Shown: positions 1-64,000 of the stretch, piece by piece | Numbering within the stretch: position 1 is the first letter of the stretch | How the letters are laid out: each line of letters begins with the position of its first letter | NCBI GenBank assembly: GCA_910584635.1 | Contig: CAJUBA010000001.1 | Span: 108,176-172,175 of the forward strand | DNA length: 64,000 bases | DNA from: an uncultured Christensenella sp. | Lineage (GTDB): Bacteria > Bacillota > Clostridia > Christensenellales > UBA3700 | Reading direction: 5' to 3' | The notes under the pieces: generated by a model | Databases searched by the model: none | What the model was told of the DNA's origin: nothing | Seen by the model: only the letters and a program-made list of their open reading frames with translations | Position numbers and translations under genes: made by a program

Positions 1-162
1 TAACTATATTATAGAAAAGTTTTGGCATTGTCAAATGTTTTTGATTATTTTTATTCAGTTTTTTATCCGAATCAGTTTAAGCCTTTATATATTATATATA
101 TTTAATCAATATTATCGAAAAATGTAGCGTCAAAATAATTTTAGGTTTTTTGTAAAAAACTC

Positions 163-191
163 TTGACAAACTATACTATGCAATGTATAGT
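163..191 (+). promoter_or_regulatory. sigma-A-type promoter of the padR operon with an overlapping operator-like inverted repeat
   Basis: TTGACA at 163-168, a 17-nt spacer, then TATAGT at 186-191. The inverted repeat ACTATAC (170-176) N8 GTATAGT (185-191) lies across the spacer and the -10 box. Confidence 0.55.
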
Positions 192-214
192 ATTATGTAA
201 TAAAGGGTATTGAG

Positions 215-523
215 GTGAACATGGATTCGCAATTGAAAAAAGGACTGTTGGAAGGATGCGTATTGGCTGCTATCCGCGACGAAGAATCGTACGGATATAA
301 GATAATAGGGCAACTTTCTCCGTACATCGAGATCTCGGAATCTACGTTGTATCCGATTTTGAAAAGATTGGAGAGTTCCAAATGCGTTGTTACCAAAAAT
401 AAACTTTACAGCGGAAGACTGCGTAAGTATTACCGCATAACGGACAGAGGTAAATCAAAACTCAGGGAGTTTTGCCAAGATATGGATCAGATTATGGAAA
501 TTTACCGTTTTTTAAGGAAGTAG
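215..523 (+). CDS. PadR-family transcriptional regulator
   Basis: 102-aa ORF with a winged-helix pattern (LKKGLLEGCVLAAI...YGYKI...STLYPILKRLE...YYRITDRG) typical of PadR. GTG at 215 or ATG at 221 could be the start, both behind a purine-rich SD. Confidence 0.85.
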   Translation: MNMDSQLKKGLLEGCVLAAIRDEESYGYKIIGQLSPYIEISESTLYPILKRLESSKCVVTKNKLYSGRLRKYYRITDRGKSKLREFCQDMDQIMEIYRFLRK

Positions 524-535
524 GAGGAGTTTGAA

Positions 536-1102
536 ATGAACAAACGAAGTTGGTTTAGGCAGTTAGAGCGTGAATTGACTGCGCAAGGCGTTCAGAAAGA
601 CGAACGCAAAGAAGTTCTCAATTATTATAACGAAATGTATCGGGATAAGTTAGAGGACGGATGGACTGAAAGAGAAGTTTTGCGCGAATTCGGTTTTCCG
701 GAAGACGTTGCAGACAGCGTACACGGAGACGGTAGAAGAGAAAGACGCCGTATCGAGTACAGAGAAAGTTATCGCGACGACTACGATTCTTATAGCGAAA
801 GACCTAGAAGGCGTAAGAAGAGAAGAGGAGTTGTTGGGACGGTATTAAAAGTATTTTTTTCTGTAATATTATGCGTCGTATTGATTGCGTGTATGATTGC
901 ATTCTTTTTGACGCACATTGCGGTTACAATTGCCGGAATTGCGATTATAATAGCCGCGTTTACTTTGTTAGGCGAAAGTATGGGAGCCTTTATAATGGTA
1001 ATCGGTTCGGGTTTAGCGGTTATGGCAATCGGCGGTATGATACAATGTTTGGGACAATTAAGCGGCAAATGTTTCAAACGCATAGTAAAAGGACGCGCTT
1101 AA
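536..1102 (+). CDS. DUF1700-type membrane protein (PadR-associated)
   Basis: The N-terminus (FRQLERELT...ERKEVLNYYNEMY...EREVLREFGFPEDVA) resembles DUF1700. An Arg/Lys-rich linker and a hydrophobic C-terminal half follow. The gene starts 13 nt after padR. Confidence 0.65.
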   Translation: MNKRSWFRQLERELTAQGVQKDERKEVLNYYNEMYRDKLEDGWTEREVLREFGFPEDVADSVHGDGRRERRRIEYRESYRDDYDSYSERPRRRKKRRGVVGTVLKVFFSVILCVVLIACMIAFFLTHIAVTIAGIAIIIAAFTLLGESMGAFIMVIGSGLAVMAIGGMIQCLGQLSGKCFKRIVKGRA

Positions 1103-1112
1103 GGAGGAAGTT

Positions 1113-2063
1113 ATGAAAAAATATTTTTTCTCAATGGTAGCATTGTTGGTTTTGAGCGCTATTGTTTTCGGAGTAGGTTACGTCATGTATGACAGAGGCG
1201 ATAACAAAGTGTTTGAGCAGGTTTTGGAATATACGGACAAGGAATACACCGCCGAAAGCGATGTAGAAAAGGTAGACGTATCTTTAATAGGCGATTACAA
1301 CGTAATACTTCAAAGAGGCGAAAATTCATCTTTGAATTACTCTCAAAGCGAAATTTCCGATATTACGGTTACGGAAGAGGAAGGCGTTCTGACGCTTAGA
1401 GAAAAGGTAGGTTGGAAAAAAGTCGTCAAAAATTGGTATCGCAAACGTAAAAAGACGGATTTGATAATTACCTTGCCCGAGGATAAGATTCCGTCAATTA
1501 GATGTTGCTTTTCGGGAGAAGGTAAGTTTGATTTGCCAGACGGGGAGTACGGAGATTTAGAGTTTGTAATAACGGGAAAAGCGGACGTTTCTTCGACTGC
1601 GATAAAAGCCAAAGACGTATCAATCAACGTTTCGGGTTTCGGCAGAGTAAATTTGGCGGGAGAATTTCAAAACGTCCAAATCCAATGCTCGGGTATGACG
1701 GAAACGAACGTCAACGGAAGCGCAAATATCGTTGATATAAAGGCTTCGGGTAATTTGAATCTCTATTCAGAAAACCTTATTTGTCCTCAAATCGACGTAA
1801 AAACAAGCGGGGTATCAAGATTTAATTTAGCGGGAGAAGGCAGTAAACTTTCCGCAAAAGTAACAGGTTATTGCAAAGTAGAAGCAAAAGACTTTCTTCT
1901 TAATACTTTGAATATTGACGCTAGCGGCAACGCAAATATGATAGTCAACGTCCAAGAGGAGATTATCGCTTATGCAAGCGGCAATATAAAAGTAGAGTAT
2001 TACGGAGAACCTGCTATTAAACACTCCGGTTCGGGTAATATAAAATTCTCAAATATGAATTGA
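1113..2063 (+). CDS. DUF4097-type (putative adhesin-like beta-helix) protein with an N-terminal TM anchor
   Basis: N-terminal hydrophobic helix followed by degenerate repeats of the form V..SG.g...l.g (INVSGFGRVNLAG, IKASGNLNLYS, VKTSGVSRFNLAG, IDASGNANMIV). It is the third gene of the common PadR/DUF1700/DUF4097 trio. Confidence 0.6.
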   Translation: MKKYFFSMVALLVLSAIVFGVGYVMYDRGDNKVFEQVLEYTDKEYTAESDVEKVDVSLIGDYNVILQRGENSSLNYSQSEISDITVTEEEGVLTLREKVGWKKVVKNWYRKRKKTDLIITLPEDKIPSIRCCFSGEGKFDLPDGEYGDLEFVITGKADVSSTAIKAKDVSINVSGFGRVNLAGEFQNVQIQCSGMTETNVNGSANIVDIKASGNLNLYSENLICPQIDVKTSGVSRFNLAGEGSKLSAKVTGYCKVEAKDFLLNTLNIDASGNANMIVNVQEEIIAYASGNIKVEYYGEPAIKHSGSGNIKFSNMN

Positions 2064-2093
2064 GAATTTTATAGATAAAAATAAACATATAAA

Positions 2094-2125
2094 AATTCCG
2101 CCCTTCGATAGGGCGGAATTTGTTT
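2094..2125. terminator. bidirectional intrinsic terminator between convergent genes
   Basis: Hairpin AATTCCGCCC (2094-2103) / GGGCGGAATT (2111-2120), with an A-run upstream and TGTTT downstream. Confidence 0.75.
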
Positions 2126-2142
2126 ACTTTGATTTGATATTA

Positions 2143-3366
2143 TTAGAACGCCCAGTTTCCGTTCTTGAAAATTTGCGCGCGTTTTCCGTCTTTGCATACG
2201 CCGACTATGTCCATATCGTCGGCTCCTATCATAAAGTCTACGTGAATCATACTGGTGTTGACGCCCATTTCGTCAAACTCTTTTTGAGAATAGTTTTGAT
2301 AATTTTTTATGCAGTTGGAAAATCCCCGTCCCAAAGCGAGATGACAACTTGCGTTTTCGTCAAATAGAGTATTATAGAAGAGTATTCCGCTGTTGCTGAT
2401 AGGCGAGTTTTGCGGTACAAGGGCGCATTCTCCCAACATTTTCGCGCCTTCGTCCATAGATATCATTTGTTTTAGCAAATCTTGATTTTTTTCGGCGTGG
2501 ACTTCGCATACCCGTCCGTCTTTGAAAATCAAATGGAAATTTTCGATAAGCGCGCCTTGATAGGAAAGCGGCTTTGTAGCATATACGACGCCTTCGACGC
2601 TTCCCGCTTTGGGAGTAGTGAATACTTCCTCGCTGGGGATATTCGGATTGAATTCTACGCCTTGAAGAGTCTTTTCGCTTCCCGCAAGGAAGTTGGCGTT
2701 TTCCAATAACTCTACTTTCAGATTCGTGCCGTTGGATGAAGAATATTCAAGATACTTTAATCCCAAAGAATTCAGGTAATCGCATTTGGAATGCAGGTCG
2801 GCATTGTGCCTGTTCCAGTTTTCTATAGCGTCGCTTTGCGCTCTTGAAGCAAAGAGTATCGCTTGCCAAAGTTTTTCAACGGCTAAGGACGCGCGTTCGC
2901 CCGGAAATACTTTTTTTGCCCACGCAACGCCGGGAACGGATGCTATGCACCATTGATATTTGTTGTCCATATCGTCTATATAAGGTTTGCGAATAGGGTA
3001 TTTAGCCATTTTCGCTTTGGATATTTTATCCTGTCTGGCATACTTTAATCCGTCCGGATCTTCGGAATCCAAATATATTCGGGCAGGCAATGTTTTTGTC
3101 TGATATTTCATTTTTTCTATCTGCCAATCTTTGGTTTCGTTCATAGCGTCTTGGCTCATGTATTTCGAATCAAGTACGGTTAACGGGTCATGTTGCCAAT
3201 CCACCGCGACCTCTTTTGCGCCGAGCGAGTAACACTCTTTTACAAGCATTTCCACAAATGCGGGCTGGTCTAGAGAAGCGGTTATCCACACTTCCTGACC
3301 TTTTTGTACGTTCACGCCTTTCTGCGCGATTAAGCGGGCGTATTCTTTCAGCGTATTCTTTTTCAT
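2143..3366 (-). CDS. M29-family aminopeptidase (AmpS/PepS-like)
   Basis: The ORF track runs to 3414, but the internal ATG at 3366 (MKKNTLKEYARLIAQKGVNVQKGQEV...) matches the usual N-terminus of thermophilic-metalloprotease M29 aminopeptidases. About 407 aa. Confidence 0.75.
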   Translation of the reverse strand: MKKNTLKEYARLIAQKGVNVQKGQEVWITASLDQPAFVEMLVKECYSLGAKEVAVDWQHDPLTVLDSKYMSQDAMNETKDWQIEKMKYQTKTLPARIYLDSEDPDGLKYARQDKISKAKMAKYPIRKPYIDDMDNKYQWCIASVPGVAWAKKVFPGERASLAVEKLWQAILFASRAQSDAIENWNRHNADLHSKCDYLNSLGLKYLEYSSSNGTNLKVELLENANFLAGSEKTLQGVEFNPNIPSEEVFTTPKAGSVEGVVYATKPLSYQGALIENFHLIFKDGRVCEVHAEKNQDLLKQMISMDEGAKMLGECALVPQNSPISNSGILFYNTLFDENASCHLALGRGFSNCIKNYQNYSQKEFDEMGVNTSMIHVDFMIGADDMDIVGVCKDGKRAQIFKNGNWAF

Positions 3367-3509
3367 TTCAACCTCGCGTATTTTTATATACAATATATTA
3401 TACTCTGTTGCCAAATTACTGTCAATTCAAACGTATTTATCTACATATTTTGGAAGCGAGAGCAAGCATAAATTAAATTTGTTGGCATACAATACCTAAT
3501 GAGGAAATT

Positions 3510-4223
3510 ATGTGGCAGAGTACTATTTTAATAAGTAAGCAATTCAATAAAGACGACGTATTGAAAAAAGGTTTGGAAAGAATAGAAGGGTTGTATTTTG
3601 CGGAAGGCGAAGAAGAAGGGTATCTATCCTATGACATTGCGGCGAAGGAATTTGACAAAGACGGATGTATTGACGCGGTCAGAGAACTGATAGCGGATAT
3701 TATACTCAACAACGTAAAGTTGCAGTTTATTTTGACGTCGCTCGGAAAAAGAGCGATTGACACTTCGCTTTGCACGCTTATATCTTCTATGTTGTATTAC
3801 GACAATAAAAAAGAAGAGGAGTACGTTAAGAAGCAAATCGCCGCTTTGAAAAACTACTGCGTAGATGGCATAGTGAATTTCAGATTGAGAGATTTAGTCA
3901 ATGAGTGGAAGGAATTGGGAACTATAATACTCAATACCATAGGAAAAGGTTTTGGAGAGAAAGAGATATATTCTCTCGCGCTGTATATGTTGGGAGAGAG
4001 AAAAGACACAAGTCTTTTTATAGCGGACAGCAGGGAAATCCTTATTACCAACGTATCTCAAGGCGGACTTGTCAAAGTGCCTGAGATATACGGGGAGAAG
4101 ATACACAACATCATAAACGCTATAGTCAAGTACGGAGCAAGCGAAGTAGTGATTGAAAGAGGCAACGCCGACAAAGAACTGTTAAACGCGCTGCGCAACA
4201 TCGTAGACGTCAAAATTTTATGA
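3510..4223 (+). CDS. YtxC-like protein (putative sporulation protein)
   Basis: 237-aa ORF with SD GAGGA, directly upstream of the thrS T-box as ytxC is in Bacillus. The call rests mainly on position, and the protein is shorter than B. subtilis YtxC as I recall it. Confidence 0.4.
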   Translation: MWQSTILISKQFNKDDVLKKGLERIEGLYFAEGEEEGYLSYDIAAKEFDKDGCIDAVRELIADIILNNVKLQFILTSLGKRAIDTSLCTLISSMLYYDNKKEEEYVKKQIAALKNYCVDGIVNFRLRDLVNEWKELGTIILNTIGKGFGEKEIYSLALYMLGERKDTSLFIADSREILITNVSQGGLVKVPEIYGEKIHNIINAIVKYGASEVVIERGNADKELLNALRNIVDVKIL

Positions 4224-4332
4224 CAACTATTTATTGTATAGCCTAACAATATTCTTAATGCAAAAACGCAAGATATTGCGTTTTTGCGTTTTATAACCCA
4301 AAAACTGTTAATAAATTTATTTCTTTTTTGTG

Positions 4333-4361
4333 TTGACAAGAAAAAAAGTCGGTATTATAAT
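4333..4361 (+). promoter_or_regulatory. consensus sigma-A promoter for the thrS leader
   Basis: TTGACA at 4333-4338, a 17-nt spacer, then TATAAT at 4356-4361. Confidence 0.8.
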
Positions 4362-4374
4362 ATGAATACAATTT

Positions 4375-4605
4375 AATTGCAGCGCAAGAAATTGAGCGCC
4401 TAAGGACATGTGATCGAGAGTCAATCGCCACAGAGAGTACCGGATGCTGAGAGAGGTACGCGAGGATGTCGGTCGTACCACCGTAGGAAAAGCACGTTCG
4501 CCGAACGAATCGGCAAAACAAAGCGACGGCAGATATGCTGTAATTAAGGTGGAACCGCGAGTAATCGTCCTTAAAGTCAATGACTTCAAGGACGTATTTT
4601 TTTTG
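4375..4605 (+). promoter_or_regulatory. T-box riboswitch leader, threonine specifier (ACC)
   Basis: Stem I AGAGAG element. ACC followed by A at 4477-4480 sits in the position of a specifier loop. T-box sequence AATTAAGGTGGAACCGCG at 4542-4559. Terminator hairpin at 4566-4594 followed by a T-run. thrS lies immediately downstream. Confidence 0.85.
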
Positions 4606-4646
4606 GAGTTAAAAAGTTAAATATATAAAATAATGAGGTGAATTGT

Positions 4647-6584
4647 ATGAAAGTTACGCTGAAAGACGGAAGCGTCAGAGAGTTTAGCGAGGGAATGAGC
4701 GTTTACGAAATAGCCAAAGAAATTTCCGAAGGTTTGGCAAGAGCGACGCTCGGAGCAAAACTTAACGGAAAAGTAGTCGAAACAAGAACTATTGTCAACG
4801 AAGACTGTAAATTGGAGTTGCTCACTTTTGCTGACGACGAAGGAAAACTTATTTACAGACATACGGCTTCGCATATTCTTGCGCAAGCGATTAAAAATAT
4901 CTTTCCGACGGTAAAACTTGCCATAGGACCGGCTATCGCCAACGGTTTTTATTATGATTTTGATTTCAAAACGCCTATTTCTACCGACGAGTTTAATAAG
5001 ATAGAGCAGGAGATGAAAAACATCATAAAAGCCAACTATCCTATCACCAGATTCGTTTTGCCAAAAGACGAGGCTGTCAAACTCATGGCGGGATACGGAG
5101 AAGATTATAAGGTAGAACTTATAAACGACCTTCCCGAAGGCGAGGAAATATCCTTCTATAAACAAGGAGATTTTGTAGATTTGTGCGCGGGACCGCATTT
5201 GCCGTTTACCGGTATGGTTAAAGCGTTTAAGTTGACGAGTCTTACGGGAGCGTATTGGAGAGGCAATGAGAAGAACAAAATGCTTTCCAGAATATACGGC
5301 ACAGCTTTTGATAAGAAATCCGAATTGCAAGAGTATCTTCTCGCGGTAGAAGAAGCCAAAAAGAGAGATCACAACAAACTCGGCAGAGAAATGGGTATAT
5401 TTATGACCGACGAAAATATCGGTCAGGGATTGCCGTTACTCATGCCTAAGGGAGCGAAACTGTTCCAAATTCTTCAAAGATTCGTAGAAGACGAGGAAGA
5501 AAGAAGAGGATACGTGCTTACCAAGACCCCATATATGGCGAAATCCAATCTGTATAAAATATCCGGACACTGGGACCATTATCTTGACGGGATGTTCGTC
5601 ATAGGCGACGAAAAAAAGGACGATGAAGTATTCGCTTTGCGTCCGATGACCTGTCCTTTCCAATATACAATCTACAACAACGGTTTGAAGTCTTACAGAG
5701 ATTTGCCTATTAGATACGGCGAAACTTCTACGCTGTTCAGAAATGAAGCGTCGGGCGAGATGCACGGTCTTATAAGAGTAAGACAGTTTACTTTGTCCGA
5801 AGGACATATCGTTTGCACGCCCGAACAACTTGAAAACGAGTTTAGAGGCGTCGTAGATCTTATCAAGTACATGCTGAAATGCACGGGACTTGAAAACGAC
5901 GTAACGTATAGATTCAGCAAGTGGGACCCCGCCGATACCGAAAAGTATATTAACGAACCCGAAATATGGGAAATGGCTGAAGATACTATGAGAAAAATCC
6001 TCGACAATATAGGATTGGATTACGTCGAGGCAAAGGGCGAGGCGGCTTTCTACGGTCCAAAACTCGATATTCAAATCAAAAACGTTTATGGAAAAGAGGA
6101 TACGATAATTACCGTACAGGTAGATATGTTCCTTGCGGAGAATTTCGATATGTCTTATATCGACGAAAACGGCGAAAAGAAAAGACCTTATATTATCCAC
6201 AGATCGTCAATCGGCTGTTATGAAAGAACTATGGCGTTGATGATAGAAAAATTTGCGGGCGCGTTCCCGGTATGGGCAAGTCCCGTACAGGTAAAAGTTA
6301 TCAGTCTTACAGATCGTACTGTAGACGAGTGTAATAAGATAAACGAAAAACTCAGAGCGATGGGAATCAGGGCGGAAGTCGATTCTCGTAGCGAAACGGT
6401 AGGATACAAGATAAGATCCGCGCAGTTGGAAAAAGTTCCTTATATGCTGATAATAGGCGACAAGGAAGTGGAAAACGGCGTAGTTGCGGTAAGACGCAGA
6501 GGCGGCGTAGTGATGGGAGAGATGTCTTTCGCGCAGTTTGCCGAAATAGTGCTTGAAGACGTCGCAAGCAAGCGGTTGGACTAA
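4647..6584 (+). CDS. thrS: threonine--tRNA ligase
   Basis: N-terminal TGS domain (MKVTLKDGSVREF), the editing-domain motif HTASHILAQA, and a class II core (FRNEASGEMHGLIRVRQFT...). The ATG at 4647 behind GAGGTG is preferred over the GTG at 4638. Confidence 0.97.
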   Translation: MKVTLKDGSVREFSEGMSVYEIAKEISEGLARATLGAKLNGKVVETRTIVNEDCKLELLTFADDEGKLIYRHTASHILAQAIKNIFPTVKLAIGPAIANGFYYDFDFKTPISTDEFNKIEQEMKNIIKANYPITRFVLPKDEAVKLMAGYGEDYKVELINDLPEGEEISFYKQGDFVDLCAGPHLPFTGMVKAFKLTSLTGAYWRGNEKNKMLSRIYGTAFDKKSELQEYLLAVEEAKKRDHNKLGREMGIFMTDENIGQGLPLLMPKGAKLFQILQRFVEDEEERRGYVLTKTPYMAKSNLYKISGHWDHYLDGMFVIGDEKKDDEVFALRPMTCPFQYTIYNNGLKSYRDLPIRYGETSTLFRNEASGEMHGLIRVRQFTLSEGHIVCTPEQLENEFRGVVDLIKYMLKCTGLENDVTYRFSKWDPADTEKYINEPEIWEMAEDTMRKILDNIGLDYVEAKGEAAFYGPKLDIQIKNVYGKEDTIITVQVDMFLAENFDMSYIDENGEKKRPYIIHRSSIGCYERTMALMIEKFAGAFPVWASPVQVKVISLTDRTVDECNKINEKLRAMGIRAEVDSRSETVGYKIRSAQLEKVPYMLIIGDKEVENGVVAVRRRGGVVMGEMSFAQFAEIVLEDVASKRLD

Positions 6585-6610
6585 TAAATAAAAAGATTTC
6601 AACGTTAAAA

Positions 6611-6641
6611 GCCGTCGTCCTTGATTGGACGGCGACTTTTT
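6611..6641 (+). terminator. intrinsic terminator after thrS
   Basis: Hairpin GCCGTCGTCC / GGACGGCGAC followed by TTTTT. Confidence 0.75.
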
Positions 6642-6813
6642 GTTATAGATTGACAATATTTTAACGAAATTTTCGTGTAATTAAATTTTACGTTATTCAA
6701 AAAAGTAAAAAGTTCATAAAAAATTTACTTTGAAGCCCAACTTTTTTATTTTCAGTCTTGAAAAAATCGGATTATTATGTTAAGATTAAACAAATTTTTA
6801 CGGACGGTATATC

Positions 6814-7965
6814 GTGAAGAAAATTGCTATCAGATTGATTGTATTTTTATTTATTATATCAACGCTTACTTTCGCATTTGCAGGTTGCGCGAAATACGAC
6901 GAATTTGAATGGTCGGGAGTTGAAAGAGGAAGCGTCGATTTGCGTTTGGAAGTGGGAGAAGACGGGAAATTCGATATTTTGCAAATGGCGGATATACAAT
7001 TTATCGGTGCGATAGGAGAGGACAGTATAGCGGTGATGGACGCGACGATAGCGAGCGCAAATCCCGATCTTATCGTTTTGACGGGCGACCAAATCAGTCC
7101 CGAATATCTCATCGGTCAAAAGTGGAAAGCAAAGAAGATTCTCAATCAGATTACTTCTTATTTTGACAGCAAGCAAATTCCGTGGACAGCCGAATTCGGC
7201 AATCACGACGGAGCGCTCGGAGTTATTTCCAAAAGAGAAATGCTTGAAATATATCAAAAGTCTGCTTATTTTATCGGAGGATTGGACGAAAGTCTGAATT
7301 GCGATGATTACTATATAAACGAGGAAGAGGATACTTATTGCAACTACTTTATTCCGGTGTATGACGGAGAAGAAGTAGTTCACGGAGTAATGCTTCTCGA
7401 TTGCGCGTCATGCCTTTTGGGACCTTACGACGGATATACGAAAGGTCAGATTGACTTTTACAATGAAATGAGCGAGAATTACGACGTAGAGTTCAGTATT
7501 TATACTCACGAGCCGACGGAAGAATTTCAGACAATGTACGACAACAGAGAAGATAAGGAAATCGTTCCTGTGTTTTTGGGAGAGATAGAAAGCCCCGAAG
7601 ACGGAAAGTCGTATTATCCGACAAAAAATCCAGAGACCAATGAGTATTTGAGAGAAAGCATGATTGCCAATAAAAACGTAAAAGGCGTCTATGCCGGACA
7701 TGACCATTTAAGTAATTTTGCGGGAATATATAATATGGGCGAGGATTGCAGCGTGATTCTTGCGTACGGCAGAATGTCTTCTTACGGTTACGGAGAATGG
7801 AAGTATTTTATGTTCAGCGGAAAGAAACGTAAACTTTATAAGAACTACGCCCGCGGAGGAAGAGTGGTATCTTTGACAAAAGAAGGGGGGTATTCTACTT
7901 TCGAACTTGCCGATAGCAAAGACGGCAAATATACCATGGATATATTAAATATATTGGAATTTTAA
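6814..7965 (+). CDS. calcineurin-like metallophosphoesterase, probable lipoprotein
   Basis: Signal peptide ending in the lipobox FAFAGC. Metallophosphatase motifs are present (QMADIQF, LTGDQ, GNHDG, AGHDHLSNF). Confidence 0.75.
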   Translation: MKKIAIRLIVFLFIISTLTFAFAGCAKYDEFEWSGVERGSVDLRLEVGEDGKFDILQMADIQFIGAIGEDSIAVMDATIASANPDLIVLTGDQISPEYLIGQKWKAKKILNQITSYFDSKQIPWTAEFGNHDGALGVISKREMLEIYQKSAYFIGGLDESLNCDDYYINEEEDTYCNYFIPVYDGEEVVHGVMLLDCASCLLGPYDGYTKGQIDFYNEMSENYDVEFSIYTHEPTEEFQTMYDNREDKEIVPVFLGEIESPEDGKSYYPTKNPETNEYLRESMIANKNVKGVYAGHDHLSNFAGIYNMGEDCSVILAYGRMSSYGYGEWKYFMFSGKKRKLYKNYARGGRVVSLTKEGGYSTFELADSKDGKYTMDILNILEF

Positions 7966-7994
7966 TAAATAAATGTAAAAACCTTTGAAAAACG

Positions 7995-8135
7995 TTTGAC
8001 AGCGCGATAAAATTTTGGTATCATACTCGTGAAAACAAAGCAGTATTGATACTCACCTTTCGGCAATCGCGCCGTATCGGTTAATAAATTAGGATTTATT
8101 ATGAGTAACATTATGCTGTGTTGCTCATATTTTTA
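7995..8135 (+). promoter_or_regulatory. promoter plus L20-type ribosomal-protein leader/attenuator of the infC operon
   Basis: TTGACA at 7995-8000, a 17-nt spacer, then TGgTATCAT with the -10 at 8018-8023. A leader of about 100 nt ends in the hairpin ATGAGTAACA (8101-8110) / TGTTGCTCAT (8119-8128) followed by ATTTTTAT. Its position upstream of infC-rpmI-rplT matches the Firmicute L20 leader. Confidence 0.6.
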
Positions 8136-8161
8136 TGCCAAACGGCAGGGAGGATACGACC

Positions 8162-8674
8162 ATAAAAGATATGCTTATTAACGGACAGATAAGAGAAAGA
8201 TCCGTCAGGGTACTCGACCAGGACGGCGCTCAACTCGGTATTATGTCTAGCATCGAAGCAAACGAACTTGCTCAACAGAAGAACCTTGACTTAGTGTTGA
8301 TTTCTCCTGTGGCGAAGCCGCCCGTTTGTAAAATCATGAACTATGGCAAATTCAAATATGAGACCGTAAAAAAGGAAAAAGAAAACAAGAAAAATCAGCG
8401 CGTTGTGGAACTTAAAGAAGTTTGGCTTTCTGCGACAATCGACGTAGGGGATCTCAATACGAAAGCAAAACAGGCGCAGAAGTTTATTACGAACGGCGAC
8501 AGAGTAAGGGTATCTATCAGACTAAGAGGAAGACAGATGGCAAGACCGGAACTCGCTATGAAAGTAATGGACGACTTTTTCGATATACTCAAAGACATTG
8601 CGCAAATGGAGAAAAAGCCTTTGTTGGAAGGCAAGAGCATCGCTATGACTCTGGCTCCTATTGCTAAGAAATAA
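8162..8674 (+). CDS. infC: translation initiation factor IF-3, probable non-canonical ATA start
   Basis: The sequence IKDMLINGQIRERSVRVLDQDGAQLGI aligns with the IF-3 N-terminus. GGGAGGA at 8148-8154 lies about 7-8 nt before ATA at 8162. The ATG at 8135 sits in the terminator T-tract with no SD, and the ATG at 8171 is too far from the SD. Confidence 0.85.
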   Translation: MKDMLINGQIRERSVRVLDQDGAQLGIMSSIEANELAQQKNLDLVLISPVAKPPVCKIMNYGKFKYETVKKEKENKKNQRVVELKEVWLSATIDVGDLNTKAKQAQKFITNGDRVRVSIRLRGRQMARPELAMKVMDDFFDILKDIAQMEKKPLLEGKSIAMTLAPIAKK

Positions 8675-8696
8675 TAAATTTTTGGAGGACGGATAA

Positions 8697-8885
8697 ATGC
8701 CGAAACAAAAATCACACAGTGGCGCTAAGAAGCGTTTCCATTTGACCGCTACGGGCAAAGTAAAGAGAGCAAAAATGAACAGAAGACACATTCTGAGCAA
8801 GAAGGCGCCTAAGAGAAAGCGCGGACTCAGAAAGACCGCTTACGTTTCATCAACACAAGAAAAGACCATCAAGGAAATGATTTAG
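8697..8885 (+). CDS. rpmI: 50S ribosomal protein L35
   Basis: [14 protein letters not shown]...; 62 aa, basic, lying between infC and rplT. Confidence 0.95.
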
Positions 8886-8904
8886 TCTACGGAGGTAAGA
8901 GAAA

Positions 8905-9249
8905 ATGAGAATTAAAAGAGGTGTTAACGCTGTTAAGAAGCGTAGAAAAATATTAAAGTCCGCAAAGGGTTACTTCGGCGCGAAGTCCAAGTTGTACAGA
9001 GTAGCGCGTCAAGCGGTTATGAAATCGCAAAATTACGCGTATGTAGGAAGAAAACTCAAGAAGAGAGATTTCAGATCTTTGTGGATTACCAGAATAAATG
9101 CCGCTGCAAGACTTAACGGTTTGAATTACAGCAAGTTCATGAGCGGTCTTAAAAAGAACGGTATCGATCTTAACCGTAAGGTTTTGGCAGACATCGCAGT
9201 AAATGATCCGAGCGCTTTTACCGCTTTGTGCGAAAAGGTTAAGGGATAA
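8905..9249 (+). CDS. rplT: 50S ribosomal protein L20
   Basis: [32 protein letters not shown]...; 114 aa. Confidence 0.97.
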
Positions 9250-9266
9250 TAAAATTGATTTGTAAG

Positions 9267-9294
9267 GGCAGCCGTGAGGCTGCCTGATTTTTTT
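9267..9294 (+). terminator. intrinsic terminator after rplT
   Basis: GGCAGCC GTGA GGCTGCC followed by TGATTTTTTT. Confidence 0.8.
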
Positions 9295-9460
9295 AATTTC
9301 TAATTAAATTTACATTGTTTCCCGATTTATTTATTATCGCAGTATCGTATTTATCTTAATTTTCTGTCGAATTTTAGCGGATAATAGATAAATTTACTTT
9401 TTTAACCCTAAATAATTGAAATTAAGGTTTTTATCGTGTAAGATTGAATAGAGGCATTGT

Positions 9461-10210
9461 ATGCAAGTTATTACATCGGTAAAAAATCAAAAAATACAGT
9501 TTGTAAAAAAATTACACGACAAGTCTTTTAGAAAAAGCGAAGGTTTGTTTATCGTAGAGGGCGAAAACATGATTAAGGATATGCCTTCCAATGTTTTTGT
9601 CCAAGAAATCTTTGTAATAGACGAAAAACTGGCAGACTATTCTTATATTCTGAAAAGATACGACTCAAAATCCGTAACGGCGGTAGACTTAAAAGTAATG
9701 AAATTATTGAGCGAAACGGTTACTCCTTGCGGAATTTTAGCGGTAGTAAGAAAAAATACAGCAGATAAGAATATAGACGGCAACGTCGTGATATTGGACG
9801 GAATAAGCGACCCCGGCAATTTCGGGACGATAATTAGGACTTGCGCCGCGCTGGGGATTAAAAATATTTTGGCGACTGAGAGCGTAGATTATACTTCGGG
9901 CAAAGTAGTCAGGTCGTCTATGGGCGGAGTATTCAGAACCGATATAATAGAATGTTCTCGCGAAGAAGCGTTGGAGATAGTAAAAGATTATAATCTCTAC
10001 GCGTTGGATATGGGCGGGGAAAACATTTTCGGAGAATTTAAGCCTCAAATGCCTTACGCGTTGACTGTCGGAAGCGAAAGCAAAGGACTGTCGCGGATTT
10101 TCAGAGATAAAGCAAGTATAGTTGCCTTGCCTATGTCGGGAGATATGGAGTCGCTAAACGCCGCGGTAAGTTTGTCCGTCGCGCTATACGCATTCGAGTA
10201 TCGTAAATAA
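9461..10210 (+). CDS. TrmH/SpoU-family RNA 2'-O-methyltransferase (YsgA-like)
   Basis: The C-terminal SPOUT domain carries GNFGTIIRTC, LTVGSESKGLS and ESLNAAVS. The position after rplT matches B. subtilis ysgA. Confidence 0.8.
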   Translation: MQVITSVKNQKIQFVKKLHDKSFRKSEGLFIVEGENMIKDMPSNVFVQEIFVIDEKLADYSYILKRYDSKSVTAVDLKVMKLLSETVTPCGILAVVRKNTADKNIDGNVVILDGISDPGNFGTIIRTCAALGIKNILATESVDYTSGKVVRSSMGGVFRTDIIECSREEALEIVKDYNLYALDMGGENIFGEFKPQMPYALTVGSESKGLSRIFRDKASIVALPMSGDMESLNAAVSLSVALYAFEYRK

Positions 10211-10271
10211 CCCGCTTGACAAAAAGGCTAAATACATTGTATCATATAAAATATATAGGAGGATATTTACT

Positions 10272-10577
10272 ATGGCAGAAGATATCAAAAATCAAGAAGA
10301 AATGACGGAAGACGAGGAAATAATGGTGCTTGTCGACGACAACGGCGAAGAAGTCGAATTCCATCATATTGCAACTTTGGATTATAAAGACGATTGGTAT
10401 ATCTATCTACAGCCCGTTGAATTGGGAGAGATGGACGAAGACGAAATGCTTATATTCAAAATTGAGTCTGACGAGGAGGGCAACGACGTGTTTATGCCCG
10501 TTGAAGACGAGGAACTGTTGCAAAAACTTTACGAAGAGTACCTTAAAGAGTGCGACGCTCAGGAAGGGGAAGAGTAA
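10272..10577 (+). CDS. DUF1292-family small acidic protein
   Basis: VLVDDNGEEVEFHHIATLDYKDDWYIYLQPVE...MLIFKIE...PVEDEEL matches my recollection of the DUF1292 pattern. Strong SD AGGAGG. Confidence 0.6.
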   Translation: MAEDIKNQEEMTEDEEIMVLVDDNGEEVEFHHIATLDYKDDWYIYLQPVELGEMDEDEMLIFKIESDEEGNDVFMPVEDEELLQKLYEEYLKECDAQEGEE

Positions 10578-10783
10578 GAAAGAAAACTATAAAGAATATC
10601 GAAATCGGGTACGGCATTTTGCCGCGCCCGTTTTCAATTTGGCAAAAAGTGTCAAATATAAATAGCGGGAACTTTTTTCGCTCAAAATATAATTTGAGAT
10701 TAAAAAAGCAGAAAATTTTATTGACTTATTTATATTATATATATATAATAAATAATGACTAACATTTTAGGAGGCAACAATAA

Positions 10784-12205
10784 GTGAAAAAGTGGCAGTC
10801 AATCGTGATTTTGACAGTCTTGGCGATTCTTATTGTACTCGGCTCGGTATTCGGATTTGTATCGTTGGATAAAGGTGAGTTGGGTACTAAAAATTACTTC
10901 GCCTATATCACGAACATCAGTCTCGGACTTGACCTCAGCGGAGGAGTCTATGCGGTTTACGGCGTGGACGAATCAAAACTTACTGACGAGCAGAAGGACA
11001 AACTCGACACTTTGATTGAGGGTACAAGAGCAAGTTTGGAATCTTTGCTGTTCAGCAAAGGTTATACGGAGGCTCAGATTACCGTATCGCAAAATAAAAT
11101 CCGTGTAGAAATTCCGGATGAAGACGATCCGGACAGAATATTTAATCTTATCGGACGTCCGTCAAGTTTTGAGTTCAAAGAATACGTTGACGGCGCGGCG
11201 GGCGACCTTTCGCTTAACGATCCGAACGGTAAAGTAAAACTTGACAGCAAGTTTACCGGCAACGACGTTTCCAACGCCGGCGTAACTTACGACGAACAGA
11301 CAGGTTATTGGCAAGTGGCTTTGAGTTTTACGAGCAAAGGCACTGAAAAATTTTCAACGGCGACAAGCGCTTTGACAGGTTCTAAACTTTCTATTTGGAT
11401 AAACGACGAATTCGTTATAGCGCCTAACGTAAACGAAGCGATTTCAACGGGTTCCGCTACTATCAGCGGTAATTATACTTATGACCAAGCGTACGATCTC
11501 GCGGTAAGAATTCAATCCGGTTCTTTCCCGTTGGTACTTAAATTGGAAGAGAGCAATTCGCTTACCGCTACTTTGGGTAGTTCGGCAATTAAAGCGGGAC
11601 TTATCTCCGGTATTGTAGGTTTGGTTCTCATTTGTATTTATTTAATTGCAATGTACAGATTTATGGGTATTGCAGCAAGCCTTTCGCTGTGGTTCTATTC
11701 GTTGACATATTTGTTCTTCCTTTCCATATTCCCGTGGGTACAACTTACGCTTTCGGGTATTGCGGGCGTACTTCTTTCGATAGGTATGGCAGTCGATGCG
11801 AACGTAATTATATTCGAACGTATAAAAGAAGAGTATAGAAACGGAAAAACAATGCGTACGGCGGTTACGACAGGCTTTAAGCGTTCGCTCGGCGCAATAC
11901 TAGACGGAAATATCACGACGATTATAGGCGCGTTGGTATTGATAATCGTAGGCGCGTCCACGATAAAGAGTTTCGGTATCACGCTTTTGATAGGTATCAT
12001 ACTGTCATTGATTTCTTCGCTTGTTCTTATGAGAGTCGTTCTCAGATGCATACTTGTCTTCAATGACGAGAGCAAGGCAAAGAGATTTGCGCTTAAAAGA
12101 GCGGAAGAGGAAGTTGAAGAAGAAATCGACGAAGACCAAGATCAAGATATTTCTTCCGTAGAAAAGAATATGAAAAATATTGATAAGGGAGGAGTCTTAA
12201 GATGA
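10784..12205 (+). CDS. secD: protein translocase subunit SecD
   Basis: GTG start behind AGGAGG. N-terminal TM helix, a large periplasmic-type domain and a C-terminal six-TM block (GIAGVLLSIGMAVDANVIIFERIKEE). Confidence 0.9.
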   Translation: MKKWQSIVILTVLAILIVLGSVFGFVSLDKGELGTKNYFAYITNISLGLDLSGGVYAVYGVDESKLTDEQKDKLDTLIEGTRASLESLLFSKGYTEAQITVSQNKIRVEIPDEDDPDRIFNLIGRPSSFEFKEYVDGAAGDLSLNDPNGKVKLDSKFTGNDVSNAGVTYDEQTGYWQVALSFTSKGTEKFSTATSALTGSKLSIWINDEFVIAPNVNEAISTGSATISGNYTYDQAYDLAVRIQSGSFPLVLKLEESNSLTATLGSSAIKAGLISGIVGLVLICIYLIAMYRFMGIAASLSLWFYSLTYLFFLSIFPWVQLTLSGIAGVLLSIGMAVDANVIIFERIKEEYRNGKTMRTAVTTGFKRSLGAILDGNITTIIGALVLIIVGASTIKSFGITLLIGIILSLISSLVLMRVVLRCILVFNDESKAKRFALKRAEEEVEEEIDEDQDQDISSVEKNMKNIDKGGVLR

Positions 12206-13329
12206 AAATGCCAAAGAAAGCAAGAATAGTTGAAAAGCACGGTATTTGGGCGATTGCTCCCGTATTGATTTTCCTTATTGCGGTAATAGTATTTACTTCG
12301 TTTGCCGTAAAAAACAAAGATATGTCTAAGGGTATGAATATTGGTATCGACTTCGCGGGAGGTTCTATTTTGACGGTTGAACTCGGTTCGGATATACTCA
12401 ACGACAGCGAGAAATACAACGAGCATTACGATCATATCGAAAGTATCTTGACTAGCGAGGATATCGCAAAACAAGTAGTAGATTTCGCAAAAGAAGAGTA
12501 CGGCATAGATATTCCGGTAAGTTCGGCGTTGGCGTCTATAAGTTACGTTCAGACTTCGGGCAACGATACTGATATGTCGTTGATAATAAAGTACGATAAT
12601 ATTTCTTCCGCGTATGATACGAAGATGAACGATATTACCACGCAGAGAAATAAAATTCTCGAAAACCAAATCAGAGATTATTACGAAACCAATTATCCCG
12701 ACAACGGAATTACGGTAAGCACTTCGTATATAGGCGCAACGGCGTCTGCGACGCTTATCAAAACGGCATTGGGCGCGGTTGCGATTACTATGGTACTCAT
12801 TCTCATATATATAATGATAAGATTTGAGATTTGGAGCGGTATAGCCGCAGTAGTAGCGCTTATTCACGACGTTGCAATGATGGTATTCTTGGTTATCATA
12901 TTCAGAATTCAAGTCAACAGCGCGTTTATAGCGGCGTTGATTACGATAGTTTCGTACTCGATAAACAACACTATCGTAGTATTCGACAGAGTAAGAGAAA
13001 ATCAGAAGAAAGAAAAATCTATTGCCAGAAGCACAATGTTGGACAACAATTCCATCGTAAACGAATCTATAATGCAGACTTTGGTAAGATCGATAAACTC
13101 GACTATAACCACTATGGTAGCGATAACGTTGTTTGCAATCATAGGAACCGCGTCGGTAAGAGAATTTGCTTTGCCGGTTATATTCGGTTTGCTTGCAGGT
13201 TTCTATTCTTCGTTGGTAATCGCCCCGTCGTTGTACTGCTTGATGAAAAATACGGCAGACAAGAGAAAAGCGGTAAAAAACAACATTATAAAGAAAGACA
13301 AGCCGAAATACGCAGGCGCGAAAAACTAA
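12202..13329 (+). CDS. secF: protein translocase subunit SecF
   Basis: Overlaps the secD stop by 4 nt. The C-terminal TM block carries ALIHDVAMMVF and VVFDRVREN. Confidence 0.9.
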   Translation: MKMPKKARIVEKHGIWAIAPVLIFLIAVIVFTSFAVKNKDMSKGMNIGIDFAGGSILTVELGSDILNDSEKYNEHYDHIESILTSEDIAKQVVDFAKEEYGIDIPVSSALASISYVQTSGNDTDMSLIIKYDNISSAYDTKMNDITTQRNKILENQIRDYYETNYPDNGITVSTSYIGATASATLIKTALGAVAITMVLILIYIMIRFEIWSGIAAVVALIHDVAMMVFLVIIFRIQVNSAFIAALITIVSYSINNTIVVFDRVRENQKKEKSIARSTMLDNNSIVNESIMQTLVRSINSTITTMVAITLFAIIGTASVREFALPVIFGLLAGFYSSLVIAPSLYCLMKNTADKRKAVKNNIIKKDKPKYAGAKN

Positions 13330-13344
13330 AATTAAATTCAGAAA

Positions 13345-13376
13345 AATCGGGTTGCAATGCGACCCGATTTTTTTAT
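13345..13376 (+). terminator. intrinsic terminator after secF
   Basis: AAATCGGGT ... ACCCGATTT followed by a T-run. Confidence 0.75.
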
Positions 13377-13467
13377 AATAAACTCTTCGAATTAACTTAA
13401 AAATAATTGAGAATACCTATAAAAATATTGTATAATTATTATAGGTCAATACGTTTAACGGAAGTAT

Positions 13468-15756
13468 ATGGATAAAGATAAAATAGAAAATTTGGCGAAG
13501 GATTTTGCCGTAGATAAAAAACTTATTGAAATTCTGATTGACAGAGGTTATGACAGCGCAGAGAAACTCCGCGATTTTCTTTATCCTACGTTGGATAATC
13601 TTTCAAGCGTAGAAAATTATGTTGGATATAACGAAGTAATAGATAGAATTAAGTTTGCTATCGATAACGGCGAAAGCGTGTTGATTTACGGGGATTACGA
13701 TTGCGACGGCGTTTGCGGAACGTCGATTTTATACAATTATTTTAAGTCTAAAGGCGTAAACGTAAACTGTTTTTTGCCAAATAGGCACACCGACGGTTAC
13801 GGGCTTTCTATAGAAACGTTGGAGAAACTTGCGGAAGAGTATCTAAGCGATTTGCTTATTACCGTCGATTGCGGTATAACAAGCGTCGAAGAAGTGGAAT
13901 ACGCGCGCGAAACGCTTGGTTTTGACGTTATTGTTACCGACCATCACGAGCCGGGAGAAGTTTTGCCCGACTGTCTTATTTTTAATCCCAAACTTTCGGA
14001 CTGTAATTCTTTTACTCAGTTGTGCGGAGCAGGAGTCGCTTTAAGAATTGTAGAAGGACTAGGCGGAAGTAGCGAGATGGAAAAATATCTTGATATTGCG
14101 GCTATTGCAACGGTAGCGGACGTAGTTCCGCTTGTAGGCGATAATAGAATTATTACTTACTCGGGATTGAAAGCGATAAACTCTTATAATGCGCGCAGAG
14201 GAATAAAAATGCTTGCGCAAAGTTGCGTGGCGGGTGAGATAACAGCGTTTGATATAGCGTTTAAGTTGGCTCCGAGAATAAATTCCGTCGGTAGATTGAG
14301 CGATGCAAACGGAGTATTGGATTTATTTTGCACTGACGATAATTTTTTGCTTACTAACGTTGTTAACGAACTTAACGAAAGCAATGCTAAAAGAATGGAA
14401 TTAACGAACGATTTGACAGACTATTGCTATCAAATGCTTAAAAATTTTGATTTTGAAGAAAATGCCGTAATAGTGTTAAACAATGCTTATTGGGACGATG
14501 GAATTATAGGAATCGTCGCGGCAAGAATTGCCGAAAGATTCCATAGACCGACTATTCTTATAACAAAAAGCGGAGAAGTATTCAAAGGTAGCGGAAGAAG
14601 CATTAAAGGTTTGAATATATATAAATATGTATCTATGTGTTCTGATATGCTGACGAAATTCGGCGGACACGCAATGGCGTGCGGTATATCTATCAAAGAA
14701 GAAAATATAGTATTGTTTGCCAAAAAACTCAACGAGTTGATAAAAGCAGATTTTGATATGTCCTATTTTTCTAAAAAGATAAAATACGATATCGATATGG
14801 CGGACGTAGACAGCGCAATAGATATGGCAAGAGGCTTGAAAATGTTGGAGCCTTGCGGAGAAGGTAATCCCGGTATTAGATTCAAAGAAAGCGTAAAAAG
14901 CAAAGATTTCGGACAGATGGGCGATACTCAACATATAGTTTGTCGCGAAAGAGATAAGGAAACGGTAATATTCGGTGGACTTAAATACAAAGAATTTTTG
15001 TCCCAAAAAGTACAAAAAGATTTGTACTTTACGCTGTCTTTGCAGACATATAAAAACAGGGTATATGCGCAAGCGAAAGTTAACGCGATAGAATGCGGTA
15101 ACGTCGACTCGCAAGGGGACTATTCTTCTTATCTTATGACAGGCTTTTTCAAGGGGCGTGATAGTGGTGTGGAGATAAGCGTAGAGGAGGCGATTGCGCT
15201 TGGAAACACGTTGTATTCAACTTGCTATATCGCGTACGATATCGACACATACAACGAATTTATCAAAATATATAATCAAAAAATCGGCAATATAACGACT
15301 CAAAACAGATGCTCTACAGATTGCGCTCCGACGACGAAAATAATTTTCGCTCCGGTATCGCTCAAAGATTTGGGTTACTATAAGAATATAGTACTGTTGG
15401 ATAAGCCGTTGGGAATCGAAGTTTTCAACCGATTAAACGGCAAAGGTAAAGACGTATATTATATTCAAAACGTCAATATTTTGACTAAGTTAAAAAAATA
15501 CCTGCCGGATTATAAAGAATTGGCGTCTATATTTATTCAAATCAAAGAAACTCTTAGCGGGAGAAACTATGCGGGAATATCGGATTTATATTATGCTATT
15601 GCAAAAAAATCCGAATTGGAGTATAATAAATTTGTACTTTCGGCTGTTGTGCTTGCCGATTTGGGAATATTGAAGATGTCGGATAAACTGTACATAGACT
15701 CCGCCGTCAAGACTAAATTGAGCGAAAGCAAAATTTATAAGTTAATCGAGGGTTGA
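13468..15756 (+). CDS. recJ: single-stranded-DNA-specific exonuclease RecJ
   Basis: DHH-family motifs are present (YGDYDCDG, DCGITS, VTDHHEPG, GGHAMACG). Confidence 0.9.
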   Translation: MDKDKIENLAKDFAVDKKLIEILIDRGYDSAEKLRDFLYPTLDNLSSVENYVGYNEVIDRIKFAIDNGESVLIYGDYDCDGVCGTSILYNYFKSKGVNVNCFLPNRHTDGYGLSIETLEKLAEEYLSDLLITVDCGITSVEEVEYARETLGFDVIVTDHHEPGEVLPDCLIFNPKLSDCNSFTQLCGAGVALRIVEGLGGSSEMEKYLDIAAIATVADVVPLVGDNRIITYSGLKAINSYNARRGIKMLAQSCVAGEITAFDIAFKLAPRINSVGRLSDANGVLDLFCTDDNFLLTNVVNELNESNAKRMELTNDLTDYCYQMLKNFDFEENAVIVLNNAYWDDGIIGIVAARIAERFHRPTILITKSGEVFKGSGRSIKGLNIYKYVSMCSDMLTKFGGHAMACGISIKEENIVLFAKKLNELIKADFDMSYFSKKIKYDIDMADVDSAIDMARGLKMLEPCGEGNPGIRFKESVKSKDFGQMGDTQHIVCRERDKETVIFGGLKYKEFLSQKVQKDLYFTLSLQTYKNRVYAQAKVNAIECGNVDSQGDYSSYLMTGFFKGRDSGVEISVEEAIALGNTLYSTCYIAYDIDTYNEFIKIYNQKIGNITTQNRCSTDCAPTTKIIFAPVSLKDLGYYKNIVLLDKPLGIEVFNRLNGKGKDVYYIQNVNILTKLKKYLPDYKELASIFIQIKETLSGRNYAGISDLYYAIAKKSELEYNKFVLSAVVLADLGILKMSDKLYIDSAVKTKLSESKIYKLIEG

Positions 15757-15757
15757 A

Positions 15758-17935
15758 GTGGAAGAGCAGAAAATCAAATTTATAAATAAGATACAGGAAA
15801 ATTACAGTGAAGCGCACGCGGAAAAAATACTGAAAGCGTATTATTTCGCAAAGACTGCGCACGCCGGACAGAAAAGACAGTCGGGCGAAGATTATTTTAT
15901 TCATCCCAACGCGGTTGCGGACATTCTGATAGATTTGGGACTTGATTGCGATACCGTAGTTGCGGCGCTTCTGCACGACGTAATAGAGGATACGGACGTG
16001 AGCGCAGAGGAGATTAGGCAGACTTTCGGTCCGATAGCGCTCTCATTGGTTCAAGGCGTAACAAAACTGGGAAAACTCAATTTTAAGTCAAAACTCGAAG
16101 AGCAGGCTGAAAATCTACGTCGTATGTTCATGGCGATGAGCAACGATATTCGCGTTATCATTATCAAACTTGCCGACAGACTGCACAATATGCGAACTCT
16201 TTCGTTTAAGGACGAAGAAGGACAAAAACGAGTAGCAAGAGAAACTCTCGATATATACGCGCCGATTGCCGCCCGTTTGGGTATTTCAAGCGTTAAGGGC
16301 GAACTCGAAGATTTATGTCTTAGATACCTTTATCCCGACAGTTATTATTATATCGCCGAAAAAGTCGCTCAGACAAAAATGGAACGTCAAGAAATCGTCA
16401 ATCACATTTCAAAAGAACTTCACGAAATGCTTGATGAACTGGGTATAAAAGGCGAAGTAAACGGCAGACCTAAACATTTTTATAGCATATATAGAAAACT
16501 GCAAAAGGGCAAACCGTTTGAGCAGATTTACGATTTGATAGCGTTGAGAGTCATAGTTGACAACGTAAAAGACTGTTATGCAGTATTGGGTTCGATACAT
16601 ACAAAGTGGAAACCTTTGCCGGGTAGATTCAAAGATTATATATCCGTGCCTAAGGCGAATTTGTATCAATCATTGCACACCACGGTTCTTACGTCGTACG
16701 GAGCGCCGTTCGAAATTCAAATACGTACTCACGAGATGCACAAGGTAGCCGAATACGGTATCGCGGCGCATTGGAAATATAAACAGGGCAACAACGTAGA
16801 TTCGTCAAAAATCGACGATAATAAACTCGCTTGGATTCGCAATGTAATGCAACTTCAAGAAGAGGCGAGCAATTCGCAGGAATATCTCGATATGCTTAAA
16901 GTAGATCTTTATTCCGACCAAGTATTTGTCTTTACTCCCAAAGGCGACGTTTTTAACTTGCCCAACGGGTCAACAGGCGTAGATTTTGCTTACGCCATAC
17001 ACAGTAAAGTAGGAGAGAAATGCTCGGGAATTAAAGTTAATTCGAGAATTATGCCCGTTAGCACAAAGTTAAATAACGGCGACGTAGTCGAAGTAATAAC
17101 GACAAATTCCAAAGGGCCTTCCCGCGATTGGCTTAAATTTGTCATAACGCCGGGAGCGAAAAGTAAAATACGTTCTTTCTTTAAGAAAGAAATGCGAGAG
17201 GAAAACGAAAAGCGCGGCAGAGAAATTCTTGAAAAAGAAGCCAAGCATAGAGGATATATACTCAACGACCTTTTAGCGACGGAAAGTTGGAGTAAATTTA
17301 TCAGGCAAAAATACGGACTCAACACGTCCGAAGAAGTGCTTGCAATGGTTGGTTACGGAGAATTAACCTCTTTGCAGGTAATAAATAAGTTGGTCGAACT
17401 GTATAAGGCGGAAAATATCCGCGAATCGCAGACGATAGACAGCCTTACAAAAAAGCCGACTGCGAGAAAACAGCAAGGCGGAGTTATTATCAAAGGGGAA
17501 CATGGCTTGAAATATAGATTCTCGCAGTGTTGTTCGCCTTTGCCCGGCGATGAAATATTGGGATATATTTCGCGTAACGGCGGCGTGGTAATTCATAGAG
17601 TCGACTGCCCGAATTGCAAAGGATTTGAAGAGGAGCGGATAATAGAAGCGGAATGGCCCGCGACGGAAGGCGAAAAGTTTATCGCGCATTTGGTAATATC
17701 GGCGTTTGACAGAACTGGACTTGTAATCGAAGTCGCTACGCTGATTACCAATATGAAAGTGGCGATGACTAGTATATCCGCTAAATCGGAAAAAAATAAC
17801 ATGGCTACGATAAAAGTATCGGTTGAAGTTACGAACACTAATATGCTGGAAATACTGATGAACAAAATTACGCAGTCTATAAAAGGCATAAGAGAAATAA
17901 AGAGAGCGTCAAAGAGTATAAAGAGTAAAGAATGA
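15758..17935 (+). CDS. relA: bifunctional (p)ppGpp synthetase/hydrolase RelA/SpoT homologue
   Basis: HD hydrolase domain (HPNAVADIL, LLHDVIEDT), a synthetase domain (YRSLHTTV-like QSLHTTV, EIQIRTHEMH), then TGS and ACT regions. GTG start 1 nt after the recJ stop. Confidence 0.95.
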   Translation: MEEQKIKFINKIQENYSEAHAEKILKAYYFAKTAHAGQKRQSGEDYFIHPNAVADILIDLGLDCDTVVAALLHDVIEDTDVSAEEIRQTFGPIALSLVQGVTKLGKLNFKSKLEEQAENLRRMFMAMSNDIRVIIIKLADRLHNMRTLSFKDEEGQKRVARETLDIYAPIAARLGISSVKGELEDLCLRYLYPDSYYYIAEKVAQTKMERQEIVNHISKELHEMLDELGIKGEVNGRPKHFYSIYRKLQKGKPFEQIYDLIALRVIVDNVKDCYAVLGSIHTKWKPLPGRFKDYISVPKANLYQSLHTTVLTSYGAPFEIQIRTHEMHKVAEYGIAAHWKYKQGNNVDSSKIDDNKLAWIRNVMQLQEEASNSQEYLDMLKVDLYSDQVFVFTPKGDVFNLPNGSTGVDFAYAIHSKVGEKCSGIKVNSRIMPVSTKLNNGDVVEVITTNSKGPSRDWLKFVITPGAKSKIRSFFKKEMREENEKRGREILEKEAKHRGYILNDLLATESWSKFIRQKYGLNTSEEVLAMVGYGELTSLQVINKLVELYKAENIRESQTIDSLTKKPTARKQQGGVIIKGEHGLKYRFSQCCSPLPGDEILGYISRNGGVVIHRVDCPNCKGFEEERIIEAEWPATEGEKFIAHLVISAFDRTGLVIEVATLITNMKVAMTSISAKSEKNNMATIKVSVEVTNTNMLEILMNKITQSIKGIREIKRASKSIKSKE

Positions 17936-18369
17936 GAGCGATAGTACAAAGAGTTAATTATGCAAAACTGACCGTAGAAGATGAACCTATATCGCAAATA
18001 GGCGAGGGGTATTTGGTTTTGGTAGGCTACAACAACGAAGACACGGAAGATACTTGCCGTTATATCGTCGACAGAATCATAGGCATGAGAATTTTCAAAG
18101 ACGAAAACAATAAACTCAATAAAACGCTTGCAGATATAGGCGGAGAAGTGATGGTCGTATCCAATTTTACGCTGTACGGCAACGCATTTAGCGGAAGACG
18201 TCCGGATTTTTCAAAATCTGCGAAATTCGATATTGCAAAACCTCTTTATGATTATACCGTTGGAGAGTTTAAGCGAAGATTAGGCAATATAGCGACGGGA
18301 GTTTTCGGCGCGCACATGCACATTGAAATGTCCAACGACGGACCTATAACTATGGTTTTGGAAAAATAG
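17932..18369 (+). CDS. dtd: D-aminoacyl-tRNA deacylase
   Basis: MRAIVQRV...SNFTLYG...GRRPDF...NDGPITM. ATGA overlap with relA. Confidence 0.93.
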   Translation: MRAIVQRVNYAKLTVEDEPISQIGEGYLVLVGYNNEDTEDTCRYIVDRIIGMRIFKDENNKLNKTLADIGGEVMVVSNFTLYGNAFSGRRPDFSKSAKFDIAKPLYDYTVGEFKRRLGNIATGVFGAHMHIEMSNDGPITMVLEK

Positions 18370-18406
18370 CAAACGCAAATATTTGATGGATTAAAAGGAT
18401 TTGGAA

Positions 18407-19018
18407 ATGGAAATTAAGACTTTTGTTTTAGGACTTTTGAATAATAATACTTATTTGGCAACAAATCGTGAGAATAATACTTGTTTATTGATAGATCCGT
18501 CTACGCCCAGTAAAGACGTGGCAAATTATATCGAAAGCAATTCTTTGAATTTGCAAGCAATATTACTTACGCACGGACATTTCGATCATATAGGAGGAGT
18601 TTGTTTTTTCAAAGAAAAGTTTAACTGTAAAGTTTATATGCACGCCGACGACGTGGATTTTATAGATAATCCTCTTAAAATAAGCCGAAGATACGATAAA
18701 TTCGAAGTTGACATATTGGTAAAAGACGGGGACGTTTTGGATTTGTGCGGAGAAAAAATAAAAGTTGCGCATACCCCGGGACATTCTCTCGGCGGCGTTT
18801 GCTACGTATTGGATAACGTGATTTTTTGCGGAGATACGATATTCAAAGGGAGTTACGGCAGAACTGACCTTCGGGGAGGAGATTTCGGGGAACTTTATAA
18901 ATCCGTAAAAAAAATTTTGGATATGCAGGGCGATTATATTTTGCTTAGCGGACACGGCGCGCCTACTACAAGCGAATTTGAAAGAGAAAATAACCCTATT
19001 TTAGGGGATAAGTATTGA
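18407..19018 (+). CDS. MBL-fold metallo-hydrolase (glyoxalase II-like)
   Basis: LLTHGHFDHIGG (the HxHxDH motif), HTPGHS and GHG. The ATG at 18407 behind AAAAGGA is preferred over the TTG at 18401. Confidence 0.85.
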   Translation: MEIKTFVLGLLNNNTYLATNRENNTCLLIDPSTPSKDVANYIESNSLNLQAILLTHGHFDHIGGVCFFKEKFNCKVYMHADDVDFIDNPLKISRRYDKFEVDILVKDGDVLDLCGEKIKVAHTPGHSLGGVCYVLDNVIFCGDTIFKGSYGRTDLRGGDFGELYKSVKKILDMQGDYILLSGHGAPTTSEFERENNPILGDKY

Positions 19019-19022
19019 AATT

Positions 19023-20498
19023 ATGATAGAAGTAAATTTTTATACAAACGCGCAAGAATTTGAAAATGAATATTTAGATATAGTCCGCGCTTTTTATCCT
19101 CACGTAAAGATAGATGAAAGCGCAGATACGCTAGAACTTAATTTGGAAAAATCAAGCGAGTATGAGTTTCACGCAAAGATATCGTTCAAAGACAAAGCGA
19201 AAGAGTACAGATATTTGCTGGAAAAAGAGTTTTTGGAAGAAAACGATTGCGATTGCAGGCAGATAAAATATAAAGCGCAGGTCAAAAGGCACAGCAAAGC
19301 CGCGCTTTATAAGTTTTTATCTGAAATCACCGGAGAAAAATTGCCGTACGGTTCGCTTACCGGTATTCGTCCTACAAAATTATTTCACGAAACAGTAGAA
19401 AAGGGAATAGACGCGGAAAAATATTTTCTCGAAGTATTGGACGTTTCAAGGCAAAAAGTTTCGCTTATCAAAAATATCGTTGAAAATCAAAAGATTTATT
19501 ACAAAGTCGCCGAGAACGAAGTCGATATTTTCGTAAATATACCAATTTGCGTATCTAGGTGCGTATATTGCTCGTTTATTTCCGCTCAACTCGATAAGAT
19601 AAAAAAATTTGTTTCTCCCTATTGCGATTTGTTGGTAAAAGAAATTCAGGGTTCGCAAGAAATCGTAAAAGAAAACAATTTGAAAGTGCGGAGCGTTTAT
19701 ATAGGAGGAGGTACTCCGACATCGCTTGACAATGAAAATTTCCAAAGAGTGATTCGCGCTTGCTCTGCGTTCGACGTTAAAGAATTTACCGTAGAAGCGG
19801 GTAGACCCGATACAATCACAAGAGAAAAATTGGATATTATGAGCAAGTATGGCGTAACCCGTATTTCAATAAATCCCCAGACGTTTAATCAAAGGACTTT
19901 GGACGCGATAGGCAGGAGTCATAGCGTGGAAGAAATTTACTCGGTATTCAAAATGGCAAGAGATTACGACTTTGATATAAATATGGATTTAATTGCCATG
20001 CTTCCAGGGGAGAACGTGGACGATTTCAAATATTCTGTCGATTGCGCTATTTCTCTTCAACCCGAAAATATTACGGTACATACGCTTGCGATTAAAAAAG
20101 GTTCCGCTTTGAAAATCGACGGATATGAAAACGGAGAATGGGAAAAGGCTGTCGCCATGGTTGATTACGCTTATGAAAGCGTTAAGAGCGCGGGATACGA
20201 GCCGTATTATATGTATAAGCAAAAATATATGTCTGGAAATCTTGAAAACGTAGGCTATTGCAAAAAAGGCAAGGCCTGTGTCTATAACATTGATATTATG
20301 GAAGAAATATCTAGTATCATCGCCAATGGAGCAGGCGGAATTTCAAAACGTATTTTTGATAAAAACAGGTTGGAGCGTCTTGCCGATCCAAAGGGGATTG
20401 ACGTGTATATTCAAAGGGATAAGGCGCTTATTGACGTCAAGAAAAAGTTTTTTGAACAGTGTTCAAAACTTGAAATTAAAAGGTTTGCGCTCAAATAA
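19023..20498 (+). CDS. HemZ-like radical SAM protein (oxygen-independent coproporphyrinogen oxidase family)
   Basis: CVSRCVYCSF radical SAM cluster motif and a HemN-like body (YIGGGTPTSL). Its position after relA-dtd-MBL is common in Clostridia. Confidence 0.65.
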   Translation: MIEVNFYTNAQEFENEYLDIVRAFYPHVKIDESADTLELNLEKSSEYEFHAKISFKDKAKEYRYLLEKEFLEENDCDCRQIKYKAQVKRHSKAALYKFLSEITGEKLPYGSLTGIRPTKLFHETVEKGIDAEKYFLEVLDVSRQKVSLIKNIVENQKIYYKVAENEVDIFVNIPICVSRCVYCSFISAQLDKIKKFVSPYCDLLVKEIQGSQEIVKENNLKVRSVYIGGGTPTSLDNENFQRVIRACSAFDVKEFTVEAGRPDTITREKLDIMSKYGVTRISINPQTFNQRTLDAIGRSHSVEEIYSVFKMARDYDFDINMDLIAMLPGENVDDFKYSVDCAISLQPENITVHTLAIKKGSALKIDGYENGEWEKAVAMVDYAYESVKSAGYEPYYMYKQKYMSGNLENVGYCKKGKACVYNIDIMEEISSIIANGAGGISKRIFDKNRLERLADPKGIDVYIQRDKALIDVKKKFFEQCSKLEIKRFALK

Positions 20499-20712
20499 TC
20501 GCTCGCCGAACATAATAGAATATTAGTTAATTTTGAATTATTAAAATATTAACATAAGTAAGAAAATATTTATTATATTTTATTCGAAACGCTTGCTAAC
20601 GAACACAAATTGTGTTAATATAAATGTATTCTAACGCGACTAGGTTTGACAAAAACTCCGATGTCTTACTTGGTTGGCGCTAAATTTATTTTCCAAAGAA
20701 GGAGGCTAAACA

Positions 20713-20991
20713 ATGGAAATTATCAACGTAAAGGAAATGACAAAGCAGGAAGTTATCGCAAATTTTGCAAAGCATGAAGGCGACACCGGCTCGCCGGAAG
20801 TTCAAATCGCGCTTTTGACGCAGAGAATTCTTCAACTCAACGATCACTTTGCAGAACACAAAAACGACTTCCATTCCAGAAGAGGTTTGTTGCAGATGGT
20901 AGGTAAGAGAAGAAGTATGTTGAAGTATCTTAAAGATGCGGATATAGAGCGTTACCGTGAATTGATTGCAAAACTCGGAATCAGAAAGTAA
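20713..20991 (+). CDS. rpsO: 30S ribosomal protein S15
   Basis: [21 protein letters not shown]...[27 protein letters not shown]. Confidence 0.95.
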
Positions 20992-20998
20992 AATAAGA

Positions 20999-21027
20999 TG
21001 GGGCGTCATTCAGCGTCCCATTTTTTT
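20999..21027 (+). terminator. intrinsic terminator after rpsO
   Basis: TGGGGCGTC ATTCA GCGTCCCA followed by TTTTTTT. Confidence 0.7.
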
Positions 21028-21125
21028 GAAATTTCTTTTATTTATCGGCGTTTGGACAAGCATTTTATTTTATGCTCAAGCGCGTTGTTCAAGATTAAAT
21101 TACTAATTATTGGAGGTTAGTTTAG

Positions 21126-23207
21126 ATGATAGAAAGAAAAATTTTTACCACACAGATCGGCGGAAGAGAAGTAAGTATCGAAACCGGCGCTTATTGTGGA
21201 CTCAGCAACGGTAGTTGTATCGTAAGATGCGGAGATACCGCGGTTATGGTCAACGCTACTATGGCTAAAACTCCCAGAGACGGAATAGACTTTTTCCCGC
21301 TCGGAGTAGATTATGAAGAAAAGATGTACGCCGTAGGCAAGATTCCGGGGGGATTCAAGAAGCGCGAAGGACGCGCAAGCGACAAGGCGATTTTGACGTC
21401 AAGACTTATTGACAGACCTCTTCGTCCGCTTTTCCCAAAGGGCTTTTTCAACGACGTTGCGGTAGTCGCAACCGCGTTGTCCGTAGACCCCAACATTCCG
21501 CCGGAAGTTTACGCTATGATAGGTAGTTCCGTTGCGTTGAGCATTTCGGATATTCCGTTTGCAGGACCGACAGGTTCGGTTATCGTAGGTTACGTAGACG
21601 GTCAGTACGTTATCAATCCGGATACGGAGCAAAGAGAGAAGTCCAAACTTCATCTTTCTCTTAGCGGAACAAAAGAAGCGATACTCATGGTTGAAGCGGG
21701 AGCAAACGAACTTACCGAAGACGAAATGATTGGCGCTATTTTGTTCGGACATGAAGAAATTAAGAAGATTGTTGAATTTATAGACGAAATTCAGGCTCAG
21801 ATAGGTAAAGAAAAGGTAGTTCCCGAACTTTATCATCCGCAACCCGAAATCGAATCGGCGGTCAAAGAGTATGCGGACAAGATGATGGACGACGTACTTG
21901 ACAATTTCAACAGGCAGGACAGAGATAAAGCGGAAGACGCTCTCGATAAAGACGTATTTGCTCATTTTGCAGAGATTTTCCCTGACGGAAAGAAAGATAT
22001 TGCAGAAACTCTTTACGCTATGAAGAAAGCGAAAGTAAGAGCAAAGATTCTCGATAAGGGCGTAAGACCAGACGGAAGAAGTCTTGAAGAAATCAGACCG
22101 ATTTGGTGCGAACACGGCGTTTTGCCGAGAGTTCACGGAAGCGGCGTATTTACCAGAGGACAGACTCAGGTTATGACGATTTGTACGCTCGGAAGTCTTT
22201 CCGAAGTTCAGAAACTCGAAGGACTTGACGACGAAGTATGCAAGAGATATATCCATCATTACAATATGCCTCCGTACAGCACGGGCGAGGCTAAACCGCT
22301 CAAAAGTCCGGGCAGAAGAGAAATCGGACACGGCGCTTTGGCTGAAAGAGCGTTGGAACCTATGCTTCCGTCCGTTGAGGCGTTCCCGTACGCTATCCGT
22401 ACCGTTAGCGAAGTAATTTCTTCCAACGGTTCTACTTCTCAGGCGTCTGTTTGCGGATCTACTTTGGCTCTTATGGACGCGGGCGTTCCTATTAAGAAAC
22501 CTGTTGCGGGCGTGGCTATGGGACTTATCAGCAACGAAGATAAATCAAAGATTTCCGTTCTTACGGATATTCAGGGACTTGAAGATTTCTTCGGCGATAT
22601 GGACTTTAAGGTTGCCGGTACAAAAGACGGTATTACCGCTATCCAAATGGATATTAAAATCAAAGGTATAAACGAAGAAATTTTGAGAAAGGCTCTTGCT
22701 CAAGCAAAGAAGGGAAGATTGTTTATTCTTGACAAGATGCTTGAAGTTATGCCCGAAACAAATAAATCTTTGTCTAAATTTGCTCCTAAGATTGTATCTT
22801 TCAGCATTGACCCGAACAAGATTAAAGACGTTATCGGAAGCGGCGGCAAGGTAATCAATAAGATTATCGACGAAACGGGCGTTAAAATCGATATCGATGA
22901 TTTCGGCAACGTTCTCGTATCCGGCGTAGATGAAGAAATGAACGCTAAGGCAAAGAAAATCATTGATTTGATAGTAAACGACCCTGAGGTCGGCGAAGAA
23001 TTCGAAGGCACCGTAGTAAGAATTATGAACTTCGGCGCGTTTGTAGAAATTGCTCCCGGTAAAGACGCGATGATTCATATTTCCAAACTCAAAAAAGAAA
23101 GAGTTGAGAAAGTTGAAGACGTCGTCAACATCGGTGATAAAGTTAAAGTAAAAGTAACAGATATTACCGATAAGGGCGTTGCGTTAAGACTTTTGGAAGT
23201 TTTGTAA
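21126..23207 (+). CDS. pnp: polyribonucleotide nucleotidyltransferase (PNPase)
   Basis: Two RNase PH domains (RPLRPLFP, REIGHGALAERAL), a KH domain (GSGGKVINKI) and an S1 domain (GTVVRIMNFGAFVEI). Confidence 0.97.
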   Translation: MIERKIFTTQIGGREVSIETGAYCGLSNGSCIVRCGDTAVMVNATMAKTPRDGIDFFPLGVDYEEKMYAVGKIPGGFKKREGRASDKAILTSRLIDRPLRPLFPKGFFNDVAVVATALSVDPNIPPEVYAMIGSSVALSISDIPFAGPTGSVIVGYVDGQYVINPDTEQREKSKLHLSLSGTKEAILMVEAGANELTEDEMIGAILFGHEEIKKIVEFIDEIQAQIGKEKVVPELYHPQPEIESAVKEYADKMMDDVLDNFNRQDRDKAEDALDKDVFAHFAEIFPDGKKDIAETLYAMKKAKVRAKILDKGVRPDGRSLEEIRPIWCEHGVLPRVHGSGVFTRGQTQVMTICTLGSLSEVQKLEGLDDEVCKRYIHHYNMPPYSTGEAKPLKSPGRREIGHGALAERALEPMLPSVEAFPYAIRTVSEVISSNGSTSQASVCGSTLALMDAGVPIKKPVAGVAMGLISNEDKSKISVLTDIQGLEDFFGDMDFKVAGTKDGITAIQMDIKIKGINEEILRKALAQAKKGRLFILDKMLEVMPETNKSLSKFAPKIVSFSIDPNKIKDVIGSGGKVINKIIDETGVKIDIDDFGNVLVSGVDEEMNAKAKKIIDLIVNDPEVGEEFEGTVVRIMNFGAFVEIAPGKDAMIHISKLKKERVEKVEDVVNIGDKVKVKVTDITDKGVALRLLEVL

Positions 23208-23226
23208 TCTATATTATGAAATATAA

Positions 23227-23254
23227 AGAAGCGACCGAGCGGCCGCTTCTTTTC
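23227..23254 (+). terminator. intrinsic terminator after pnp
   Basis: AGAAGCGACC GAGC GGCCGCTTCT followed by TTTCG. Confidence 0.7.
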
Positions 23255-23367
23255 GTATTTATTGATTTTTACGGGTAAAAATCGACGTAAAAATTGTTGG
23301 TCTTGACAATATAATTTTCAAGTAATATAATTATATTAACGTAAAACTTACGAAAGGAGATAGAAAA

Positions 23368-24177
23368 ATGTTTTTTGAAGATGAAGAATTTACCAACAAA
23401 AAGCCAGAAGGATCTTTGTATATCGAAAATATCGATAATGACGATTGGTATATCAACGACGGAGTTTTGGAGGAATGCAGAAAAAGCGATGCGGAAGAAA
23501 TGGAAATTCCCGAGGGCGTAACGAGCATAAATACTTACGCGATTATGGACAATTATTCCGTAAAATCTATTCATTTACCCAAAACGGTAAAAAGATTGGA
23601 ATCTACCGGTATCGCAGAATGCGGAAACTTGACGAAAGTGGTCATTGATAATCCCGATATTGAAATAATGGAATGGGGACTGTCCTATAACGAAGCGCTA
23701 AAAGAAGTATATATAGGCGGTAAAAAAGTCGATAGTATAGTCGCTAAGAGATATAGCGACGGAGCAAAGTGCTTTGAGAGATATTTAGGCGAGGGAGAAG
23801 AAATTACCGTTGAAGAAGGCGTAAGACAGATAAATAACAATGCGTTTGAAAACTGTAAAACGCTGACAAAAATAGTTCTTCCCGATACTGTAGACACAAT
23901 ATGCGACAATGCGTTTAACGAATGTGAAAATCTAAGAGAACTGACTTTGGGCGATAACGTAAGAAAAATCGGAGAAAACGCGTTTTATAATTGCGTAAGA
24001 GTAAATGAATTGAGATTGCCTCAAAGCGTTGAAGAAATAGGTAAATACGCGTTTTACGGTTGGGATACAAATCAGACGATTTATGTTCCGAGTAAATTTC
24101 AATCAAAAGGTTTATTTAAGAAGTTATTCAAAGAAAAGTGGCAAGCCGGCTGTAGCGCAAATATTGTTTTCTATTGA
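23368..24177 (+). CDS. BspA-type leucine-rich-repeat (LRR_5-like) protein without a signal peptide, paralogue 1
   Basis: 269 aa with SD AAGGAG. Repeats have the form (I/L)P..V..I...AF..C..L. The acidic N-terminus MFFEDEEF is not followed by a hydrophobic leader. Confidence 0.7.
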   Translation: MFFEDEEFTNKKPEGSLYIENIDNDDWYINDGVLEECRKSDAEEMEIPEGVTSINTYAIMDNYSVKSIHLPKTVKRLESTGIAECGNLTKVVIDNPDIEIMEWGLSYNEALKEVYIGGKKVDSIVAKRYSDGAKCFERYLGEGEEITVEEGVRQINNNAFENCKTLTKIVLPDTVDTICDNAFNECENLRELTLGDNVRKIGENAFYNCVRVNELRLPQSVEEIGKYAFYGWDTNQTIYVPSKFQSKGLFKKLFKEKWQAGCSANIVFY

Positions 24178-24201
24178 TATTGCGTAAAGGGAGGAGAGCA
24201 A

Positions 24202-24942
24202 ATGTTTTTCGAAGACGAGGAATTTTCAGATAATAAAAGCGATTTTAACGAAGATGCGGAAGTAGTTTCGGATTTTAATTTGGACGACGACAAGTGGACG
24301 ATAGAGGAAGGAGCGTTAGATTCCTTTCACGATTTTGATGCAAAGGAAGTATGTGTGCCGGAAGGCGTAACCGAAATAGAGTCGTACGCTTTTTTGTTTA
24401 TGAGCGAACTTAAAGCGATATATTTTCCTAAAACTGTAAAAGAACTTTGGGAAGACGCGGTAGGCGGCTGCGACAAATTGACCAAACTCGTTTTCGAAAA
24501 CGCAAACGTCAAGTTTGAAGTTAACTCTATATCCTGTAATGAGTTTTTGGAAGAAGTATATATAGGCGGAGAAAAGAAAGACGTTATTTACTCAACGTCT
24601 GACGATAATAAGCGGTATCTTGAAAAATATCTTGGAGTAGACAGTGAATTTTCTATTGAAGATGGAATATACGGCATCAGTTCTTACGCTTTTGCCAATC
24701 GCAAGTCGCTTTTCGAGTTGAATATTCCCGATTCCGTAGAATTTATTGATAACAACGCTTTTGAGAACTGTACTAATATTAAAGAACTCAAATTGCCGAA
24801 TACCGGCGTATTAAGCATTAGACCCTACGCGTTTAGAGGTTGGACGGAAAATCAAACGATTTACGCTCCGAGTTTTCTCAAAGGTATAAAGTTTTTCCAA
24901 AAGTGGCGTAAGGGATGCAAAGCCAACGTGATATATTATTAA
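24202..24942 (+). CDS. BspA-type leucine-rich-repeat (LRR_5-like) protein without a signal peptide, paralogue 2
   Basis: 246 aa with SD GGGAGGAG. It has the same MFFEDEEF start, the same repeat layout and the same C-terminal ...GC.AN(I/V)..Y ending as the upstream gene. Confidence 0.7.
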   Translation: MFFEDEEFSDNKSDFNEDAEVVSDFNLDDDKWTIEEGALDSFHDFDAKEVCVPEGVTEIESYAFLFMSELKAIYFPKTVKELWEDAVGGCDKLTKLVFENANVKFEVNSISCNEFLEEVYIGGEKKDVIYSTSDDNKRYLEKYLGVDSEFSIEDGIYGISSYAFANRKSLFELNIPDSVEFIDNNAFENCTNIKELKLPNTGVLSIRPYAFRGWTENQTIYAPSFLKGIKFFQKWRKGCKANVIYY

Positions 24943-25023
24943 ATTCTCAATAGGCGGAGATTAAAGCAATTAGCGTTAGTATAATATGGATTTTCATTGC
25001 ATATCTTTTTTTGAGGTGTGTAA

Positions 25024-25746
25024 ATGAAGAAGTACAGGAGAATTACAAGCGCAGTAACAAATATAATCATTATAGTAATGCTGATAAGCCTTACCGTAGT
25101 AAGTTTCAGCGGTCAGTATTCGTCTTTCGTATCTTTGAACGCGAACGACAGACCGTATTATAAAGGTAATCCGACGAGAGGCGAAGTCGCTCTTATGATA
25201 AACGTATACTGGGGTACGGAATATCTGGACGATATGCTCCAAGTGTTGGAGAATCATAATGCGAAATGCACGTTTTTTGTCGGCGGCAGTTGGGCGAGTA
25301 AAAACAGTGAGTATTTGGAGAAGATGATTGAAAAGGGACACGAGATTGGTAATCACGGTTATTTTCACAAAGATCACGCTAAACTGAATTACGCGCAAAA
25401 CGAAAGCGAAATCAAGTCTAATAACGTGCTTGTTAACGGACTTACAGGCTATAAAATGACTTTGTTTGCTCCGCCGTCGGGAAGTTTTAACGATATAACG
25501 CTCAAAGTGGCGGCAGATTTGGGAATGCAGACGATTATGTGGAGCAGAGATACCATTGACTGGCGAGACAAAGACAGTTCGCTGGTATTCAGTCGTGCGA
25601 CTAATAAAGTAACGGCGGGAGATATGATTCTCATGCACCCGACAGCGCATACTTTGGCGGCGTTGGGAGAGATATTATCTTTCTATGAGGAGAATAATTT
25701 AACTCCCGTAACGGTATCTCAAATAATCAAGCAAGAGATTATTTAG
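25024..25746 (+). CDS. sporulation-type polysaccharide deacetylase (PdaB/YlxY-like, NodB fold)
   Basis: N-terminal TM helix, then LMINVYWGTEYL, TFFVGG, GHEIGNHGYFH and ILMHP. The position after pnp mirrors B. subtilis ylxY. Confidence 0.75.
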   Translation: MKKYRRITSAVTNIIIIVMLISLTVVSFSGQYSSFVSLNANDRPYYKGNPTRGEVALMINVYWGTEYLDDMLQVLENHNAKCTFFVGGSWASKNSEYLEKMIEKGHEIGNHGYFHKDHAKLNYAQNESEIKSNNVLVNGLTGYKMTLFAPPSGSFNDITLKVAADLGMQTIMWSRDTIDWRDKDSSLVFSRATNKVTAGDMILMHPTAHTLAALGEILSFYEENNLTPVTVSQIIKQEII

Positions 25747-25901
25747 ATAGCATAAATAAAACAAACTTGTTTATTGTCGACAAAAGTCGGCAATAAATTT
25801 TATATCGTAATATAGGCAAGCGTTACTAATATACTTTACTATTGATAATAATTATTGTAGAATAATATTAAATTGACTTTGTCGAAGATGGAGATTATAT
25901 T

Positions 25902-27155
25902 ATGAACAAGATACACAGATTTTCAAGCGGACTTCGTCTGGCGTATAAATACTCGCCGTCGGTCAGATCGGTAGGAATAGCGGTAATGACCGGAGTAGGC
26001 AGCGGGAATGAAACAAAGGATAATAACGGCATTTCCCATTTTATCGAACACATGTATTTCAAAGGCACAAAGGATAAGAGCGCTTTTGAGATAGTGGAGT
26101 ACGTGGACGGAATAGGCGCGCAGATAAACGCGTTTACGTCTAAACAGACTACTTGTTTTTACACGCTGTCTATCGACACCCAAGCGGAAAATTGCGCTAA
26201 AATATTAAGCGAAATTTTGTTTGAATCCACGTTTGACGAAAGCGAAATGGAGAGAGAAAAAGGCGTCGTGTTGGAAGAAATATCTATGTGCGAAGACGAT
26301 AACTCCGACGTGGTATTGGATTTGCTTGCAGAAGGATATTTTGGTAAGAATCCACTCGGTATGACTATTTTGGGAGAGAGGAAAAACGTTAAGAATTTTA
26401 CAAGACATGATTTGCTCGATTATATTTCGAACAATTATTGCGCGGAAAGCAGCGTTGTGTCGATAGTGGGAAATATTTCGTTTGAAAAAGCCAAAGAACT
26501 GTGCGAAAAATATTTTGAAGGCAAATTTTCTTGCAATTGCAATCGCGACTGGCGCGATATAAATCACAAGACGCAGAGAAGCGTTAAGAGCAAGTTTAAG
26601 GACATCGAACAGTCGAATATCGCAATAGGTTTTCCCGCTTTTGAATATGGCAGCAAGTATACTATGGCGGAATTGTTGGTAAATACTATTGTCGGCGGAG
26701 GAATGAGTTCAAGACTCTTTCAGGAAGTCAGAGAAAAAAGAGGTTTGGCTTATAACGTATACACTTATAATTCTTCTTATATCAACAACGGACTGTTGTC
26801 GCTGTATATAGGTACGAACGTTGAATCAGTAAAAAAAGCCGTTGACTGCACTTTGGATCTTATCGAAGAATTGAGAAAGAACGGACTTACCAAAAGAGAG
26901 TTGGAAAGAGGAATAGAACAACTTAAAGGTTCTTACGTTTTGGGACAGGAGAGTACCGGAATGATGATGAGAGTAAACGCAAAAAACACGCTGTTTGCCG
27001 ATAAAATTTTCGATATAGACGAGAAAATAAAGGAGATTGAAAATATTACTATCGAACAGACCAAAGACGTAATCGACTATTCGTACGATATAACTAAGGC
27101 AAGTATAGCGTATATAGGTAAAAAACCTAAATGCGATATAGATAAGTTGATTTGA
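25902..27155 (+). CDS. M16-family zinc peptidase (MlpA/YmxG-like)
   Basis: HFIEHMYFKG (the inverted HxxEH zinc motif) and an insulinase-like two-domain length of 417 aa. Confidence 0.85.
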   Translation: MNKIHRFSSGLRLAYKYSPSVRSVGIAVMTGVGSGNETKDNNGISHFIEHMYFKGTKDKSAFEIVEYVDGIGAQINAFTSKQTTCFYTLSIDTQAENCAKILSEILFESTFDESEMEREKGVVLEEISMCEDDNSDVVLDLLAEGYFGKNPLGMTILGERKNVKNFTRHDLLDYISNNYCAESSVVSIVGNISFEKAKELCEKYFEGKFSCNCNRDWRDINHKTQRSVKSKFKDIEQSNIAIGFPAFEYGSKYTMAELLVNTIVGGGMSSRLFQEVREKRGLAYNVYTYNSSYINNGLLSLYIGTNVESVKKAVDCTLDLIEELRKNGLTKRELERGIEQLKGSYVLGQESTGMMMRVNAKNTLFADKIFDIDEKIKEIENITIEQTKDVIDYSYDITKASIAYIGKKPKCDIDKLI

Positions 27156-27190
27156 CAAATCGGAACAGATTAACTGTATAGGGCGGGATA

Positions 27191-27216
27191 AAGATAGGCA
27201 AGCCTATCTTTTTTCG
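27191..27216 (+). terminator. intrinsic terminator after the M16 peptidase gene
   Basis: AAGATAGG CAAG CCTATCTT followed by TTTTCG. Confidence 0.7.
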
Positions 27217-27419
27217 TATAATATGGAGTAAAAAGGGGTATTTAGTCAAAAAATATGGGCAAAAACGGTATTAGATGTATAAATATTTACACATTTCGAG
27301 ACTTGATAAGGTAAAATCGTTTTTGAGACCGCTTTATTATAATAATAATTGAATTAAAAATATTGTAATTCAATGTATGATGTGGTATAATCTAACATGA
27401 GATTATAAGGAGAAATTCA

Positions 27420-30400
27420 ATGCCAAAAGGTTACGAAGATAACAATCAAAATAAGAGGGCGAAATCAAACCGTACGAACGGAATAGTAATTACTATTATT
27501 TTTGTTGCAATGGACTTGATTTTGTTGGGCGTATTCGGAAAAGCGGGAGAAGTCCTCGTAGACTTTTTCGTCGGAGTGTTCGGTTACGCTATATACGGAT
27601 ACAGTTTTGCGATGACGTTGGTAGGGGTATTGATGTGTCTTAACGTCAAACCTAAGCAGAACGCAAAGATAATTTTACTTTACGTCGCTATTGCGGTATT
27701 GGTAATTATTTTTGCTCATATTCTTGTTTCGCGCGCCTATACTCAAAACGGTTGGGGAAATTATATAAGTCAATCCTATAAAAGCGCGAATACTGCAGGA
27801 GGCGCGATTGCGAGCATATTCCTTTATCCGTTCGCGATGAAGAAAATCTATATACTCAGTCTGGTTGCCAACGGAATTCTTGCTACAGGACTTATCGTGA
27901 TAGCGGTATTGTTGCAAGTAAATATAGATATAAATTTAGAAAGATTTACTCGAAAAAAATATAAAAAGATATCCAGCGGTCAAAATGAGAACGTAGGAAT
28001 GTTTGACGTCGACTATCAATCGGAAAACGTAGTCAATCTCAACAATCACACTGTTGACGGTAAAGATATGGGCGACAGTCTGTACGCAAAGGGCAGAAGA
28101 AAGAACAGTTTGGATAATTATGTTCCTATAGACAGAATTAACGTGTCGGAGGAGCAGGATTTTGATATTTACAGCAATAATTTTGTCGGCGAAGACGCTC
28201 AACTTATTTTGGATACCAACGAAATCAGAAACGAAGCGGACAGACCGGATTTGATTTATGCAAGCGAGGACATAGACAGTATTGACAGAACGGTGGACAT
28301 TTCCCTCGCTCAAAAAGAGATATTCGGGATAGACGGTTTCGGCAAAATGAACGTTATCGACGAAGGAAAACAGGAATCGCCCATAGAAAATATTCCGTCG
28401 CAAAAGGAAAACTCATATACTCAAAATTACGACGCATCCAGATACGCAGGGTTTTCCACCAGCGAAAGATTGCGCATCATGGCTGAAAACGAAAGAAGAA
28501 GCAAACAAAACGCTTCGGGTAATGATTTTAGGGCGTCGGAAAACCATACTACAGGCTCTCAACAGAGTTTCGGCGAGAAGATAAGCGAAATTTTGAATAA
28601 AAAACCGTCTTACAAAGCGGAAGAAAACGAGCGTAAAAGCCAACCTATCGAACGAATTACGTTTGATACGCAGCCTGAACCGACTGTTAAATCTGAAAAA
28701 GCGGCTGATTTCGACTTCAAGGCTTTGAAGAACGGTAACAACGTAAACGCGGATAAAAAAGAGGACGAGGTTGTAAAATCCGATACCGAAAAAGTTCAGG
28801 ATAAGACTGAAACAAAAGAAATAGAGTCGATGGACGATTTTATCGCCAATATCAACAGGCAGAAAAAGCAGGAAGATACGCCTCAAATCAAAAACTACGA
28901 CGCTACTAAAAACGTAGAAATCAAGGCGGAGAAGGCTCAGCCTACCGACGGTTATTTCCAAAAGACTTTCGAACCTAAGCCTATTACGCCAAAACAGCCG
29001 ATAGTTCCCAAGACTCCGGTAAACAAAATCGAAGAAAAGCCGGTTAAGAAGGAAGAAACCGAAAAGAAAGAGGAAAAACCCAAAGAGAAAATCAAGAGAA
29101 GTCCTTATATTCCGCCGAGCGTAGATAATCTTAAAGATTATATAGATAAGAGCGATTATCAAGAAGACTTCAACGCTAAGGCGAAAATCATCGAAGAAAC
29201 CTATGCCGATTTCGGAATAGACGTATGCGTAAAAAATATCGTCAGCGGACCTACGGTAACAAGATTCGAGTTTGAAGTTCTCTCCAAGATAGACGTTCAA
29301 CTTATCCGTAAAAAGGCGGACAACCTTTTGATGTATCTTGCGGTAACGTCGATAAGAATCGAAGCGCCGATACCGGGTAAATCGCTTTGCGGTATTGAAA
29401 TACCTAACGCTAAGAGAAAAACGGTCGGATTGAAAGAGTTTATCGAAAACGAAGAATTCAAGAGCAAGAGCGACGGATTGTATTTTGCGCTCGGTAAAGA
29501 CGTAGATAATAACTGTCATTTTGAAGATCTTACCGATTTCCCGCACGGACTTATAGCAGGCGGAACGGGTAGCGGTAAATCAGTATGTCTTAACACTATG
29601 CTGTGTTCTTTGGTATACAAGTATTCGCCTGAAGAATTGAGAATAGTATTGGTCGATCCGAAAAGAGTAGAATTCGGTCAGTACAGAGGACTTCCGCATT
29701 TGCTTACTCCGCAAATTTACAACACGCCAAAAGAATCTTTGGTAATTCTCAGATGGTTGGTTGAGGAAATGTCTAGAAGATATTCTTTGTTCGAAACTTA
29801 CGGAGTGAATAAATTGCCTACTTTTAATATGCTCGACGAAGTAATAGCCGAAGATAAGAAATTGCCTTATATTGTCGCTATCATAGACGAGGTAGGCGAT
29901 ATAATGGTCAGCGAATACGCGAAAGAATTCGAAACGCTCGTAATCACTTTGGCACAGAAAGCGCGCGCGAGCGGTATACACTTGATTCTTGCTACACAAA
30001 GACCTTCGGTAGACGTCATAACGGGACTTATAAAGAGTAACTTGCCTACGCGTATAGCGTTTGCCGTTGCTTCCGGAGTGGACAGTAAAACTATTTTGGA
30101 TACCGTCGGAGCGGAAGAACTTCTCGGTAAAGGCGATATGCTTATAAAGACGAGAAAGTTGTCCAAGCAACTTGAAAGATTGCAAAATCCGTTTGTAGAC
30201 GATATTGAAATCAAAAATATCATGTCCGATATAATCAAGCACAATCAGGCTTATTACGACGAGAGCGTAGAAAACAGAATAAAAGAAATGTCCGAGCCGC
30301 CTAAGACGGAAGAGAGCGTAAATCCCAAAGATATTAAGGAATTCGATTTTCCGGACGACCTTATTCCCGACGTTTTGAGAAAAATCGCGGGATCGGATAA

Positions 30401-30593
30401 AGTGTCTATATCGGGATTGCAAAGAGCATTTTCGATAGGATTCTCGAGAGGCGGAAAGATTTATGACTGGTTGCTTAACGTAGGATATACGGAAAAAACT
30501 GCGGACAACAAATGTATTTGCCGTCTTAGCGCCGAAGAAGTCGAAGAAATCATCGAGGGCGCAAGAACGGGCGACGGCGATAGCGAAGAATAA
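27420..30593 (+). CDS. ftsK: FtsK/SpoIIIE-family DNA translocase
   Basis: N-terminal TM helices and a low-complexity Lys/Glu/Pro-rich linker of about 370 aa. The motor domain carries Walker A (GGTGSGKSV) and IIDE. A C-terminal winged-helix gamma domain is present (ISGLQRAFSIGFSRGGKIYDWL). Confidence 0.93.
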   Translation: MPKGYEDNNQNKRAKSNRTNGIVITIIFVAMDLILLGVFGKAGEVLVDFFVGVFGYAIYGYSFAMTLVGVLMCLNVKPKQNAKIILLYVAIAVLVIIFAHILVSRAYTQNGWGNYISQSYKSANTAGGAIASIFLYPFAMKKIYILSLVANGILATGLIVIAVLLQVNIDINLERFTRKKYKKISSGQNENVGMFDVDYQSENVVNLNNHTVDGKDMGDSLYAKGRRKNSLDNYVPIDRINVSEEQDFDIYSNNFVGEDAQLILDTNEIRNEADRPDLIYASEDIDSIDRTVDISLAQKEIFGIDGFGKMNVIDEGKQESPIENIPSQKENSYTQNYDASRYAGFSTSERLRIMAENERRSKQNASGNDFRASENHTTGSQQSFGEKISEILNKKPSYKAEENERKSQPIERITFDTQPEPTVKSEKAADFDFKALKNGNNVNADKKEDEVVKSDTEKVQDKTETKEIESMDDFIANINRQKKQEDTPQIKNYDATKNVEIKAEKAQPTDGYFQKTFEPKPITPKQPIVPKTPVNKIEEKPVKKEETEKKEEKPKEKIKRSPYIPPSVDNLKDYIDKSDYQEDFNAKAKIIEETYADFGIDVCVKNIVSGPTVTRFEFEVLSKIDVQLIRKKADNLLMYLAVTSIRIEAPIPGKSLCGIEIPNAKRKTVGLKEFIENEEFKSKSDGLYFALGKDVDNNCHFEDLTDFPHGLIAGGTGSGKSVCLNTMLCSLVYKYSPEELRIVLVDPKRVEFGQYRGLPHLLTPQIYNTPKESLVILRWLVEEMSRRYSLFETYGVNKLPTFNMLDEVIAEDKKLPYIVAIIDEVGDIMVSEYAKEFETLVITLAQKARASGIHLILATQRPSVDVITGLIKSNLPTRIAFAVASGVDSKTILDTVGAEELLGKGDMLIKTRKLSKQLERLQNPFVDDIEIKNIMSDIIKHNQAYYDESVENRIKEMSEPPKTEESVNPKDIKEFDFPDDLIPDVLRKIAGSDKVSISGLQRAFSIGFSRGGKIYDWLLNVGYTEKTADNKCICRLSAEEVEEIIEGARTGDGDSEE

Positions 30594-30626
30594 CGGGGAA
30601 AGAGTTTATTTATTAGGAGAAGTAAA

Positions 30627-31253
30627 ATGAATGGCAATTCGGCAATAACTTTGCCAACGAAAATAACGATTGTAAGACTTGTCATGATACCTATGTTGAT
30701 TGTCAGTTACTGTCTTCAACCTTTATATGAGTATCTGTTTATAATAACGTCGGCGTTATTTATCATAGCGTCTTTGACAGACTTTGTCGACGGTCATATC
30801 GCAAGGAAGTATAATATGGTAAGCGATTTGGGAAAACTGCTTGACCCAATAGCGGACAAAGTTTTAGTCGCTACCGGTCTGTTTATTTTGATAGACGGAA
30901 ATTATATTCCCGAAGTGCCTTACATAGAATTGATATGTTCGGTAATTATTATCGCAAGAGAGTTCATGATAGGCGTTATAAGACAGGTAGCCGCGCTTAA
31001 AAGCGTTGCGTTGGCGGCTGATAAACTGGGTAAAATCAAAACGGCAAGCACAATGTTTGCGCTAACCTTCTTACTGTGTTCGGCGCATTCCGGAGTAGTA
31101 TTTGAAGTATTTAAGTACGCGGGATTTGCGTTGTTGATAATAGCGACGGCGGTTACGGTAATATCAGGTATAAATTATATTGTCAAAAACAAGACTTTGC
31201 TTTTCGGGGCGAAGAATGACGACGCAAAGGAAAATAACGAGGAAAACGAATGA
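30627..31253 (+). CDS. pgsA: CDP-diacylglycerol--glycerol-3-phosphate 3-phosphatidyltransferase
   Basis: CDP-alcohol phosphatidyltransferase motif DFVDGHIARKYNMVSDLGKLLDPIADK. Confidence 0.9.
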   Translation: MNGNSAITLPTKITIVRLVMIPMLIVSYCLQPLYEYLFIITSALFIIASLTDFVDGHIARKYNMVSDLGKLLDPIADKVLVATGLFILIDGNYIPEVPYIELICSVIIIAREFMIGVIRQVAALKSVALAADKLGKIKTASTMFALTFLLCSAHSGVVFEVFKYAGFALLIIATAVTVISGINYIVKNKTLLFGAKNDDAKENNEENE

Positions 31254-32572
31254 AAATAGGCGTTGTGTCTTTGGGATGCGATAAGAACAGAATAGACAGC
31301 GAAAATATGCTTGCTTATTTGCAAGACGACGGGTACGAACTAACGGGCGATCCTTCTTTGGCTGAAATAATTATAGTCAATACCTGCGGATTTATAGACA
31401 GCGCGAAACAAGAAGCGATAGATACCGTCTTGGAAATGTCCGAATATAAAAAAGGTAAATGTAAGTATCTGATAGTAACCGGTTGTCTTCCTCAGAGATA
31501 TATGTCCGATATGGCTGACGGCTTTCCCGAAGTGGATATGTTTTTGGGTACTGCTAATTATCATATTCTGCCCAAACTTATTAAAGATTTGGTTGCAGGC
31601 AGAAGTGAGCGCACGTATACAAACGATAAGGACGTAAGACATTTTTCTCCTAAAAGAGTGCTTACGACACCGTATCACTACGCGTACTTGAAAATTGCTG
31701 AAGGATGCGATAACAAATGTACGTATTGCGCTATTCCGAATATCAGAGGCAAATATACGTCCAGAAAAATAGAGGACATAGTAGACGAAGCGCAATCGCT
31801 AGTTAAGGATTACGGAATAAAAGAACTGATTATAGTGGCGCAAGACGTGTCCAGATACGGCGTTGATTTGTACGGCGAAGTAAAGTTGATACAACTTTTG
31901 GAGAAGTTGTCCGAATTGGACGTGGACTGGATAAGACTGCTGTATTTATATCCCGAAAATATAACGGAAACGTTGATTGATTACATAGCGGGCAATCCCA
32001 AGATATGTAATTATATTGATATGCCGTGTCAGCATATAAGCGACGGTATCCTGAAACTTATGAACAGAAGGATTAAGTCTGAGCAGATTTATAATCTTAT
32101 CGATATGATAAGAAGCAAAGGCGACTTTACTATCAGGTCAACGTTTATCGTAGGATTTCCGCGAGAAAGCGAAGAGGATTTTGCGGAGTTGGAAAAATTT
32201 ATATCAACGGCAAAACTCGATAGATGCGGATTTTTCGCATATTCGCAAGAAGACGGAACCCCCGCTAGCAGACTAAGCGGACAAATCGAAGAAGACGTAA
32301 AACTTCAAAGACAGGAAAGACTGTACGCTTTGCAAGAAAACGTGATGATAGAAAATATGAAATCGAGATTGGGAAAGCAATTGGACGTACTTTACGAAGG
32401 TATCGATTACGATATGCAAATGTTTTATGGGAGAAGTATGTTTGACGCTCCGCAAATCGATACGAATATTTATTTCGTCGCAGACAAACCTTTGGAAATA
32501 GGCAGGATATATAAGGTCATGATTGAAGAACTTGACGGAGAAGATTACATAGGCAGAGCGGTGTTCGACTGA
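31250..32572 (+). CDS. rimO: ribosomal protein S12 methylthiotransferase RimO
   Basis: The N-terminus VSLGCDKNRIDSE carries the UPF0004 cysteines. Radical SAM motif CDNKCTYCAIP and a C-terminal TRAM-like segment. ATGA overlap with pgsA. Confidence 0.8.
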   Translation: MKIGVVSLGCDKNRIDSENMLAYLQDDGYELTGDPSLAEIIIVNTCGFIDSAKQEAIDTVLEMSEYKKGKCKYLIVTGCLPQRYMSDMADGFPEVDMFLGTANYHILPKLIKDLVAGRSERTYTNDKDVRHFSPKRVLTTPYHYAYLKIAEGCDNKCTYCAIPNIRGKYTSRKIEDIVDEAQSLVKDYGIKELIIVAQDVSRYGVDLYGEVKLIQLLEKLSELDVDWIRLLYLYPENITETLIDYIAGNPKICNYIDMPCQHISDGILKLMNRRIKSEQIYNLIDMIRSKGDFTIRSTFIVGFPRESEEDFAELEKFISTAKLDRCGFFAYSQEDGTPASRLSGQIEEDVKLQRQERLYALQENVMIENMKSRLGKQLDVLYEGIDYDMQMFYGRSMFDAPQIDTNIYFVADKPLEIGRIYKVMIEELDGEDYIGRAVFD

Positions 32573-32592
32573 CGTTCGAAAAGGGAGGAATT

Positions 32593-33300
32593 ATGATAGA
32601 AACATGTAAAAATTATTGCGTTCTGAAAGCCTTTGACATAGACGGAGATATGTTGGTCAAATGTCGGGAATTGGCAAACGTCGACGGCGTTAGTTTGGAA
32701 TTCGCTCAAAGAAATTTGGACTGCAAACTTACTTTGATAAATAAGAGCGCAAGCGATATAACTTATCAAAGAATACTCGACGGTATATTGGAACTTCTAA
32801 AAAGCAACGTTTACGCAAATTATGACACGACGCTAGAACAGTGTTTGATTGAAAACGCGCGAAGCAAAGGCGCAAAAATCGCCGTCGCGGAGTCGCTTAC
32901 AGGCGGTATGATTTGTTCAAGACTCGTAAACGTTCCGGGAAGCAGTTCCGTACTTTACGAAGGATTCGTAACTTACGACGCTTCCGCAAAAGTCCGCAGA
33001 CTTCACGTAAAACTCTCTACGATCGAGGAACACGGTGTTGTCAGCGAAGAAGTGGCTAAAGAGATGGCTTACGGGCTTTTGCAAAACAACGAAATAGATT
33101 TCGCAATTTCGACTACGGGTTGCGCGGGACCTCAAAGCGACGAATACGATACTCCCGTCGGACTTTCGTATATCGGAATAGGAAGCAGAGAAGGTATACA
33201 GGTGTTCGATACATTTTTTGACAAAGACAGAAATGAGATTAGAAAATGCGTAACAAATACGGCGTTGTATTTGGCATTGAAAAATATAAAAGAACTTTAA
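32593..33300 (+). CDS. CinA-family protein with only the C-terminal PncC (NMN deamidase) module
   Basis: VAESLTGGMICSRLVNVPGSSSVLYEGFVTYDASAKV...ISTTGCAGP. At 235 aa it lacks the N-terminal MoCF-type domain of about 170 aa found in full-length CinA. Confidence 0.8.
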   Translation: MIETCKNYCVLKAFDIDGDMLVKCRELANVDGVSLEFAQRNLDCKLTLINKSASDITYQRILDGILELLKSNVYANYDTTLEQCLIENARSKGAKIAVAESLTGGMICSRLVNVPGSSSVLYEGFVTYDASAKVRRLHVKLSTIEEHGVVSEEVAKEMAYGLLQNNEIDFAISTTGCAGPQSDEYDTPVGLSYIGIGSREGIQVFDTFFDKDRNEIRKCVTNTALYLALKNIKEL

Positions 33301-33312
33301 GACGAGGTAGAT

Positions 33313-34317
33313 ATGGAAAAGAAAAATGTTGAAAAAGAAAAATCCGAACTTATAGCGGACGCGATTTCCAAAATCGAAAAGCAGTACGGAAAAGGCTCGA
33401 TTATTAAATTGGGCGACAAAGAAATAGAGCAGATAGACGTAATAAGCACGGGTTGTCTTACGCTTGATATGGCTTTGGGAGTCGGCGGTTTGCCTAAGGG
33501 CAGAATAATAGAAATATACGGACCGGAATCTTCGGGTAAGACTACGGTCGCGTTGCATGCTATCGCGTCTTGTCAGGCTGCGGGCGGATTGGCGGCATTT
33601 GTCGACGCCGAACACGCGCTTGATCCTATCTATGCGGAGAAATTGGGCGTAAACGTAAAAGAACTTTATGTCAGCCAACCGGATGACGGAGAACAGGCGC
33701 TCGATATTGTCGAAACTATGGTAAGAAGCAACGCCATGGATATTATCGTTGTCGATTCCGTTGCGGCGCTTACACCTAAGGCGGAAATAGATGGGGAAAT
33801 GGGACAGGCTGTAGTAGGTTTGCAAGCAAGACTTATGTCGCAAGCGGCAAGAAAACTTACCGCCATCATCAATAAGACGAAAACTTGCGTTGTATTTATA
33901 AATCAGTTGAGAGAAAAAGTCGGAGTAATGTTCGGAAATCCCGAAGTTACGCCCGGCGGTAAAGCGTTGAAATTCTATTCGAGTATAAGAATAGAGGTAA
34001 GAAAAGGCGACGCTATCAAGGACGGAAGCGAGTTTGTCGGAAACAGAGCGAAAGCAAAAGTCGTCAAGAATAAAGTCGCTCCTCCGTTCAGAACTGCGGA
34101 ATTCGATATTATATACGGCAAAGGCATCTCAAATAACGGTTGTCTTGTTGACGTTGGCGTAAGTTTGGATATACTTAAAAAGAGCGGATCGTGGATAAGT
34201 TACAATGACGAGAAAATCGGACAGGGAAGAGATAAGACGATACAGTACCTTGAAGACAATCCCGAAGTTGCGTTGGAAATCCAAAACAAGATTATGGAAA
34301 AGGCGAAAGAAGAATAA
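33313..34317 (+). CDS. recA: recombinase RecA
   Basis: GPESSGKTT Walker [10 protein letters not shown] and [17 protein letters not shown]. Confidence 0.98.
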
Positions 34318-34326
34318 AAAATACAT

Positions 34327-34350
34327 AAAAGGCGGGCAACCGCCTTTTTT
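34327..34350 (+). terminator. intrinsic terminator after recA
   Basis: AAAAGGCGG GCAA CCGCCTTTTTT. Confidence 0.85.
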
Positions 34351-34551
34351 CTCTGCGCATTACTATTTATTTATTCGATACAATATCTTGATATTGAAAA
34401 TAAATCGTAACCTATATATACTGAAAATATAAAATATTATAATAATTATAATATAATTACTATTGACTTTATAACTTCAAATGGGATATAATTTAATTGC
34501 ATAAAATTTTTTTATGTTGTAACTTAAAAATTTAATAAAGAGGAGGCAAAA

Positions 34552-36165
34552 ATGAAATTCAGTATGAATTGCTTGAATTTTCTCCTTGGGGTTGATGCAG
34601 GTATAGTAGTGGCGATTACCCTTGTCGTAGCCTTGATAGGTATAGGCGGCGGTATAGGTATCGGCATTTTGATATACAAATCTTATGCAAAAAAGACGGT
34701 CGGTGGAGTAAAAGAAGAATGCGAGCGTATTAAAAAAGACGCGCGCGAAGAGTCAAAGTCTTATCTCAAGGAAGCAAAATTCGAAGCGCAGGAAGAAAAA
34801 GACAGACTTCGTAAGGAGTTGGAAAAGAAATCGGAGGAGCATAGGGCGGAAATGGTCAGAAGCGAGCAGAGAATTGCTCAAAGAGAAGACCAACTTGTAA
34901 AAAGAGAGTTGGCAATCGACAAAAAGTCCGACGCTATCGACGAAAAGAAAAAACAGTTAGAAAACAAAGAAAGAGAACTCGATAATATTGAGCAGGAATT
35001 GCAAAACGCGCATGCGAATATGTTGGCGGAACTTGAAAAAGTAGCGCAACTGACGCAAAGCGAAGCCAAAGACATTCTCATGAACGAACTTATTGAGACG
35101 GTCAAAAGAGACGCTGTGGCAAAAGCCAAAGAAATCGAACAAAAAGCAAAAGACGAGGCTGATAAAAAGGCTAAGAATATAATCGGACTTGCCATTCAAA
35201 GATGCGCTGCCGATCACGCTTCGGAAATCGCGGTTTCCGTAGTGCCGCTGCCCAATGAGGATATGAAAGGAAGACTTATCGGAAGAGTGGGTAGAAATAT
35301 CAGAGCAATCGAAAATTCGACCGGCGTCGATTTGATAATAGACGATACGCCTGACGTAGTAACGGTATCGGGATTTGACCCCGTAAGGAGAGAAATCGCA
35401 AAACTTACTATCGAAAAACTTGTTTCGGACGGAAGAATTCATCCGGCGAAAATTGAAGAAACGGTAGAAAAAGTCAAGAGAGATATTGAGCAACAGATGA
35501 AAGAAGCGGGAGAGAACGCCGCGTTTGACGCAAACGTTTACGGACTTCATCCCGAGATTATCAAACTTTTGGGTAGATTGAAATACCGCACCAGTTACGG
35601 ACAGAACGTACTTAATCACTCGCTTGAAGTAAGTTATATAGCGGGTATGATGGCATCTGAATTGGGCGCGGACGTCAAAGTTGCTAAAAGAGCGGGACTT
35701 CTCCACGATATCGGCAAAGCGGTCGACCATGAGGTGGAGGGAACTCACGTTTCTATCGGCGTTGAAATAGCCAAAAAGTTTAAGGAACAGCGTAACGTTA
35801 TACATGCTATCGAGGCGCACCACGGAGACGTTGAACCGACTACGTTGGAAGCGATTATAGTGCAGGCGGCGGACGCTATTTCGGGAGCAAGACCGGGAGC
35901 GAGAAGAGAGTCGCTTGAAAATTATGTAAGAAGACTCGAAAAACTCGAAGGCGTGGCAAATTCGTTTGACGGAGTAGAACAATCGTACGCAATCCAAGCG
36001 GGTAGAGAAATCAGAGTAATAGTTAAGCCTGAAGTGGTCAACGACGAAGCAACTACCTTTATGGCTAAGGATATTGCAAAGAAGATCGAGGCGGAACTCG
36101 AATATCCGGGACAGATAAAAGTCAACGTGATAAGAGAAGTAAGAAAAATCGAATATGCAAAATAA
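34552..36165 (+). CDS. rny: ribonuclease Y
   Basis: N-terminal TM helix, a coiled-coil Lys/Glu-rich region, a KH domain ([11 protein letters not shown]) and an HD domain ([12 protein letters not shown]). Confidence 0.96.
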
Positions 36166-36173
36166 TTGTTTTT

Positions 36174-36201
36174 AGGAGTATCGAAAGATACTCCTTTTTT
36201 C
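36174..36201 (+). terminator. intrinsic terminator after rny
   Basis: AGGAGTATC GAAA GATACTCCT followed by TTTTTC. Confidence 0.85.
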
Positions 36202-36225
36202 TTGCGCGTTTGATTTATGAAATAA

Positions 36226-36834
36226 TCAGAAGAGGATGTGTTTGATAATTATAGGAAGAACTGCGGTAAATACGGCTATCGCTATTCCCATTATACAAGC
36301 GACGGCAAGCGTAAATCCCAACATTTTTTTAAGCGTTATCGGACAGTTGCCACTGCAATAGAGATAGTTTTTATTTATATAACATATTATTGTAACTATC
36401 GTTACTACGAAGAGCAGAAATATAGGTATGTAGAATATTACGGTATTAAGTAAGTTTATAATCAGACTTGAATTCCAACTGCCTACTATATTTACCGCCA
36501 ATCTATATGCAATAAAGGTTATTGCGAAATACATTATCGCGAAAGCAAATTTCTTTCTGTACGTCAGCATAGCGCAGAAGGCGAACAGTAAGTTGAAAAG
36601 GAAATATTTCAGCGTTACTTTTACTACGCTGTATTCGCCGTTCATAAGCATTTGATAATAGTTGTTGTGCGTTAATTCACTTTCGTAATTCAATACTACG
36701 AATAACGAGATGGCAAAAACCGAAAGAAAGAGTCCGTAAAACGTGATTATAAAAAGTTTGTTTTCCCTGAAAAAGTTTTTGATATAGGGAGTGATGCAGA
36801 CTTTGTTGATTTTGATACCTTTGAACTTGCCCAT
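36226..36834 (-). CDS. polytopic membrane protein of unknown function (SpoIIM/DUF95-like architecture is only a guess)
   Basis: About 5 hydrophobic helices, immediately downstream of and co-directional with the Spo0A_C gene. The ATG at 36834 (MGKFKG...) has a weak AAGG upstream. The ORF is open up to a TTG at 36885, so the start is uncertain. Confidence 0.5.
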   Translation of the reverse strand: MGKFKGIKINKVCITPYIKNFFRENKLFIITFYGLFLSVFAISLFVVLNYESELTHNNYYQMLMNGEYSVVKVTLKYFLFNLLFAFCAMLTYRKKFAFAIMYFAITFIAYRLAVNIVGSWNSSLIINLLNTVIFYIPIFLLFVVTIVTIICYINKNYLYCSGNCPITLKKMLGFTLAVACIMGIAIAVFTAVLPIIIKHILF

Positions 36835-36902
36835 TGTTTTTGCCTTTTTTGAAGTTGTACTAAATTTTATTTGATAAAAAGACAAATTATGACAATATCA
36901 AA

Positions 36903-37235
36903 TCAATTTGAAGTTATTTTGTCGCAAATGTGCATTATAAGTTGTTTTGCAGTGGGCTTACCTTTGCTTATGTCGATAGTGTTGCCGAATTCTTTATAAA
37001 GACAGTCTATGTCGCCCTCAAGCCATGCTTTGGAAATGCAATTTTGAATATTCTTATCTATGCCGGCAATATTTTTATTATACTTTCTTGACAAAATGAC
37101 GTAGCCGTTGAGTTTTAACGGTAAGATATTTGTCCCGCGCGTCCAAAGTTCCGCTAAGTCCAAAATATATTTATATCCCAGACAATTTGGGCGCAATCCT
37201 ATAGAAAGCATATAAGAATAAATTTGTTTTTCCAT
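36903..37235 (-). CDS. stand-alone Spo0A C-terminal (DNA-binding effector) domain protein with no receiver domain
   Basis: The 110-aa protein aligns along its whole length with my recollection of the B. subtilis Spo0A C-terminal domain. IGLRPNCLGYKYILDLAE pairs with IGVPAHIKGYLYLREAI. ISKAWLEGDIDCLYKEFGNTIDISKGKPTAKQLIMHICDKI pairs with [41 protein letters not shown]. No SD is visible upstream. Confidence 0.7.
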   Translation of the reverse strand: MEKQIYSYMLSIGLRPNCLGYKYILDLAELWTRGTNILPLKLNGYVILSRKYNKNIAGIDKNIQNCISKAWLEGDIDCLYKEFGNTIDISKGKPTAKQLIMHICDKITSN

Positions 37236-37399
37236 AGGTATATAGTAATATAATCGTTTTATATTTTTATGTCTTTAATTGTATTTTTGCAGTATGTTTT
37301 AGAAAAACAAAGTTATAAAATCTCAAAATAGCCGACGTTGAATAAAAATCCGTAATTGATGTACAATATTTGCGAAAATACAAAATCAGGGGATAAAAT

Positions 37400-38581
37400 A
37401 TGAAAAAGAAAACATTATTACCTTTTTTGATACTTGCATTAGGACTTTTAGCGATTTTTCCATTGGGAATGAAAGCGCAGCCCTACAGATATGCAGATGG
37501 CGCAGCAGTTGAGGTAGACCAACCATTGAAAGCAAACGGATTCGGAGAGTACTTGACCGAGTATTATACGGGAGAAGTTTTGTATGAGCATAACTCGCAA
37601 TCCCGTCATGAAATTGCCAGCATGGTAAAAATTATGACGGCGAATCTTATATTCGAGGCTATTGACGAAGGAAAGATTTCTTATGACGAAATGATAACTA
37701 TCTCGCCTGACGCGGCGTCTATGGGCGGGAGTCAAATGTTTTTGGACAGCGGAGCGCAGTATTCGGTAAGCGATTTGCTTAAAGGTATAATCGTTGTATC
37801 GGCAAACGACGCTTCTTACGCGATGGCGGAGAAAATAGCCGGCAGTGTGGATTCATTTGTTGCAATGATGAATGAGCGCGCTGTTCAACTCGGTATGGAA
37901 AATACCAAATTTGCCAACTGTACAGGCTTGCCTAATGAAAATGAGCAGTACAGCACGGCAAAAGACGTTAATATAATGACAAGACAACTTATGTCGCATG
38001 AAAAATATTACGAATACGCAAGCGTTTGGATGGAAGATTACAAGCATCCTTCCGGCAGAATCACTCAGTTTGTAAATACCAATAAACTGCTCAAACAATA
38101 TAGCGGTTGTATCGGCGGAAAAACTGGATATACCGACGCGGCTGGACACTGTTTGTCGGCGTGCGCAGAGAGAAACGGTATGAAAGTCGTCGCTACTATT
38201 GTTGGCGGAACGGACAGTAAGTCGAGATTTAATCAGGTAAGAGCGATGTTCGATTATTCGTTTGCAAACTATGTTAATAAGATTTATTACAGAAAAGGCG
38301 ACGTTGTAGGCAAAGTAAGCGTTTCTAAATCTCCTATTGACGAGATAGAAGTCGCAACGTCAAGCGATATTACTAAATTTTCGAAGTTGGGCGTTGGCAG
38401 TGAAGAAATCGAGTTGATATTGCCGCAAAGCGTAGCCGCTCCTATAAAGAAAGGCGACGTTATCGGACAGGCGGTTTACAGTGTAGACGGCAAAGAGGTA
38501 AGCGTTGATTTGATTGCCATGCAGGACGCAAGAAAAAGCACGTTTTTGGATATTATTAAAGGAATAACCAAAGATTGGTAA
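37400..38581 (+). CDS. serine-type D-Ala-D-Ala carboxypeptidase (S11; DacF/DacB-like)
   Basis: Signal peptide plus SMVK (SxxK), SAND (SxN) and KTGYT motifs, and a C-terminal PBP5-type domain. Confidence 0.88.
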   Translation: MKKKTLLPFLILALGLLAIFPLGMKAQPYRYADGAAVEVDQPLKANGFGEYLTEYYTGEVLYEHNSQSRHEIASMVKIMTANLIFEAIDEGKISYDEMITISPDAASMGGSQMFLDSGAQYSVSDLLKGIIVVSANDASYAMAEKIAGSVDSFVAMMNERAVQLGMENTKFANCTGLPNENEQYSTAKDVNIMTRQLMSHEKYYEYASVWMEDYKHPSGRITQFVNTNKLLKQYSGCIGGKTGYTDAAGHCLSACAERNGMKVVATIVGGTDSKSRFNQVRAMFDYSFANYVNKIYYRKGDVVGKVSVSKSPIDEIEVATSSDITKFSKLGVGSEEIELILPQSVAAPIKKGDVIGQAVYSVDGKEVSVDLIAMQDARKSTFLDIIKGITKDW

Positions 38582-38591
38582 TAAAGTTAAA

Positions 38592-38620
38592 ATACGGACG
38601 GTTTTGCCGTCCGTATTTGT
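38592..38620 (+). terminator. intrinsic terminator after the first dac gene
   Basis: ATACGGACGG TTTT GCCGTCCGTAT followed by TTGT. Confidence 0.75.
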
Positions 38621-38744
38621 AAATTGCAAGCGTGATGTAAAATATTTATTGCATTTATCTAAATTCAATGTCAAAAATATTGTTTATCATTGACTTAAAG
38701 GTCAATATTTATTATAATATATAGTAGGATTTTAGGAGAAATAA

Positions 38745-39491
38745 ATGTTTTCATTCATACAGGGACTTGTAAATAACTCGCTTGTTAAATACTTAGGGTT
38801 CGGAGTAGTCGTACTCGGAATTCTTGCGTACGTTATTGCTATGTTGGTCGCTATCGTGGGACATGAAATGTCGCACGGCTACGTCGCGTATTGGAATGGA
38901 GATAAGACAGCCAAATTTATGGGAAGACTTTCTCTTAATCCTATAAAGCATTTAGACCCTATGGGATTCGGATTGATGCTTATAGTCGGATTCGGTTGGG
39001 CGAAACCCGTTCCTATCGATCCTAGAAATTTCAAAAAATACAAAAAAGGCATGGTACTTACGTCGCTTGCCGGCGTAACGTTTAATTTTATTGTCGCTTT
39101 CATAAGCGCGCTATGTCTTGCGATATTTTCCAAGTTAACGGAAAACGTGGCTATCGAAGATAACGCATTGTCTTATTTTCTTATATTTATCAGTTTCTTA
39201 TTACAGTTGTCTGTAACTTTTAATATTGTGCTTATGGCGTTCAACCTATTGCCGATATATCCGTTAGATGGATTTAGGGTAATAGAAACGCTTGCAAAGC
39301 CGAACAACAAATACGTTAATTTTATGTATAAGTACGGTTCTGTCGTAATGCTTGCGATATTGCTTTTAAGTTTGGTAATAGGTAGATTTATACCGCAGTT
39401 GGATATACTGTCAAACTATATAAATGCTGTTCGAAACGCGTTGGTATGGCTGTTTGACAAGATATTCGGATTGGCGCTTAGGTGGATTTAG
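38745..39491 (+). CDS. M50 site-2-protease-family membrane metalloprotease
   Basis: The HEMSHG (HExxH) motif lies within a TM helix, and the downstream NLLPIYPLDG motif is present. Confidence 0.85.
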   Translation: MFSFIQGLVNNSLVKYLGFGVVVLGILAYVIAMLVAIVGHEMSHGYVAYWNGDKTAKFMGRLSLNPIKHLDPMGFGLMLIVGFGWAKPVPIDPRNFKKYKKGMVLTSLAGVTFNFIVAFISALCLAIFSKLTENVAIEDNALSYFLIFISFLLQLSVTFNIVLMAFNLLPIYPLDGFRVIETLAKPNNKYVNFMYKYGSVVMLAILLLSLVIGRFIPQLDILSNYINAVRNALVWLFDKIFGLALRWI

Positions 39492-39498
39492 GTGAGTT

Positions 39499-40305
39499 AT
39501 GAGTAATTTCTTCGAACGGCGCGCTACTCAGAATATAATACTCAATATAAATGATTTTGACGGACCTATCGAACTTCTTTACGAACTTATAATGGTTGAA
39601 AAGAAGTACGATATACGAACATTTCCTTTGGCTCAAATCGCCGACCAATATATGCTGCATTTGGAGCAAGTCGGAAAACTCGATATGGAAGAAGCGAGCG
39701 AATACATAAAAATAGCGGCGGTGCTTTTGGAAATCAAAGCGCGCGCTTGTTTGCCGAAATTGGACGATCCTGACGACGAAGAATTTGACGATACTGATCC
39801 TGAAGAAGAACTCAGACGTAAGATTTTAATGTTCCAACTCTGTAAGGAACAGGCGTTGAAGTTGAAAGATATGGAAACGCTCAATAAATTTTATCGAAAG
39901 CCTAAATTTACGAACGCTGACGCATTGATTGTCGTAAATGATTTTTCATTTGATAAATTGATTGAAGCGTACGGCGTAATTCTTCTTAAAACAATAGAAA
40001 AAGAGAAAAAGCAGGTAACAAAAAAGATTCAAAAAGACAGATTTACCGTTGCCGATAAAATTGAATACATATCTAAATTCGTATTTAAGAATAAAAGCGT
40101 AGTATTTAACAAACTTTTTGAAGAAGATATAACAAAAAGCGAAGTCATTACAACGTTCCAGGCATTGTTGGAACTTATGAAAAAACAAATAGTAATCGCT
40201 GTTCAGAAAGATTTCGGCGAAGATATATTTATTTCATTGAACGAAGAAGTCAAAGCAGACGAAGTGAATATACAGGAATTGAAGAAGACCGAGGAGAGTT
40301 ATTGA
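39499..40305 (+). CDS. scpA: segregation and condensation protein A
   Basis: FDGPIELLYELI...IAAVLLEIKARACLP, kleisin-like, immediately upstream of scpB. Confidence 0.88.
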   Translation: MSNFFERRATQNIILNINDFDGPIELLYELIMVEKKYDIRTFPLAQIADQYMLHLEQVGKLDMEEASEYIKIAAVLLEIKARACLPKLDDPDDEEFDDTDPEEELRRKILMFQLCKEQALKLKDMETLNKFYRKPKFTNADALIVVNDFSFDKLIEAYGVILLKTIEKEKKQVTKKIQKDRFTVADKIEYISKFVFKNKSVVFNKLFEEDITKSEVITTFQALLELMKKQIVIAVQKDFGEDIFISLNEEVKADEVNIQELKKTEESY

Positions 40306-40306
40306 T

Positions 40307-41077
40307 ATGGAAAAATTATTGCAGACGCTCGAAGCGATTATATTTGCCGCGGGAGTGCCGTTGAAAAGAAGCGAAATTCTCAATAGTTTGCCCGAAGAAG
40401 TAAGCAGAAAACAGTTAAACGACGCTATTGATAAACTTGCGGAGAAATATAGCGGCGACAGCGGAATTGTTCTTGAAGTATTCAACGATAAGATTCAGTT
40501 TGCCTCTAATAGTAAATACGGAGAAATCGTAAGCGATATGCTGCGTCCCGTAAGGGAAAAGGAATTGTCTAAGATATTGCTTGAAGTATTGTCGCTAATA
40601 GCGTATAGACAGCCTATCACCAGAGGCGAAATCGAAGATTCGAGAGGCGCGAGCGCCGATTATGCGTTGAGCGTGCTTTTGAAAATAAATATGATAAAGA
40701 CCTGCGGATTCAAAGATGCGCCCGGTAAACCGTTGCTTTATGGTACGACCGATGAGTTTTTGAAGAAATTTGAAATCACAGGTCTTGATAAATTGCCCGA
40801 TTATGAAGAAGTCATGCGCAGATTGGTCGAATACAGCAACTACAACGTTCAAACAGAGGGTTTGTATAGAGAAAGGGTTATAGGAGATAAATTCGAGGAT
40901 GACGAGGAAACCAAGGCGCTTGACGAAATGCTCGATAGGAGCGTAACGCCGGAATTCTTGGAAGGGGAAGAATATCAGGTAGTAGAAGGTAAAGGCGACG
41001 AATACGAAGAAAGAGAAGTCGCGAGCGACGTGGCGGCGCCGGAAGAGGACGAGGACGGCGGCGAAATTGTCATCTGA
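40307..41077 (+). CDS. scpB: segregation and condensation protein B with an acidic C-terminal extension
   Basis: LEAIIFAAGVPL...LIAYRQPITRGEIEDSRG...GKPLLYGTTDEFLKKF. It is followed by an Asp/Glu-rich tail of about 60 aa. Confidence 0.88.
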   Translation: MEKLLQTLEAIIFAAGVPLKRSEILNSLPEEVSRKQLNDAIDKLAEKYSGDSGIVLEVFNDKIQFASNSKYGEIVSDMLRPVREKELSKILLEVLSLIAYRQPITRGEIEDSRGASADYALSVLLKINMIKTCGFKDAPGKPLLYGTTDEFLKKFEITGLDKLPDYEEVMRRLVEYSNYNVQTEGLYRERVIGDKFEDDEETKALDEMLDRSVTPEFLEGEEYQVVEGKGDEYEEREVASDVAAPEEDEDGGEIVI

Positions 41078-41135
41078 TTAAATTGTATTGATTCCAAACT
41101 TAAATAAATGAGATAAAAATGCGCAACATAACAAT

Positions 41136-41726
41136 ATGTGGCGCATTTATTTGTTATTTTCATTATTATTGACGATATATATCGGATTAGTTATTCTGGC
41201 TTATGGAATAAAAACTACCGTAAGAATTGACGTAAATAATCTAAGTTTGTGTGTAAAGATATTTATATTCGATTGGATTGAAGTTTTTTGTTTCAAGATT
41301 TTTGTCAGCGAACAGCAATTTTATTATCAGATAAATAAGAAAGATATAAAATTATTTGAAAGAAAAGGACAAGATAGAAAAAGTAAAAAGAAAAGTAGAA
41401 AAATTAGGATTTTTTCATATTTATATTACGCAATCGAAAAAGCGCCGAAAATTATTGTTTATAATCCCGTTATAAAATATGGCGCGGAGTTTGAAGAGAT
41501 TAAAAATAAAGCGCTGTTTGACGGGGGAGTTTCGGCTGCCGTATATACTGCTGCGGGAGTATTATACGATAAGTTGGAATTAAAGAATTTGACATTGCAG
41601 AATATCGGCGGTGCAACTTCTCTCAAAGGATTATATTTAGAAGGCGCTTTGAAGTTTTCACTATTAAAAATATTTTTTTATTTCTTACACATAATATCGG
41701 TGAAAAGGCGTTTTCAAACAGCGTAA
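41136..41726 (+). CDS. DUF2953/YtfI-like membrane protein
   Basis: N-terminal TM helix and a Lys-rich segment, immediately upstream of a ytfJ/gerW homologue as in B. subtilis ytfI-ytfJ. The call is largely positional. Confidence 0.4.
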   Translation: MWRIYLLFSLLLTIYIGLVILAYGIKTTVRIDVNNLSLCVKIFIFDWIEVFCFKIFVSEQQFYYQINKKDIKLFERKGQDRKSKKKSRKIRIFSYLYYAIEKAPKIIVYNPVIKYGAEFEEIKNKALFDGGVSAAVYTAAGVLYDKLELKNLTLQNIGGATSLKGLYLEGALKFSLLKIFFYFLHIISVKRRFQTA

Positions 41727-41753
41727 TTTATATTTAAGCAAGGAGAAAATTAT

Positions 41754-42125
41754 ATGGACAATTCGTTACAAGAGATTATGAATAATACACTTGATAATCT
41801 AAGGGGCATTGTACAGAGCGAAGATATGGTATTCAAACCTATTTATCTAGACGATAGGACGATGGCGATTCCTTTGACTAAGGTTTCCGTCGGTTTTGTA
41901 AGCGGAGGAGGCGGAGGAGAGAGTAATAAATTCGCCGACAATAAAAGCGACAAACTTCAACCTTACGCAGGGGGCGGAGGAGGCGGAATCTCGCTCTCTC
42001 CGATGGGTTTTTTAGTGTTTTACGACAACCAGCCAACCTTGGTAAAAGTAGATGAGAAAAGCGGCGAAGGTAAATGGAAAGATTTGATTTCCGCAACAAT
42101 AAACTTAGTAAAGGATAAAAAATAA
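41754..42125 (+). CDS. gerW: sporulation protein YtfJ/GerW family
   Basis: PLTKVSVGFVSGGGGGE...GGGGGGISLSPMGFLV: two glycine runs in a 123-aa protein, characteristic of YtfJ/GerW. Confidence 0.8.
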   Translation: MDNSLQEIMNNTLDNLRGIVQSEDMVFKPIYLDDRTMAIPLTKVSVGFVSGGGGGESNKFADNKSDKLQPYAGGGGGGISLSPMGFLVFYDNQPTLVKVDEKSGEGKWKDLISATINLVKDKK

Positions 42126-43417
42126 TGGGTAAATACTTCTCAATTAAATCGATTAGTAAAATAATAGCGGTAATTTTAGCCATAATTATGCTAAATTTTG
42201 TGTTAATTCAATTAAATGCCGTAATTGAGGATAATTCAGTGCTTTCAAGCGCAGACGGCTCGCTAAAAAAGACGTTTCCTTCTAATAATCAAGAAATTGA
42301 CAACGTTGAAGCGAGCGCAAATAAATCTTCGTCGTCCGTCGTTATCGAAGAATCGACGTTAAGAGTTTTGGGCGGATTTAACAAAGACATGAGATTGGAA
42401 ATGGCAAGCACTACGAAAATCATGACGGCATTGGTTGCTATTGAAAACGGAGAGTTGGACAAGAAGATAACCGTTGCGGACGAAGCGGTAGGAGTAGAGG
42501 GTTCTTCGATATATTTGAAGTATGATGAAATATGGACAATTCGGGATTTGCTTTACGGATTGATGTTGAGAAGCGGTAACGATTCCGCGGTTGCGCTTGC
42601 CGTAGCGATTGGCGGTAGCGTAGATAATTTTGTTAAGATGATGAATGACAAAGCGGATAGTTTGGGACTTAAAAATACTCATTTTGAGAATCCCAACGGT
42701 TTGCACGGAGATAACCATTACACTTCTGCTTACGATCTTGCGGTCATATCCGCGTTTGCAATGAGAAACGAAGATTTTAAGAAAATCGTAGGAACGAAAA
42801 TGTATACGGTCGAAGGAAATGAAACTCATCCGACGTATTATTTCGCAAATAAGAATAAAATGCTTGCTCTTTACGAGGGCGCTAACGGAATCAAAACGGG
42901 ATATACCAAAGATTCGGGAAGATGTCTTGTAAGTTCCGCCGAGCGAAACGGAATGCAACTTATAAGCGTAGTTTTGAATATTTACGACACGTACGGTACA
43001 TGTTCGGCGGGAATGGATAAAGCGTTCGAGGAATATATTCCCGTAGAAATAGGTCGGAAAGGCGATATTTTAGAGTCTATAAAGGTGGGACAAGAAAACT
43101 ATGAAATCGCGTTGGAAAACACTTTGGTTTTACCTCTTAAAAACGGCGAAAATTTGGGATTGAGTTGCAAATTCAATATCGGCGATAAGTTTAATTTACC
43201 GTTGGAAAGCGGGAGCGCGATAGGAAAATTGGAGTTTTATGACGATAATCGATTGCTTTTTAGCGCAAATATTGTTAATATAGATAAGATTAACGATTTA
43301 GGAGTTTTGCGCAAACTTTCCGCCTATGTGGGCGACTGGCGCGTAAGTTATACTGATGGAAAGACTGAACAAATATTTAGCGTCTACGGGGGCGGCGTCG
43401 AGAAGGAGCGCGGATAA
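42125..43417 (+). CDS. serine-type D-Ala-D-Ala carboxypeptidase (S11; DacB-like)
   Basis: N-terminal anchor plus STTK (SxxK), SGND (SxN) and KTGYT motifs. Confidence 0.88.
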   Translation: MGKYFSIKSISKIIAVILAIIMLNFVLIQLNAVIEDNSVLSSADGSLKKTFPSNNQEIDNVEASANKSSSSVVIEESTLRVLGGFNKDMRLEMASTTKIMTALVAIENGELDKKITVADEAVGVEGSSIYLKYDEIWTIRDLLYGLMLRSGNDSAVALAVAIGGSVDNFVKMMNDKADSLGLKNTHFENPNGLHGDNHYTSAYDLAVISAFAMRNEDFKKIVGTKMYTVEGNETHPTYYFANKNKMLALYEGANGIKTGYTKDSGRCLVSSAERNGMQLISVVLNIYDTYGTCSAGMDKAFEEYIPVEIGRKGDILESIKVGQENYEIALENTLVLPLKNGENLGLSCKFNIGDKFNLPLESGSAIGKLEFYDDNRLLFSANIVNIDKINDLGVLRKLSAYVGDWRVSYTDGKTEQIFSVYGGGVEKERG

Positions 43418-44069
43418 ACTGATTTCCCAAGGTAGAGTTCGCGTTAACGGAAAAACCGTTACGGAATTGGGCGTAAGCGTGAATGAGAAAAACGATACCG
43501 TAATGGTGGACGATATTATAGTAAGACCTGTTTCTGATTATTCTTATTTAATGTTTTATAAGCCGAAGGGTTGTATCACTACCGCAAGCGATGAAAAGGG
43601 TAGAAAAACCATTTATGATTATCTGTCCGATCTCAATATCCCGCATTTGATTTCCGTTGGCAGACTGGATTACGATACCGAAGGTATGCTTTTGCTGACG
43701 AACGACGGGGAATTGGCTCATAAACTTACGCATCCGAGTTTTGAAGTTCCTAAAACCTATTCCGTGAAAGTAAAAGGCGAGATGCCTGAACATAAACTTG
43801 CTCAACTAAGAAAAGGCGTTTTGGTAGACGGAGAACTGACAAAAAGATGTAAAGTTAAACTTTTGGAATACAAAGACGGCGAATCGAAATTGAATATTAC
43901 AATCACAGAGGGTAAAAACCGTCAGGTCAGGAAGATGTTTGAAGCGGTAGAGAGGGAAGTGATTTTTCTTAAAAGGATCGCAGTCGGCGAGTTGAGATTG
44001 GGAGGTCTTTCAAGGGGCGGTTACAGGTATCTTAACGAAGACGAAATATATTATTTGAAACGTATTTAA
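43356..44069 (+). CDS. rluB: pseudouridine synthase, RsuA/RluB family
   Basis: S4 domain (MERLNKYLASTGAASRRSADKLI..GRV.VNG) and the catalytic motif GRLDYDTEGMLLLTNDG. The first 62 nt overlap the preceding dac ORF. Confidence 0.88.
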   Translation: MERLNKYLASTGAASRRSADKLISQGRVRVNGKTVTELGVSVNEKNDTVMVDDIIVRPVSDYSYLMFYKPKGCITTASDEKGRKTIYDYLSDLNIPHLISVGRLDYDTEGMLLLTNDGELAHKLTHPSFEVPKTYSVKVKGEMPEHKLAQLRKGVLVDGELTKRCKVKLLEYKDGESKLNITITEGKNRQVRKMFEAVEREVIFLKRIAVGELRLGGLSRGGYRYLNEDEIYYLKRI

Positions 44070-44074
44070 CGCAA

Positions 44075-44106
44075 AGCGCTCTGATTTTTTTCAGGGCGCT
44101 TTTTTG
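44075..44106 (+). terminator. intrinsic terminator after rluB
   Basis: AGCGCTCTGA TTTTTT TCAGGGCGCT followed by TTTTTTG. Confidence 0.8.
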
Positions 44107-44175
44107 TATTTTTATAATTAAATATTTATTATAAAATATTTTATCATATTTATTGATTTTTTTGCTTTAATTTGC

Positions 44176-44204
44176 TTGCAAAAAAAATCGTTTGCAAATA
44201 TAAT
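44176..44204 (+). promoter_or_regulatory. sigma-A-type promoter of the decarboxylase operon
   Basis: TTGCAA at 44176-44181, a 17-nt spacer, then TATAAT at 44199-44204. Confidence 0.6.
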
Positions 44205-44306
44205 AGTTATGATTGTGAATTTGAGAGGAAATTTTTCAAAAATTTCTTATATAAACAATATATAGTAATTAAATTCATTTATATACACAACATTTTGGAG
44301 GTTTTT

Positions 44307-45785
44307 ATGGAGAACAAAACACTCTTGGCAAGCGTTAAGGCTTTGGACAAGGCTACATCCGACATAAAAGCGTTTTTGGAAAACATTGTGGACGAAGAAA
44401 GTTTCGTTGAAACGGACGTTTTCTTGACGGGTAAAAGTTTTGACAGCGCTGACGAAGCGCTTGGCGAAGGCGTTGTAACCGGTTACGCTACTATGGGCGG
44501 AAATCCCGTTCACATTTTTGCGCAGAACGCAAACGTGCTTAAAGGTAGTTTGAGCGACGCTCATGCAAACAAGATTTATAAATGTATGCAAAGAGCGATT
44601 AAATCCGGCACGCCGTTGATTTCCGTTATCGACAGTTGCGGCGCCAGAGTAGGCGAAGGCGCAAGCGTTATGGAAGGTTATGCAAAACTTATCGCGGGTA
44701 GTTTTCAACTTTCGGACGAAGTCCCGCATATCTGTATAATTAAAGGCGTAGCGGTTGGTATGATGGCTACATTTGCGGCTAGCGCGGATTTTGTATTTAT
44801 GTCGAAAGACGCAATAATGTCGGTAAATTCTCCCATGTATCTTGTCTCCGACGCAAAATCTTTCCCGGTAGATTACAAGGCGCAATTGGGATATAAGGCG
44901 TACGAAGGCGAAAGCGACGTTGCTCAGTTTGTATTCAACGACGCTAAAGATCTCGCTCAGAAGTTGCAGAAACTTACTTCTACGTTGCTTAGCGACGAAG
45001 GCGAGCCGTCGGACGATCCCAACAGAGTCGATCCTAAACTTGAAAAAATCAATTCTGCAAAAGAAAGAACGACTTCCGTATGCGACAAAAACAGCGTTAT
45101 CGAATACTGTCCTACTTACGCTAAAGAGGTTGTTTGTTCGTTTGCAAAACTCAACGGACTTTCCGTCGGCGTTATAGCGACCGAAGGGGACTATATATCT
45201 GTCAAAGGTTTGGAAAAGGCAACATCGTTTGTAGAAAAACTCGAAGCGTACAACATCCCGCTTATTACATTGGTGGATTCGCTTGGCGTGGATTCTTCGC
45301 TTAAAGAAGAGATTGCCGGATTTGCAAAGAAGACAAGCGCTTTGATGAAGGCTATTTCGTTGAGTACCGTTCCAAAGATAGGGGTTGCGGTAGGCAATGC
45401 GGTTGGCTACGCGTATAGCGCTCTTATGAGCAAGGCTATAGGTTTTGATTACACTTTGGCTACTAGCGGCGCGGTAATCGCTCCCGTTGGTATGGATGTT
45501 AGCAAAGTAATAGCGGCAGATCAGATAAAGGAAGTAGGAAAGAAGGCCAAAGAAGCGAGCGAAAAAACCGATATAGATGCAAACGCTTTGGAAAAGGCTA
45601 TGAAGTATTTCGAAAAGGTAATGTCCAAAGTCGAAATAAAGGGTAAGAGCGTGGAAGAGGCTTATGCAGAGATGCAAAGCAATCCCCTTATTGCCGCAAA
45701 AGACGGTTATATCGACAATGTTATCGAGGCTACGAATCTCAGACCGTATATCTCATCGGCGTTGCTGATGGTACTCGGTCTATAA
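44307..45785 (+). CDS. acyl-CoA-type carboxyltransferase (methylmalonyl-CoA decarboxylase alpha / transcarboxylase 12S family)
   Basis: The ATG at 44307 behind GGAGG is preferred; the ORF-track start at 44172 lies in promoter DNA. GEGVVTGYATMGGNPVHIFAQN...SVIDSCGARVGEG resembles the carboxyl-transferase N-domain signature. 492 aa. Confidence 0.8.
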   Translation: MENKTLLASVKALDKATSDIKAFLENIVDEESFVETDVFLTGKSFDSADEALGEGVVTGYATMGGNPVHIFAQNANVLKGSLSDAHANKIYKCMQRAIKSGTPLISVIDSCGARVGEGASVMEGYAKLIAGSFQLSDEVPHICIIKGVAVGMMATFAASADFVFMSKDAIMSVNSPMYLVSDAKSFPVDYKAQLGYKAYEGESDVAQFVFNDAKDLAQKLQKLTSTLLSDEGEPSDDPNRVDPKLEKINSAKERTTSVCDKNSVIEYCPTYAKEVVCSFAKLNGLSVGVIATEGDYISVKGLEKATSFVEKLEAYNIPLITLVDSLGVDSSLKEEIAGFAKKTSALMKAISLSTVPKIGVAVGNAVGYAYSALMSKAIGFDYTLATSGAVIAPVGMDVSKVIAADQIKEVGKKAKEASEKTDIDANALEKAMKYFEKVMSKVEIKGKSVEEAYAEMQSNPLIAAKDGYIDNVIEATNLRPYISSALLMVLGL

Positions 45786-45798
45786 TCGAGGTGAGGTA

Positions 45799-46269
45799 AT
45801 GAAGAAGGAAATCTCAAAGAAAAAATTGATACGTACTATCATTATATGCGTTGTGTTCGCGGCGTTGTTGGCGGGACTCATATATTTGATGGTATCCGAT
45901 CAGGATTACGGTTCGCCCGACAGATTGGAAATAGGAAGCCAGAGTTTCGGACAACGTTTGTGGATTGGTCTGCAAGTAGCGTTTTTGGGATTGGCAACCG
46001 TATTTTTGATGTTGATTTTGTTGATTCTTGCCGTGAATATAATAAAACTTATATTCATGGGATTTGCTCAACTTAAAGAAAATCGCAAGAATAAAACAAA
46101 AGTGCAGCCAGCGGTTGAAACCCGGTCGGTATCAAATTCTGTAGAAGTAAGCGACGACGATGAAATAGTAGTTGCGATAACGGCGGCTTTGACGGCTTAT
46201 TACGACGCTCAAGAAGTGGAGTATAAGTCTAATCTTAAATTCAAAGTTCGTTCAATTAAAGAAATTTAA
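45799..46269 (+). CDS. OadG/MmdD-like small membrane subunit of a Na+-translocating decarboxylase
   Basis: Two hydrophobic helices, including GLQVAFLGLATVFLMLILLILAV, and a C-terminal DDDEIVVAITAAL segment, as in OadG-family subunits. Confidence 0.65.
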   Translation: MKKEISKKKLIRTIIICVVFAALLAGLIYLMVSDQDYGSPDRLEIGSQSFGQRLWIGLQVAFLGLATVFLMLILLILAVNIIKLIFMGFAQLKENRKNKTKVQPAVETRSVSNSVEVSDDDEIVVAITAALTAYYDAQEVEYKSNLKFKVRSIKEI

Positions 46270-46301
46270 TCAAATCCAAATAAAGATAGGAGAAAAATAT
46301 T

Positions 46302-46661
46302 ATGCGTAAATTTAACATCAATGTAAACGGTAAAGCGTATGCGGTCGAAGTAGAGGAAGTTCTCGACGGCGGTCAAGTAGTAGTATCCGCGCCAAAGGCT
46401 GCGGTTGCTCCCACTCCGAAAGCGGCAGTAAGCGCTCCTGTGGCAGGAAACGGCGAACCGGTAAATGCTCCGATGCCCGGTCTTGTAAAGAAACTTGCTT
46501 TTGCAAACGGCGCTACTGTAAAGAAAGGAGATACTATCATAATTCTCGAAGCAATGAAGATGGATACTCCCGTATCCGCTCCGAAAGACGGCGTAATCAC
46601 TTATTCCACATCCGAAGGCACAAACGTTGATACGGGCGCGGTTCTTTGCACTATTGCATAA
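46302..46661 (+). CDS. biotin carboxyl carrier protein (1.3S/MmdC-like)
   Basis: 119 aa with an Ala/Pro-rich linker and the biotinylation motif EAMKMDT. Confidence 0.9.
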   Translation: MRKFNINVNGKAYAVEVEEVLDGGQVVVSAPKAAVAPTPKAAVSAPVAGNGEPVNAPMPGLVKKLAFANGATVKKGDTIIILEAMKMDTPVSAPKDGVITYSTSEGTNVDTGAVLCTIA

Positions 46662-46684
46662 TCGTTTAAGATATTGGAGGCAAA

Positions 46685-48085
46685 ATGTTTAGCATAATTA
46701 CTACGCTGCAATCGGGTTTAATGACTGATTCGATTAAAAACTTGTGGCTTAGCACCGGCTTTATGACAAGCCTGACGCCGATATGGCAAAACCTGATAAT
46801 GATGGTTATAGCCTGCGTTTTGATTTATCTTGCCGTCGCTAAGGAGTTTGAACCGAATTTGTTGCTTGCTATCGGTTTCGGCATGTTTATAATCAATATT
46901 CCGGGCGCATACAACGTGTTGTACGGAACACCCGGTTATACGTTTACGGGTCCGGTGGAAGTCGACGGACAAATGATAAATCAAGTTTTAATGTACGAGG
47001 GACAAAAATTGTCCGGTACAATAACTGAACTTTCTCAGATTTTAGGTCTAAACTTCAAAGAGGGTACCAGTCTTGCTTCGCAGTTAGGCTCAATAGAGGA
47101 GACTATTCGCGACATCTTCCCGGATATTCAAAATAAAATCGTAATATCTCACGAAGCGGTATCCGATCAAGGTTTGTTTTTCTACCTGTATAAAGGCGTT
47201 GAATGGGTTATTTATCCGCCGTTGATTTTCTTGGGAATAGGCGCAATGACCGATTTCGGTCCGTTGATTGCGAATCCGAAATCGTTGATAATGGGCGCAG
47301 CCGCGCAGTTGGGTATATTCGTAACGTTTATAATCGCTATAAATATCGGATTTACAGGCGAAGAAGCGGCCGCTACAGGTATTATCGGCGGAGCGGACGG
47401 ACCTACGGCGATTTATGTTACGGTAAAACTTGCCGCTCATTTGTTGCCCGCTATTTCTGTCGCCGCGTATTCGTATATGGCTTTGATAAAGGTTATTCAG
47501 CCGCCTATTATGAAACTTATGACGACGAAGAAAGAAAGAGGTATCGTTATGGAACAACTTCGTCCCGTTTCCAAGACGGAGAAAATTGTCTTCCCGATAG
47601 CGGTTACAGGTATAGTCGGAATGATTTTGCCGTCTGCAATACCGCTTTTGGGTATGTTGATGTTAGGAAACCTTATGAAAGAGTCCGAAGTCGTTCCAAG
47701 ACTCACGAATACGGCTAAAAACGAACTTATAAATATTATTACGATAATTCTTGGCGTAATAGTAGGTAGTAAGGCTACGGCGGACGTATTCCTTAACACA
47801 AAAACATTGTTGATTATCCTTATAGGCGTATTTGCGTTTGCATTCGGAACTACAGGCGGTCTTCTTATCGGAAAACTCATGTCCAAACTTTCGAAGGGCA
47901 AAATCAATCCGCTTATCGGATCAGCGGGCGTATCCGCAGTTCCTATGGCGGCAAGAATTTCGCACATGGTAGGACAGGAAGAAAATCCGAGCAACTATTT
48001 GCTTATGCACGCAATGGGACCGAACGTTGCCGGAGTTATTGGCTCGGCGGTTGCGGCAGGCGTTTTGCTTGCAATCTTCGGTTGA
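46685..48085 (+). CDS. Na+-translocating decarboxylase beta subunit (OadB/MmdB/GcdB family)
   Basis: FEPNLLLAIGFG, GAMTDFGPLIANP, GIIGGADGPTAIY, YSYMALIKVIQPPIMKLMTTKKER, PLIGSAGVSAVPMAAR and LMHAMGPNVAGVIGSAVAAG all closely match my recollection of OadB. Confidence 0.92.
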   Translation: MFSIITTLQSGLMTDSIKNLWLSTGFMTSLTPIWQNLIMMVIACVLIYLAVAKEFEPNLLLAIGFGMFIINIPGAYNVLYGTPGYTFTGPVEVDGQMINQVLMYEGQKLSGTITELSQILGLNFKEGTSLASQLGSIEETIRDIFPDIQNKIVISHEAVSDQGLFFYLYKGVEWVIYPPLIFLGIGAMTDFGPLIANPKSLIMGAAAQLGIFVTFIIAINIGFTGEEAAATGIIGGADGPTAIYVTVKLAAHLLPAISVAAYSYMALIKVIQPPIMKLMTTKKERGIVMEQLRPVSKTEKIVFPIAVTGIVGMILPSAIPLLGMLMLGNLMKESEVVPRLTNTAKNELINIITIILGVIVGSKATADVFLNTKTLLIILIGVFAFAFGTTGGLLIGKLMSKLSKGKINPLIGSAGVSAVPMAARISHMVGQEENPSNYLLMHAMGPNVAGVIGSAVAAGVLLAIFG

Positions 48086-48122
48086 TCGAAGACACTATCT
48101 TAATTAAGAGAGGTATAAATTT

Positions 48123-49520
48123 ATGGTAATGATTACAGAAACAATATTGCGCGACGCTCATCAATCTCAGGCCGCTACGAGAATGAGACTTGACGAGATG
48201 CTTCCGATGTGCGAAAAGTTGGACAACGCGGGTTATTATTCGATAGAATGTTGGGGAGGAGCGACTTTTGACTCTTGTCTTAGATTTCTTAACGAAGATC
48301 CGTGGGAGAGATTGCGCGCTTTGAAAAAGGCTATGCCTAAGACTAAGTTGCAAATGCTTTTCAGAGGACAGAATATTTTGGGATATAAGCACTACGCGGA
48401 TGACGTCGTAGATCAGTTTGTCAAAAAGACTATCGAAAACGGTTGCGATATACTTCGTATATTCGACGCTTTGAACGATCCCAGAAATATGGAGCAGGCA
48501 ATTAAGAGTTGTAAAAAGTACGGAGGTATATGCGAGGCTACGATTTCTTACACGACGAGTCCGGTACATACCAACGAATACTTTATAAAACTTGCGAAAA
48601 CCCTTGAAGACATGGGCGCGGATAATATCTGTATAAAAGACATGGCGGGTATTTTGTTGCCTTACGTCGCTTACGATTTGGTAAAAGGCATGAAAGCAGT
48701 GCTTAAACCGCAAACTAAAATACACCTCCACACGCACCAAACGGCAGGTACGGGTAACCAAACCTATTTGAAGGCTATTGAAGCGGGCGTAGATATAATC
48801 GACTGCGCGTTGAGCGCTCTGGGTAACGGTACTTCTCAGCCTGCAACCGAGCCTATGGTCGCTATTCTCAAAGGAACGGAGTACGATACCGGACTTGACG
48901 TGGCTTACCTCAATGAGATATCCAATCATTTCAAAAAGGTTGCAGACAGATTGAAAGCGGACGGATGGCTTACCGATAAATCATTGGCTACAGACGTAAA
49001 CGCTTTGATATATCAAGTACCTGGCGGAATGCTTTCCAACCTTGTAGGACAGTTGAAAAAAGCCAACGCTTTGGATAAATACGACCAAGTATTGGCGGAA
49101 GTTCCCAACGTTAGAAAAGATTTGGGATATCCTCCTCTTGTAACTCCGACAAGCCAAATTGTCGGCACGCAAGCGGTGTTCAACGTTCTCGCAGGAGAGA
49201 GATATAAAATGGTTTCGGCAGAAACGAAAGGCGTATTAAAGGGTGAGTACGGTCAACTTCCTGCTGAGCCTAACCCCGAAGTTATTTCAAAGGTTTTGGG
49301 CGACGCCGAAAGAATTACTTGCAGACCCGCTGATCTTTTGAAGCCTGAACTTGAAAAGTATCGTGAAGAAATCAAAGAATATATCGAGCAAGAAGAAGAC
49401 GTTCTTTCTTACGCGCTCTTCCCGCAAGTTGCTCTCAACTTCTTTAAGTACCGTCAAGCAAATAAAAAACGCGTTGACAGAGAAGTCGGAGATACCGTAT
49501 CGGGAATTCAGCCTGTATAA
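48123..49520 (+). CDS. oxaloacetate decarboxylase alpha / pyruvate carboxyltransferase (5S-like) subunit lacking a biotinyl domain
   Basis: The N-terminus ITETILRDAHQSQAATRMRLDEM...ECWGGATFD belongs to the HMGL-like TIM-barrel carboxyltransferase family. HLHTHQTAGTG is present. The protein ends at 465 aa with no AMKM motif. Confidence 0.88.
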   Translation: MVMITETILRDAHQSQAATRMRLDEMLPMCEKLDNAGYYSIECWGGATFDSCLRFLNEDPWERLRALKKAMPKTKLQMLFRGQNILGYKHYADDVVDQFVKKTIENGCDILRIFDALNDPRNMEQAIKSCKKYGGICEATISYTTSPVHTNEYFIKLAKTLEDMGADNICIKDMAGILLPYVAYDLVKGMKAVLKPQTKIHLHTHQTAGTGNQTYLKAIEAGVDIIDCALSALGNGTSQPATEPMVAILKGTEYDTGLDVAYLNEISNHFKKVADRLKADGWLTDKSLATDVNALIYQVPGGMLSNLVGQLKKANALDKYDQVLAEVPNVRKDLGYPPLVTPTSQIVGTQAVFNVLAGERYKMVSAETKGVLKGEYGQLPAEPNPEVISKVLGDAERITCRPADLLKPELEKYREEIKEYIEQEEDVLSYALFPQVALNFFKYRQANKKRVDREVGDTVSGIQPV

Positions 49521-49536
49521 TGATAATTAAATAATA

Positions 49537-49575
49537 AAGATGCAATTCCCGATGGGAGTTGCATCTTTATTATTC
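49537..49575 (+). terminator. intrinsic terminator closing the decarboxylase operon
   Basis: AAAGATGCAATTCCC GAT GGGAGTTGCATCTTT followed by ATTATT. Confidence 0.75.
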
Positions 49576-49645
49576 TTTTGAAGTAGCGAGTATAGATATA
49601 ACAATATCGTTTTACTTTTTTCCTTTATTTTGATAGAATATAAAT

Positions 49646-50395
49646 ATGAATATACTTTTGGTCAACGACGACGGAATTTACAGCGAGGGAATATTGACTT
49701 TGGCAAAAGCGCTTATGACGGGAAACGAGATTACTCTCGTCGCTCCGCAAGGGCAGATGTCTGGCATGGGACACTCTATCTCTTACTACGGTTACGTCAA
49801 TTATACCGAATTGAATATACTAGAAGGCGCGCGCTGTTTTGCCGTAAACGGAACTCCTGCAGATTGCGTAAAAATAGCGTTGAATCTTATATACGATAAA
49901 AAACCGGATCTGATAATAAGCGGTATAAATAAAGGATTCAATTTGGGATGGGATATATTCTATTCGGGTACTGTTAACGCTGCGTTAGAGGGCGCTGTTC
50001 AGGGAATAAAATCTATTGCTATTTCTCAGGATTATCATCTTAAAAATTTTGAGTTTACGTCTAAGTTTTTAGCCGAAAATCTATATAAATTATACGAAAT
50101 GTTGCCTCAGGACGCGCAAACCGTATTAAATATAAACGTTCCGAGCGACGATAAAAACGTATTGAAAGGCGTTAAATTTTCCAAAGTAGGAGTAAAAAAA
50201 TATAAAGAGTCATATCTATTTGACGAGAAATACGGGTATAAACTCAGAGGTGTAAGCGAGTTGGGAGATTTTAATGGCAAAGACGACGACGTTTATTTAT
50301 ATGAAGATAAATATATAACGGTTTCTGCGGTCAAGAATGATTGGAACGATTACGGCTATTACGATAAATTCAAAAAAGAGGACTTCAATATATGA
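49646..50395 (+). CDS. surE: 5'/3'-nucleotidase SurE
   Basis: MNILLVNDDGIYSEGI...GINKGFNLG...YSGTVNAALEG. Confidence 0.92.
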   Translation: MNILLVNDDGIYSEGILTLAKALMTGNEITLVAPQGQMSGMGHSISYYGYVNYTELNILEGARCFAVNGTPADCVKIALNLIYDKKPDLIISGINKGFNLGWDIFYSGTVNAALEGAVQGIKSIAISQDYHLKNFEFTSKFLAENLYKLYEMLPQDAQTVLNINVPSDDKNVLKGVKFSKVGVKKYKESYLFDEKYGYKLRGVSELGDFNGKDDDVYLYEDKYITVSAVKNDWNDYGYYDKFKKEDFNI

Positions 50396-51633
50396 AAGTT
50401 ATTATTGTAGGCGGTGGAGCGAGCGGTATGATGTGCGCGTCTCTGCTGGCGCAAAAAAACGTTGAAGTTATTCTTATTGAAAAAAACCAGAAGTTAGGAA
50501 AAAAACTATTCATTACAGGCAAAGGAAGATGCAATATTACAAACGATTGCGATAATCAAACTATTTTTTCCAATATAGTGAACAATTCCAAGTTTATGTA
50601 TTCGGCTTTGAACGGCTTTACGCCGCAGGATACAATGCAATTTTTTAAGGAAAACCGTTTGGATTTGAAAGTCGAACGAGGCAACAGGGTTTTTCCTGTA
50701 TCGGATAAATCAAGCGACGTTATTAAATGTTTTGAAAAGATTTTAACAAAAAACAATGTTGATATACGGATGAATACGAAAGTCAAAAGTATTTTGACTG
50801 ACGAAAACGGCGTTTGCGGAATAAAAACCGACTCGGGCGAAAGTATTTTGGCAGACTGTGTGGTAATTGCAACGGGAGGAGTGTCTTACAGTTCCACAGG
50901 CAGTACGGGCGACGGTTATATTTGGGCAAAAGAGTTGGGGCATAATATTGTTGAACCGCGTCCGGCGTTGGTTCCTATTTTGTTAAAGGAGCAGAATGGA
51001 TTGCAAGGCGTAAGTTTGAAAAATGTTACCGCTTCTATTGATAAAGACGGCAAGATTCTTTTTTCGCAGTTCGGAGAAATGCTTTTTACTCACAACGGGG
51101 CAAGCGGTCCGATTATACTTTCTCTTTCGAGTTTAATAAATAAATATTACCGCGGCGGTAAATTTGACGCTAAGTATAAATTGATTATTGATTTGAAACC
51201 TGCGTTGACGAGAGATACCCTTGACGCAAGGCTTTTGCGCGAGTTCTCTCAAATGAGTAACGCAGAAATCAAAACAGCGGTTCAAACGCTTATGCCTAAG
51301 GCTTTGGTGGACGTTGTGTTAAAACAAAGCAAAATTTCACCGAAGACGGCGATAAATTCGATAACAAGACAGCAAAGAGAACAATTGATATATGCTATAA
51401 AAAATTTGGAGTTTGCTATTGCAGGACTTGAAAATATAAACGCGGGAATAATTACTGCCGGAGGAGTAGATTGCAAGCAAGTCGATCCTAAAACAATGAT
51501 GAGTAAAATTGTAAAAAATTTATACTTTATCGGCGAAGTATTGGACGTGGACGCGCTGACCGGCGGTTTTAATCTTCAACTTGCATTCAGCGCTGCTCAT
51601 CAAATGTGTAAAAGCGTTGTTGACATAGATTAA
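50392..51633 (+). CDS. HI0933/BaiN-like FAD-dependent oxidoreductase
   Basis: Rossmann N-terminus VIIVGGGASGMM, then GKGRCNITN, TGGVSY and the C-terminal GEVLDVDALTGGFNLQ. Confidence 0.85.
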   Translation: MKVIIVGGGASGMMCASLLAQKNVEVILIEKNQKLGKKLFITGKGRCNITNDCDNQTIFSNIVNNSKFMYSALNGFTPQDTMQFFKENRLDLKVERGNRVFPVSDKSSDVIKCFEKILTKNNVDIRMNTKVKSILTDENGVCGIKTDSGESILADCVVIATGGVSYSSTGSTGDGYIWAKELGHNIVEPRPALVPILLKEQNGLQGVSLKNVTASIDKDGKILFSQFGEMLFTHNGASGPIILSLSSLINKYYRGGKFDAKYKLIIDLKPALTRDTLDARLLREFSQMSNAEIKTAVQTLMPKALVDVVLKQSKISPKTAINSITRQQREQLIYAIKNLEFAIAGLENINAGIITAGGVDCKQVDPKTMMSKIVKNLYFIGEVLDVDALTGGFNLQLAFSAAHQMCKSVVDID

Positions 51634-51691
51634 TCGATTGCATTATTTTCGAAATTAGGTTAGAATATTATATATAATAAATGAGGTAAAC

Positions 51692-53140
51692 ATGATAAAT
51701 ATTGCCATAGACGGACCGTCCGGCGCGGGAAAAAGTACAATAGCGAAAACAATTTCCAAAAAGTTGAATATAATGTATCTCGATACCGGAGCAATGTATC
51801 GCGCGGTCGCGCTTTACGCGCTCGAGAACGGCGCGGATTTGTCTGATTCGGAAGCGATTGGAGAATTGTTAAATAATATAGATTTGACGTTTATCGATAA
51901 CGGAACAGAAAACGCGGTTTGTATTAACGGTCGCGACGTGTCTAAGGAAATAAGGCGTCATGAGATTTCAAAAAGCGCATCGGAAGTATCCAAACTTTCG
52001 AAAGTCAGAGATTTTTTAGTTGAGATGCAAAGAAAAATAGCCGCTGAAAACGATGTGGTGCTTGACGGAAGAGATATTACCAGCAACGTTTTACCCAACG
52101 CAAAATATAAATTTTACCTTACGGCGACAGCCGAAGAGCGAGCAAGAAGAAGATGCTCCGAGTTAAAAGAAAAAGGACAAGACGTTGATTATCAAAAGGT
52201 TTTGCAAGATATTGTCGATAGAGATTACAACGATATGAACAGGCAGATTGCGCCGTTGGTAAAGACTGAAGATTCAATAGAAATAGACAGTACTTCTTTG
52301 GCTCAGGAGCAGGTTGCCGATTTAATATTGACACATATAAAAGAAATTGACGGCAAAAGCGTATGTCCTGTCAATACGGCAGTGGCAAGGTTGCAAGACA
52401 AAGAGATTCAAGCAGTTGCAAAAAAAACTAAAAGAAAGAGTATATTTATTAGAGGTTTCGCCGCGTTTGTAAAGTGGGTAATGGGCGGTCTTTGGCATAC
52501 TAAGATATATTTCAAAGATAATTTTATAAAAAACTCTAAAGCAGTGGTTATATGTAATCACTATTCGGCTTTGGATCCTTGTGTAATCATATCCAGATTG
52601 TTGGGAAAGAACGGAAAGGTAATGATGAAAAACGAAATTACCAAAAACAAGTTTATCGCAAGCGTTGCCGACGAGTTAGGCTGTATACCTGTCAAGAGAG
52701 GGGAAGCCGACTTGAACGCCGTTAAAAAAGTGCTGTCGGCGTTGAATCACAACAGCCAAGTCCTTATCTTCCCGGAAGGAACGCGAAATAAAAATGAAAA
52801 TTTCAAGGAGATGTTGCCTTTCAAAGCCGGAGTAGCGACTTTTGCGTTAAAGACAAAATCGCCTGTCGTTCCGATGATGTACTATAAAAAGACGGGGATT
52901 TTTAAGAGAAATAAACTTGTAGTGGGAGAGCCGTTTTGGCTTGACGAGTTTTACGCTCAAAAACCTAGTGAAGTTAAGGACGTCGCTACGGATTACATTA
53001 GAGCGAAGATGGTAGATTTGAGAAAAGAAGTGGATTTGCTGGTAGAAAAATGCAAAGGAAGCAAGAAAAAATATTTGAAGTACAAGCGACTTCAAAGCAA
53101 GGAGTTGTACGAAAATGCCAATAACCGTAGCCAAGAGTAG
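51692..53140 (+). CDS. cmk: fusion protein: cytidylate kinase (N-terminal) plus lysophosphatidic-acid acyltransferase PlsC-like domain (C-terminal)
   Basis: Residues 1 to about 215 carry IAIDGPSGAGKST, LDTGAMYRA and GRDITSNVLP (Cmk). From about residue 290 onward come NHYSALDP (the HxxxxD motif), FPEGTR and VVPM (LPLAT). The 482-codon ORF is uninterrupted. Confidence 0.85.
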   Translation: MINIAIDGPSGAGKSTIAKTISKKLNIMYLDTGAMYRAVALYALENGADLSDSEAIGELLNNIDLTFIDNGTENAVCINGRDVSKEIRRHEISKSASEVSKLSKVRDFLVEMQRKIAAENDVVLDGRDITSNVLPNAKYKFYLTATAEERARRRCSELKEKGQDVDYQKVLQDIVDRDYNDMNRQIAPLVKTEDSIEIDSTSLAQEQVADLILTHIKEIDGKSVCPVNTAVARLQDKEIQAVAKKTKRKSIFIRGFAAFVKWVMGGLWHTKIYFKDNFIKNSKAVVICNHYSALDPCVIISRLLGKNGKVMMKNEITKNKFIASVADELGCIPVKRGEADLNAVKKVLSALNHNSQVLIFPEGTRNKNENFKEMLPFKAGVATFALKTKSPVVPMMYYKKTGIFKRNKLVVGEPFWLDEFYAQKPSEVKDVATDYIRAKMVDLRKEVDLLVEKCKGSKKKYLKYKRLQSKELYENANNRSQE

Positions 53141-55304
53141 CGGATTTTGCCAAGGCGTGAAAAAAGCGGTCGACGTCGCTATGAATATGAGCGAACCTGT
53201 CGCGGTGTATGGGGAATTGATTCACAACGAAAGCGTTCTTGAAAAATTAAGAGAAAAAGGCGTTGAATGTATAAACGATCTCAGCGAGATAAACGGAAGA
53301 AAACTCATTATCCGTTCGCACGGAGTGGGCAAAGACGTATATGATTATCTTGAAAAAAACAACGTAGATTACGTCGATTGCACTTGCGTTTTTGTCAAGA
53401 AAATTCACAAAATCGTCCATGAAAATTACTTGGCTGGGAAAAGCATAATCATTATAGGAAATCCCTCTCATCCCGAGGTAATCGGTATTAACGGATGGTG
53501 CGAAAATTCGGCAATAATCTACAACGGAGAGGAAAACGTCGAATTTGACGATAAAAAGCAATATTGTCTTGTCGTTCAGACGACCTATGACCATAAAAAA
53601 GTCGAATTATTTATTAAATTTTTACAAAATAATATAAAATCGCTTGATAGAAATAATACAATATGCTATACTACTTTTTGCAGACAAGAAGAGTGTGATT
53701 CTCTAAGCAAAGAGAGTGATTTAATGCTTGTTTTGGGTAGTAAAAACAGTTCCAACACATCTAAATTATTCGATATCAGCGCTCGAAATTGTCCAAATAC
53801 TTATTTGATAGAAACGCTAGCCGATTTAAGTTCGGTTAAGGCGGATAAAAAAATTAAAATCGGCATAGTAGCCGGTGCTTCAACTCCGCCGGAGTTGATT
53901 GAGGAGGTAAAAAATCTAATGAATGAATCTCAAGAAAACATCAAAATTGAGAACGAAACTGCAAAGGAGGATTTTGGCGCGCTTCTTGAGGCTTCACAGA
54001 CTGATAAGTCTATGAATATCAAAGCAGGCAAGTCTTATAAGTGTACGGTTATTTCCGCAAACGAAGAAGGCATTGCCGTTAGTTTTGGCGGAAAAAAAGA
54101 CGGATTCGTGTGCAAAGACGATGCAGAAATGGACGGCGTAGATTATTCGGCTGACAACTATAAGGCAGGCGACATATTTACGGCGATTGTAATTGAAAAG
54201 AATTCTAAGTCCTTACCGAAGGAATACATATATTTTTCCAAGAAAACAGTTGACCAGAGAAATAAAGAAAACAGCGACGCGGTAGAGATGCTTTCTCAAC
54301 CCGAATTTAAGTTGGAGATGAAAGAAGTCGTTAAGAACGGACTTAAAGGCTATTATGGCGGTTACTCCATATTTGTGCCGGCTTCTCAAATTAAAATCGC
54401 TTACGTAACCGACGCGGACCTTGCTAAGTACGTAGGAAAGACGCTTAGACTTCGTCTTATTAAATCCAATAAAGACGATCCGGAAAAAGAACTTGATTTG
54501 AAGAGCAAGAAGTCTTTTATCGCTTCTCAGAAAGTAATACTTGAAGAAGAACAGAAAAAGAAAGAAGACGAAATGTGGGCTTTCTTTGAAAAAGATAAGA
54601 TAGTAAAGGGTAAAGTAAAAAGATTTGCCGAGTTCGGCGCGTTTGTCAGCGTAAACGGACTTGACTGTTTGGTTCACAACAGCGACGCTTCTTACAACAG
54701 AAACGTTCCTGCAAGCGAAGTTTTTGAAATCGGCAAGACTTATGATTTTATCGTAAGATATATCAGCAGAGAAACAGGAAAAATCAAACTCGGATATAAA
54801 CAACTTCAAAAGAAACCTTATGAAATCGCGTTTGAGAAATATCCTGTCGGAAGCATTATAAACGGAACGGTAAGAGACGTAAAGGATTACGGCGCTTTCG
54901 TACTCATCGAAGACAATATCGACGGACTTGTGCCAGTATCTGAAATTTCGCATAGTTTTACTAAGAATCCTGCGGACGTATTGAAGCCCGGCGATTCTGT
55001 AACGGCTCAAATTATCAGATTTGAAGACAACAGAATCACGCTTTCCATCAAGGCTCTTATCGCAAAAGAAGAAAAACAGGTTGAAGAAGTTGTAAGCGAA
55101 GAGGCTTATCAGGAAGCGAAAGAGAAGAGAGCAAAGAAGAACGCTAAGAAGTTTGATACTGCAAGCGCAACTTCCGCTCCTGTAAAAAGAGTTAAAGCCG
55201 TTAAGAAGGAAGAGGAAGAAGTTTCTTCTTGGTCGAGCGATGAAAATGCTACGGCTACTATGGCAGATCTCTTCAAGGGACTTAAATTGGATATTAAAGA
55301 ATAA
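53115..55304 (+). CDS. ispH: fusion protein: IspH (HMBPP reductase) plus a four-repeat S1 ribosomal-protein-like domain
   Basis: The N-terminus GFCQGVKKAV, with later DCTCVFV and NTICYTT cysteines, marks IspH. From about residue 290 there are four S1 OB-fold repeats (for example GKVKRFAEFGAFVSV and GTVRDVKDYGAFVLI). SD AAGGAG. The gene overlaps the upstream ORF by 26 nt. Confidence 0.9.
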   Translation: MPITVAKSSGFCQGVKKAVDVAMNMSEPVAVYGELIHNESVLEKLREKGVECINDLSEINGRKLIIRSHGVGKDVYDYLEKNNVDYVDCTCVFVKKIHKIVHENYLAGKSIIIIGNPSHPEVIGINGWCENSAIIYNGEENVEFDDKKQYCLVVQTTYDHKKVELFIKFLQNNIKSLDRNNTICYTTFCRQEECDSLSKESDLMLVLGSKNSSNTSKLFDISARNCPNTYLIETLADLSSVKADKKIKIGIVAGASTPPELIEEVKNLMNESQENIKIENETAKEDFGALLEASQTDKSMNIKAGKSYKCTVISANEEGIAVSFGGKKDGFVCKDDAEMDGVDYSADNYKAGDIFTAIVIEKNSKSLPKEYIYFSKKTVDQRNKENSDAVEMLSQPEFKLEMKEVVKNGLKGYYGGYSIFVPASQIKIAYVTDADLAKYVGKTLRLRLIKSNKDDPEKELDLKSKKSFIASQKVILEEEQKKKEDEMWAFFEKDKIVKGKVKRFAEFGAFVSVNGLDCLVHNSDASYNRNVPASEVFEIGKTYDFIVRYISRETGKIKLGYKQLQKKPYEIAFEKYPVGSIINGTVRDVKDYGAFVLIEDNIDGLVPVSEISHSFTKNPADVLKPGDSVTAQIIRFEDNRITLSIKALIAKEEKQVEEVVSEEAYQEAKEKRAKKNAKKFDTASATSAPVKRVKAVKKEEEEVSSWSSDENATATMADLFKGLKLDIKE

Positions 55305-55374
55305 GCGACAACATTTTGTTTTGGCGATATGTTTAGTGTCGCCAAAAAATATCCAAAAATATAAGAAAAATTCC

Positions 55375-55403
55375 TTGACAAATAACTCTGTATATAGTAT
55401 ATT
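55375..55403 (+). promoter_or_regulatory. sigma-A-type promoter of the tRNA array
   Basis: TTGACA at 55375-55380, a 17-nt spacer, then TATATT at 55398-55403, about 35 nt before tRNA-Pro. Confidence 0.6.
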
Positions 55404-55438
55404 TGAGTAGTCGCAAGTTCATATAGGCATTGCGGCGT

Positions 55439-55515
55439 CGGGGTGTAGCGCAGTTTGGTAGCGCACGTGGTTTGGGACCATGGGGCCGGGAGTTCGAATC
55501 TCTTCACCCCGACCA
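55439..55515 (+). tRNA. tRNA-Pro (anticodon UGG)
   Basis: Hand-folded cloverleaf. Acceptor stem CGGGGTG/CACCCCG. Anticodon loop TTTGGGA. T-arm GGGAGTTCGAATCTCTT. Encoded CCA. Confidence 0.93.
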
Positions 55516-55537
55516 GATCGCAAAGCGCAAATTGTGT

Positions 55538-55614
55538 GGGCCATTAGCTCAGTTGGTTAGAGCAACCGGCTCATAACCGGTCGGTCCAAGGTTCGAGTCC
55601 TTGATGGCCCACCA
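55538..55614 (+). tRNA. tRNA with CAU anticodon (Met, or lysidine-modified Ile2; the body resembles Ile2)
   Basis: Acceptor stem GGGCCAT/ATGGCCC. Anticodon loop CTCATAA. Encoded CCA. The D-arm AGCTCAGTTGGTTAGAGC resembles Bacillus tRNA-Ile(CAU). Confidence 0.9.
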
Positions 55615-55643
55615 CATAATATAATAAATATTAAATGGAATTT

Positions 55644-55720
55644 GGCTCGGTAGTTCAGTTGGTTAGAACGCTAGCCTGTCACGCTAGAGGTCGAGGGTTC
55701 GAGTCCCTTCCGAGTCGCCA
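55644..55720 (+). tRNA. tRNA-Asp (anticodon GUC)
   Basis: Acceptor stem GGCTCGG/CCGAGTC. Anticodon loop CTGTCAC. Encoded CCA. Confidence 0.93.
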
Positions 55721-55772
55721 ACAAATTTAATATACTTCTGAATTTTGAGATTTTTATAATCTCTTAATTTAT

Positions 55773-55848
55773 GCCTCGGTAGCTCAGTCGGTAGAGCAGG
55801 GGACTGAAAATCCCCGTGTCGGTGGTTCGATTCCGCCCCGAGGCACCA
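55773..55848 (+). tRNA. tRNA-Phe (anticodon GAA)
   Basis: Acceptor stem GCCTCGG/CCGAGGC. Anticodon loop CTGAAAA. Encoded CCA. Confidence 0.93.
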
Positions 55849-55864
55849 TGCCTATACGGTGTGC

Positions 55865-55940
55865 GCTGGTGTAGCTCAATAGGCAGAGCAGCTGATTTGT
55901 AATCAGCAGGTTGTTGGTTCGATTCCGATCACCAGCTCCA
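55865..55940 (+). tRNA. tRNA-Thr (anticodon UGU)
   Basis: Acceptor stem GCTGGTG/CACCAGC. Anticodon loop TTTGTAA. Encoded CCA. Confidence 0.92.
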
Positions 55941-55951
55941 AAATTAAATAT

Positions 55952-56036
<85 letters not shown>

Positions 56037-56040
56037 CATA

Positions 56041-56080
56041 ATGACTGGTAAGAAATTATACTTATCAGTCATTTAATTTA
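56041..56080 (+). terminator. hairpin closing the tRNA array
   Basis: ATGACTGGTAAG (56041-56052) / CTTATCAGTCAT (56061-56072) followed by TTAATTTA. The T-tract is weak. Confidence 0.5.
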
Positions 56081-56107
56081 CCCGTAATAAACAATTAGGA
56101 TTAGATT

Positions 56108-56491
56108 GTGAACAAAAAAGAGTTTTTAGATAAATGGATTCATACTTTTGCTCCAAATATAACCAAAAGTCTGTATAATAAAAGAATACGCGACCAATAT
56201 ATTTGGCATGCTTTCAGTTGGGACATTATTCCGAAAAGCGCATATCTTAAAGGCGATGATGCAAGGATTGCCTATAACAACGCAAAGAAAAAGGGCGCTA
56301 TTTGTTTACATCTATGGTATGATGAGGAGACAATTCCATTAACGGAAGAATTTTATAATGCGGATAAGTTAGAAACTTCCGATGGAGAACATTCGGAATT
56401 TTACGTTGTAGGGAAAGATTTTGCGTGGACTTATATTGTAACTCATGAAATTGAAATGGGATTAGGTCCTTATTTTATGAGTATAAAATAA
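56108..56491 (+). CDS. hypothetical cytoplasmic protein (possibly DUF4275-like; unverified recollection)
   Basis: 127-aa ORF with a GTG start after AGGAT. Trp/Tyr-rich, ending ...THEIEMGLGPYFMSIK. No TM segment or signal peptide. Confidence 0.5.
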   Translation: MNKKEFLDKWIHTFAPNITKSLYNKRIRDQYIWHAFSWDIIPKSAYLKGDDARIAYNNAKKKGAICLHLWYDEETIPLTEEFYNADKLETSDGEHSEFYVVGKDFAWTYIVTHEIEMGLGPYFMSIK

Positions 56492-56725
56492 ATTATTATA
56501 TATTTTGTCGAGAGTCGTCGCATACTAACTAAACCATAAGACGAACAATATGTTAAATATTTTGATTAGGTTTTATCATTTATGATTTTTTTCAACTTCT
56601 GTCATTTTGATATATTTATTGGATTGCAAATATGCGCCCGCAACGATAGCGTATAGGACTACATTTGCAATTAATGATTAAATACGTTATAATGATTTAT
56701 AATAAACATTATTTTGTGGAGAATT

Positions 56726-57235
56726 ATGATAATTTTAATATCAGGCGCGACGCATACGGGAAAAACTGCATTGGCTCAGCGTTTGTTGGAAAAATACAAA
56801 TTTCCTTATTTGTCAATCGACCATTTGAAAATGGGATTGATAAGAAGCGGGCAAACGTCATTAAGCGTATGCGATGATAAAAATCTTATACCTTATCTTT
56901 GGTCTATCGTTAAAGAGATAATCAAAACGGCGATAGAAAATGAACAAAATCTGGTTGTAGAAGGCTGTTATATTCCGTTTGATTGGGAAAAAGATTTTGA
57001 AAAAGAGTATTTATCGCAAATTAGATATTATTGCTTGATTATGAGTAAAGAATATATTAAAAATAACTATTCGACGATTTTATCTCATGAAAATATAATA
57101 GAAAAGAGATTAGCCGGTGATTTTACGCAAGATGAATTGATTATAGAAAATCAAAATAATCTGCAAATGTGTAAAAAATACTCGTTAAATTATATATTGA
57201 TTGATACAAAATATAAACTCGATATTGAATTATAA
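56726..57235 (+). CDS. small P-loop NTPase/kinase-like protein (2-phosphoglycerate-kinase-like / AAA-kinase fold)
   Basis: Walker A ISGATHTGKTALA at the N-terminus and VVEGCYIP in the position of a Walker B-like strand. It has its own promoter (TTGCAA 56665-56670, 17 nt, TATAAT 56688-56693). The ATG at 56726 is preferred over the TTG at 56714. Confidence 0.6.
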   Translation: MIILISGATHTGKTALAQRLLEKYKFPYLSIDHLKMGLIRSGQTSLSVCDDKNLIPYLWSIVKEIIKTAIENEQNLVVEGCYIPFDWEKDFEKEYLSQIRYYCLIMSKEYIKNNYSTILSHENIIEKRLAGDFTQDELIIENQNNLQMCKKYSLNYILIDTKYKLDIEL

Positions 57236-57545
57236 TTTATCATTTATGTTATTATTGGCGATGTTGAAAGACGTTATTGTAAATCTTGCTTATATTTTTG
57301 CTTAGAAAACGTTCGTTTAATTAGTATCCTATTGTTTTTCTTTAATTTTATTAAGTTTTAGGCATTTTTAAGTCATTTAAGGCGTAATATATGGTATCGC
57401 AATAGTTAATTAGTTTTTCCGGTTAACTAATGGCATGCAAAGTAGATTGTCTCGACCGATAACAGGGGACTACGTTATATAGGACTATCCGCGGCAGTCT
57501 TATGTAAACAGAGACGAAGAATATATAATATAGGAGATATTTTAT

Positions 57546-57797
57546 ATGGAAAAGAACATCACGGACACTACAATAACCAAGGCTGCGCCGACAGTAACTC
57601 CAACAACGCTTTCCGATGAGGAACTTTGCGGTTCGACAAACATTCTTGATACCGTACATCTTAAGAATCTTGTCGACGATCTTTCAAAACTTTACGGCAC
57701 GTTTGTTTGCACAAAGGTTGCAAGAGATGCAAAAATCGCGGCGGAGAAGCGCTTAATTGAAGCAATCCGCGCCAATCTTGACCGTTACGAGGGATAA
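57546..57797 (+). CDS. hypothetical 83-aa protein
   Basis: SD AGGAG 8 nt before the ATG. The N-terminal third is Thr/Pro-rich and the C-terminal part looks helical. It is visibly richer in G+C than its flanks and no family was recognised. Confidence 0.45.
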   Translation: MEKNITDTTITKAAPTVTPTTLSDEELCGSTNILDTVHLKNLVDDLSKLYGTFVCTKVARDAKIAAEKRLIEAIRANLDRYEG

Positions 57798-57830
57798 GAA
57801 ACAGTATTAAAAATATCTAATAAATAAAAA

Positions 57831-57903
57831 ACGGCAGAAATAATCGCTATGCGCTTTGAAATTTACGCTTTTAAGCGGCATAGTATAGTTTCTGTCGTTT
57901 TAT
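57831..57903 (+). terminator. long composite hairpin after the 83-aa ORF
   Basis: Outer stem ACGGCAGAAA / TTTCTGTCGT and inner stem CTATGC / GCATAG, followed by TTTATT. Confidence 0.5.
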
Positions 57904-58036
57904 TATATCTTTTGAGCAATAAACTGTGTTGTTACTAATAAAGGAATTGATTATATGCGCGCTTGAAAAAGTACGCCGTTTATGCTATAATATATTTGTT
58001 TTAATAAACGATAAAATTATTTGGAAGGTAAGATAA

Positions 58037-58516
58037 ATGAGCGATAAGGCATTGGTTGTTATAGATATTCAAAAAGACATTACAAAAAACTACAAATAAA
58101 TCATAGGAAACATAAACAAGGCTATTGATTGGGCGATTGACAATAATATTCACATTGTTTATATTAAACATAATAATTTATCCGCAGGAACAAGAACGTT
58201 TAACCCAAACACGCGCGGAGCGGAATTAGTAGACGATATGAAAATTGCATCAGAGAATATATTTGTCAAGAGTAAAGGCAACGCGTTGACTAGCGACGGA
58301 TTTGCCGATTATGTAGACGCGAATAATATTAAAGAATTTTATATAGCAGGCGCAGATGCTATTGCTTGCGTAAAATCGACGTGTTATAATATGGCAAAGA
58401 ACGGCTATACGGTTCACGTGCTGTAAGATTGTATTACCAGTTACGATAAAAAGAAAATCCCTGAAATGTTAGATTACTACGAACGCGTCGGTTGTAGCAT
58501 TGAAACGTTGAGTTAA
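58037..58516 (+). pseudogene. isochorismatase/cysteine-hydrolase-family gene interrupted by two in-frame TAA codons
   Basis: A single frame reads MSDKALVVIDIQKDITKNYK*IIGNINKAIDWAIDNNIHIVYIKH...EFYIAGADAIACVKSTCYNMAKNGYTVHVL*DCITSYDKKKIPEMLDYYERVGCSIETLS*. The stops are at 58097-58099 and 58424-58426. There is no frameshift. The promoter (TTGAAA 57963-57968, 17 nt, TATAAT 57986-57991) and the SD are intact. Confidence 0.75.
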
Positions 58517-58604
58517 ATAAATGCAATTTTTTGATTTTAAGTAAAAGAAAATCAATACACTTTATAACTGATTTATCAATACGTAAACAAATGAGGCATA
58601 GAAT

Positions 58605-59123
58605 ATGGAATTTAATTATAAGAGAATATTGATAATCGGTTGCGGCGGAGCGGGAAAAAGCACGCTTGCAAGACAACTCGGTAAAAAATTGAATTTACCT
58701 GTTGTTCATCTTGATAAGATTTGGTGGCTACCTAATTGGCAAAACAGAACGAAAGAAGAATTCGATATTTTACTAAAAGAGGAATTGACAAAATCTTGTT
58801 GGATTATCGACGGAAATTATCAGCGTACTTTCGAACAGAGATTGAGTTTTGCAGATTTCTGTATATTTCTTGATTATTCAACCTCGCTATGTATTAAAAG
58901 CGTTCATGACAGAGTTAAGCAATTCAGCGGTAAAAGCCGTCCGGATATGACGGAAGGGTGTTTAGAGATGGTAGATTCCGAATTCGAAGAATGGATATAT
59001 AATTTTCAAAGCGACGTAAAGCCGAAAATGATGTCCGTACTTCAGAATAGCGAGGTTCCGTTTATCGTTTTTAATGATAGAGAGTCGACGGAATCGTGGT
59101 TAAACTCGTTCAATAATAATTGA
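58605..59123 (+). CDS. FlaR-like topology-modulation / adenylate-kinase-fold P-loop protein
   Basis: ILIIGCGGAGKSTLARQLGKKLNLPVVHLDKIWWLPNW...WIIDGNY...GKSRPDMTEGC closely matches my recollection of Bacillus FlaR-type proteins. Confidence 0.8.
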   Translation: MEFNYKRILIIGCGGAGKSTLARQLGKKLNLPVVHLDKIWWLPNWQNRTKEEFDILLKEELTKSCWIIDGNYQRTFEQRLSFADFCIFLDYSTSLCIKSVHDRVKQFSGKSRPDMTEGCLEMVDSEFEEWIYNFQSDVKPKMMSVLQNSEVPFIVFNDRESTESWLNSFNNN

Positions 59124-59220
59124 AAAATGAAATAAAAAATTTTTTTATACTTTATTACAATATTTGACATCTTAATCGTATATGTTATAATAAGAATATC
59201 TTATAAGTGTGAGGTTTGTC

Positions 59221-59694
59221 ATGGATAGGCAAGTAAAGCAAATGGGAGTATTCGGAACTATAATAATTCTTATTATAGGAATAGGAATTCTGTTTGGCGC
59301 TACTTATTATAAAAAGCATTTGGATAACAAATACGGAGATTGGATTCATATTAAAGCAACAGTAGTTGATTATGAAAAAGAGTATAAAAGAGATTCCGAT
59401 CATGGATACGATTGGTATTATCGCGAAATTGTAGAATACGAAGTAGACGGAAATGTTTATAAACAGACAAGCCAATCGTCATCCAATATAAGACCTATTA
59501 TCGGATCCACCAGAGATATTGCTTATAATCCTAACGATCCGCAAGACAGCGTCTTTTATACAAAAGATAAGAATTTGCTGTCAATTATCCTTTATGCGAT
59601 GGGCGGATTGTTTACGATAGCAGGCGTAGCGGGATTGACGTCAAAAATTTTGAAAAAACGCAGAGTAAAACAAGAAGACGGTCCGCTATTGTAA
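59221..59694 (+). CDS. DUF3592-type membrane protein
   Basis: An N-terminal TM helix, a beta-rich middle (ATVVDYEKEY...VEYEVDGNVY...IAYNPNDPQDSVF) and a second TM helix. Own promoter (TTGACA 59164-59169, TATAAT 59186-59191). The ATG at 59221 behind GAGG is preferred over the GTG at 59209. Confidence 0.65.
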   Translation: MDRQVKQMGVFGTIIILIIGIGILFGATYYKKHLDNKYGDWIHIKATVVDYEKEYKRDSDHGYDWYYREIVEYEVDGNVYKQTSQSSSNIRPIIGSTRDIAYNPNDPQDSVFYTKDKNLLSIILYAMGGLFTIAGVAGLTSKILKKRRVKQEDGPLL

Positions 59695-59856
59695 AACACG
59701 AAGATTCATATTGAAATATTTTGAGAAAAAAGCATGTCATATTGTATAGAGTTATATTTCAAAGAATGATATAAATTTTAATAATAATATTTCTTGACAT
59801 ACATTTTACATTCTGCTATTATATCTTTGTAAAAATAAAATCATAAGAGGAGCGTT

Positions 59857-60795
59857 ATGAATAAGAAACTTGCTGAGTTCTGTACGTCGAAGGGTATGGC
59901 GGTTAACGGTATGCAGGCTTATGGCGTCATAAACGAATATGAAGTCAACGTAAAAGAACTCAATGTGAATCAAGCGTCCAACAGCGGGGAGTATCCATAT
60001 CAATTCCATTTTTCTTTTTACGCTACGGACGATCAAAAACGCATTATGAAAAATGCGTTAGACGACGCTAAAATTAAGCGCTGTCAATTTCATTTTACCG
60101 AATACGGATTGTATGTTGCATTAACAGACTTTACGCTTGGCAAATTGATAGAGAGGTTGCCTTCGCTTTTCGAATTGTTCATCTCTACGATTTCGAATAA
60201 CGGCGGTCTTAACCGCCAGTACTGCCCGATGTGCGGCAAAGAATTCTGCGATAATAAGCAAGAATTGAAACTAGACGGATTTTCGATAGGCATCGACAGC
60301 GATTGTAAAGACAGCATAAATGCCGCTATCGAATCAGAAAATAAAGCGTTTGAAGAAGCGCCTAACAATTATCTCAAAGGCGTATGTGGGGCGTTGGTCG
60401 GCGGAGTAATAGGAATAGTAGTCGCTATCATATTGTTTAATATGGGCTTCTATTCGTCTATTGCGGCAATCGTATCGATAGTAGTCGGAACTTTGCTTTA
60501 TAAAAAATTCGGCGGCAAACCTACGAAGATGATGATAGTTATCGTATCTATGGTAACTCTTGTATTTATGGCGATTTCGGTATTCTTATGTTATTTTATA
60601 GACGCGGGAATTGCCGCTAAAGAAGTCGGTTTGGATATTTCCGCATTCGAAGCGTTCAAAATTATTATGGATGACGAAGAGATCGCAGGTATGTTCAGAG
60701 TTGATATGATAATGGTATTGTTGTTCTCGATTATCGGCGTAGTATTGGAATCGGTTTATATTTCAAAATCGTTAAAGAGAAAACAAAAAATTTAA
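59857..60795 (+). CDS. hypothetical membrane protein: soluble N-terminal domain of about 165 aa with a Cys cluster, plus four C-terminal TM helices
   Basis: SD AGAGGAG. Own promoter (TTGACA 59794-59799, 17 nt, TATTAT 59817-59822). CPMCGKEFC motif, then four hydrophobic stretches from about residue 175. No family was recognised. Confidence 0.6.
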   Translation: MNKKLAEFCTSKGMAVNGMQAYGVINEYEVNVKELNVNQASNSGEYPYQFHFSFYATDDQKRIMKNALDDAKIKRCQFHFTEYGLYVALTDFTLGKLIERLPSLFELFISTISNNGGLNRQYCPMCGKEFCDNKQELKLDGFSIGIDSDCKDSINAAIESENKAFEEAPNNYLKGVCGALVGGVIGIVVAIILFNMGFYSSIAAIVSIVVGTLLYKKFGGKPTKMMIVIVSMVTLVFMAISVFLCYFIDAGIAAKEVGLDISAFEAFKIIMDDEEIAGMFRVDMIMVLLFSIIGVVLESVYISKSLKRKQKI

Positions 60796-60810
60796 TAAGT
60801 ATTGTCTTAA

Positions 60811-60848
60811 ACGCAAAAAGTCCGGACCTAGGTTCGGACTTTTTGCGT
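60811..60848 (+). terminator. strong hairpin closing the accessory islet
   Basis: ACGCAAAAAGTCCG GACCTAGGTT CGGACTTTTTGCGT. Confidence 0.7.
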
Positions 60849-60987
60849 TATTAAATTATATGATATGCCGATATACGGCATTATATTTTATAATCTATAA
60901 TTAGTTTTATTTCTACAAAAATTACAATTTTTAATTAAGTTTGATGTGCTAAACTTGCTGTATGACTAATGTTGCGGAGGTATAATT

Positions 60988-61296
60988 ATGCGCATTGAAT
61001 TATCAATCAAAGCGGATAGCGCTGTTGCCAAATTAGACGGCGAATTGGACGAGGGTTGCGTAAAAAACGTCAGAGAGAAAATAGACGGTTTTATACGCAA
61101 CAACTATTTCGGACAATTTGTTTTTGATTTTTCAGGATTGTCGTTTATGGACAGCACAGGAATAGGAATGTTGTTGGGCAGATATAAGCAATTAAAAAAG
61201 CGAAATATCCCCATATATATCAGTAATGCAAAGGGACACGTAGATTTTATTTTATCTACTGCCGGCATTTACACAATTATGAAGAAAATAAGTTAA
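60988..61296 (+). CDS. spoIIAA: anti-sigma-F factor antagonist SpoIIAA (STAS domain)
   Basis: 102 aa with the phosphorylation-site context FMDSTGIGMLLGRYK. First gene of the spoIIA operon. Confidence 0.88.
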   Translation: MRIELSIKADSAVAKLDGELDEGCVKNVREKIDGFIRNNYFGQFVFDFSGLSFMDSTGIGMLLGRYKQLKKRNIPIYISNAKGHVDFILSTAGIYTIMKKIS

Positions 61297-61308
61297 AGCG
61301 AGGTTATT

Positions 61309-61731
61309 ATGAACAGATTTACTATGAAATTATTGGCGAAGACAGGAAACGAAGGTTTTGCAAGAAGTTCGGTATCGGCGTTTTGTCTGGAATTGAATCC
61401 ATCCTTAGAGGAAATAAACGATATTAAAACGGCTGTTTCGGAGGCTGTAACCAACTGTATTGTACACGCTTACGGCGGTAAAGAGGATAAATATATCGAT
61501 ATATCGGTCAGTTTAGAAGACCAAAAAGCGGAAATAATAATAGAGGACGAAGGTTGCGGAATAGCGGACGTTGATAAGGCTGTTCAACCGTTTTTTACTA
61601 CTAAACCCGAACAAGAAAGAAGCGGCATGGGATTTACGTTAATTCAGACGTTTATGGATAAAGTTGAGATAATTTCGCAAAAGGATAAAGGCACAAAAGT
61701 TGTAATGCAAAAACAAATAAAGAAGGATTGA
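61309..61731 (+). CDS. spoIIAB: anti-sigma-F factor / serine kinase SpoIIAB
   Basis: GHKL ATPase motifs are present (EAVTNCIVHAY, DEGCGI, GMGFTL). 140 aa. Confidence 0.9.
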   Translation: MNRFTMKLLAKTGNEGFARSSVSAFCLELNPSLEEINDIKTAVSEAVTNCIVHAYGGKEDKYIDISVSLEDQKAEIIIEDEGCGIADVDKAVQPFFTTKPEQERSGMGFTLIQTFMDKVEIISQKDKGTKVVMQKQIKKD

Positions 61732-61732
61732 T

Positions 61733-62446
61733 ATGCTTGATTACGAAACTACCTTAAAATTGTTGGAACTTGCCAAAAACGGCGACGACGACGCAAAAGG
61801 CAAGTTGATAAACTCAAATATGCCGTTGATAAAGAGTATTGCAAGACGGTATCGGAATAAGCAAGTCGAATACGACGACCTGTTGCAGTTGGGCGCTTTG
61901 GGATTGGTAAAAGCAATAAACAACTTCGATTGTTCTTACAATGTTAAGTTTTCAACTTATGCGGTACCCATGATTGCGGGAGAAATAAAAAGGTTTATAA
62001 GAGACGACGGATCTATAAAGGTTTCTCGCGCAATGAAAAGTCTTTGCTCTAAAATACAGAGTTATCTCAACGAGCAATATGCGCAAAATAACACGCCTTC
62101 GATTAAAAATATAGCCGAACATTTCGGAATCGACGAGCAGGAAGTTGTTTTTGCGATGGATAGCAACAAATATCCCGTATCTATTTTTGAAAAATATGAG
62201 GACGATAACAATCAGTGCGTCATGGATAAACTCGCTTCCAACGAGAATAACGACGACGTTATCAACAAAATATTATTGAAAGATTATATAAATTCTCTTC
62301 CCGAAAGGGAGAAGAAGGTAATAATACTAAGATATTACAGGGATAAGACTCAAAGCGAAATAGCGCAACTTTTAGGCGTGTCGCAAGTGCAAATTTCGCG
62401 GATAGAAAGCAAGGTTATAAGCCAGTTGAAGCAAGCGCTGGCTTGA
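61733..62446 (+). CDS. sigF: RNA polymerase sporulation sigma factor SigF
   Basis: Sigma-70 regions 2-4 (DDLLQLGALGLVKAINNFD, FSTYAVPMIAGEIKRFIRDD, QSEIAQLLGVSQVQISRIE) directly after spoIIAB. Confidence 0.9.
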   Translation: MLDYETTLKLLELAKNGDDDAKGKLINSNMPLIKSIARRYRNKQVEYDDLLQLGALGLVKAINNFDCSYNVKFSTYAVPMIAGEIKRFIRDDGSIKVSRAMKSLCSKIQSYLNEQYAQNNTPSIKNIAEHFGIDEQEVVFAMDSNKYPVSIFEKYEDDNNQCVMDKLASNENNDDVINKILLKDYINSLPEREKKVIILRYYRDKTQSEIAQLLGVSQVQISRIESKVISQLKQALA

Positions 62447-62508
62447 GAGAAATCAATTTGTATAAATCGCTTCCGTTTGGACAACATCTAATCGGGGGTG
62501 ATTTTTTT

Positions 62509-62640
62509 ATGAAAAGTCCGTTGTTCAAAGATAATGTCGAGGATAAAGAAATTAAGTTTTTATTGCCCGAAGACAAGGATATAGTAGTAAATAAAGCCGT
62601 ACAGAAAACAGCGATGGAGGATATTGGAAATGGAAGATAA
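62509..62640 (+). CDS. candidate 43-aa small ORF between sigF and spoVAC (speculative)
   Basis: GGGGGTG SD 8 nt before the ATG at 62509. The ORF (MKSPLFKDNVEDKEIKFLLPEDKDIVVNKAVQKTAMEDIGNGR) ends 11 nt inside spoVAC. No homology was recognised. Confidence 0.25.
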   Translation: MKSPLFKDNVEDKEIKFLLPEDKDIVVNKAVQKTAMEDIGNGR

Positions 62641-63073
62641 ACAATATATGGAGTACGTTCATACCCATGCGCAAAAGAGCAGTCATGTAACTACGCTGAT
62701 ATGGGCGTTTGCAGTAGGAGGATTTATATGTTGTATAGGTCAAGCGTTTGCCGATATATTCGGAGCGGTTTTGCCAAATTGGGAAAAATCAAAAATTGCG
62801 GCTCTTGTAAGCATGATTATGATTTTTTTAGGATCCTTTCTTACTGCTATCGGCGTATACGATAAAATAGGCGTTCACGCGGGAGGCGGTTCGATAGTTC
62901 CGATTACGGGTTTTGCAAATTCTGTAGTTTCTCCCGCAATGGAATTTAATAAAGAGGGAATAGTTCTCGGCATGATGGCAAAAATGTTTGTCGTAGCCGG
63001 ACCTATTATTGTTGCAGGTACGGTTTCGTCGGTTGTAACAGGCTTTATATATTGGATTGTCGGTTTGTTTTAA
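62630..63073 (+). CDS. spoVAC: stage V sporulation protein AC
   Basis: LIWAFAVGGFICCIGQAFADIF...PITGFANSVVSPAMEF. The ATG at 62630 behind GGAGG is preferred over the TTG at 62624. Confidence 0.88.
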   Translation: MEDKQYMEYVHTHAQKSSHVTTLIWAFAVGGFICCIGQAFADIFGAVLPNWEKSKIAALVSMIMIFLGSFLTAIGVYDKIGVHAGGGSIVPITGFANSVVSPAMEFNKEGIVLGMMAKMFVVAGPIIVAGTVSSVVTGFIYWIVGLF

Positions 63074-63082
63074 GGAGTTGTT

Positions 63083-64000
63083 ATGAAAGTAGGTAAACAG
63101 ACGTATTTGTTGGATAATAACGTATATATTCAATCCGCTTATTCTTTAGCGGGTCCGTATGAGTCCAAAGGTAATTTCAGAGAATATTACGACGCGGTAA
63201 TGGAAGACGACGAATGGAAATGTAAGTCGCACGAAATGGCTGAAATACAAATGCAAAGATTTGTTATAGGAGAATGTCTTTCCAGAGTAAACGTAAATCC
63301 TATGGATTGCGACGCTCTTATGGGAGGAGATTTGATAAATCAGATAGTGCCTACGTCTTTTTCCGCAAGAGATTTCAGAACTCCGTTTATGGGACTTTAT
63401 AATGCTTGCGCTACGTTCGGAGAAGCGCTCGCAATTGGCTCGACTTTGGTAAACGGCGATTTCGATAAAGTAGTGTGCTGTACGAGTTCTCACTATGCGA
63501 CGGCAGAAAGACAGTACAGGTATCCTCTTGAATTGGGAACTCAGCCAACGCCTGAGTCGCAGTGGACGGTTACGGGAAGCGGAGCGGTATTGCTTTCCAA
63601 AAAGCCGGGAGATTATCCTATGGTTAAAGGTTATACTATAGGTAGAGTAATAGATTTCGGTTTAAGCGATCCCAACAATATGGGAGGAGCGATGGCGCCG
63701 GCGGCTTCCAATACGATTATCAGTCATTTCCGCGATACCGGACGCTCTCCTGATTACTACGATTTGATTATTACCGGAGATTTGGGAAGATTCGGAAGAG
63801 AAACGTTGCATTATCTGTGTAAAAAAGAAGGATATGTGTTGGATAATCTAAACGATTGCGGAAGTCTGGTATTCAGCGATAAGCAAAAGGCTGGTCAAGG
63901 CGGTTCGGGCGCGGGATGCTGTTCATTGGTATTCGCCGCGTATCTGTATAAAAAATTGTTGGACAAATCGTTGAAGAAAATACTGTTTGTGCCTACCGGC
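63083..64000 (+). CDS. spoVAD: stage V sporulation protein AD (3'-truncated by the window edge)
   Basis: SD AAGGAG. The frame stays open to the end of the window, so it is absent from the ORF track. Thiolase-like sequence: MKVGKQTYLL...GLYNACATFGEALAIG...TSSHYATAERQYRYPLELG...GGSGAGC. Confidence 0.85.
   Translation, partial: MKVGKQTYLLDNNVYIQSAYSLAGPYESKGNFREYYDAVMEDDEWKCKSHEMAEIQMQRFVIGECLSRVNVNPMDCDALMGGDLINQIVPTSFSARDFRTPFMGLYNACATFGEALAIGSTLVNGDFDKVVCCTSSHYATAERQYRYPLELGTQPTPESQWTVTGSGAVLLSKKPGDYPMVKGYTIGRVIDFGLSDPNNMGGAMAPAASNTIISHFRDTGRSPDYYDLIITGDLGRFGRETLHYLCKKEGYVLDNLNDCGSLVFSDKQKAGQGGSGAGCCSLVFAAYLYKKLLDKSLKKILFVPTG

Follow-up and report, generated by a model that had tools for sequence, protein, structure and literature searches.

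A long-resident family of leaderless BspA-type leucine-rich repeat genes between pnp and a polysaccharide deacetylase gene in uncultured gut Clostridia

In the window, i.e., the whole 64-kb stretch of DNA that was analyzed, two open reading frames of the plus strand lie between pnp and a polysaccharide deacetylase gene. They code for LRR-A (23368–24177, 269 aa, pI 4.63) and LRR-B (24202–24942, 246 aa, pI 4.40), both recognized by Pfam LRR_5 and modeled with AlphaFold. The upstream boundary of this LRR cassette is the intrinsic terminator of pnp (23225–23252), a 12-bp GC-rich palindromic stem between runs of T and A that we give on the plus strand (the scan itself listed the palindrome on the minus strand). 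A stem-loop of similar sequence is found 3' of pnp at the equivalent position in related loci. Between the terminator and LRR-A there is a perfect consensus sigma-A (sigma-70) promoter on the plus strand (23303–23331, TTGACA-17 nt-TATAAT), 36 nt 5' of the LRR-A start codon. It is the sole 12/12 consensus match within 20400–27500, and in the whole 64-kb window three exact matches were observed for 0.03 expected. The same TTGACA-17-TATAAT arrangement, with a different spacer sequence, appears at the equivalent place in the related loci L004, L006, L017, L021/L025, L023/L024, L027 and L028, and in the same comparison the promoter was absent 5' of the LRR genes of L001 and L014. A first-pass annotation of this DNA had mentioned a strong Shine-Dalgarno before each gene, and both were found when reading the sequence: AAAGGAG (23353–23359, plus strand) for LRR-A and GGGAGGAG (about 24189–24196, plus strand) for LRR-B. 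Judging by these motifs, the cassette is equipped with a consensus sigma-A promoter of its own and with strong ribosome-binding sites. The spacer between both genes has only 24 nt, so that they are probably co-transcribed, and the promoter and terminator scan reported neither element in it.

The downstream boundary of the cassette is the leader of the deacetylase gene (24979–25018, plus strand), made up of GTATAAT, 14 nt, CATATCTT, a run of T and the Shine-Dalgarno GAGGTG. An alignment of 16 loci, and another with the empty site of the related genome L030, indicated that this leader is kept at occupied and empty sites alike. By its motifs, compared with the sigma-E consensus, it looks like a sigma-E-type promoter. 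No terminator was detected by the scan between LRR-B and the leader, and read-through from the LRR promoter may extend into the deacetylase gene. The latter (25024–25746, plus strand) codes for a ylxY-like polysaccharide deacetylase with an N-terminal membrane anchor (Pfam Polysacc_deac_1, 100 bits) and has a terminator at 25769–25798 according to the scan; its best NCBIfam match was TIGR02873 spore_ylxY, with 202 bits, under the cut-off of 391.5. The position given in the first-pass annotation, between the pnp terminator and a ylxY-like deacetylase gene, is thus correct. Separately, an RNA hairpin over the Shine-Dalgarno and AUG of the deacetylase gene (z −2.7 in the window) was considered and rejected as a regulatory structure, since it is not conserved in the 16 loci (−0.03 kcal/mol, no covariation).

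The gene order around the cassette is rpsO-pnp-LRR-deacetylase-M16-ftsK/spoIIIE-pgsA-rimO-cinA-recA-rny. The M16 peptidase matched Peptidase_M16 domains, and its best NCBIfam matches, YfmF/YfmH, fall below cut-off. Leaving the cassette aside, this agrees with the order of Bacillus subtilis, in which pnp and ylxY directly adjoin. The pnp and deacetylase genes do adjoin directly in two related genomes, L029 and L030. Rfam detected over the whole window only six tRNAs, about 30 kb away from the pair. The organism also encodes a SigF/SigG-type sporulation sigma factor.

Both proteins match Pfam LRR_5 (PF13306) over two stretches each, with 132 bits (E 1.5e-38) for LRR-A and 88.8 bits (E 3.6e-25) for LRR-B, the gathering threshold being 27.7 bits. 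They are about 38–43% identical over their full length (BLASTP: 38%, E 3e-59) and share the start MFFEDEEF, the end ...W..GC.AN(I/V)..Y and repeats of about 23 residues of the form (I/L)P..V..I...AF..C..L. LRR-A consists of a disordered acidic tail (residues 1–14), a beta-hairpin N-cap, three LRR_5 repeats, a family-specific central insert (VYIGG...CFERYLG), four further repeats and a basic C-cap (...KWQAGCSANIVFY). LRR-B has the same layout minus one repeat (the gap in the alignment is exactly one 23-aa repeat) and a longer disordered acidic tail (residues 1–22). The AlphaFold models are confident LRR solenoids with short beta-strands at regular spacing (pLDDT 92.1 and pTM 0.85 for LRR-A, 90.0 and 0.84 for LRR-B), with residues 1–14 and 1–22, respectively, below 50. 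In the Foldseek comparison of LRR-A with the PDB, 4gt6 was the top match (E 1.3e-10, TMq 0.67), followed by 4cp6, 4fs7 and 6mlx. The description of the pair as tandem BspA-type LRR paralogues in the first-pass annotation is therefore confirmed by the HMM search, by the similarity of A to B and by the structure model of each protein.

P0139 (93%) and P0138 (80%) are orthologues of LRR-B. The synonymous codons used for MFFEDEEF differ among A, B and the orthologues, so that what is conserved is the peptide and not the DNA. This peptide is confined to one subclade, the remaining members having unrelated short N-tails. All family members have an acidic or mixed body and basic last 35 residues (+2 to +13), and sister genomes combine a basic paralogue (pI 8.5–9.1) with an acidic one. 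The pairs of L021, L022 and L025 are acidic plus basic.

The subfamily to which LRR-A and LRR-B belong is lineage-restricted and consists of BspA-type LRR_5 solenoids of 241–302 aa that comprise the repeat domain only. About 28 clusters, all leaderless, make up this subfamily, and its signature is an N-cap LN.DND.W.I.DG.L, a central insert VYIGG...CLEKYLG and a basic C-cap GW..NQTIYVP..FKK.K..Q.WR.GCKA.IIYY. The genomes that carry it form one clade of uncultured Clostridia of the gut, entered by their submitters as Clostridia or Christensenellaceae. Gut samples of mouse, vole and poultry contain such MAGs, for example those behind L011–L013, L031–L033 and L061. We searched 1.84 billion representatives with a profile of the family alignment and obtained 444,875 matches at E up to 0.001; the best 150 of them were all giant multi-repeat LRR_5 proteins of 1,541–7,983 aa, so this search does not delimit the subfamily. 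Metagenome contigs searched with the alignment of the MFFEDEEF clade gave no member of the clade, only generic LRR_5 genes at 21–38% identity. Among PHROGs two families of unknown function were matched. In the literature on PF13306/LRR_5 in bacteria and on leaderless BspA-like proteins we found nothing on the subfamily.

The closest known systems are the solved LRR_5 proteins, 4gt6 (a cell-surface protein of Faecalibacterium prausnitzii), 4fs7 and 4fdw (Bacteroides ovatus), 4h09 (Eubacterium ventriosum), 6mlx (TpLRR of Treponema pallidum) and 4cp6 (pneumococcal PcpA), which the pair matches in sequence with E values from 7e-44 to 1e-13. The likeness lies in the repeat of about 23 residues and the solenoid fold, and many other LRR_5 proteins also begin with the W.I.DG.L..Y beta-hairpin N-cap. 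However, the solved proteins are secreted, lipid- or wall-anchored, usually longer (213–405 residues resolved) and often provided with extra domains, whereas the window pair has neither signal nor anchor, carries a disordered acidic N-tail, a central insert and a basic C-cap, and belongs to a single syntenic locus of one clade. BspA of Tannerella forsythia, LrrA of Treponema denticola and HupY/LrrG have the same type of repeat; the match to NCBIfam adhesin_HupY was limited to one stretch, with 65.9 bits for LRR-A and 31.6 for LRR-B against an equivalog cut-off of 1250 bits. BspA and LrrA function as adhesins. All of these are large exported adhesins with additional domains, unlike the window pair, with 246–269 aa and nothing but LRR. 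All the characterized or solved relatives are surface or secreted proteins (4gt6, PcpA 4cp6, TpLRR 6mlx, and HupY/LrrG in NCBIfam).

Two other comparisons are of a different kind. The BspA-like proteins of Trichomonas vaginalis and Entamoeba are also large, rapidly diversifying families of TpLRR/BspA type in mucosa-associated organisms, with duplication and pseudogenization, but these belong to eukaryotes and run to hundreds of members scattered over the genome, while here there are 0–3 bacterial copies at one conserved site with a sigma-A promoter. In bacterial TIR-LRR_5 fusions (P0031, P0134, P0215 and P0218) the repeats stand alongside a TIR domain, and the one fusion inspected in this respect, P0031, had no signal-like segment at its N-terminus. 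LRR_5 repeats thus serve also in proteins with an intracellular signaling-type domain. Unlike these fusions, the window pair has no effector or signaling domain, and none is encoded adjacent to it.

In both reading frames the start codon is the first one available downstream of an in-frame stop, and a longer N-terminus is therefore not possible for either protein. An N-terminal hydrophobic segment was found in no family member by Kyte-Doolittle means of 10 residues over the first 45 aa, a hydropathy heuristic only and not SignalP; the highest means were −0.07 for LRR-A and 0.20 for LRR-B, did not exceed 1.58 across 28 family members and rose to at least 2.4 where a homologue carries a clear signal or lipoprotein peptide. 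Means of 19 residues, taken along the whole proteins, peaked at no more than 1.45 (at most 0.87 in the test for TM segments), and the net charge of the first 12 residues is −2 in LRR-A and −4 in LRR-B. Besides, no anchor or extra domain (Big_2, choline-binding, LPXTG, SLH, T9SS CTD) was detected, Pfam giving only LRR_5/LRR_8, and in the structure models the LRR and caps occupy the entire chain. The first-pass annotation was right in that the pair has no detectable signal peptide, TM segment or wall anchor, but its implication that this is unusual for the family does not hold, since 46 of 100 broader LRR_5 homologues also had no hydrophobic N-terminus. Similarly, only 193 of 911 TvBspA proteins of Trichomonas have a TM domain, and most lack both a signal peptide and a TM domain (PMC2843621).

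With no export signal or anchor, the LRR proteins most likely remain in the cytoplasm. Alternatively, they could be adhesin-like proteins that are exposed or released, whether through non-classical export, through lysis, or because the mother cell deposits them from its cytoplasm onto the forespore, as it does with coat and exosporium proteins, which require no signal peptide. Every solved or characterized relative is a surface protein, and rapid evolution with changes in copy number, both found here (see below), are typical of surface proteins exposed to host or phages. The neighborhood is sporulation-associated, with a ylxY-like deacetylase under a sigma-E-like promoter (PMC9332280), in an organism with a sporulation sigma factor, and there is the precedent of the BspA-like proteins of Entamoeba and Trichomonas, which get to the surface without recognizable signals (PMC5349171, PMC2843621). 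Against this stand the missing signal peptide, lipobox, TM segment and anchor of wall, choline, S-layer or T9SS type in proteins that are filled by the LRR, a promoter that is a perfect vegetative sigma-A consensus and not of sigma-E or sigma-K type, and the lack of dedicated secretion genes near the pair. On balance we find a location outside the cell unlikely.

We have compared the site between pnp and the deacetylase gene in 17 related GTDB species. Members of the family were present in 15 of them, in 1–3 copies (none in two species, one copy in nine, two in four and three in two). When further metagenome lineages are included, there is one LRR gene at the site in L001, L004 and L006, and pairs in L008, L011, L031 and L061; the same A plus B pair is also found in two further lineages, L061 and L062, and intact LRR reading frames were seen in more than 20 lineages. 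In the species tree built from pnp and the deacetylase, one of the empty genomes, L029, is the outgroup and the other, L030, is nested among occupied genomes, indicating a secondary deletion in L030, where the terminator and the deacetylase leader are retained. These were the only absences among the 17 species, and a patchy presence conflicting with the species phylogeny was not found. The tree of the LRR genes has three old paralogue clades, differentially lost, that track the species groups, and a decayed N-terminal remnant of an LRR gene persists in the spacer of L018/L035. In the L016 record, what looks like a frameshift comes from masked or ambiguous bases and does not mark a pseudogene. 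The subfamily has thus long resided in the interval bounded by the pnp terminator and the leader of the deacetylase gene. The site changes by birth and death: genes are duplicated in tandem (1–3 copies), decay until remnants are left, or are deleted cleanly (0 copies). Whole 23-aa repeats are gained or lost as well, with 7–9 per protein in the loci compared.

The local duplication suggested in the first-pass annotation stands as far as the genes are tandem paralogues, but it is not recent. The synonymous sites of A versus B are saturated, a clade of only the A and B of this lineage received 4% bootstrap, and the pair exists also in L061 and L062. Inside the MFFEDEEF clade the phylogeny is poorly resolved (32% bootstrap for a B-type clade, NJ), and the single-copy genes may be B-type, a view suggested by the loss of one repeat that they share with B.

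A recent foreign insertion, in which the pair arrived late by horizontal transfer into the pnp/ylxY/mlpA block and was then duplicated locally, would account for the direct adjacency of pnp and the deacetylase gene in L029 and L030 (and in B. subtilis), for a cassette with its own promoter and for a copy number that differs between species. Such a later insertion had been proposed in the first-pass annotation, and the site is indeed empty in those two genomes. The comparison across genomes that the annotation named as the way to tell an insertion from a resident gene has nevertheless come out largely for the latter, with members at the exact position in 15 of the 17 species and in further metagenome lineages. 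The old paralogue clades that follow the species groups, the nested empty site of L030 with its terminator and leader in place, and the saturated synonymous sites of A versus B point in the same direction. The GC content (0.36–0.40 across the pair, 0.33–0.50 in the flanks) and GC3 (0.364 and 0.407, in a window range of 0.295–0.492) are native. Neither flanking direct or inverted repeats (the only repeats were the paralogous segments themselves and the terminator palindrome) nor an integrase, transposase or tRNA target were found beside the pair, whose neighbors are pnp and the deacetylase gene. Among viral contigs, phage records and BFVD there was no family member, only generic resemblance to LRR_5, mostly in large virion-associated proteins. 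The TTA, CTA and TCA codons, taken before as a mark of the insertion, are no such mark: the pair has 26.0 and 16.3 per 1000, for a window median of 18.3 (sd 15.5), and it is pnp, the deacetylase, M16 and ftsK that are unusually low (4.3–9.6 per 1000 codons). That no long antisense reading frame crosses the pair is true, and finds its ordinary explanation in this normal codon use beside flanking genes poor in these codons. For this genome a recent insertion is already largely refuted, and we give it very little credit.

The LRR genes vary far more than their neighbors. Among relatives the identity to the window proteins was 92–97% for PNPase, 73–92% for the deacetylase and 80–91% for M16, and only 31–47% for the LRR proteins. 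Over the same genome pairs the dN/dS was 0.06–0.41 for the LRR genes versus 0.00–0.06 for their neighbors. The family therefore changes 5–10 times faster than its neighbors, under purifying selection. Across the family 21 alignment columns are invariant and the caps are conserved, and the exposed positions of the repeats are all similarly variable (entropy 2.0–2.9 bits). A concentration of the variability on the concave face was looked for across the family and not found, so that nothing points positively to a specific binding surface under evolution, and relaxed constraint fits equally well.

In another reading the pair would be decaying, functionless duplicates, leftovers of a once-larger surface protein gene that drift neutrally. 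The high divergence, the variability of all surface positions, the complete loss in two species and the decayed remnant of L018/L035 are what such decay would leave. It would not be expected to leave intact reading frames in more than 20 lineages with dN/dS of 0.06–0.41, nor the 21 invariant columns and conserved caps, the conserved promoter, Shine-Dalgarno and N-terminal peptide motif, and a fold predicted with high confidence. This reading is already disfavoured, and we hold it for most improbable.

The best explanation of these data, to which we would assign a probability of roughly 55%, is a long-resident, birth-and-death LRR family at one site, expressed constitutively and coding for soluble cytoplasmic modules that bind proteins. 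The LRR proteins would be made constitutively in vegetative cells, and their most likely role would be that of intracellular binding modules. The solenoid core and caps would be kept unchanged, perhaps to suit a conserved partner, with drift over the entire exposed surface. The acidic-aromatic disordered tail MFFEDEEF would be a short linear motif and may dock on some basic surface, for which the conserved basic C-cap, either of its own protein or of the partner paralogue, is a possible candidate.

A more specific role for intracellular modules would be recognition, decoy or immunity against phages or toxins, with variable solenoids that bind fast-changing foreign proteins. An evolution 5–10 times faster than that of the neighbors, with 0–3 copies and a changing number of repeats, a probably constitutive and strong expression as judged from the promoter, the existence of LRR_5-TIR fusions among the homologues, and the acidic and basic (pI 8.5–9.1) paralogues of sister genomes, hinting at heteromeric complexes, all agree with it. 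Yet the search of PADLOC-DB (E up to 0.1) had no match, the genes next to the pair are all of housekeeping or sporulation type, with no effector, NTPase, nuclease or toxin gene among them, and the site is no known defence island. The dN/dS over the whole gene is also far under 1, and the variability does not focus on the concave face. A role in immunity seems to us rather doubtful. It is still harder to believe in its strongest version, in which the site would be a dedicated hot spot that breeds leaderless constitutive LRR recognition modules binding phage proteins or toxins, some of them acidic and basic pairs that heterodimerize via acidic tails and basic C-caps; if true, this would amount to a previously undescribed effector-less layer of LRR-based sensing, decoy or inhibition in Firmicutes.

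The pair stands for a genuine though rather unremarkable family, and its subfamily is a new one of a kind already known. As an accessory gene family of uncultured gut Clostridia, unconnected to any known pathway, it is of modest immediate importance. Discussion of BspA-type LRR proteins almost always treats them as surface adhesins, yet about half of the homologues examined here, together with the entire subfamily, have no export signal. The locus offers a clean natural series for the role of leaderless LRRs, with a fixed site, 0–3 copies, 7–9 repeats and a conserved strong promoter, and the well-conserved flanking genes provide internal controls for the rate at which the LRR locus changes.

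Our analysis shows that LRR-A and LRR-B, two adjacent genes of the window, belong to a subfamily of leaderless BspA-type proteins that consist of LRR only and are restricted to one lineage. The subfamily has been passed on vertically at one site, undergoes birth-and-death evolution there and carries its own consensus vegetative promoter. LRR-A (23368-24177, + strand) is an ORF of 269 aa and LRR-B (24202-24942, + strand) one of 246 aa, within the gene order MBL hydrolase, radical-SAM, rpsO, pnp, LRR-A, LRR-B, polysaccharide deacetylase, M16 peptidase, FtsK/SpoIIIE, pgsA-like, rimO-like, cinA, recA and rny. The deacetylase is ylxY-like, spore_ylxY being its top NCBIfam match with a score under the cut-off. 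Both ORFs open at the earliest start codon that follows an in-frame stop; neither can have a longer N-terminus, and both are preceded by a strong Shine-Dalgarno sequence. They match Pfam LRR_5 (BspA-type) unambiguously (132 bits for LRR-A and 88.8 bits for LRR-B, cut-off 27.7), and are 38% identical over their full length by BLASTP (E 3e-59; 43% in MAFFT alignments). They share the acidic start MFFEDEEF and the end W..GC.AN..Y, and their difference in length is one whole 23-residue repeat, missing in LRR-B. The tandem LRR paralogues with strong Shine-Dalgarno sequences and common ends proposed in the first-pass annotation were thus recovered at their exact coordinates by ORF, Pfam and BLASTP analysis. 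AlphaFold predicted each with confidence as a regular LRR solenoid (pLDDT 92.1 and 90.0, pTM 0.85 and 0.84 for LRR-A and LRR-B), with disorder only in the acidic N-tails (residues 1-14 and 1-22, respectively). Among solved structures, the LRR_5 proteins 4gt6, 4cp6 (PcpA), 4fs7 and 6mlx (TpLRR) come closest; the pair qualifies for this family by sequence and by fold.

We used the deacetylase to scan one genome per GTDB species and obtained 17 loci, all from uncultured Clostridia or MAGs labelled "Christensenellaceae/Christensenella". The order rpsO-pnp-[X]-deacetylase-M16 was found in 17/17, with X being one family copy in nine species, two copies in four, three in two (L020 and L027) and none in two (the empty sites L029 and L030). 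Among the related loci compared, L001/L002, L004 and L006 have a single LRR_5 gene (241-242 aa) in the space from pnp to the deacetylase, L008-L010 a pair of 260+251 aa and L031-L033 one of 258+258 aa; every closest homologue looked up had the same synteny. In the pnp+deacetylase tree the empty L029 is the outgroup, and L030, also empty, is nested in the clade of the window. Both the terminator of pnp and the conserved leader of the deacetylase are still present in L030, indicating that its empty site is a deletion. The LRR tree contains three old paralogue clades, differentially lost, and in L018 (~4930-5070) and L035 (~4835-4975) the pnp-LRR spacer holds the decayed N-terminus of a lost first copy, with stop codons within (tblastn E 0.003 against clade-1 paralogues, in a tiny database). 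This remnant directly documents the death of a gene at this locus. The LRR gene of the GTDB representative at L016 (5192-5918) looks split in two; we rejected a frameshift and attribute the split to an artefact in the record, as the translation is full of X (masked or ambiguous bases). One member, P0122 (302 aa, L036 681-1589), has the same N-cap and C-cap in a context of QueF, LRR, inorganic pyrophosphatase (split), ComEC and holA, so the pnp site is not the only one that the family occupies.

A recent horizontal insertion, the origin first suggested for the pair, is essentially refuted: with 15/17 GTDB species occupied at the same site and L030 explained by deletion, the family is resident. 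The GC content of the pair is that of its flanks and its codon use is native. The TTA, CTA and TCA codons once taken as marks of insertion amount to 26.0 per 1000 codons in LRR-A and 16.3 in LRR-B, for a window median of 18.3 (sd 15.5); the unusual genes are instead pnp, deacetylase, M16 and ftsK (4.3-9.6), through which long antisense ORFs run because they are poor in these codons. Repeats around the pair are only the paralogous stretches themselves; no mobility genes lie by it, and no family member was found in viral collections. Nor is the local duplication first seen in the pair a recent one. The exact pair is present in L061 (A 98.9% and B 92.7% identical to the window) and in L062 (B 80%; A 66% over the last ~100 aa, the part present in L062), synonymous sites between LRR-A and LRR-B are saturated, and a lineage-specific duplication received 4% bootstrap. 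Every single-copy gene in the MFFEDEEF clade (the window's subclade) has the one-repeat loss of LRR-B, which suggests an old A/B duplication with later loss of A in several lineages, a point that the tree does not settle. Elsewhere in the window, the most atypical codon use was found in two ORFs without Pfam/NCBIfam match, 41136-41726 (+, 196 aa, 86.7 TTA+CTA+TCA per 1000 codons, GC3 0.296) and 56714-57235 (+, 173 aa, 57.8, GC3 0.295), both of which look much more foreign in composition than LRR-A and LRR-B do. Six clustered tRNA genes (55439-56033, +), ~30 kb from the pair, are unrelated to it.

The GC-rich terminator of pnp (23225-23252) is followed by a perfect sigma-A consensus promoter, TTGACA-17-TATAAT (23303-23331). 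No second 12/12 match occurs in the 7 kb around it, and the 64 kb of the window contain three in all (0.03 expected). The other two, 3397-3425 (-) and 4333-4361 (+), are divergent and ~0.9 kb apart. The genes are 24 nt apart and the terminator scan detected none between LRR-B and the deacetylase gene, the next being at 25769-25798; the pair therefore makes up a separate sigma-A transcription unit, from which transcription may continue into the deacetylase gene. The same promoter precedes the first LRR gene, downstream of the pnp terminator, in L004, L006, L017, L021/L025, L023/L024, L027 and L028, over diverged spacers, and is absent from this position in L001 and L014. Directly upstream of the deacetylase (window 24979-25018), 16 aligned loci share a leader, TCATAAA or GTATAAT, ~14 nt, CATA(C/T)(A/C)TT and then TTGAGGTGTGT-ATG, which we take to resemble a sigma-E-type promoter. 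Such a leader would fit B. subtilis ylxY, which is reported to be sigma-E dependent (PMC9332280). It is common to occupied and empty sites. The LRR cassette thus lies bounded by the terminator of pnp upstream and by the deacetylase's own promoter downstream.

Nothing similar to a signal peptide or TM segment was found in any family member by a hydropathy heuristic, and the Pfam search gave no anchor domain in LRR-A or LRR-B, in agreement with the initial description. In these two features, signal and anchor, they differ from the surface adhesins BspA, LrrA, PcpA, TpLRR and HupY. The absence of a signal is not rare within the LRR_5 repeat family: 46/100 broader homologues have no hydrophobic N-terminus, and most of the 911 BspA-like proteins of Trichomonas have neither signal peptide nor TM domain (PMC2843621). 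We therefore consider the pair to represent a new, undescribed subfamily of the known LRR_5 kind. Its proteins would be made constitutively and most likely stay cytoplasmic as putative protein-binding modules. Non-classical export or deposition on spores would agree with the characterised relatives, all surface proteins, and with a SigF/SigG-family sporulation sigma factor encoded at 61733-62446 (+) (TIGR02980 SigBFG 243.5 bits, cut-off 234.35; spore_sigF 271 bits, under cut-off), which makes the organism a probable endospore former or the descendant of one; the sigma-A type of the LRR promoter and the lack of an anchor speak against it.

Identity to the window was 92-97% for PNPase, 80-91% for the M16 peptidase, 73-92% for the deacetylase and 31-47% for the LRR proteins, the protein sequences of the latter evolving 5-10 times faster than those of the neighbours. 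For the LRR genes dN/dS (Nei-Gojobori, nine genome pairs) was 0.06-0.41, against 0.00-0.06 for their three neighbours, indicating that the LRR genes are functional and under purifying selection; these values and the conserved signals disfavour neutral decay. Per-column entropy tracks the solenoid register, with conserved core positions and all exposed positions variable (2.0-2.9 bits), and revealed no excess variability on the concave face. Outside the core, conservation extends to the N-cap, a central VYIGG...CLEKYLG insert and a basic C-cap. Repeat number at these loci goes from 7 to 9 by whole units, and the 302-aa members would be long enough for about ten. MFFEDEEF, limited to the window's subclade, is written in different synonymous codons in different copies, which points to selection on the peptide; the disordered acidic-aromatic tail could be a short linear motif, with a basic surface, e.g., the conserved C-cap, as its possible docking site. 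The last 35 residues are basic in all members, and most proteins are acidic (pI 4.4-5.1), including both window copies. A basic paralogue clade (pI 8.5-9.1, net +4 to +9) occurs in the sister group, as the second paralogue of L021, L022, L025, L020, L027 and L018, next to an acidic copy (pI 4.4-4.8), and these opposite charges might be a sign of a heteromeric complex.

The pattern is tidy and mildly interesting, for a subfamily without established function. Its fast evolution and copy-number variation could also be read as those of a conflict-related sensor, decoy or immunity protein, and TIR-LRR_5 fusions do exist; this role is opposed by the lack of a PADLOC match, of an adjoining effector gene and of focused variability. 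The TIR domains (PF13676 or PF01582) were found on the LRR_5 homologues P0031, P0134, P0215 and P0218, P0031 having a TIR-like segment from its very start and an N-terminus without a signal-like stretch. By domain content, these four would be candidates for intracellular LRR_5 proteins of an immune type in gut metagenomes.

Follow-up and report, generated by a model that had tools for sequence, protein, structure and literature searches.

Characterised Na+-pumping decarboxylases carry one carboxyltransferase (CT) each (PMC7145394). Why, then, does a single operon of an uncultured Christensenella sp. encode two unrelated ones, together with one biotin carrier and one Na+ pump? The sequence-only reading of this DNA had pointed out that both kinds of carboxyltransferase stand beside a pump here, and in this it was correct. 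We found no description of such an architecture in the literature. Here, we analysed the operon (genes P1-P5) within the window, that is, the whole stretch of 64,000 nucleotides, in which the following features were located:

44073-44102, plus strand: terminator-like hairpin at the 3' end of the upstream rluB, operon 5' boundary (12-pair stem with 6 GC pairs, then a T-run; consensus match only)
44176-44204, plus strand: promoter-like site TTGCAA-17-TATAAT (10/12 matches; consensus match only)
44307-45785, plus strand: P1, carboxyltransferase-fold protein, 492 aa (PF01039, E = 3e-64)
45799-46269, plus strand: P2, OadG/MmdD-like membrane anchor, 156 aa (PF04277 OAD_gamma)
46302-46661, plus strand: P3, biotin carboxyl carrier (BCCP), 119 aa (PF00364 Biotin_lipoyl, EAMKM site)
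46685-48085, plus strand: P4, OadB-type carboxybiotin decarboxylase/Na+ pump, 466 aa (PF03977 OAD_beta)
48123-49520, plus strand: P5, short OadA/5S-type oxaloacetate-pyruvate carboxyltransferase, TIM barrel, 465 aa (HMGL-like and PYC_OADA domains)
49531-49573, plus strand: terminator-like hairpin, operon 3' boundary (20-pair stem, 3-nt loop, T-rich tail)

An ORF check of the window confirmed the five proposed genes at their places on the plus strand, tightly packed between 44307 and 49520 with spacings of 13-37 nt. The promoter and the 3' terminator hairpin that had been proposed were found as well, as consensus matches only, and promoter-like and terminator-like sites are no more numerous in the region than expected from shuffled sequence. 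P1 starts at the ATG at 44307, which is preceded by a GGAGG ribosome-binding site (44298-44302) and is equivalent to the Met with which all homologues begin; on these two grounds the TTG at 44172, the start of the mechanical ORF, was rejected. The operon stands alone among housekeeping genes. Both its gene order and its chromosomal neighbourhood recur in all the related Christensenellales MAGs that were examined, with P1 identity as low as 31%, which supports the proposed parts list and the single-operon reading. The operon is probably a core, vertically inherited feature of the Christensenellales, an order of uncultured gut bacteria.

Judged by their sequences, P4 and P5 look fully functional. 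P4 matched PF03977 with E = 6e-152 and TIGR01109 with 469.5 bits (cut-off 190.6), and in the alignment it keeps E40, D203, Y229, R304, N311, N373, G377, S382, N412 and S419 of StOadB (E40 and D203 being E56 and D238 of P4), ten residues that are essential by mutagenesis (roles from PMC7274780). P5 scored 732.9 bits against NF008985, the NCBI model for 'oxaloacetate decarboxylase subunit alpha', and so passed its cut-off of 718, but it did not reach the 5S equivalog NF008984 (595.2 bits, cut-off 827); it also matched Vibrio cholerae OadA (2nx9, E = 9e-158) and 5S (1rqb, E = 2e-147). D11, K172, H203 and H205 of P5 align with D17, K178, H207 and H209 of VcOadA, which we take, from the 2nx9 structure, to be the metal ligands (Asp, carbamylated Lys and two His).

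The two small subunits supply the gamma-type anchor and the carrier with an (A/V)MKM site that an oxaloacetate decarboxylase (OAD) requires. P2 scored 58.4 bits against PF04277 (cut-off 27) and 39.8 bits against TIGR01195 oadG_fam (cut-off 36.05), matched the MmdD model NF047902 weakly, and has the C-terminal motif DDDEIVVAITAALTAYY. P3 scored 57.7 bits against PF00364, and its best NCBIfam match was NF047903 MmdC (82.9 bits, residues 1-112). In the long-OadA model NF010643, residues 3-118 of P3 match positions 481-594; the N-terminal segment of P3 corresponds both to the MmdC N-terminus and to the long-OadA region preceding the biotinyl domain.

P1 is a different matter. It had been read as a carboxyltransferase of the MmdA/12S family, and the fold part of this claim holds: besides the PF01039 match, the AF2 model of P1 (pLDDT 85.9) had 12S (1on3) as its best fold match (TM 0.81, 28% identity), and P1 shares ~30% identity with PccB/12S. 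The family part does not, since P1 scored 212.7 bits against the mmdA model TIGR01117, whose cut-off is 998.8. P1 is a strongly diverged 12S/MmdA/PccB homologue that belongs to MmdA/12S at the level of fold only.

To describe this divergence, we aligned 11 members of the P1 clade with 14 canonical CTs from methylmalonyl-CoA decarboxylase (MMD), transcarboxylase and PCC-type loci. Among 187 near-invariant canonical columns, 70 are lost in the P1 clade and 50 are kept in at least 10 of its 11 members. The second glycine of oxyanion hole 1 is gone throughout the clade (GPCAGGAVY becomes GxxVG(M/L)M, the position changing from G to M, L or V; GVAVGMMAT in P1 itself). In oxyanion hole 2 the conserved glycine has either disappeared or varies (YGGAY becomes (V/I)GxxY; VGYAY in P1), with Y, F, L, A, V, M, N or G at this position in different members. 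The clade also lacks the DVPGFLPG, GIIRHGAK, RK and AWPxAEIAVMG motifs, the C-terminal tail and most invariant basic residues of canonical CTs. Having lost most hallmark motifs of the family, P1 is therefore probably not the ordinary second enzyme that had been assumed.

On the other hand, P1 retains the first glycine of each oxyanion hole, Y370 and S375-K376, as well as the GGS and xGAR..EG loops. In AccD5 the backbone of these loops touches the adenine of CoA and the carbonyl of the thioester; S116 and A146-A148-I150 of AccD5 are S81 and G112-A113-R114 of P1. Carboxyl transfer has been described as requiring two glycine-based oxyanion holes, and AccD4 carries G-A in oxyanion hole 1 (bioRxiv 10.64898/2026.02.06.704326). 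Because the catalytic groups are backbone amides, the loss of the glycines in P1 is not proof of lost activity. The sequence-only reading had named missing catalytic residues in either carboxyltransferase as evidence against itself; glycines and motifs are indeed lost in P1, but this tells against it only in part, because of the backbone nature of the catalytic groups and the retained CoA-contacting GGS and GAR loops. In addition, three invariant motifs, DDPNR, GFDY and VLKGS, are new and specific to the P1 clade, and as a sequence pattern they suggest fresh constraint on P1 rather than decay.

P1 has diverged much more rapidly than its partner subunits, which is not the case for the CTs of canonical operons. 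Among P1-clade operons the identity of the CT is 31-59%, far below that of beta (59-71%) and alpha (69-83%), whereas in canonical MMD and transcarboxylase operons it is 53-67%, about equal to that of beta or 5S (49-64%). Nevertheless, P1 is under purifying selection (dN/dS 0.04-0.07), its dN at short distances is as low as that of P4, and its gene occurs in all P1-clade loci that are long enough for a judgement.

Comparison with known systems indicates what is shared and what is new. The gene order P1-P2-P3-P4 is the alpha(CT)-delta/gamma-BCCP-beta order of MMD operons (Veillonella parvula MmdADECB, Propionigenium modestum MmdADCB and the metagenomic L043, as well as L052 and L070); the best family matches of P1-P3 are MmdA, MmdD/OadG and MmdC, and P4 is a pump of the same beta family. 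The identity of the gene order with that of L043 points to an MMD-type origin. However, in contrast to MMD, P1 does not reach the MmdA model and the canonical motifs are missing from it, and an OadA-type carboxyltransferase is appended that occurs in no characterised MMD (PMC7145394). The split OAD of Enterococcus faecalis (OadA, OadB, OadD, OadH) likewise combines a short OadA that lacks a biotinyl domain with OadD as a separate carrier of biotin, with OadB as the pump and with a small anchor in the membrane, but it consists of four subunits with no carboxyltransferase-fold fifth, and its genes lie in a citrate-fermentation locus rather than among housekeeping genes (PMC6193673). For the classical OadGAB of Klebsiella, Salmonella and Vibrio the same chemistry would be expected, since beta here keeps its essential residues and alpha its metal ligands; the classical alpha chain contains the association and biotinyl domains that are found here on the separate P3, and the classical enzyme has no additional CT-like protein. 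The subunit set of an OAD (alpha, beta, gamma and, in Firmicutes, a separate carrier) is thus exceeded by the CT-fold P1, the first gene of the operon.

The Propionibacterium transcarboxylase (12S hexamer core, 5S and 1.3S) also combines a 12S-fold protein, a 5S-type TIM barrel and a small carrier, and so do predicted clostridial or Geobacter CT-BCCP-5S clusters (L066, L087, Cthe_0699-0701 and Gbem_0334-0337; PMC3561251, PMC2996986). These have a canonical 12S and no OadB, whereas the 12S-like protein here is degenerate and accompanied by a pump and an anchor; a transcarboxylase has no membrane subunits, and OadB and OadG homologues are encoded here alongside the carrier and P5. In L066, from another Clostridia lineage, a canonical CT-BCCP-5S cluster that lacks both gamma and beta occupies the same chromosomal site, with rluB upstream and HI0933-like downstream (flank proteins 44-45% identical). 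Pump and CT state covary: the CT is degenerate where a pump can discharge carboxybiotin and canonical where there is none.

The best explanation, to which we give a probability of roughly 0.45, is a Na+-pumping oxaloacetate decarboxylase built on an MMD-type chassis, whose original alpha subunit, P1, is now mainly structural. P1-P5 would form one membrane complex, a biotin-dependent Na+-translocating OAD of the 'split' Firmicutes type, for which the enzyme of E. faecalis is a precedent. P5 would move the beta-carboxyl of oxaloacetate onto the biotin of P3 with release of pyruvate, and the biotin would swing to P4, which would decarboxylate carboxybiotin and export Na+, the soluble parts being anchored to P4 by P2. 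The ancestor of P1 would be the alpha subunit of a carboxyltransferase of the 12S/MmdA type, presumably in an MMD-type operon that gained oadA at its 3' end. By comparison with the 12S core of transcarboxylase, the present role of P1 may be mainly that of an assembly or core subunit, possibly a regulatory one, and not that of a standard acyl-CoA carboxyltransferase. The physiological outcome would be the conversion of oxaloacetate, e.g. from PEP carboxykinase, to pyruvate, probably building sodium-motive force; PEPCK and a membrane OAD have been proposed as a generator of sodium-motive force in a gut clostridial relative (PMC10756260). We counted against this explanation that E. faecalis has a working split OAD with no P1-like subunit (PMC6193673), as well as the strong selection on P1, its retained CoA-contacting loops and the relative L039, in which oadB is missing from the operon.

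A second reading is a serious rival, although less probable: P1 would be an active carboxyltransferase whose specificity has shifted to another acyl-CoA (e.g. acetyl-CoA/malonyl-CoA) or to a non-CoA acceptor, within a true hybrid complex. Carboxybiotin made by P5 could then either pass to an acceptor via P1, as in an ATP-independent synthesis of malonyl-CoA, or be decarboxylated by P4 with Na+ export, and the sodium gradient might decide between the two routes; this comes close to the membrane-associated transcarboxylase suggested earlier from sequence. Purifying selection of this strength, the retained loops and residues and the new invariant motifs all agree with an active P1. The operon of L039 has the diverged CT, gamma, BCCP and OadA and lacks OadB; a CT unable to accept a carboxyl group would hardly account for this, unless oadB is encoded elsewhere. 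Furthermore, canonical CT-BCCP-5S clusters lie at the same locus in other Clostridia, and in isolate BL-4 a cluster of a CT (33% identical to 12S), BCCP and OAD, with no mutase found, was proposed as a transcarboxylase (PMC7764203). However, the lost canonical positions include both second-position oxyanion residues, PGF and GIIRHGAK, the hole-2 position is unconserved even within the clade, the CT evolves far faster than its partners, unlike working MMD or transcarboxylase CTs, and no candidate substrate pathway genes were found near the operon. That P1 is a working CT of new specificity and the complex a sodium-coupled transcarboxylase seems somewhat unlikely to us; carboxybiotin, supplied from oxaloacetate or in reverse via OadB and the Na+ gradient, would in that case be divided between Na+ export and the carboxylation of an acceptor such as acetyl-CoA. 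If true, a whole order of gut bacteria would be capable of ATP-independent malonyl-CoA synthesis.

It is quite improbable that P5 is co-transcribed but does not use P3 and P4, for instance as the PycB half of a two-subunit pyruvate carboxylase whose biotin carboxylase is encoded elsewhere, which would leave two separate enzymes in the operon. P5 is above the cut-off of the PycB domain-type model NF006761 (725.5 vs 402 bits) and has the beta subunit of a two-subunit pyruvate carboxylase as its best PDB match, but it also passed the short-OadA equivalog model. Domain search found no biotinyl domain in P5, and no biotin carboxylase gene is present within the 64-kb window. Besides, no other gene of the operon is as conserved as P5, which across the order is always the last of the five-gene unit, directly after oadB.

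The dual-substrate pump suggested from sequence, in which P1 is a genuine MMD alpha subunit and carboxyl groups come from methylmalonyl-CoA as well as oxaloacetate, is the least probable reading: the best NCBIfam matches of P1-P3 and the gene order speak for it, but P1 falls far below the mmdA cut-off, the motifs common to real MMD-type CTs (L043, L052, L070 and L100) are all altered in it, and neither the 64-kb window nor the surroundings of any P1-clade operon yielded a gene for methylmalonyl-CoA mutase, MeaB or epimerase, unlike L043, a true MMD operon used as a control, where a canonical CT has all three adjacent. Cultured Christensenella is not known to produce propionate, which also counts against it. 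Both readings put forward from sequence, the dual-substrate pump and the membrane transcarboxylase, are possible, though neither has the best support. One source does annotate a homologue as 'methylmalonyl-CoA decarboxylase subunit alpha', in agreement with the first of them.

Five plus-strand ORFs, separated by gaps of just 13-37 nt, lie between two terminator-like hairpins:

44073-44102, terminator-like hairpin after rluB (5' boundary)
44176-44204, promoter-like TTGCAA-17-TATAAT preceding the five ORFs
44307-49520, plus strand, five genes in the order P1-P5:
P1, 492 aa, Carboxyl_trans (E = 3e-64)
P2, 156 aa, OAD_gamma
P3, 119 aa, Biotin_lipoyl, with EAMKM
P4, 466 aa, OAD_beta (E = 6e-152)
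P5, 465 aa, HMGL-like and PYC_OADA, without a biotinyl domain
49531-49573, terminator-like hairpin after the last gene (3' boundary)

P1 starts at ATG 44307, with GGAGG upstream at 44298-44302; the mechanical TTG start at 44172 was not used. Given this ORF layout and the domain assignments, the sequence-only reading described the operon correctly; the promoter-like and terminator-like sites are consensus matches. An Rfam search for a riboswitch or leader RNA upstream of the operon gave no match at threshold. On the minus strand, a 476-aa antisense ORF (44247-45677) crosses nearly all of P1, and a second one of 297 aa lies opposite the start of P5; both are most likely shadow ORFs and show no sign of coding.

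Na+-translocating biotin decarboxylases are the textbook case of decarboxylation-driven energy conservation. The characterised members have a single carboxyltransferase (CT) each (PMC7145394), as the earlier reading had also held. In the literature, we found no account of a Na+-pumping biotin decarboxylase with both 12S-type and 5S/OadA-type carboxyltransferases, of such a complex containing a degenerate carboxyltransferase, or of oxaloacetate decarboxylase (OAD) or methylmalonyl-CoA decarboxylase (MMD) in Christensenella, and clusters of CT, biotin carrier (BCCP) and OadA appear only in passing annotations as 'ODC' or 'putative transcarboxylase'. What is new here is the subunit combination and the diverged P1; all of the part families and the pump chemistry were already known.

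Pump, carrier and oxaloacetate carboxyltransferase all appear to be fully functional. P5 scored 732.9 bits against the curated NCBI cut-off of 718 for the short 'oxaloacetate decarboxylase subunit alpha', and it retains the residues aligned with the metal-ligand positions of V. cholerae OadA. Its similarity to this protein, to the beta subunit of a two-subunit pyruvate carboxylase and to transcarboxylase 5S is about equal. In an alignment with Salmonella OadB, P4 retains E40, D203, Y229, R304, N311, N373, G377, S382, N412 and S419, all ten of which proved indispensable for Na+ binding, catalysis or folding (PMC7274780). P4 and P5 are thereby equipped for catalysis. The closest match of P3 is MmdC, and the N-terminal portion of P3 corresponds in alignment to the stretch of long OadA proteins ahead of the biotinyl domain. 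The characterised split OAD of Enterococcus faecalis likewise has a short OadA and a separate carrier, similar to P5 and P3 (PMC6193673).

Some length differences were also observed in these subunits. P4 (46685-48085) carries an extra segment at about residues 78-133, after the first helices, of which the alignment with Salmonella OadB covers the flanks only; OadB has only 382-429 aa in other subclades (L021 and L106-L108, metagenomic loci like the other L-numbers below). The N-terminus of P2 has an additional hydrophobic segment (residues ~12-32, 45799-45870) that is absent from distant gamma subunits, whose matches begin at residue 47-58; the gamma subunit of L039 has 96 aa.

P1 had been read as an acyl-CoA-type carboxyltransferase of the MmdA/12S kind. 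This holds for the fold: the AF2 model (pLDDT 85.9) has transcarboxylase 12S as its best PDB match (TM 0.81), followed by PCC beta subunits. However, P1 is not an ordinary member of the family as judged from its sequence, since it reached 212.7 bits on the mmdA model against a cut-off of 998.8, is only ~30% identical to any solved relative and has altered motifs. We aligned 11 members of the P1 clade (diverged P1 homologues) with 14 canonical carboxyltransferases from metagenomic loci of the CT-gamma-BCCP-beta (MMD type), CT-BCCP-5S (transcarboxylase type) and other kinds. Motifs invariant among the canonical proteins are altered throughout the P1 clade, which also lacks the C-terminal tail.

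Table. Hallmark motifs of canonical carboxyltransferases and their P1-clade counterparts
canonical QDFTVxGGS; P1 clade QNxxVLKGS
canonical NDSGGARIQEG; P1 clade DSxGARVGEG
canonical GPCAGGAVYSPA; P1 clade KGxxVG(M/L)M
canonical DVPGFLPGxxQE..GIIRHGAK; P1 clade DSxGVxxxLxxE
canonical RKAYGGAY; P1 clade GNA(V/I)GxxY
canonical AWPxAEIAVMG; P1 clade LATxxAxISP

Among the 187 near-invariant canonical columns, 50 are retained in at least 10 of the 11 clade members and 70 are lost, among them the second position of oxyanion hole 1 and, in hole 2, the conserved glycine. Two glycine-based oxyanion holes have been called required for carboxyl transfer (bioRxiv 10.64898/2026.02.06.704326). P1 of the window also has a helical insertion of ~29 residues, VGKKAKEASEKTDIDANALEKAMKYFEKVMSKVEIKG (residues ~412-440, 45540-45626), with a lower pLDDT of 60-77; it is confined to this protein and to the nearest relatives, which are at least 74% identical, the other clade members (460-470 aa) being without it.

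In comparison with five close relatives, P1 showed a dN/dS of 0.04-0.07 and is therefore under purifying selection, while its dN is ~3 times that of P5. At longer distances, identity to the window protein was 31-59% for P1, 59-71% for OadB and 69-83% for OadA. In canonical operons, by contrast, conservation of the carboxyltransferase matches that of its partner subunits, both in the MMD type (CT 53-67%, beta 49-64%) and in the transcarboxylase type (CT 58-66%, 5S 59-62%). Thus, P1 is maintained though it evolves unusually fast. In the neighbor-joining tree, the P1 clade was monophyletic, with long branches, and separate from all canonical sequences; its origin within MMD- or transcarboxylase-type proteins was not placed because its mean identity is 30% to every canonical group (L066 being marginally top at 31.6%).

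P1 homologues were found only in uncultured Clostridia, named, where a name is given, 'Christensenellales', 'Christensenella sp.' or 'Ca. Neoclostridium', and their database label is 'hypothetical protein' or 'carboxyl transferase domain-containing protein', occasionally also MmdA or AccA/D. All loci of sufficient length show the identical five genes in identical order, even L059 and its subclade, where P1 identity is down to 31%, and the operon is nearly always flanked by scpAB-ytfJ-dacB-rluB on one side and surE-HI0933-cmk on the other. This constant gene set at a nearly constant site implies that the operon is old, vertically inherited and core. A recently acquired island is ruled out by the order-wide constancy of the chromosomal neighbourhood and by GC content and skew uniform with the flanks. 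The remaining genes of the window are housekeeping (secDF, recJ, relA, pnp, ftsK, miaB, rny and others), and no mutase, epimerase, acc or pyc genes were found elsewhere in its 64 kb.

Two comparisons are informative. L043 is a real MMD operon (mutase, B12 subunit, MeaB, epimerase, canonical CT, OAD_gamma, BCCP and beta) whose internal order is the same as that of P1-P4, but it differs from the window operon in having the pathway genes attached and the carboxyltransferase intact. L066 (6860-10419) and L087 have a canonical CT (516-520 aa), BCCP and a 465-aa 5S/OadA, with gamma and beta absent. Their cluster is flanked, like the window operon, by rluB-like and HI0933-like genes, whose products share 44-45% identity with the proteins encoded on both sides of the window operon; the flank of L106, a locus with a degenerate CT and the pump, is equally close. 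The cluster thus appears to occupy the same locus. At this apparent shared locus, pump-less lineages have a canonical CT and pump lineages a degenerate one, as would be expected if carboxybiotin came to be discharged by OadB, which freed the CT from catalytic constraint. In L039 (6986-10532), which has the same neighbourhood as the window, a diverged CT reading GIR in place of GAR is followed by a 96-aa gamma-like protein, BCCP and OadA, and oadB is missing from the operon; either the pump was lost secondarily or oadB is encoded elsewhere.

Our preferred, still tentative reading (probability about 0.45) is a Na+-translocating oxaloacetate decarboxylase built on an MMD- or transcarboxylase-type chassis. 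We infer a single five-protein complex in which P5 would load the biotin of P3, P4 would decarboxylate the carboxybiotin and pump Na+, and P2 would anchor the soluble parts. P1, a former acyl-CoA carboxyltransferase, may persist in a mainly structural or regulatory role, in analogy to the 12S hexamer at the core of transcarboxylase. The complex would convert oxaloacetate to pyruvate and generate a sodium-motive force; PEPCK together with a membrane OAD has been proposed as such a generator in another gut clostridial relative (PMC10756260).

On the other hand, P1 could be an active carboxyltransferase of new specificity, which we consider a serious rival, though less likely than not. In these enzymes, backbone amides serve as the catalytic groups, P1 retains the first glycine of both oxyanion holes, and AccD4 shows that hole 1 can have a residue other than glycine at its second position (bioRxiv 10.64898/2026.02.06.704326). 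P1 also retains the GGS and xGAR loops, whose AccD5 counterparts touch the propionyl-CoA adenine and thioester carbonyl via the backbone, and its clade has invariant motifs of its own (DDPNR and GFDY). The L039 operon would make sense only with a CT able to accept the carboxyl group or with oadB at another place in the genome. Pump-less clusters of a similar kind in C. thermocellum, isolate BL-4 and Geobacter were guessed to be transcarboxylases or 'ODC'; the BL-4 carboxyltransferase is 33% identical to 12S, and no mutase was found there (PMC7764203).

That P1 is a bona fide MmdA is very improbable, given the curated cut-off, the motif loss and the lack of a mutase or epimerase in the 64-kb window. 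A decaying pseudogene is ruled out by an ORF intact in ~40 loci, the low dN/dS and the confident AF2 model.

Christensenellales is an abundant, health-associated and poorly cultured gut order, across which the operon for the proposed five-subunit pump is a core, vertically inherited trait. P1 would be a 'fossil' carboxyltransferase retained for its structural part in the complex, or else a carboxyltransferase whose specificity is new. In the structural case, the operon would clearly exemplify substrate switching in a multi-enzyme pump: a new module for catalysis came in, and its predecessor stayed on as a pseudoenzyme. In the active case, sodium bioenergetics would be tied directly to carboxyl-group transfer, and possibly to ATP-free malonyl-CoA synthesis. 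Either way, metabolic reconstruction of these organisms cannot rely on labels of P1 homologues such as 'hypothetical protein', 'methylmalonyl-CoA decarboxylase alpha' and 'acetyl-CoA carboxylase carboxyltransferase'. The subunit combination and the diverged P1 are relevant to research on biotin enzymes, on anaerobic bioenergetics and on the metabolism of gut microbes.

Several additional features were observed downstream of the operon. A single 482-aa ORF (51692-53140) fuses cytidylate kinase and a PlsC-type acyltransferase, which are two adjoining genes in L021, L024 and L025; in L106-L108, cmk is fused instead to a chorismate mutase domain. The end of this ORF is overlapped by 26 nt by the start of a 729-aa ORF (53115-55304) joining IspH (LytB) and S1 RNA-binding domains. 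Further downstream (55439-60800), six clustered tRNA genes (Pro, Met, Asp, Phe, Thr and Tyr) precede a stretch of low GC content (32-34%, compared with ~40%) with ORFs that have weak or no Pfam matches; this stretch may be a small island beside the tRNA genes.
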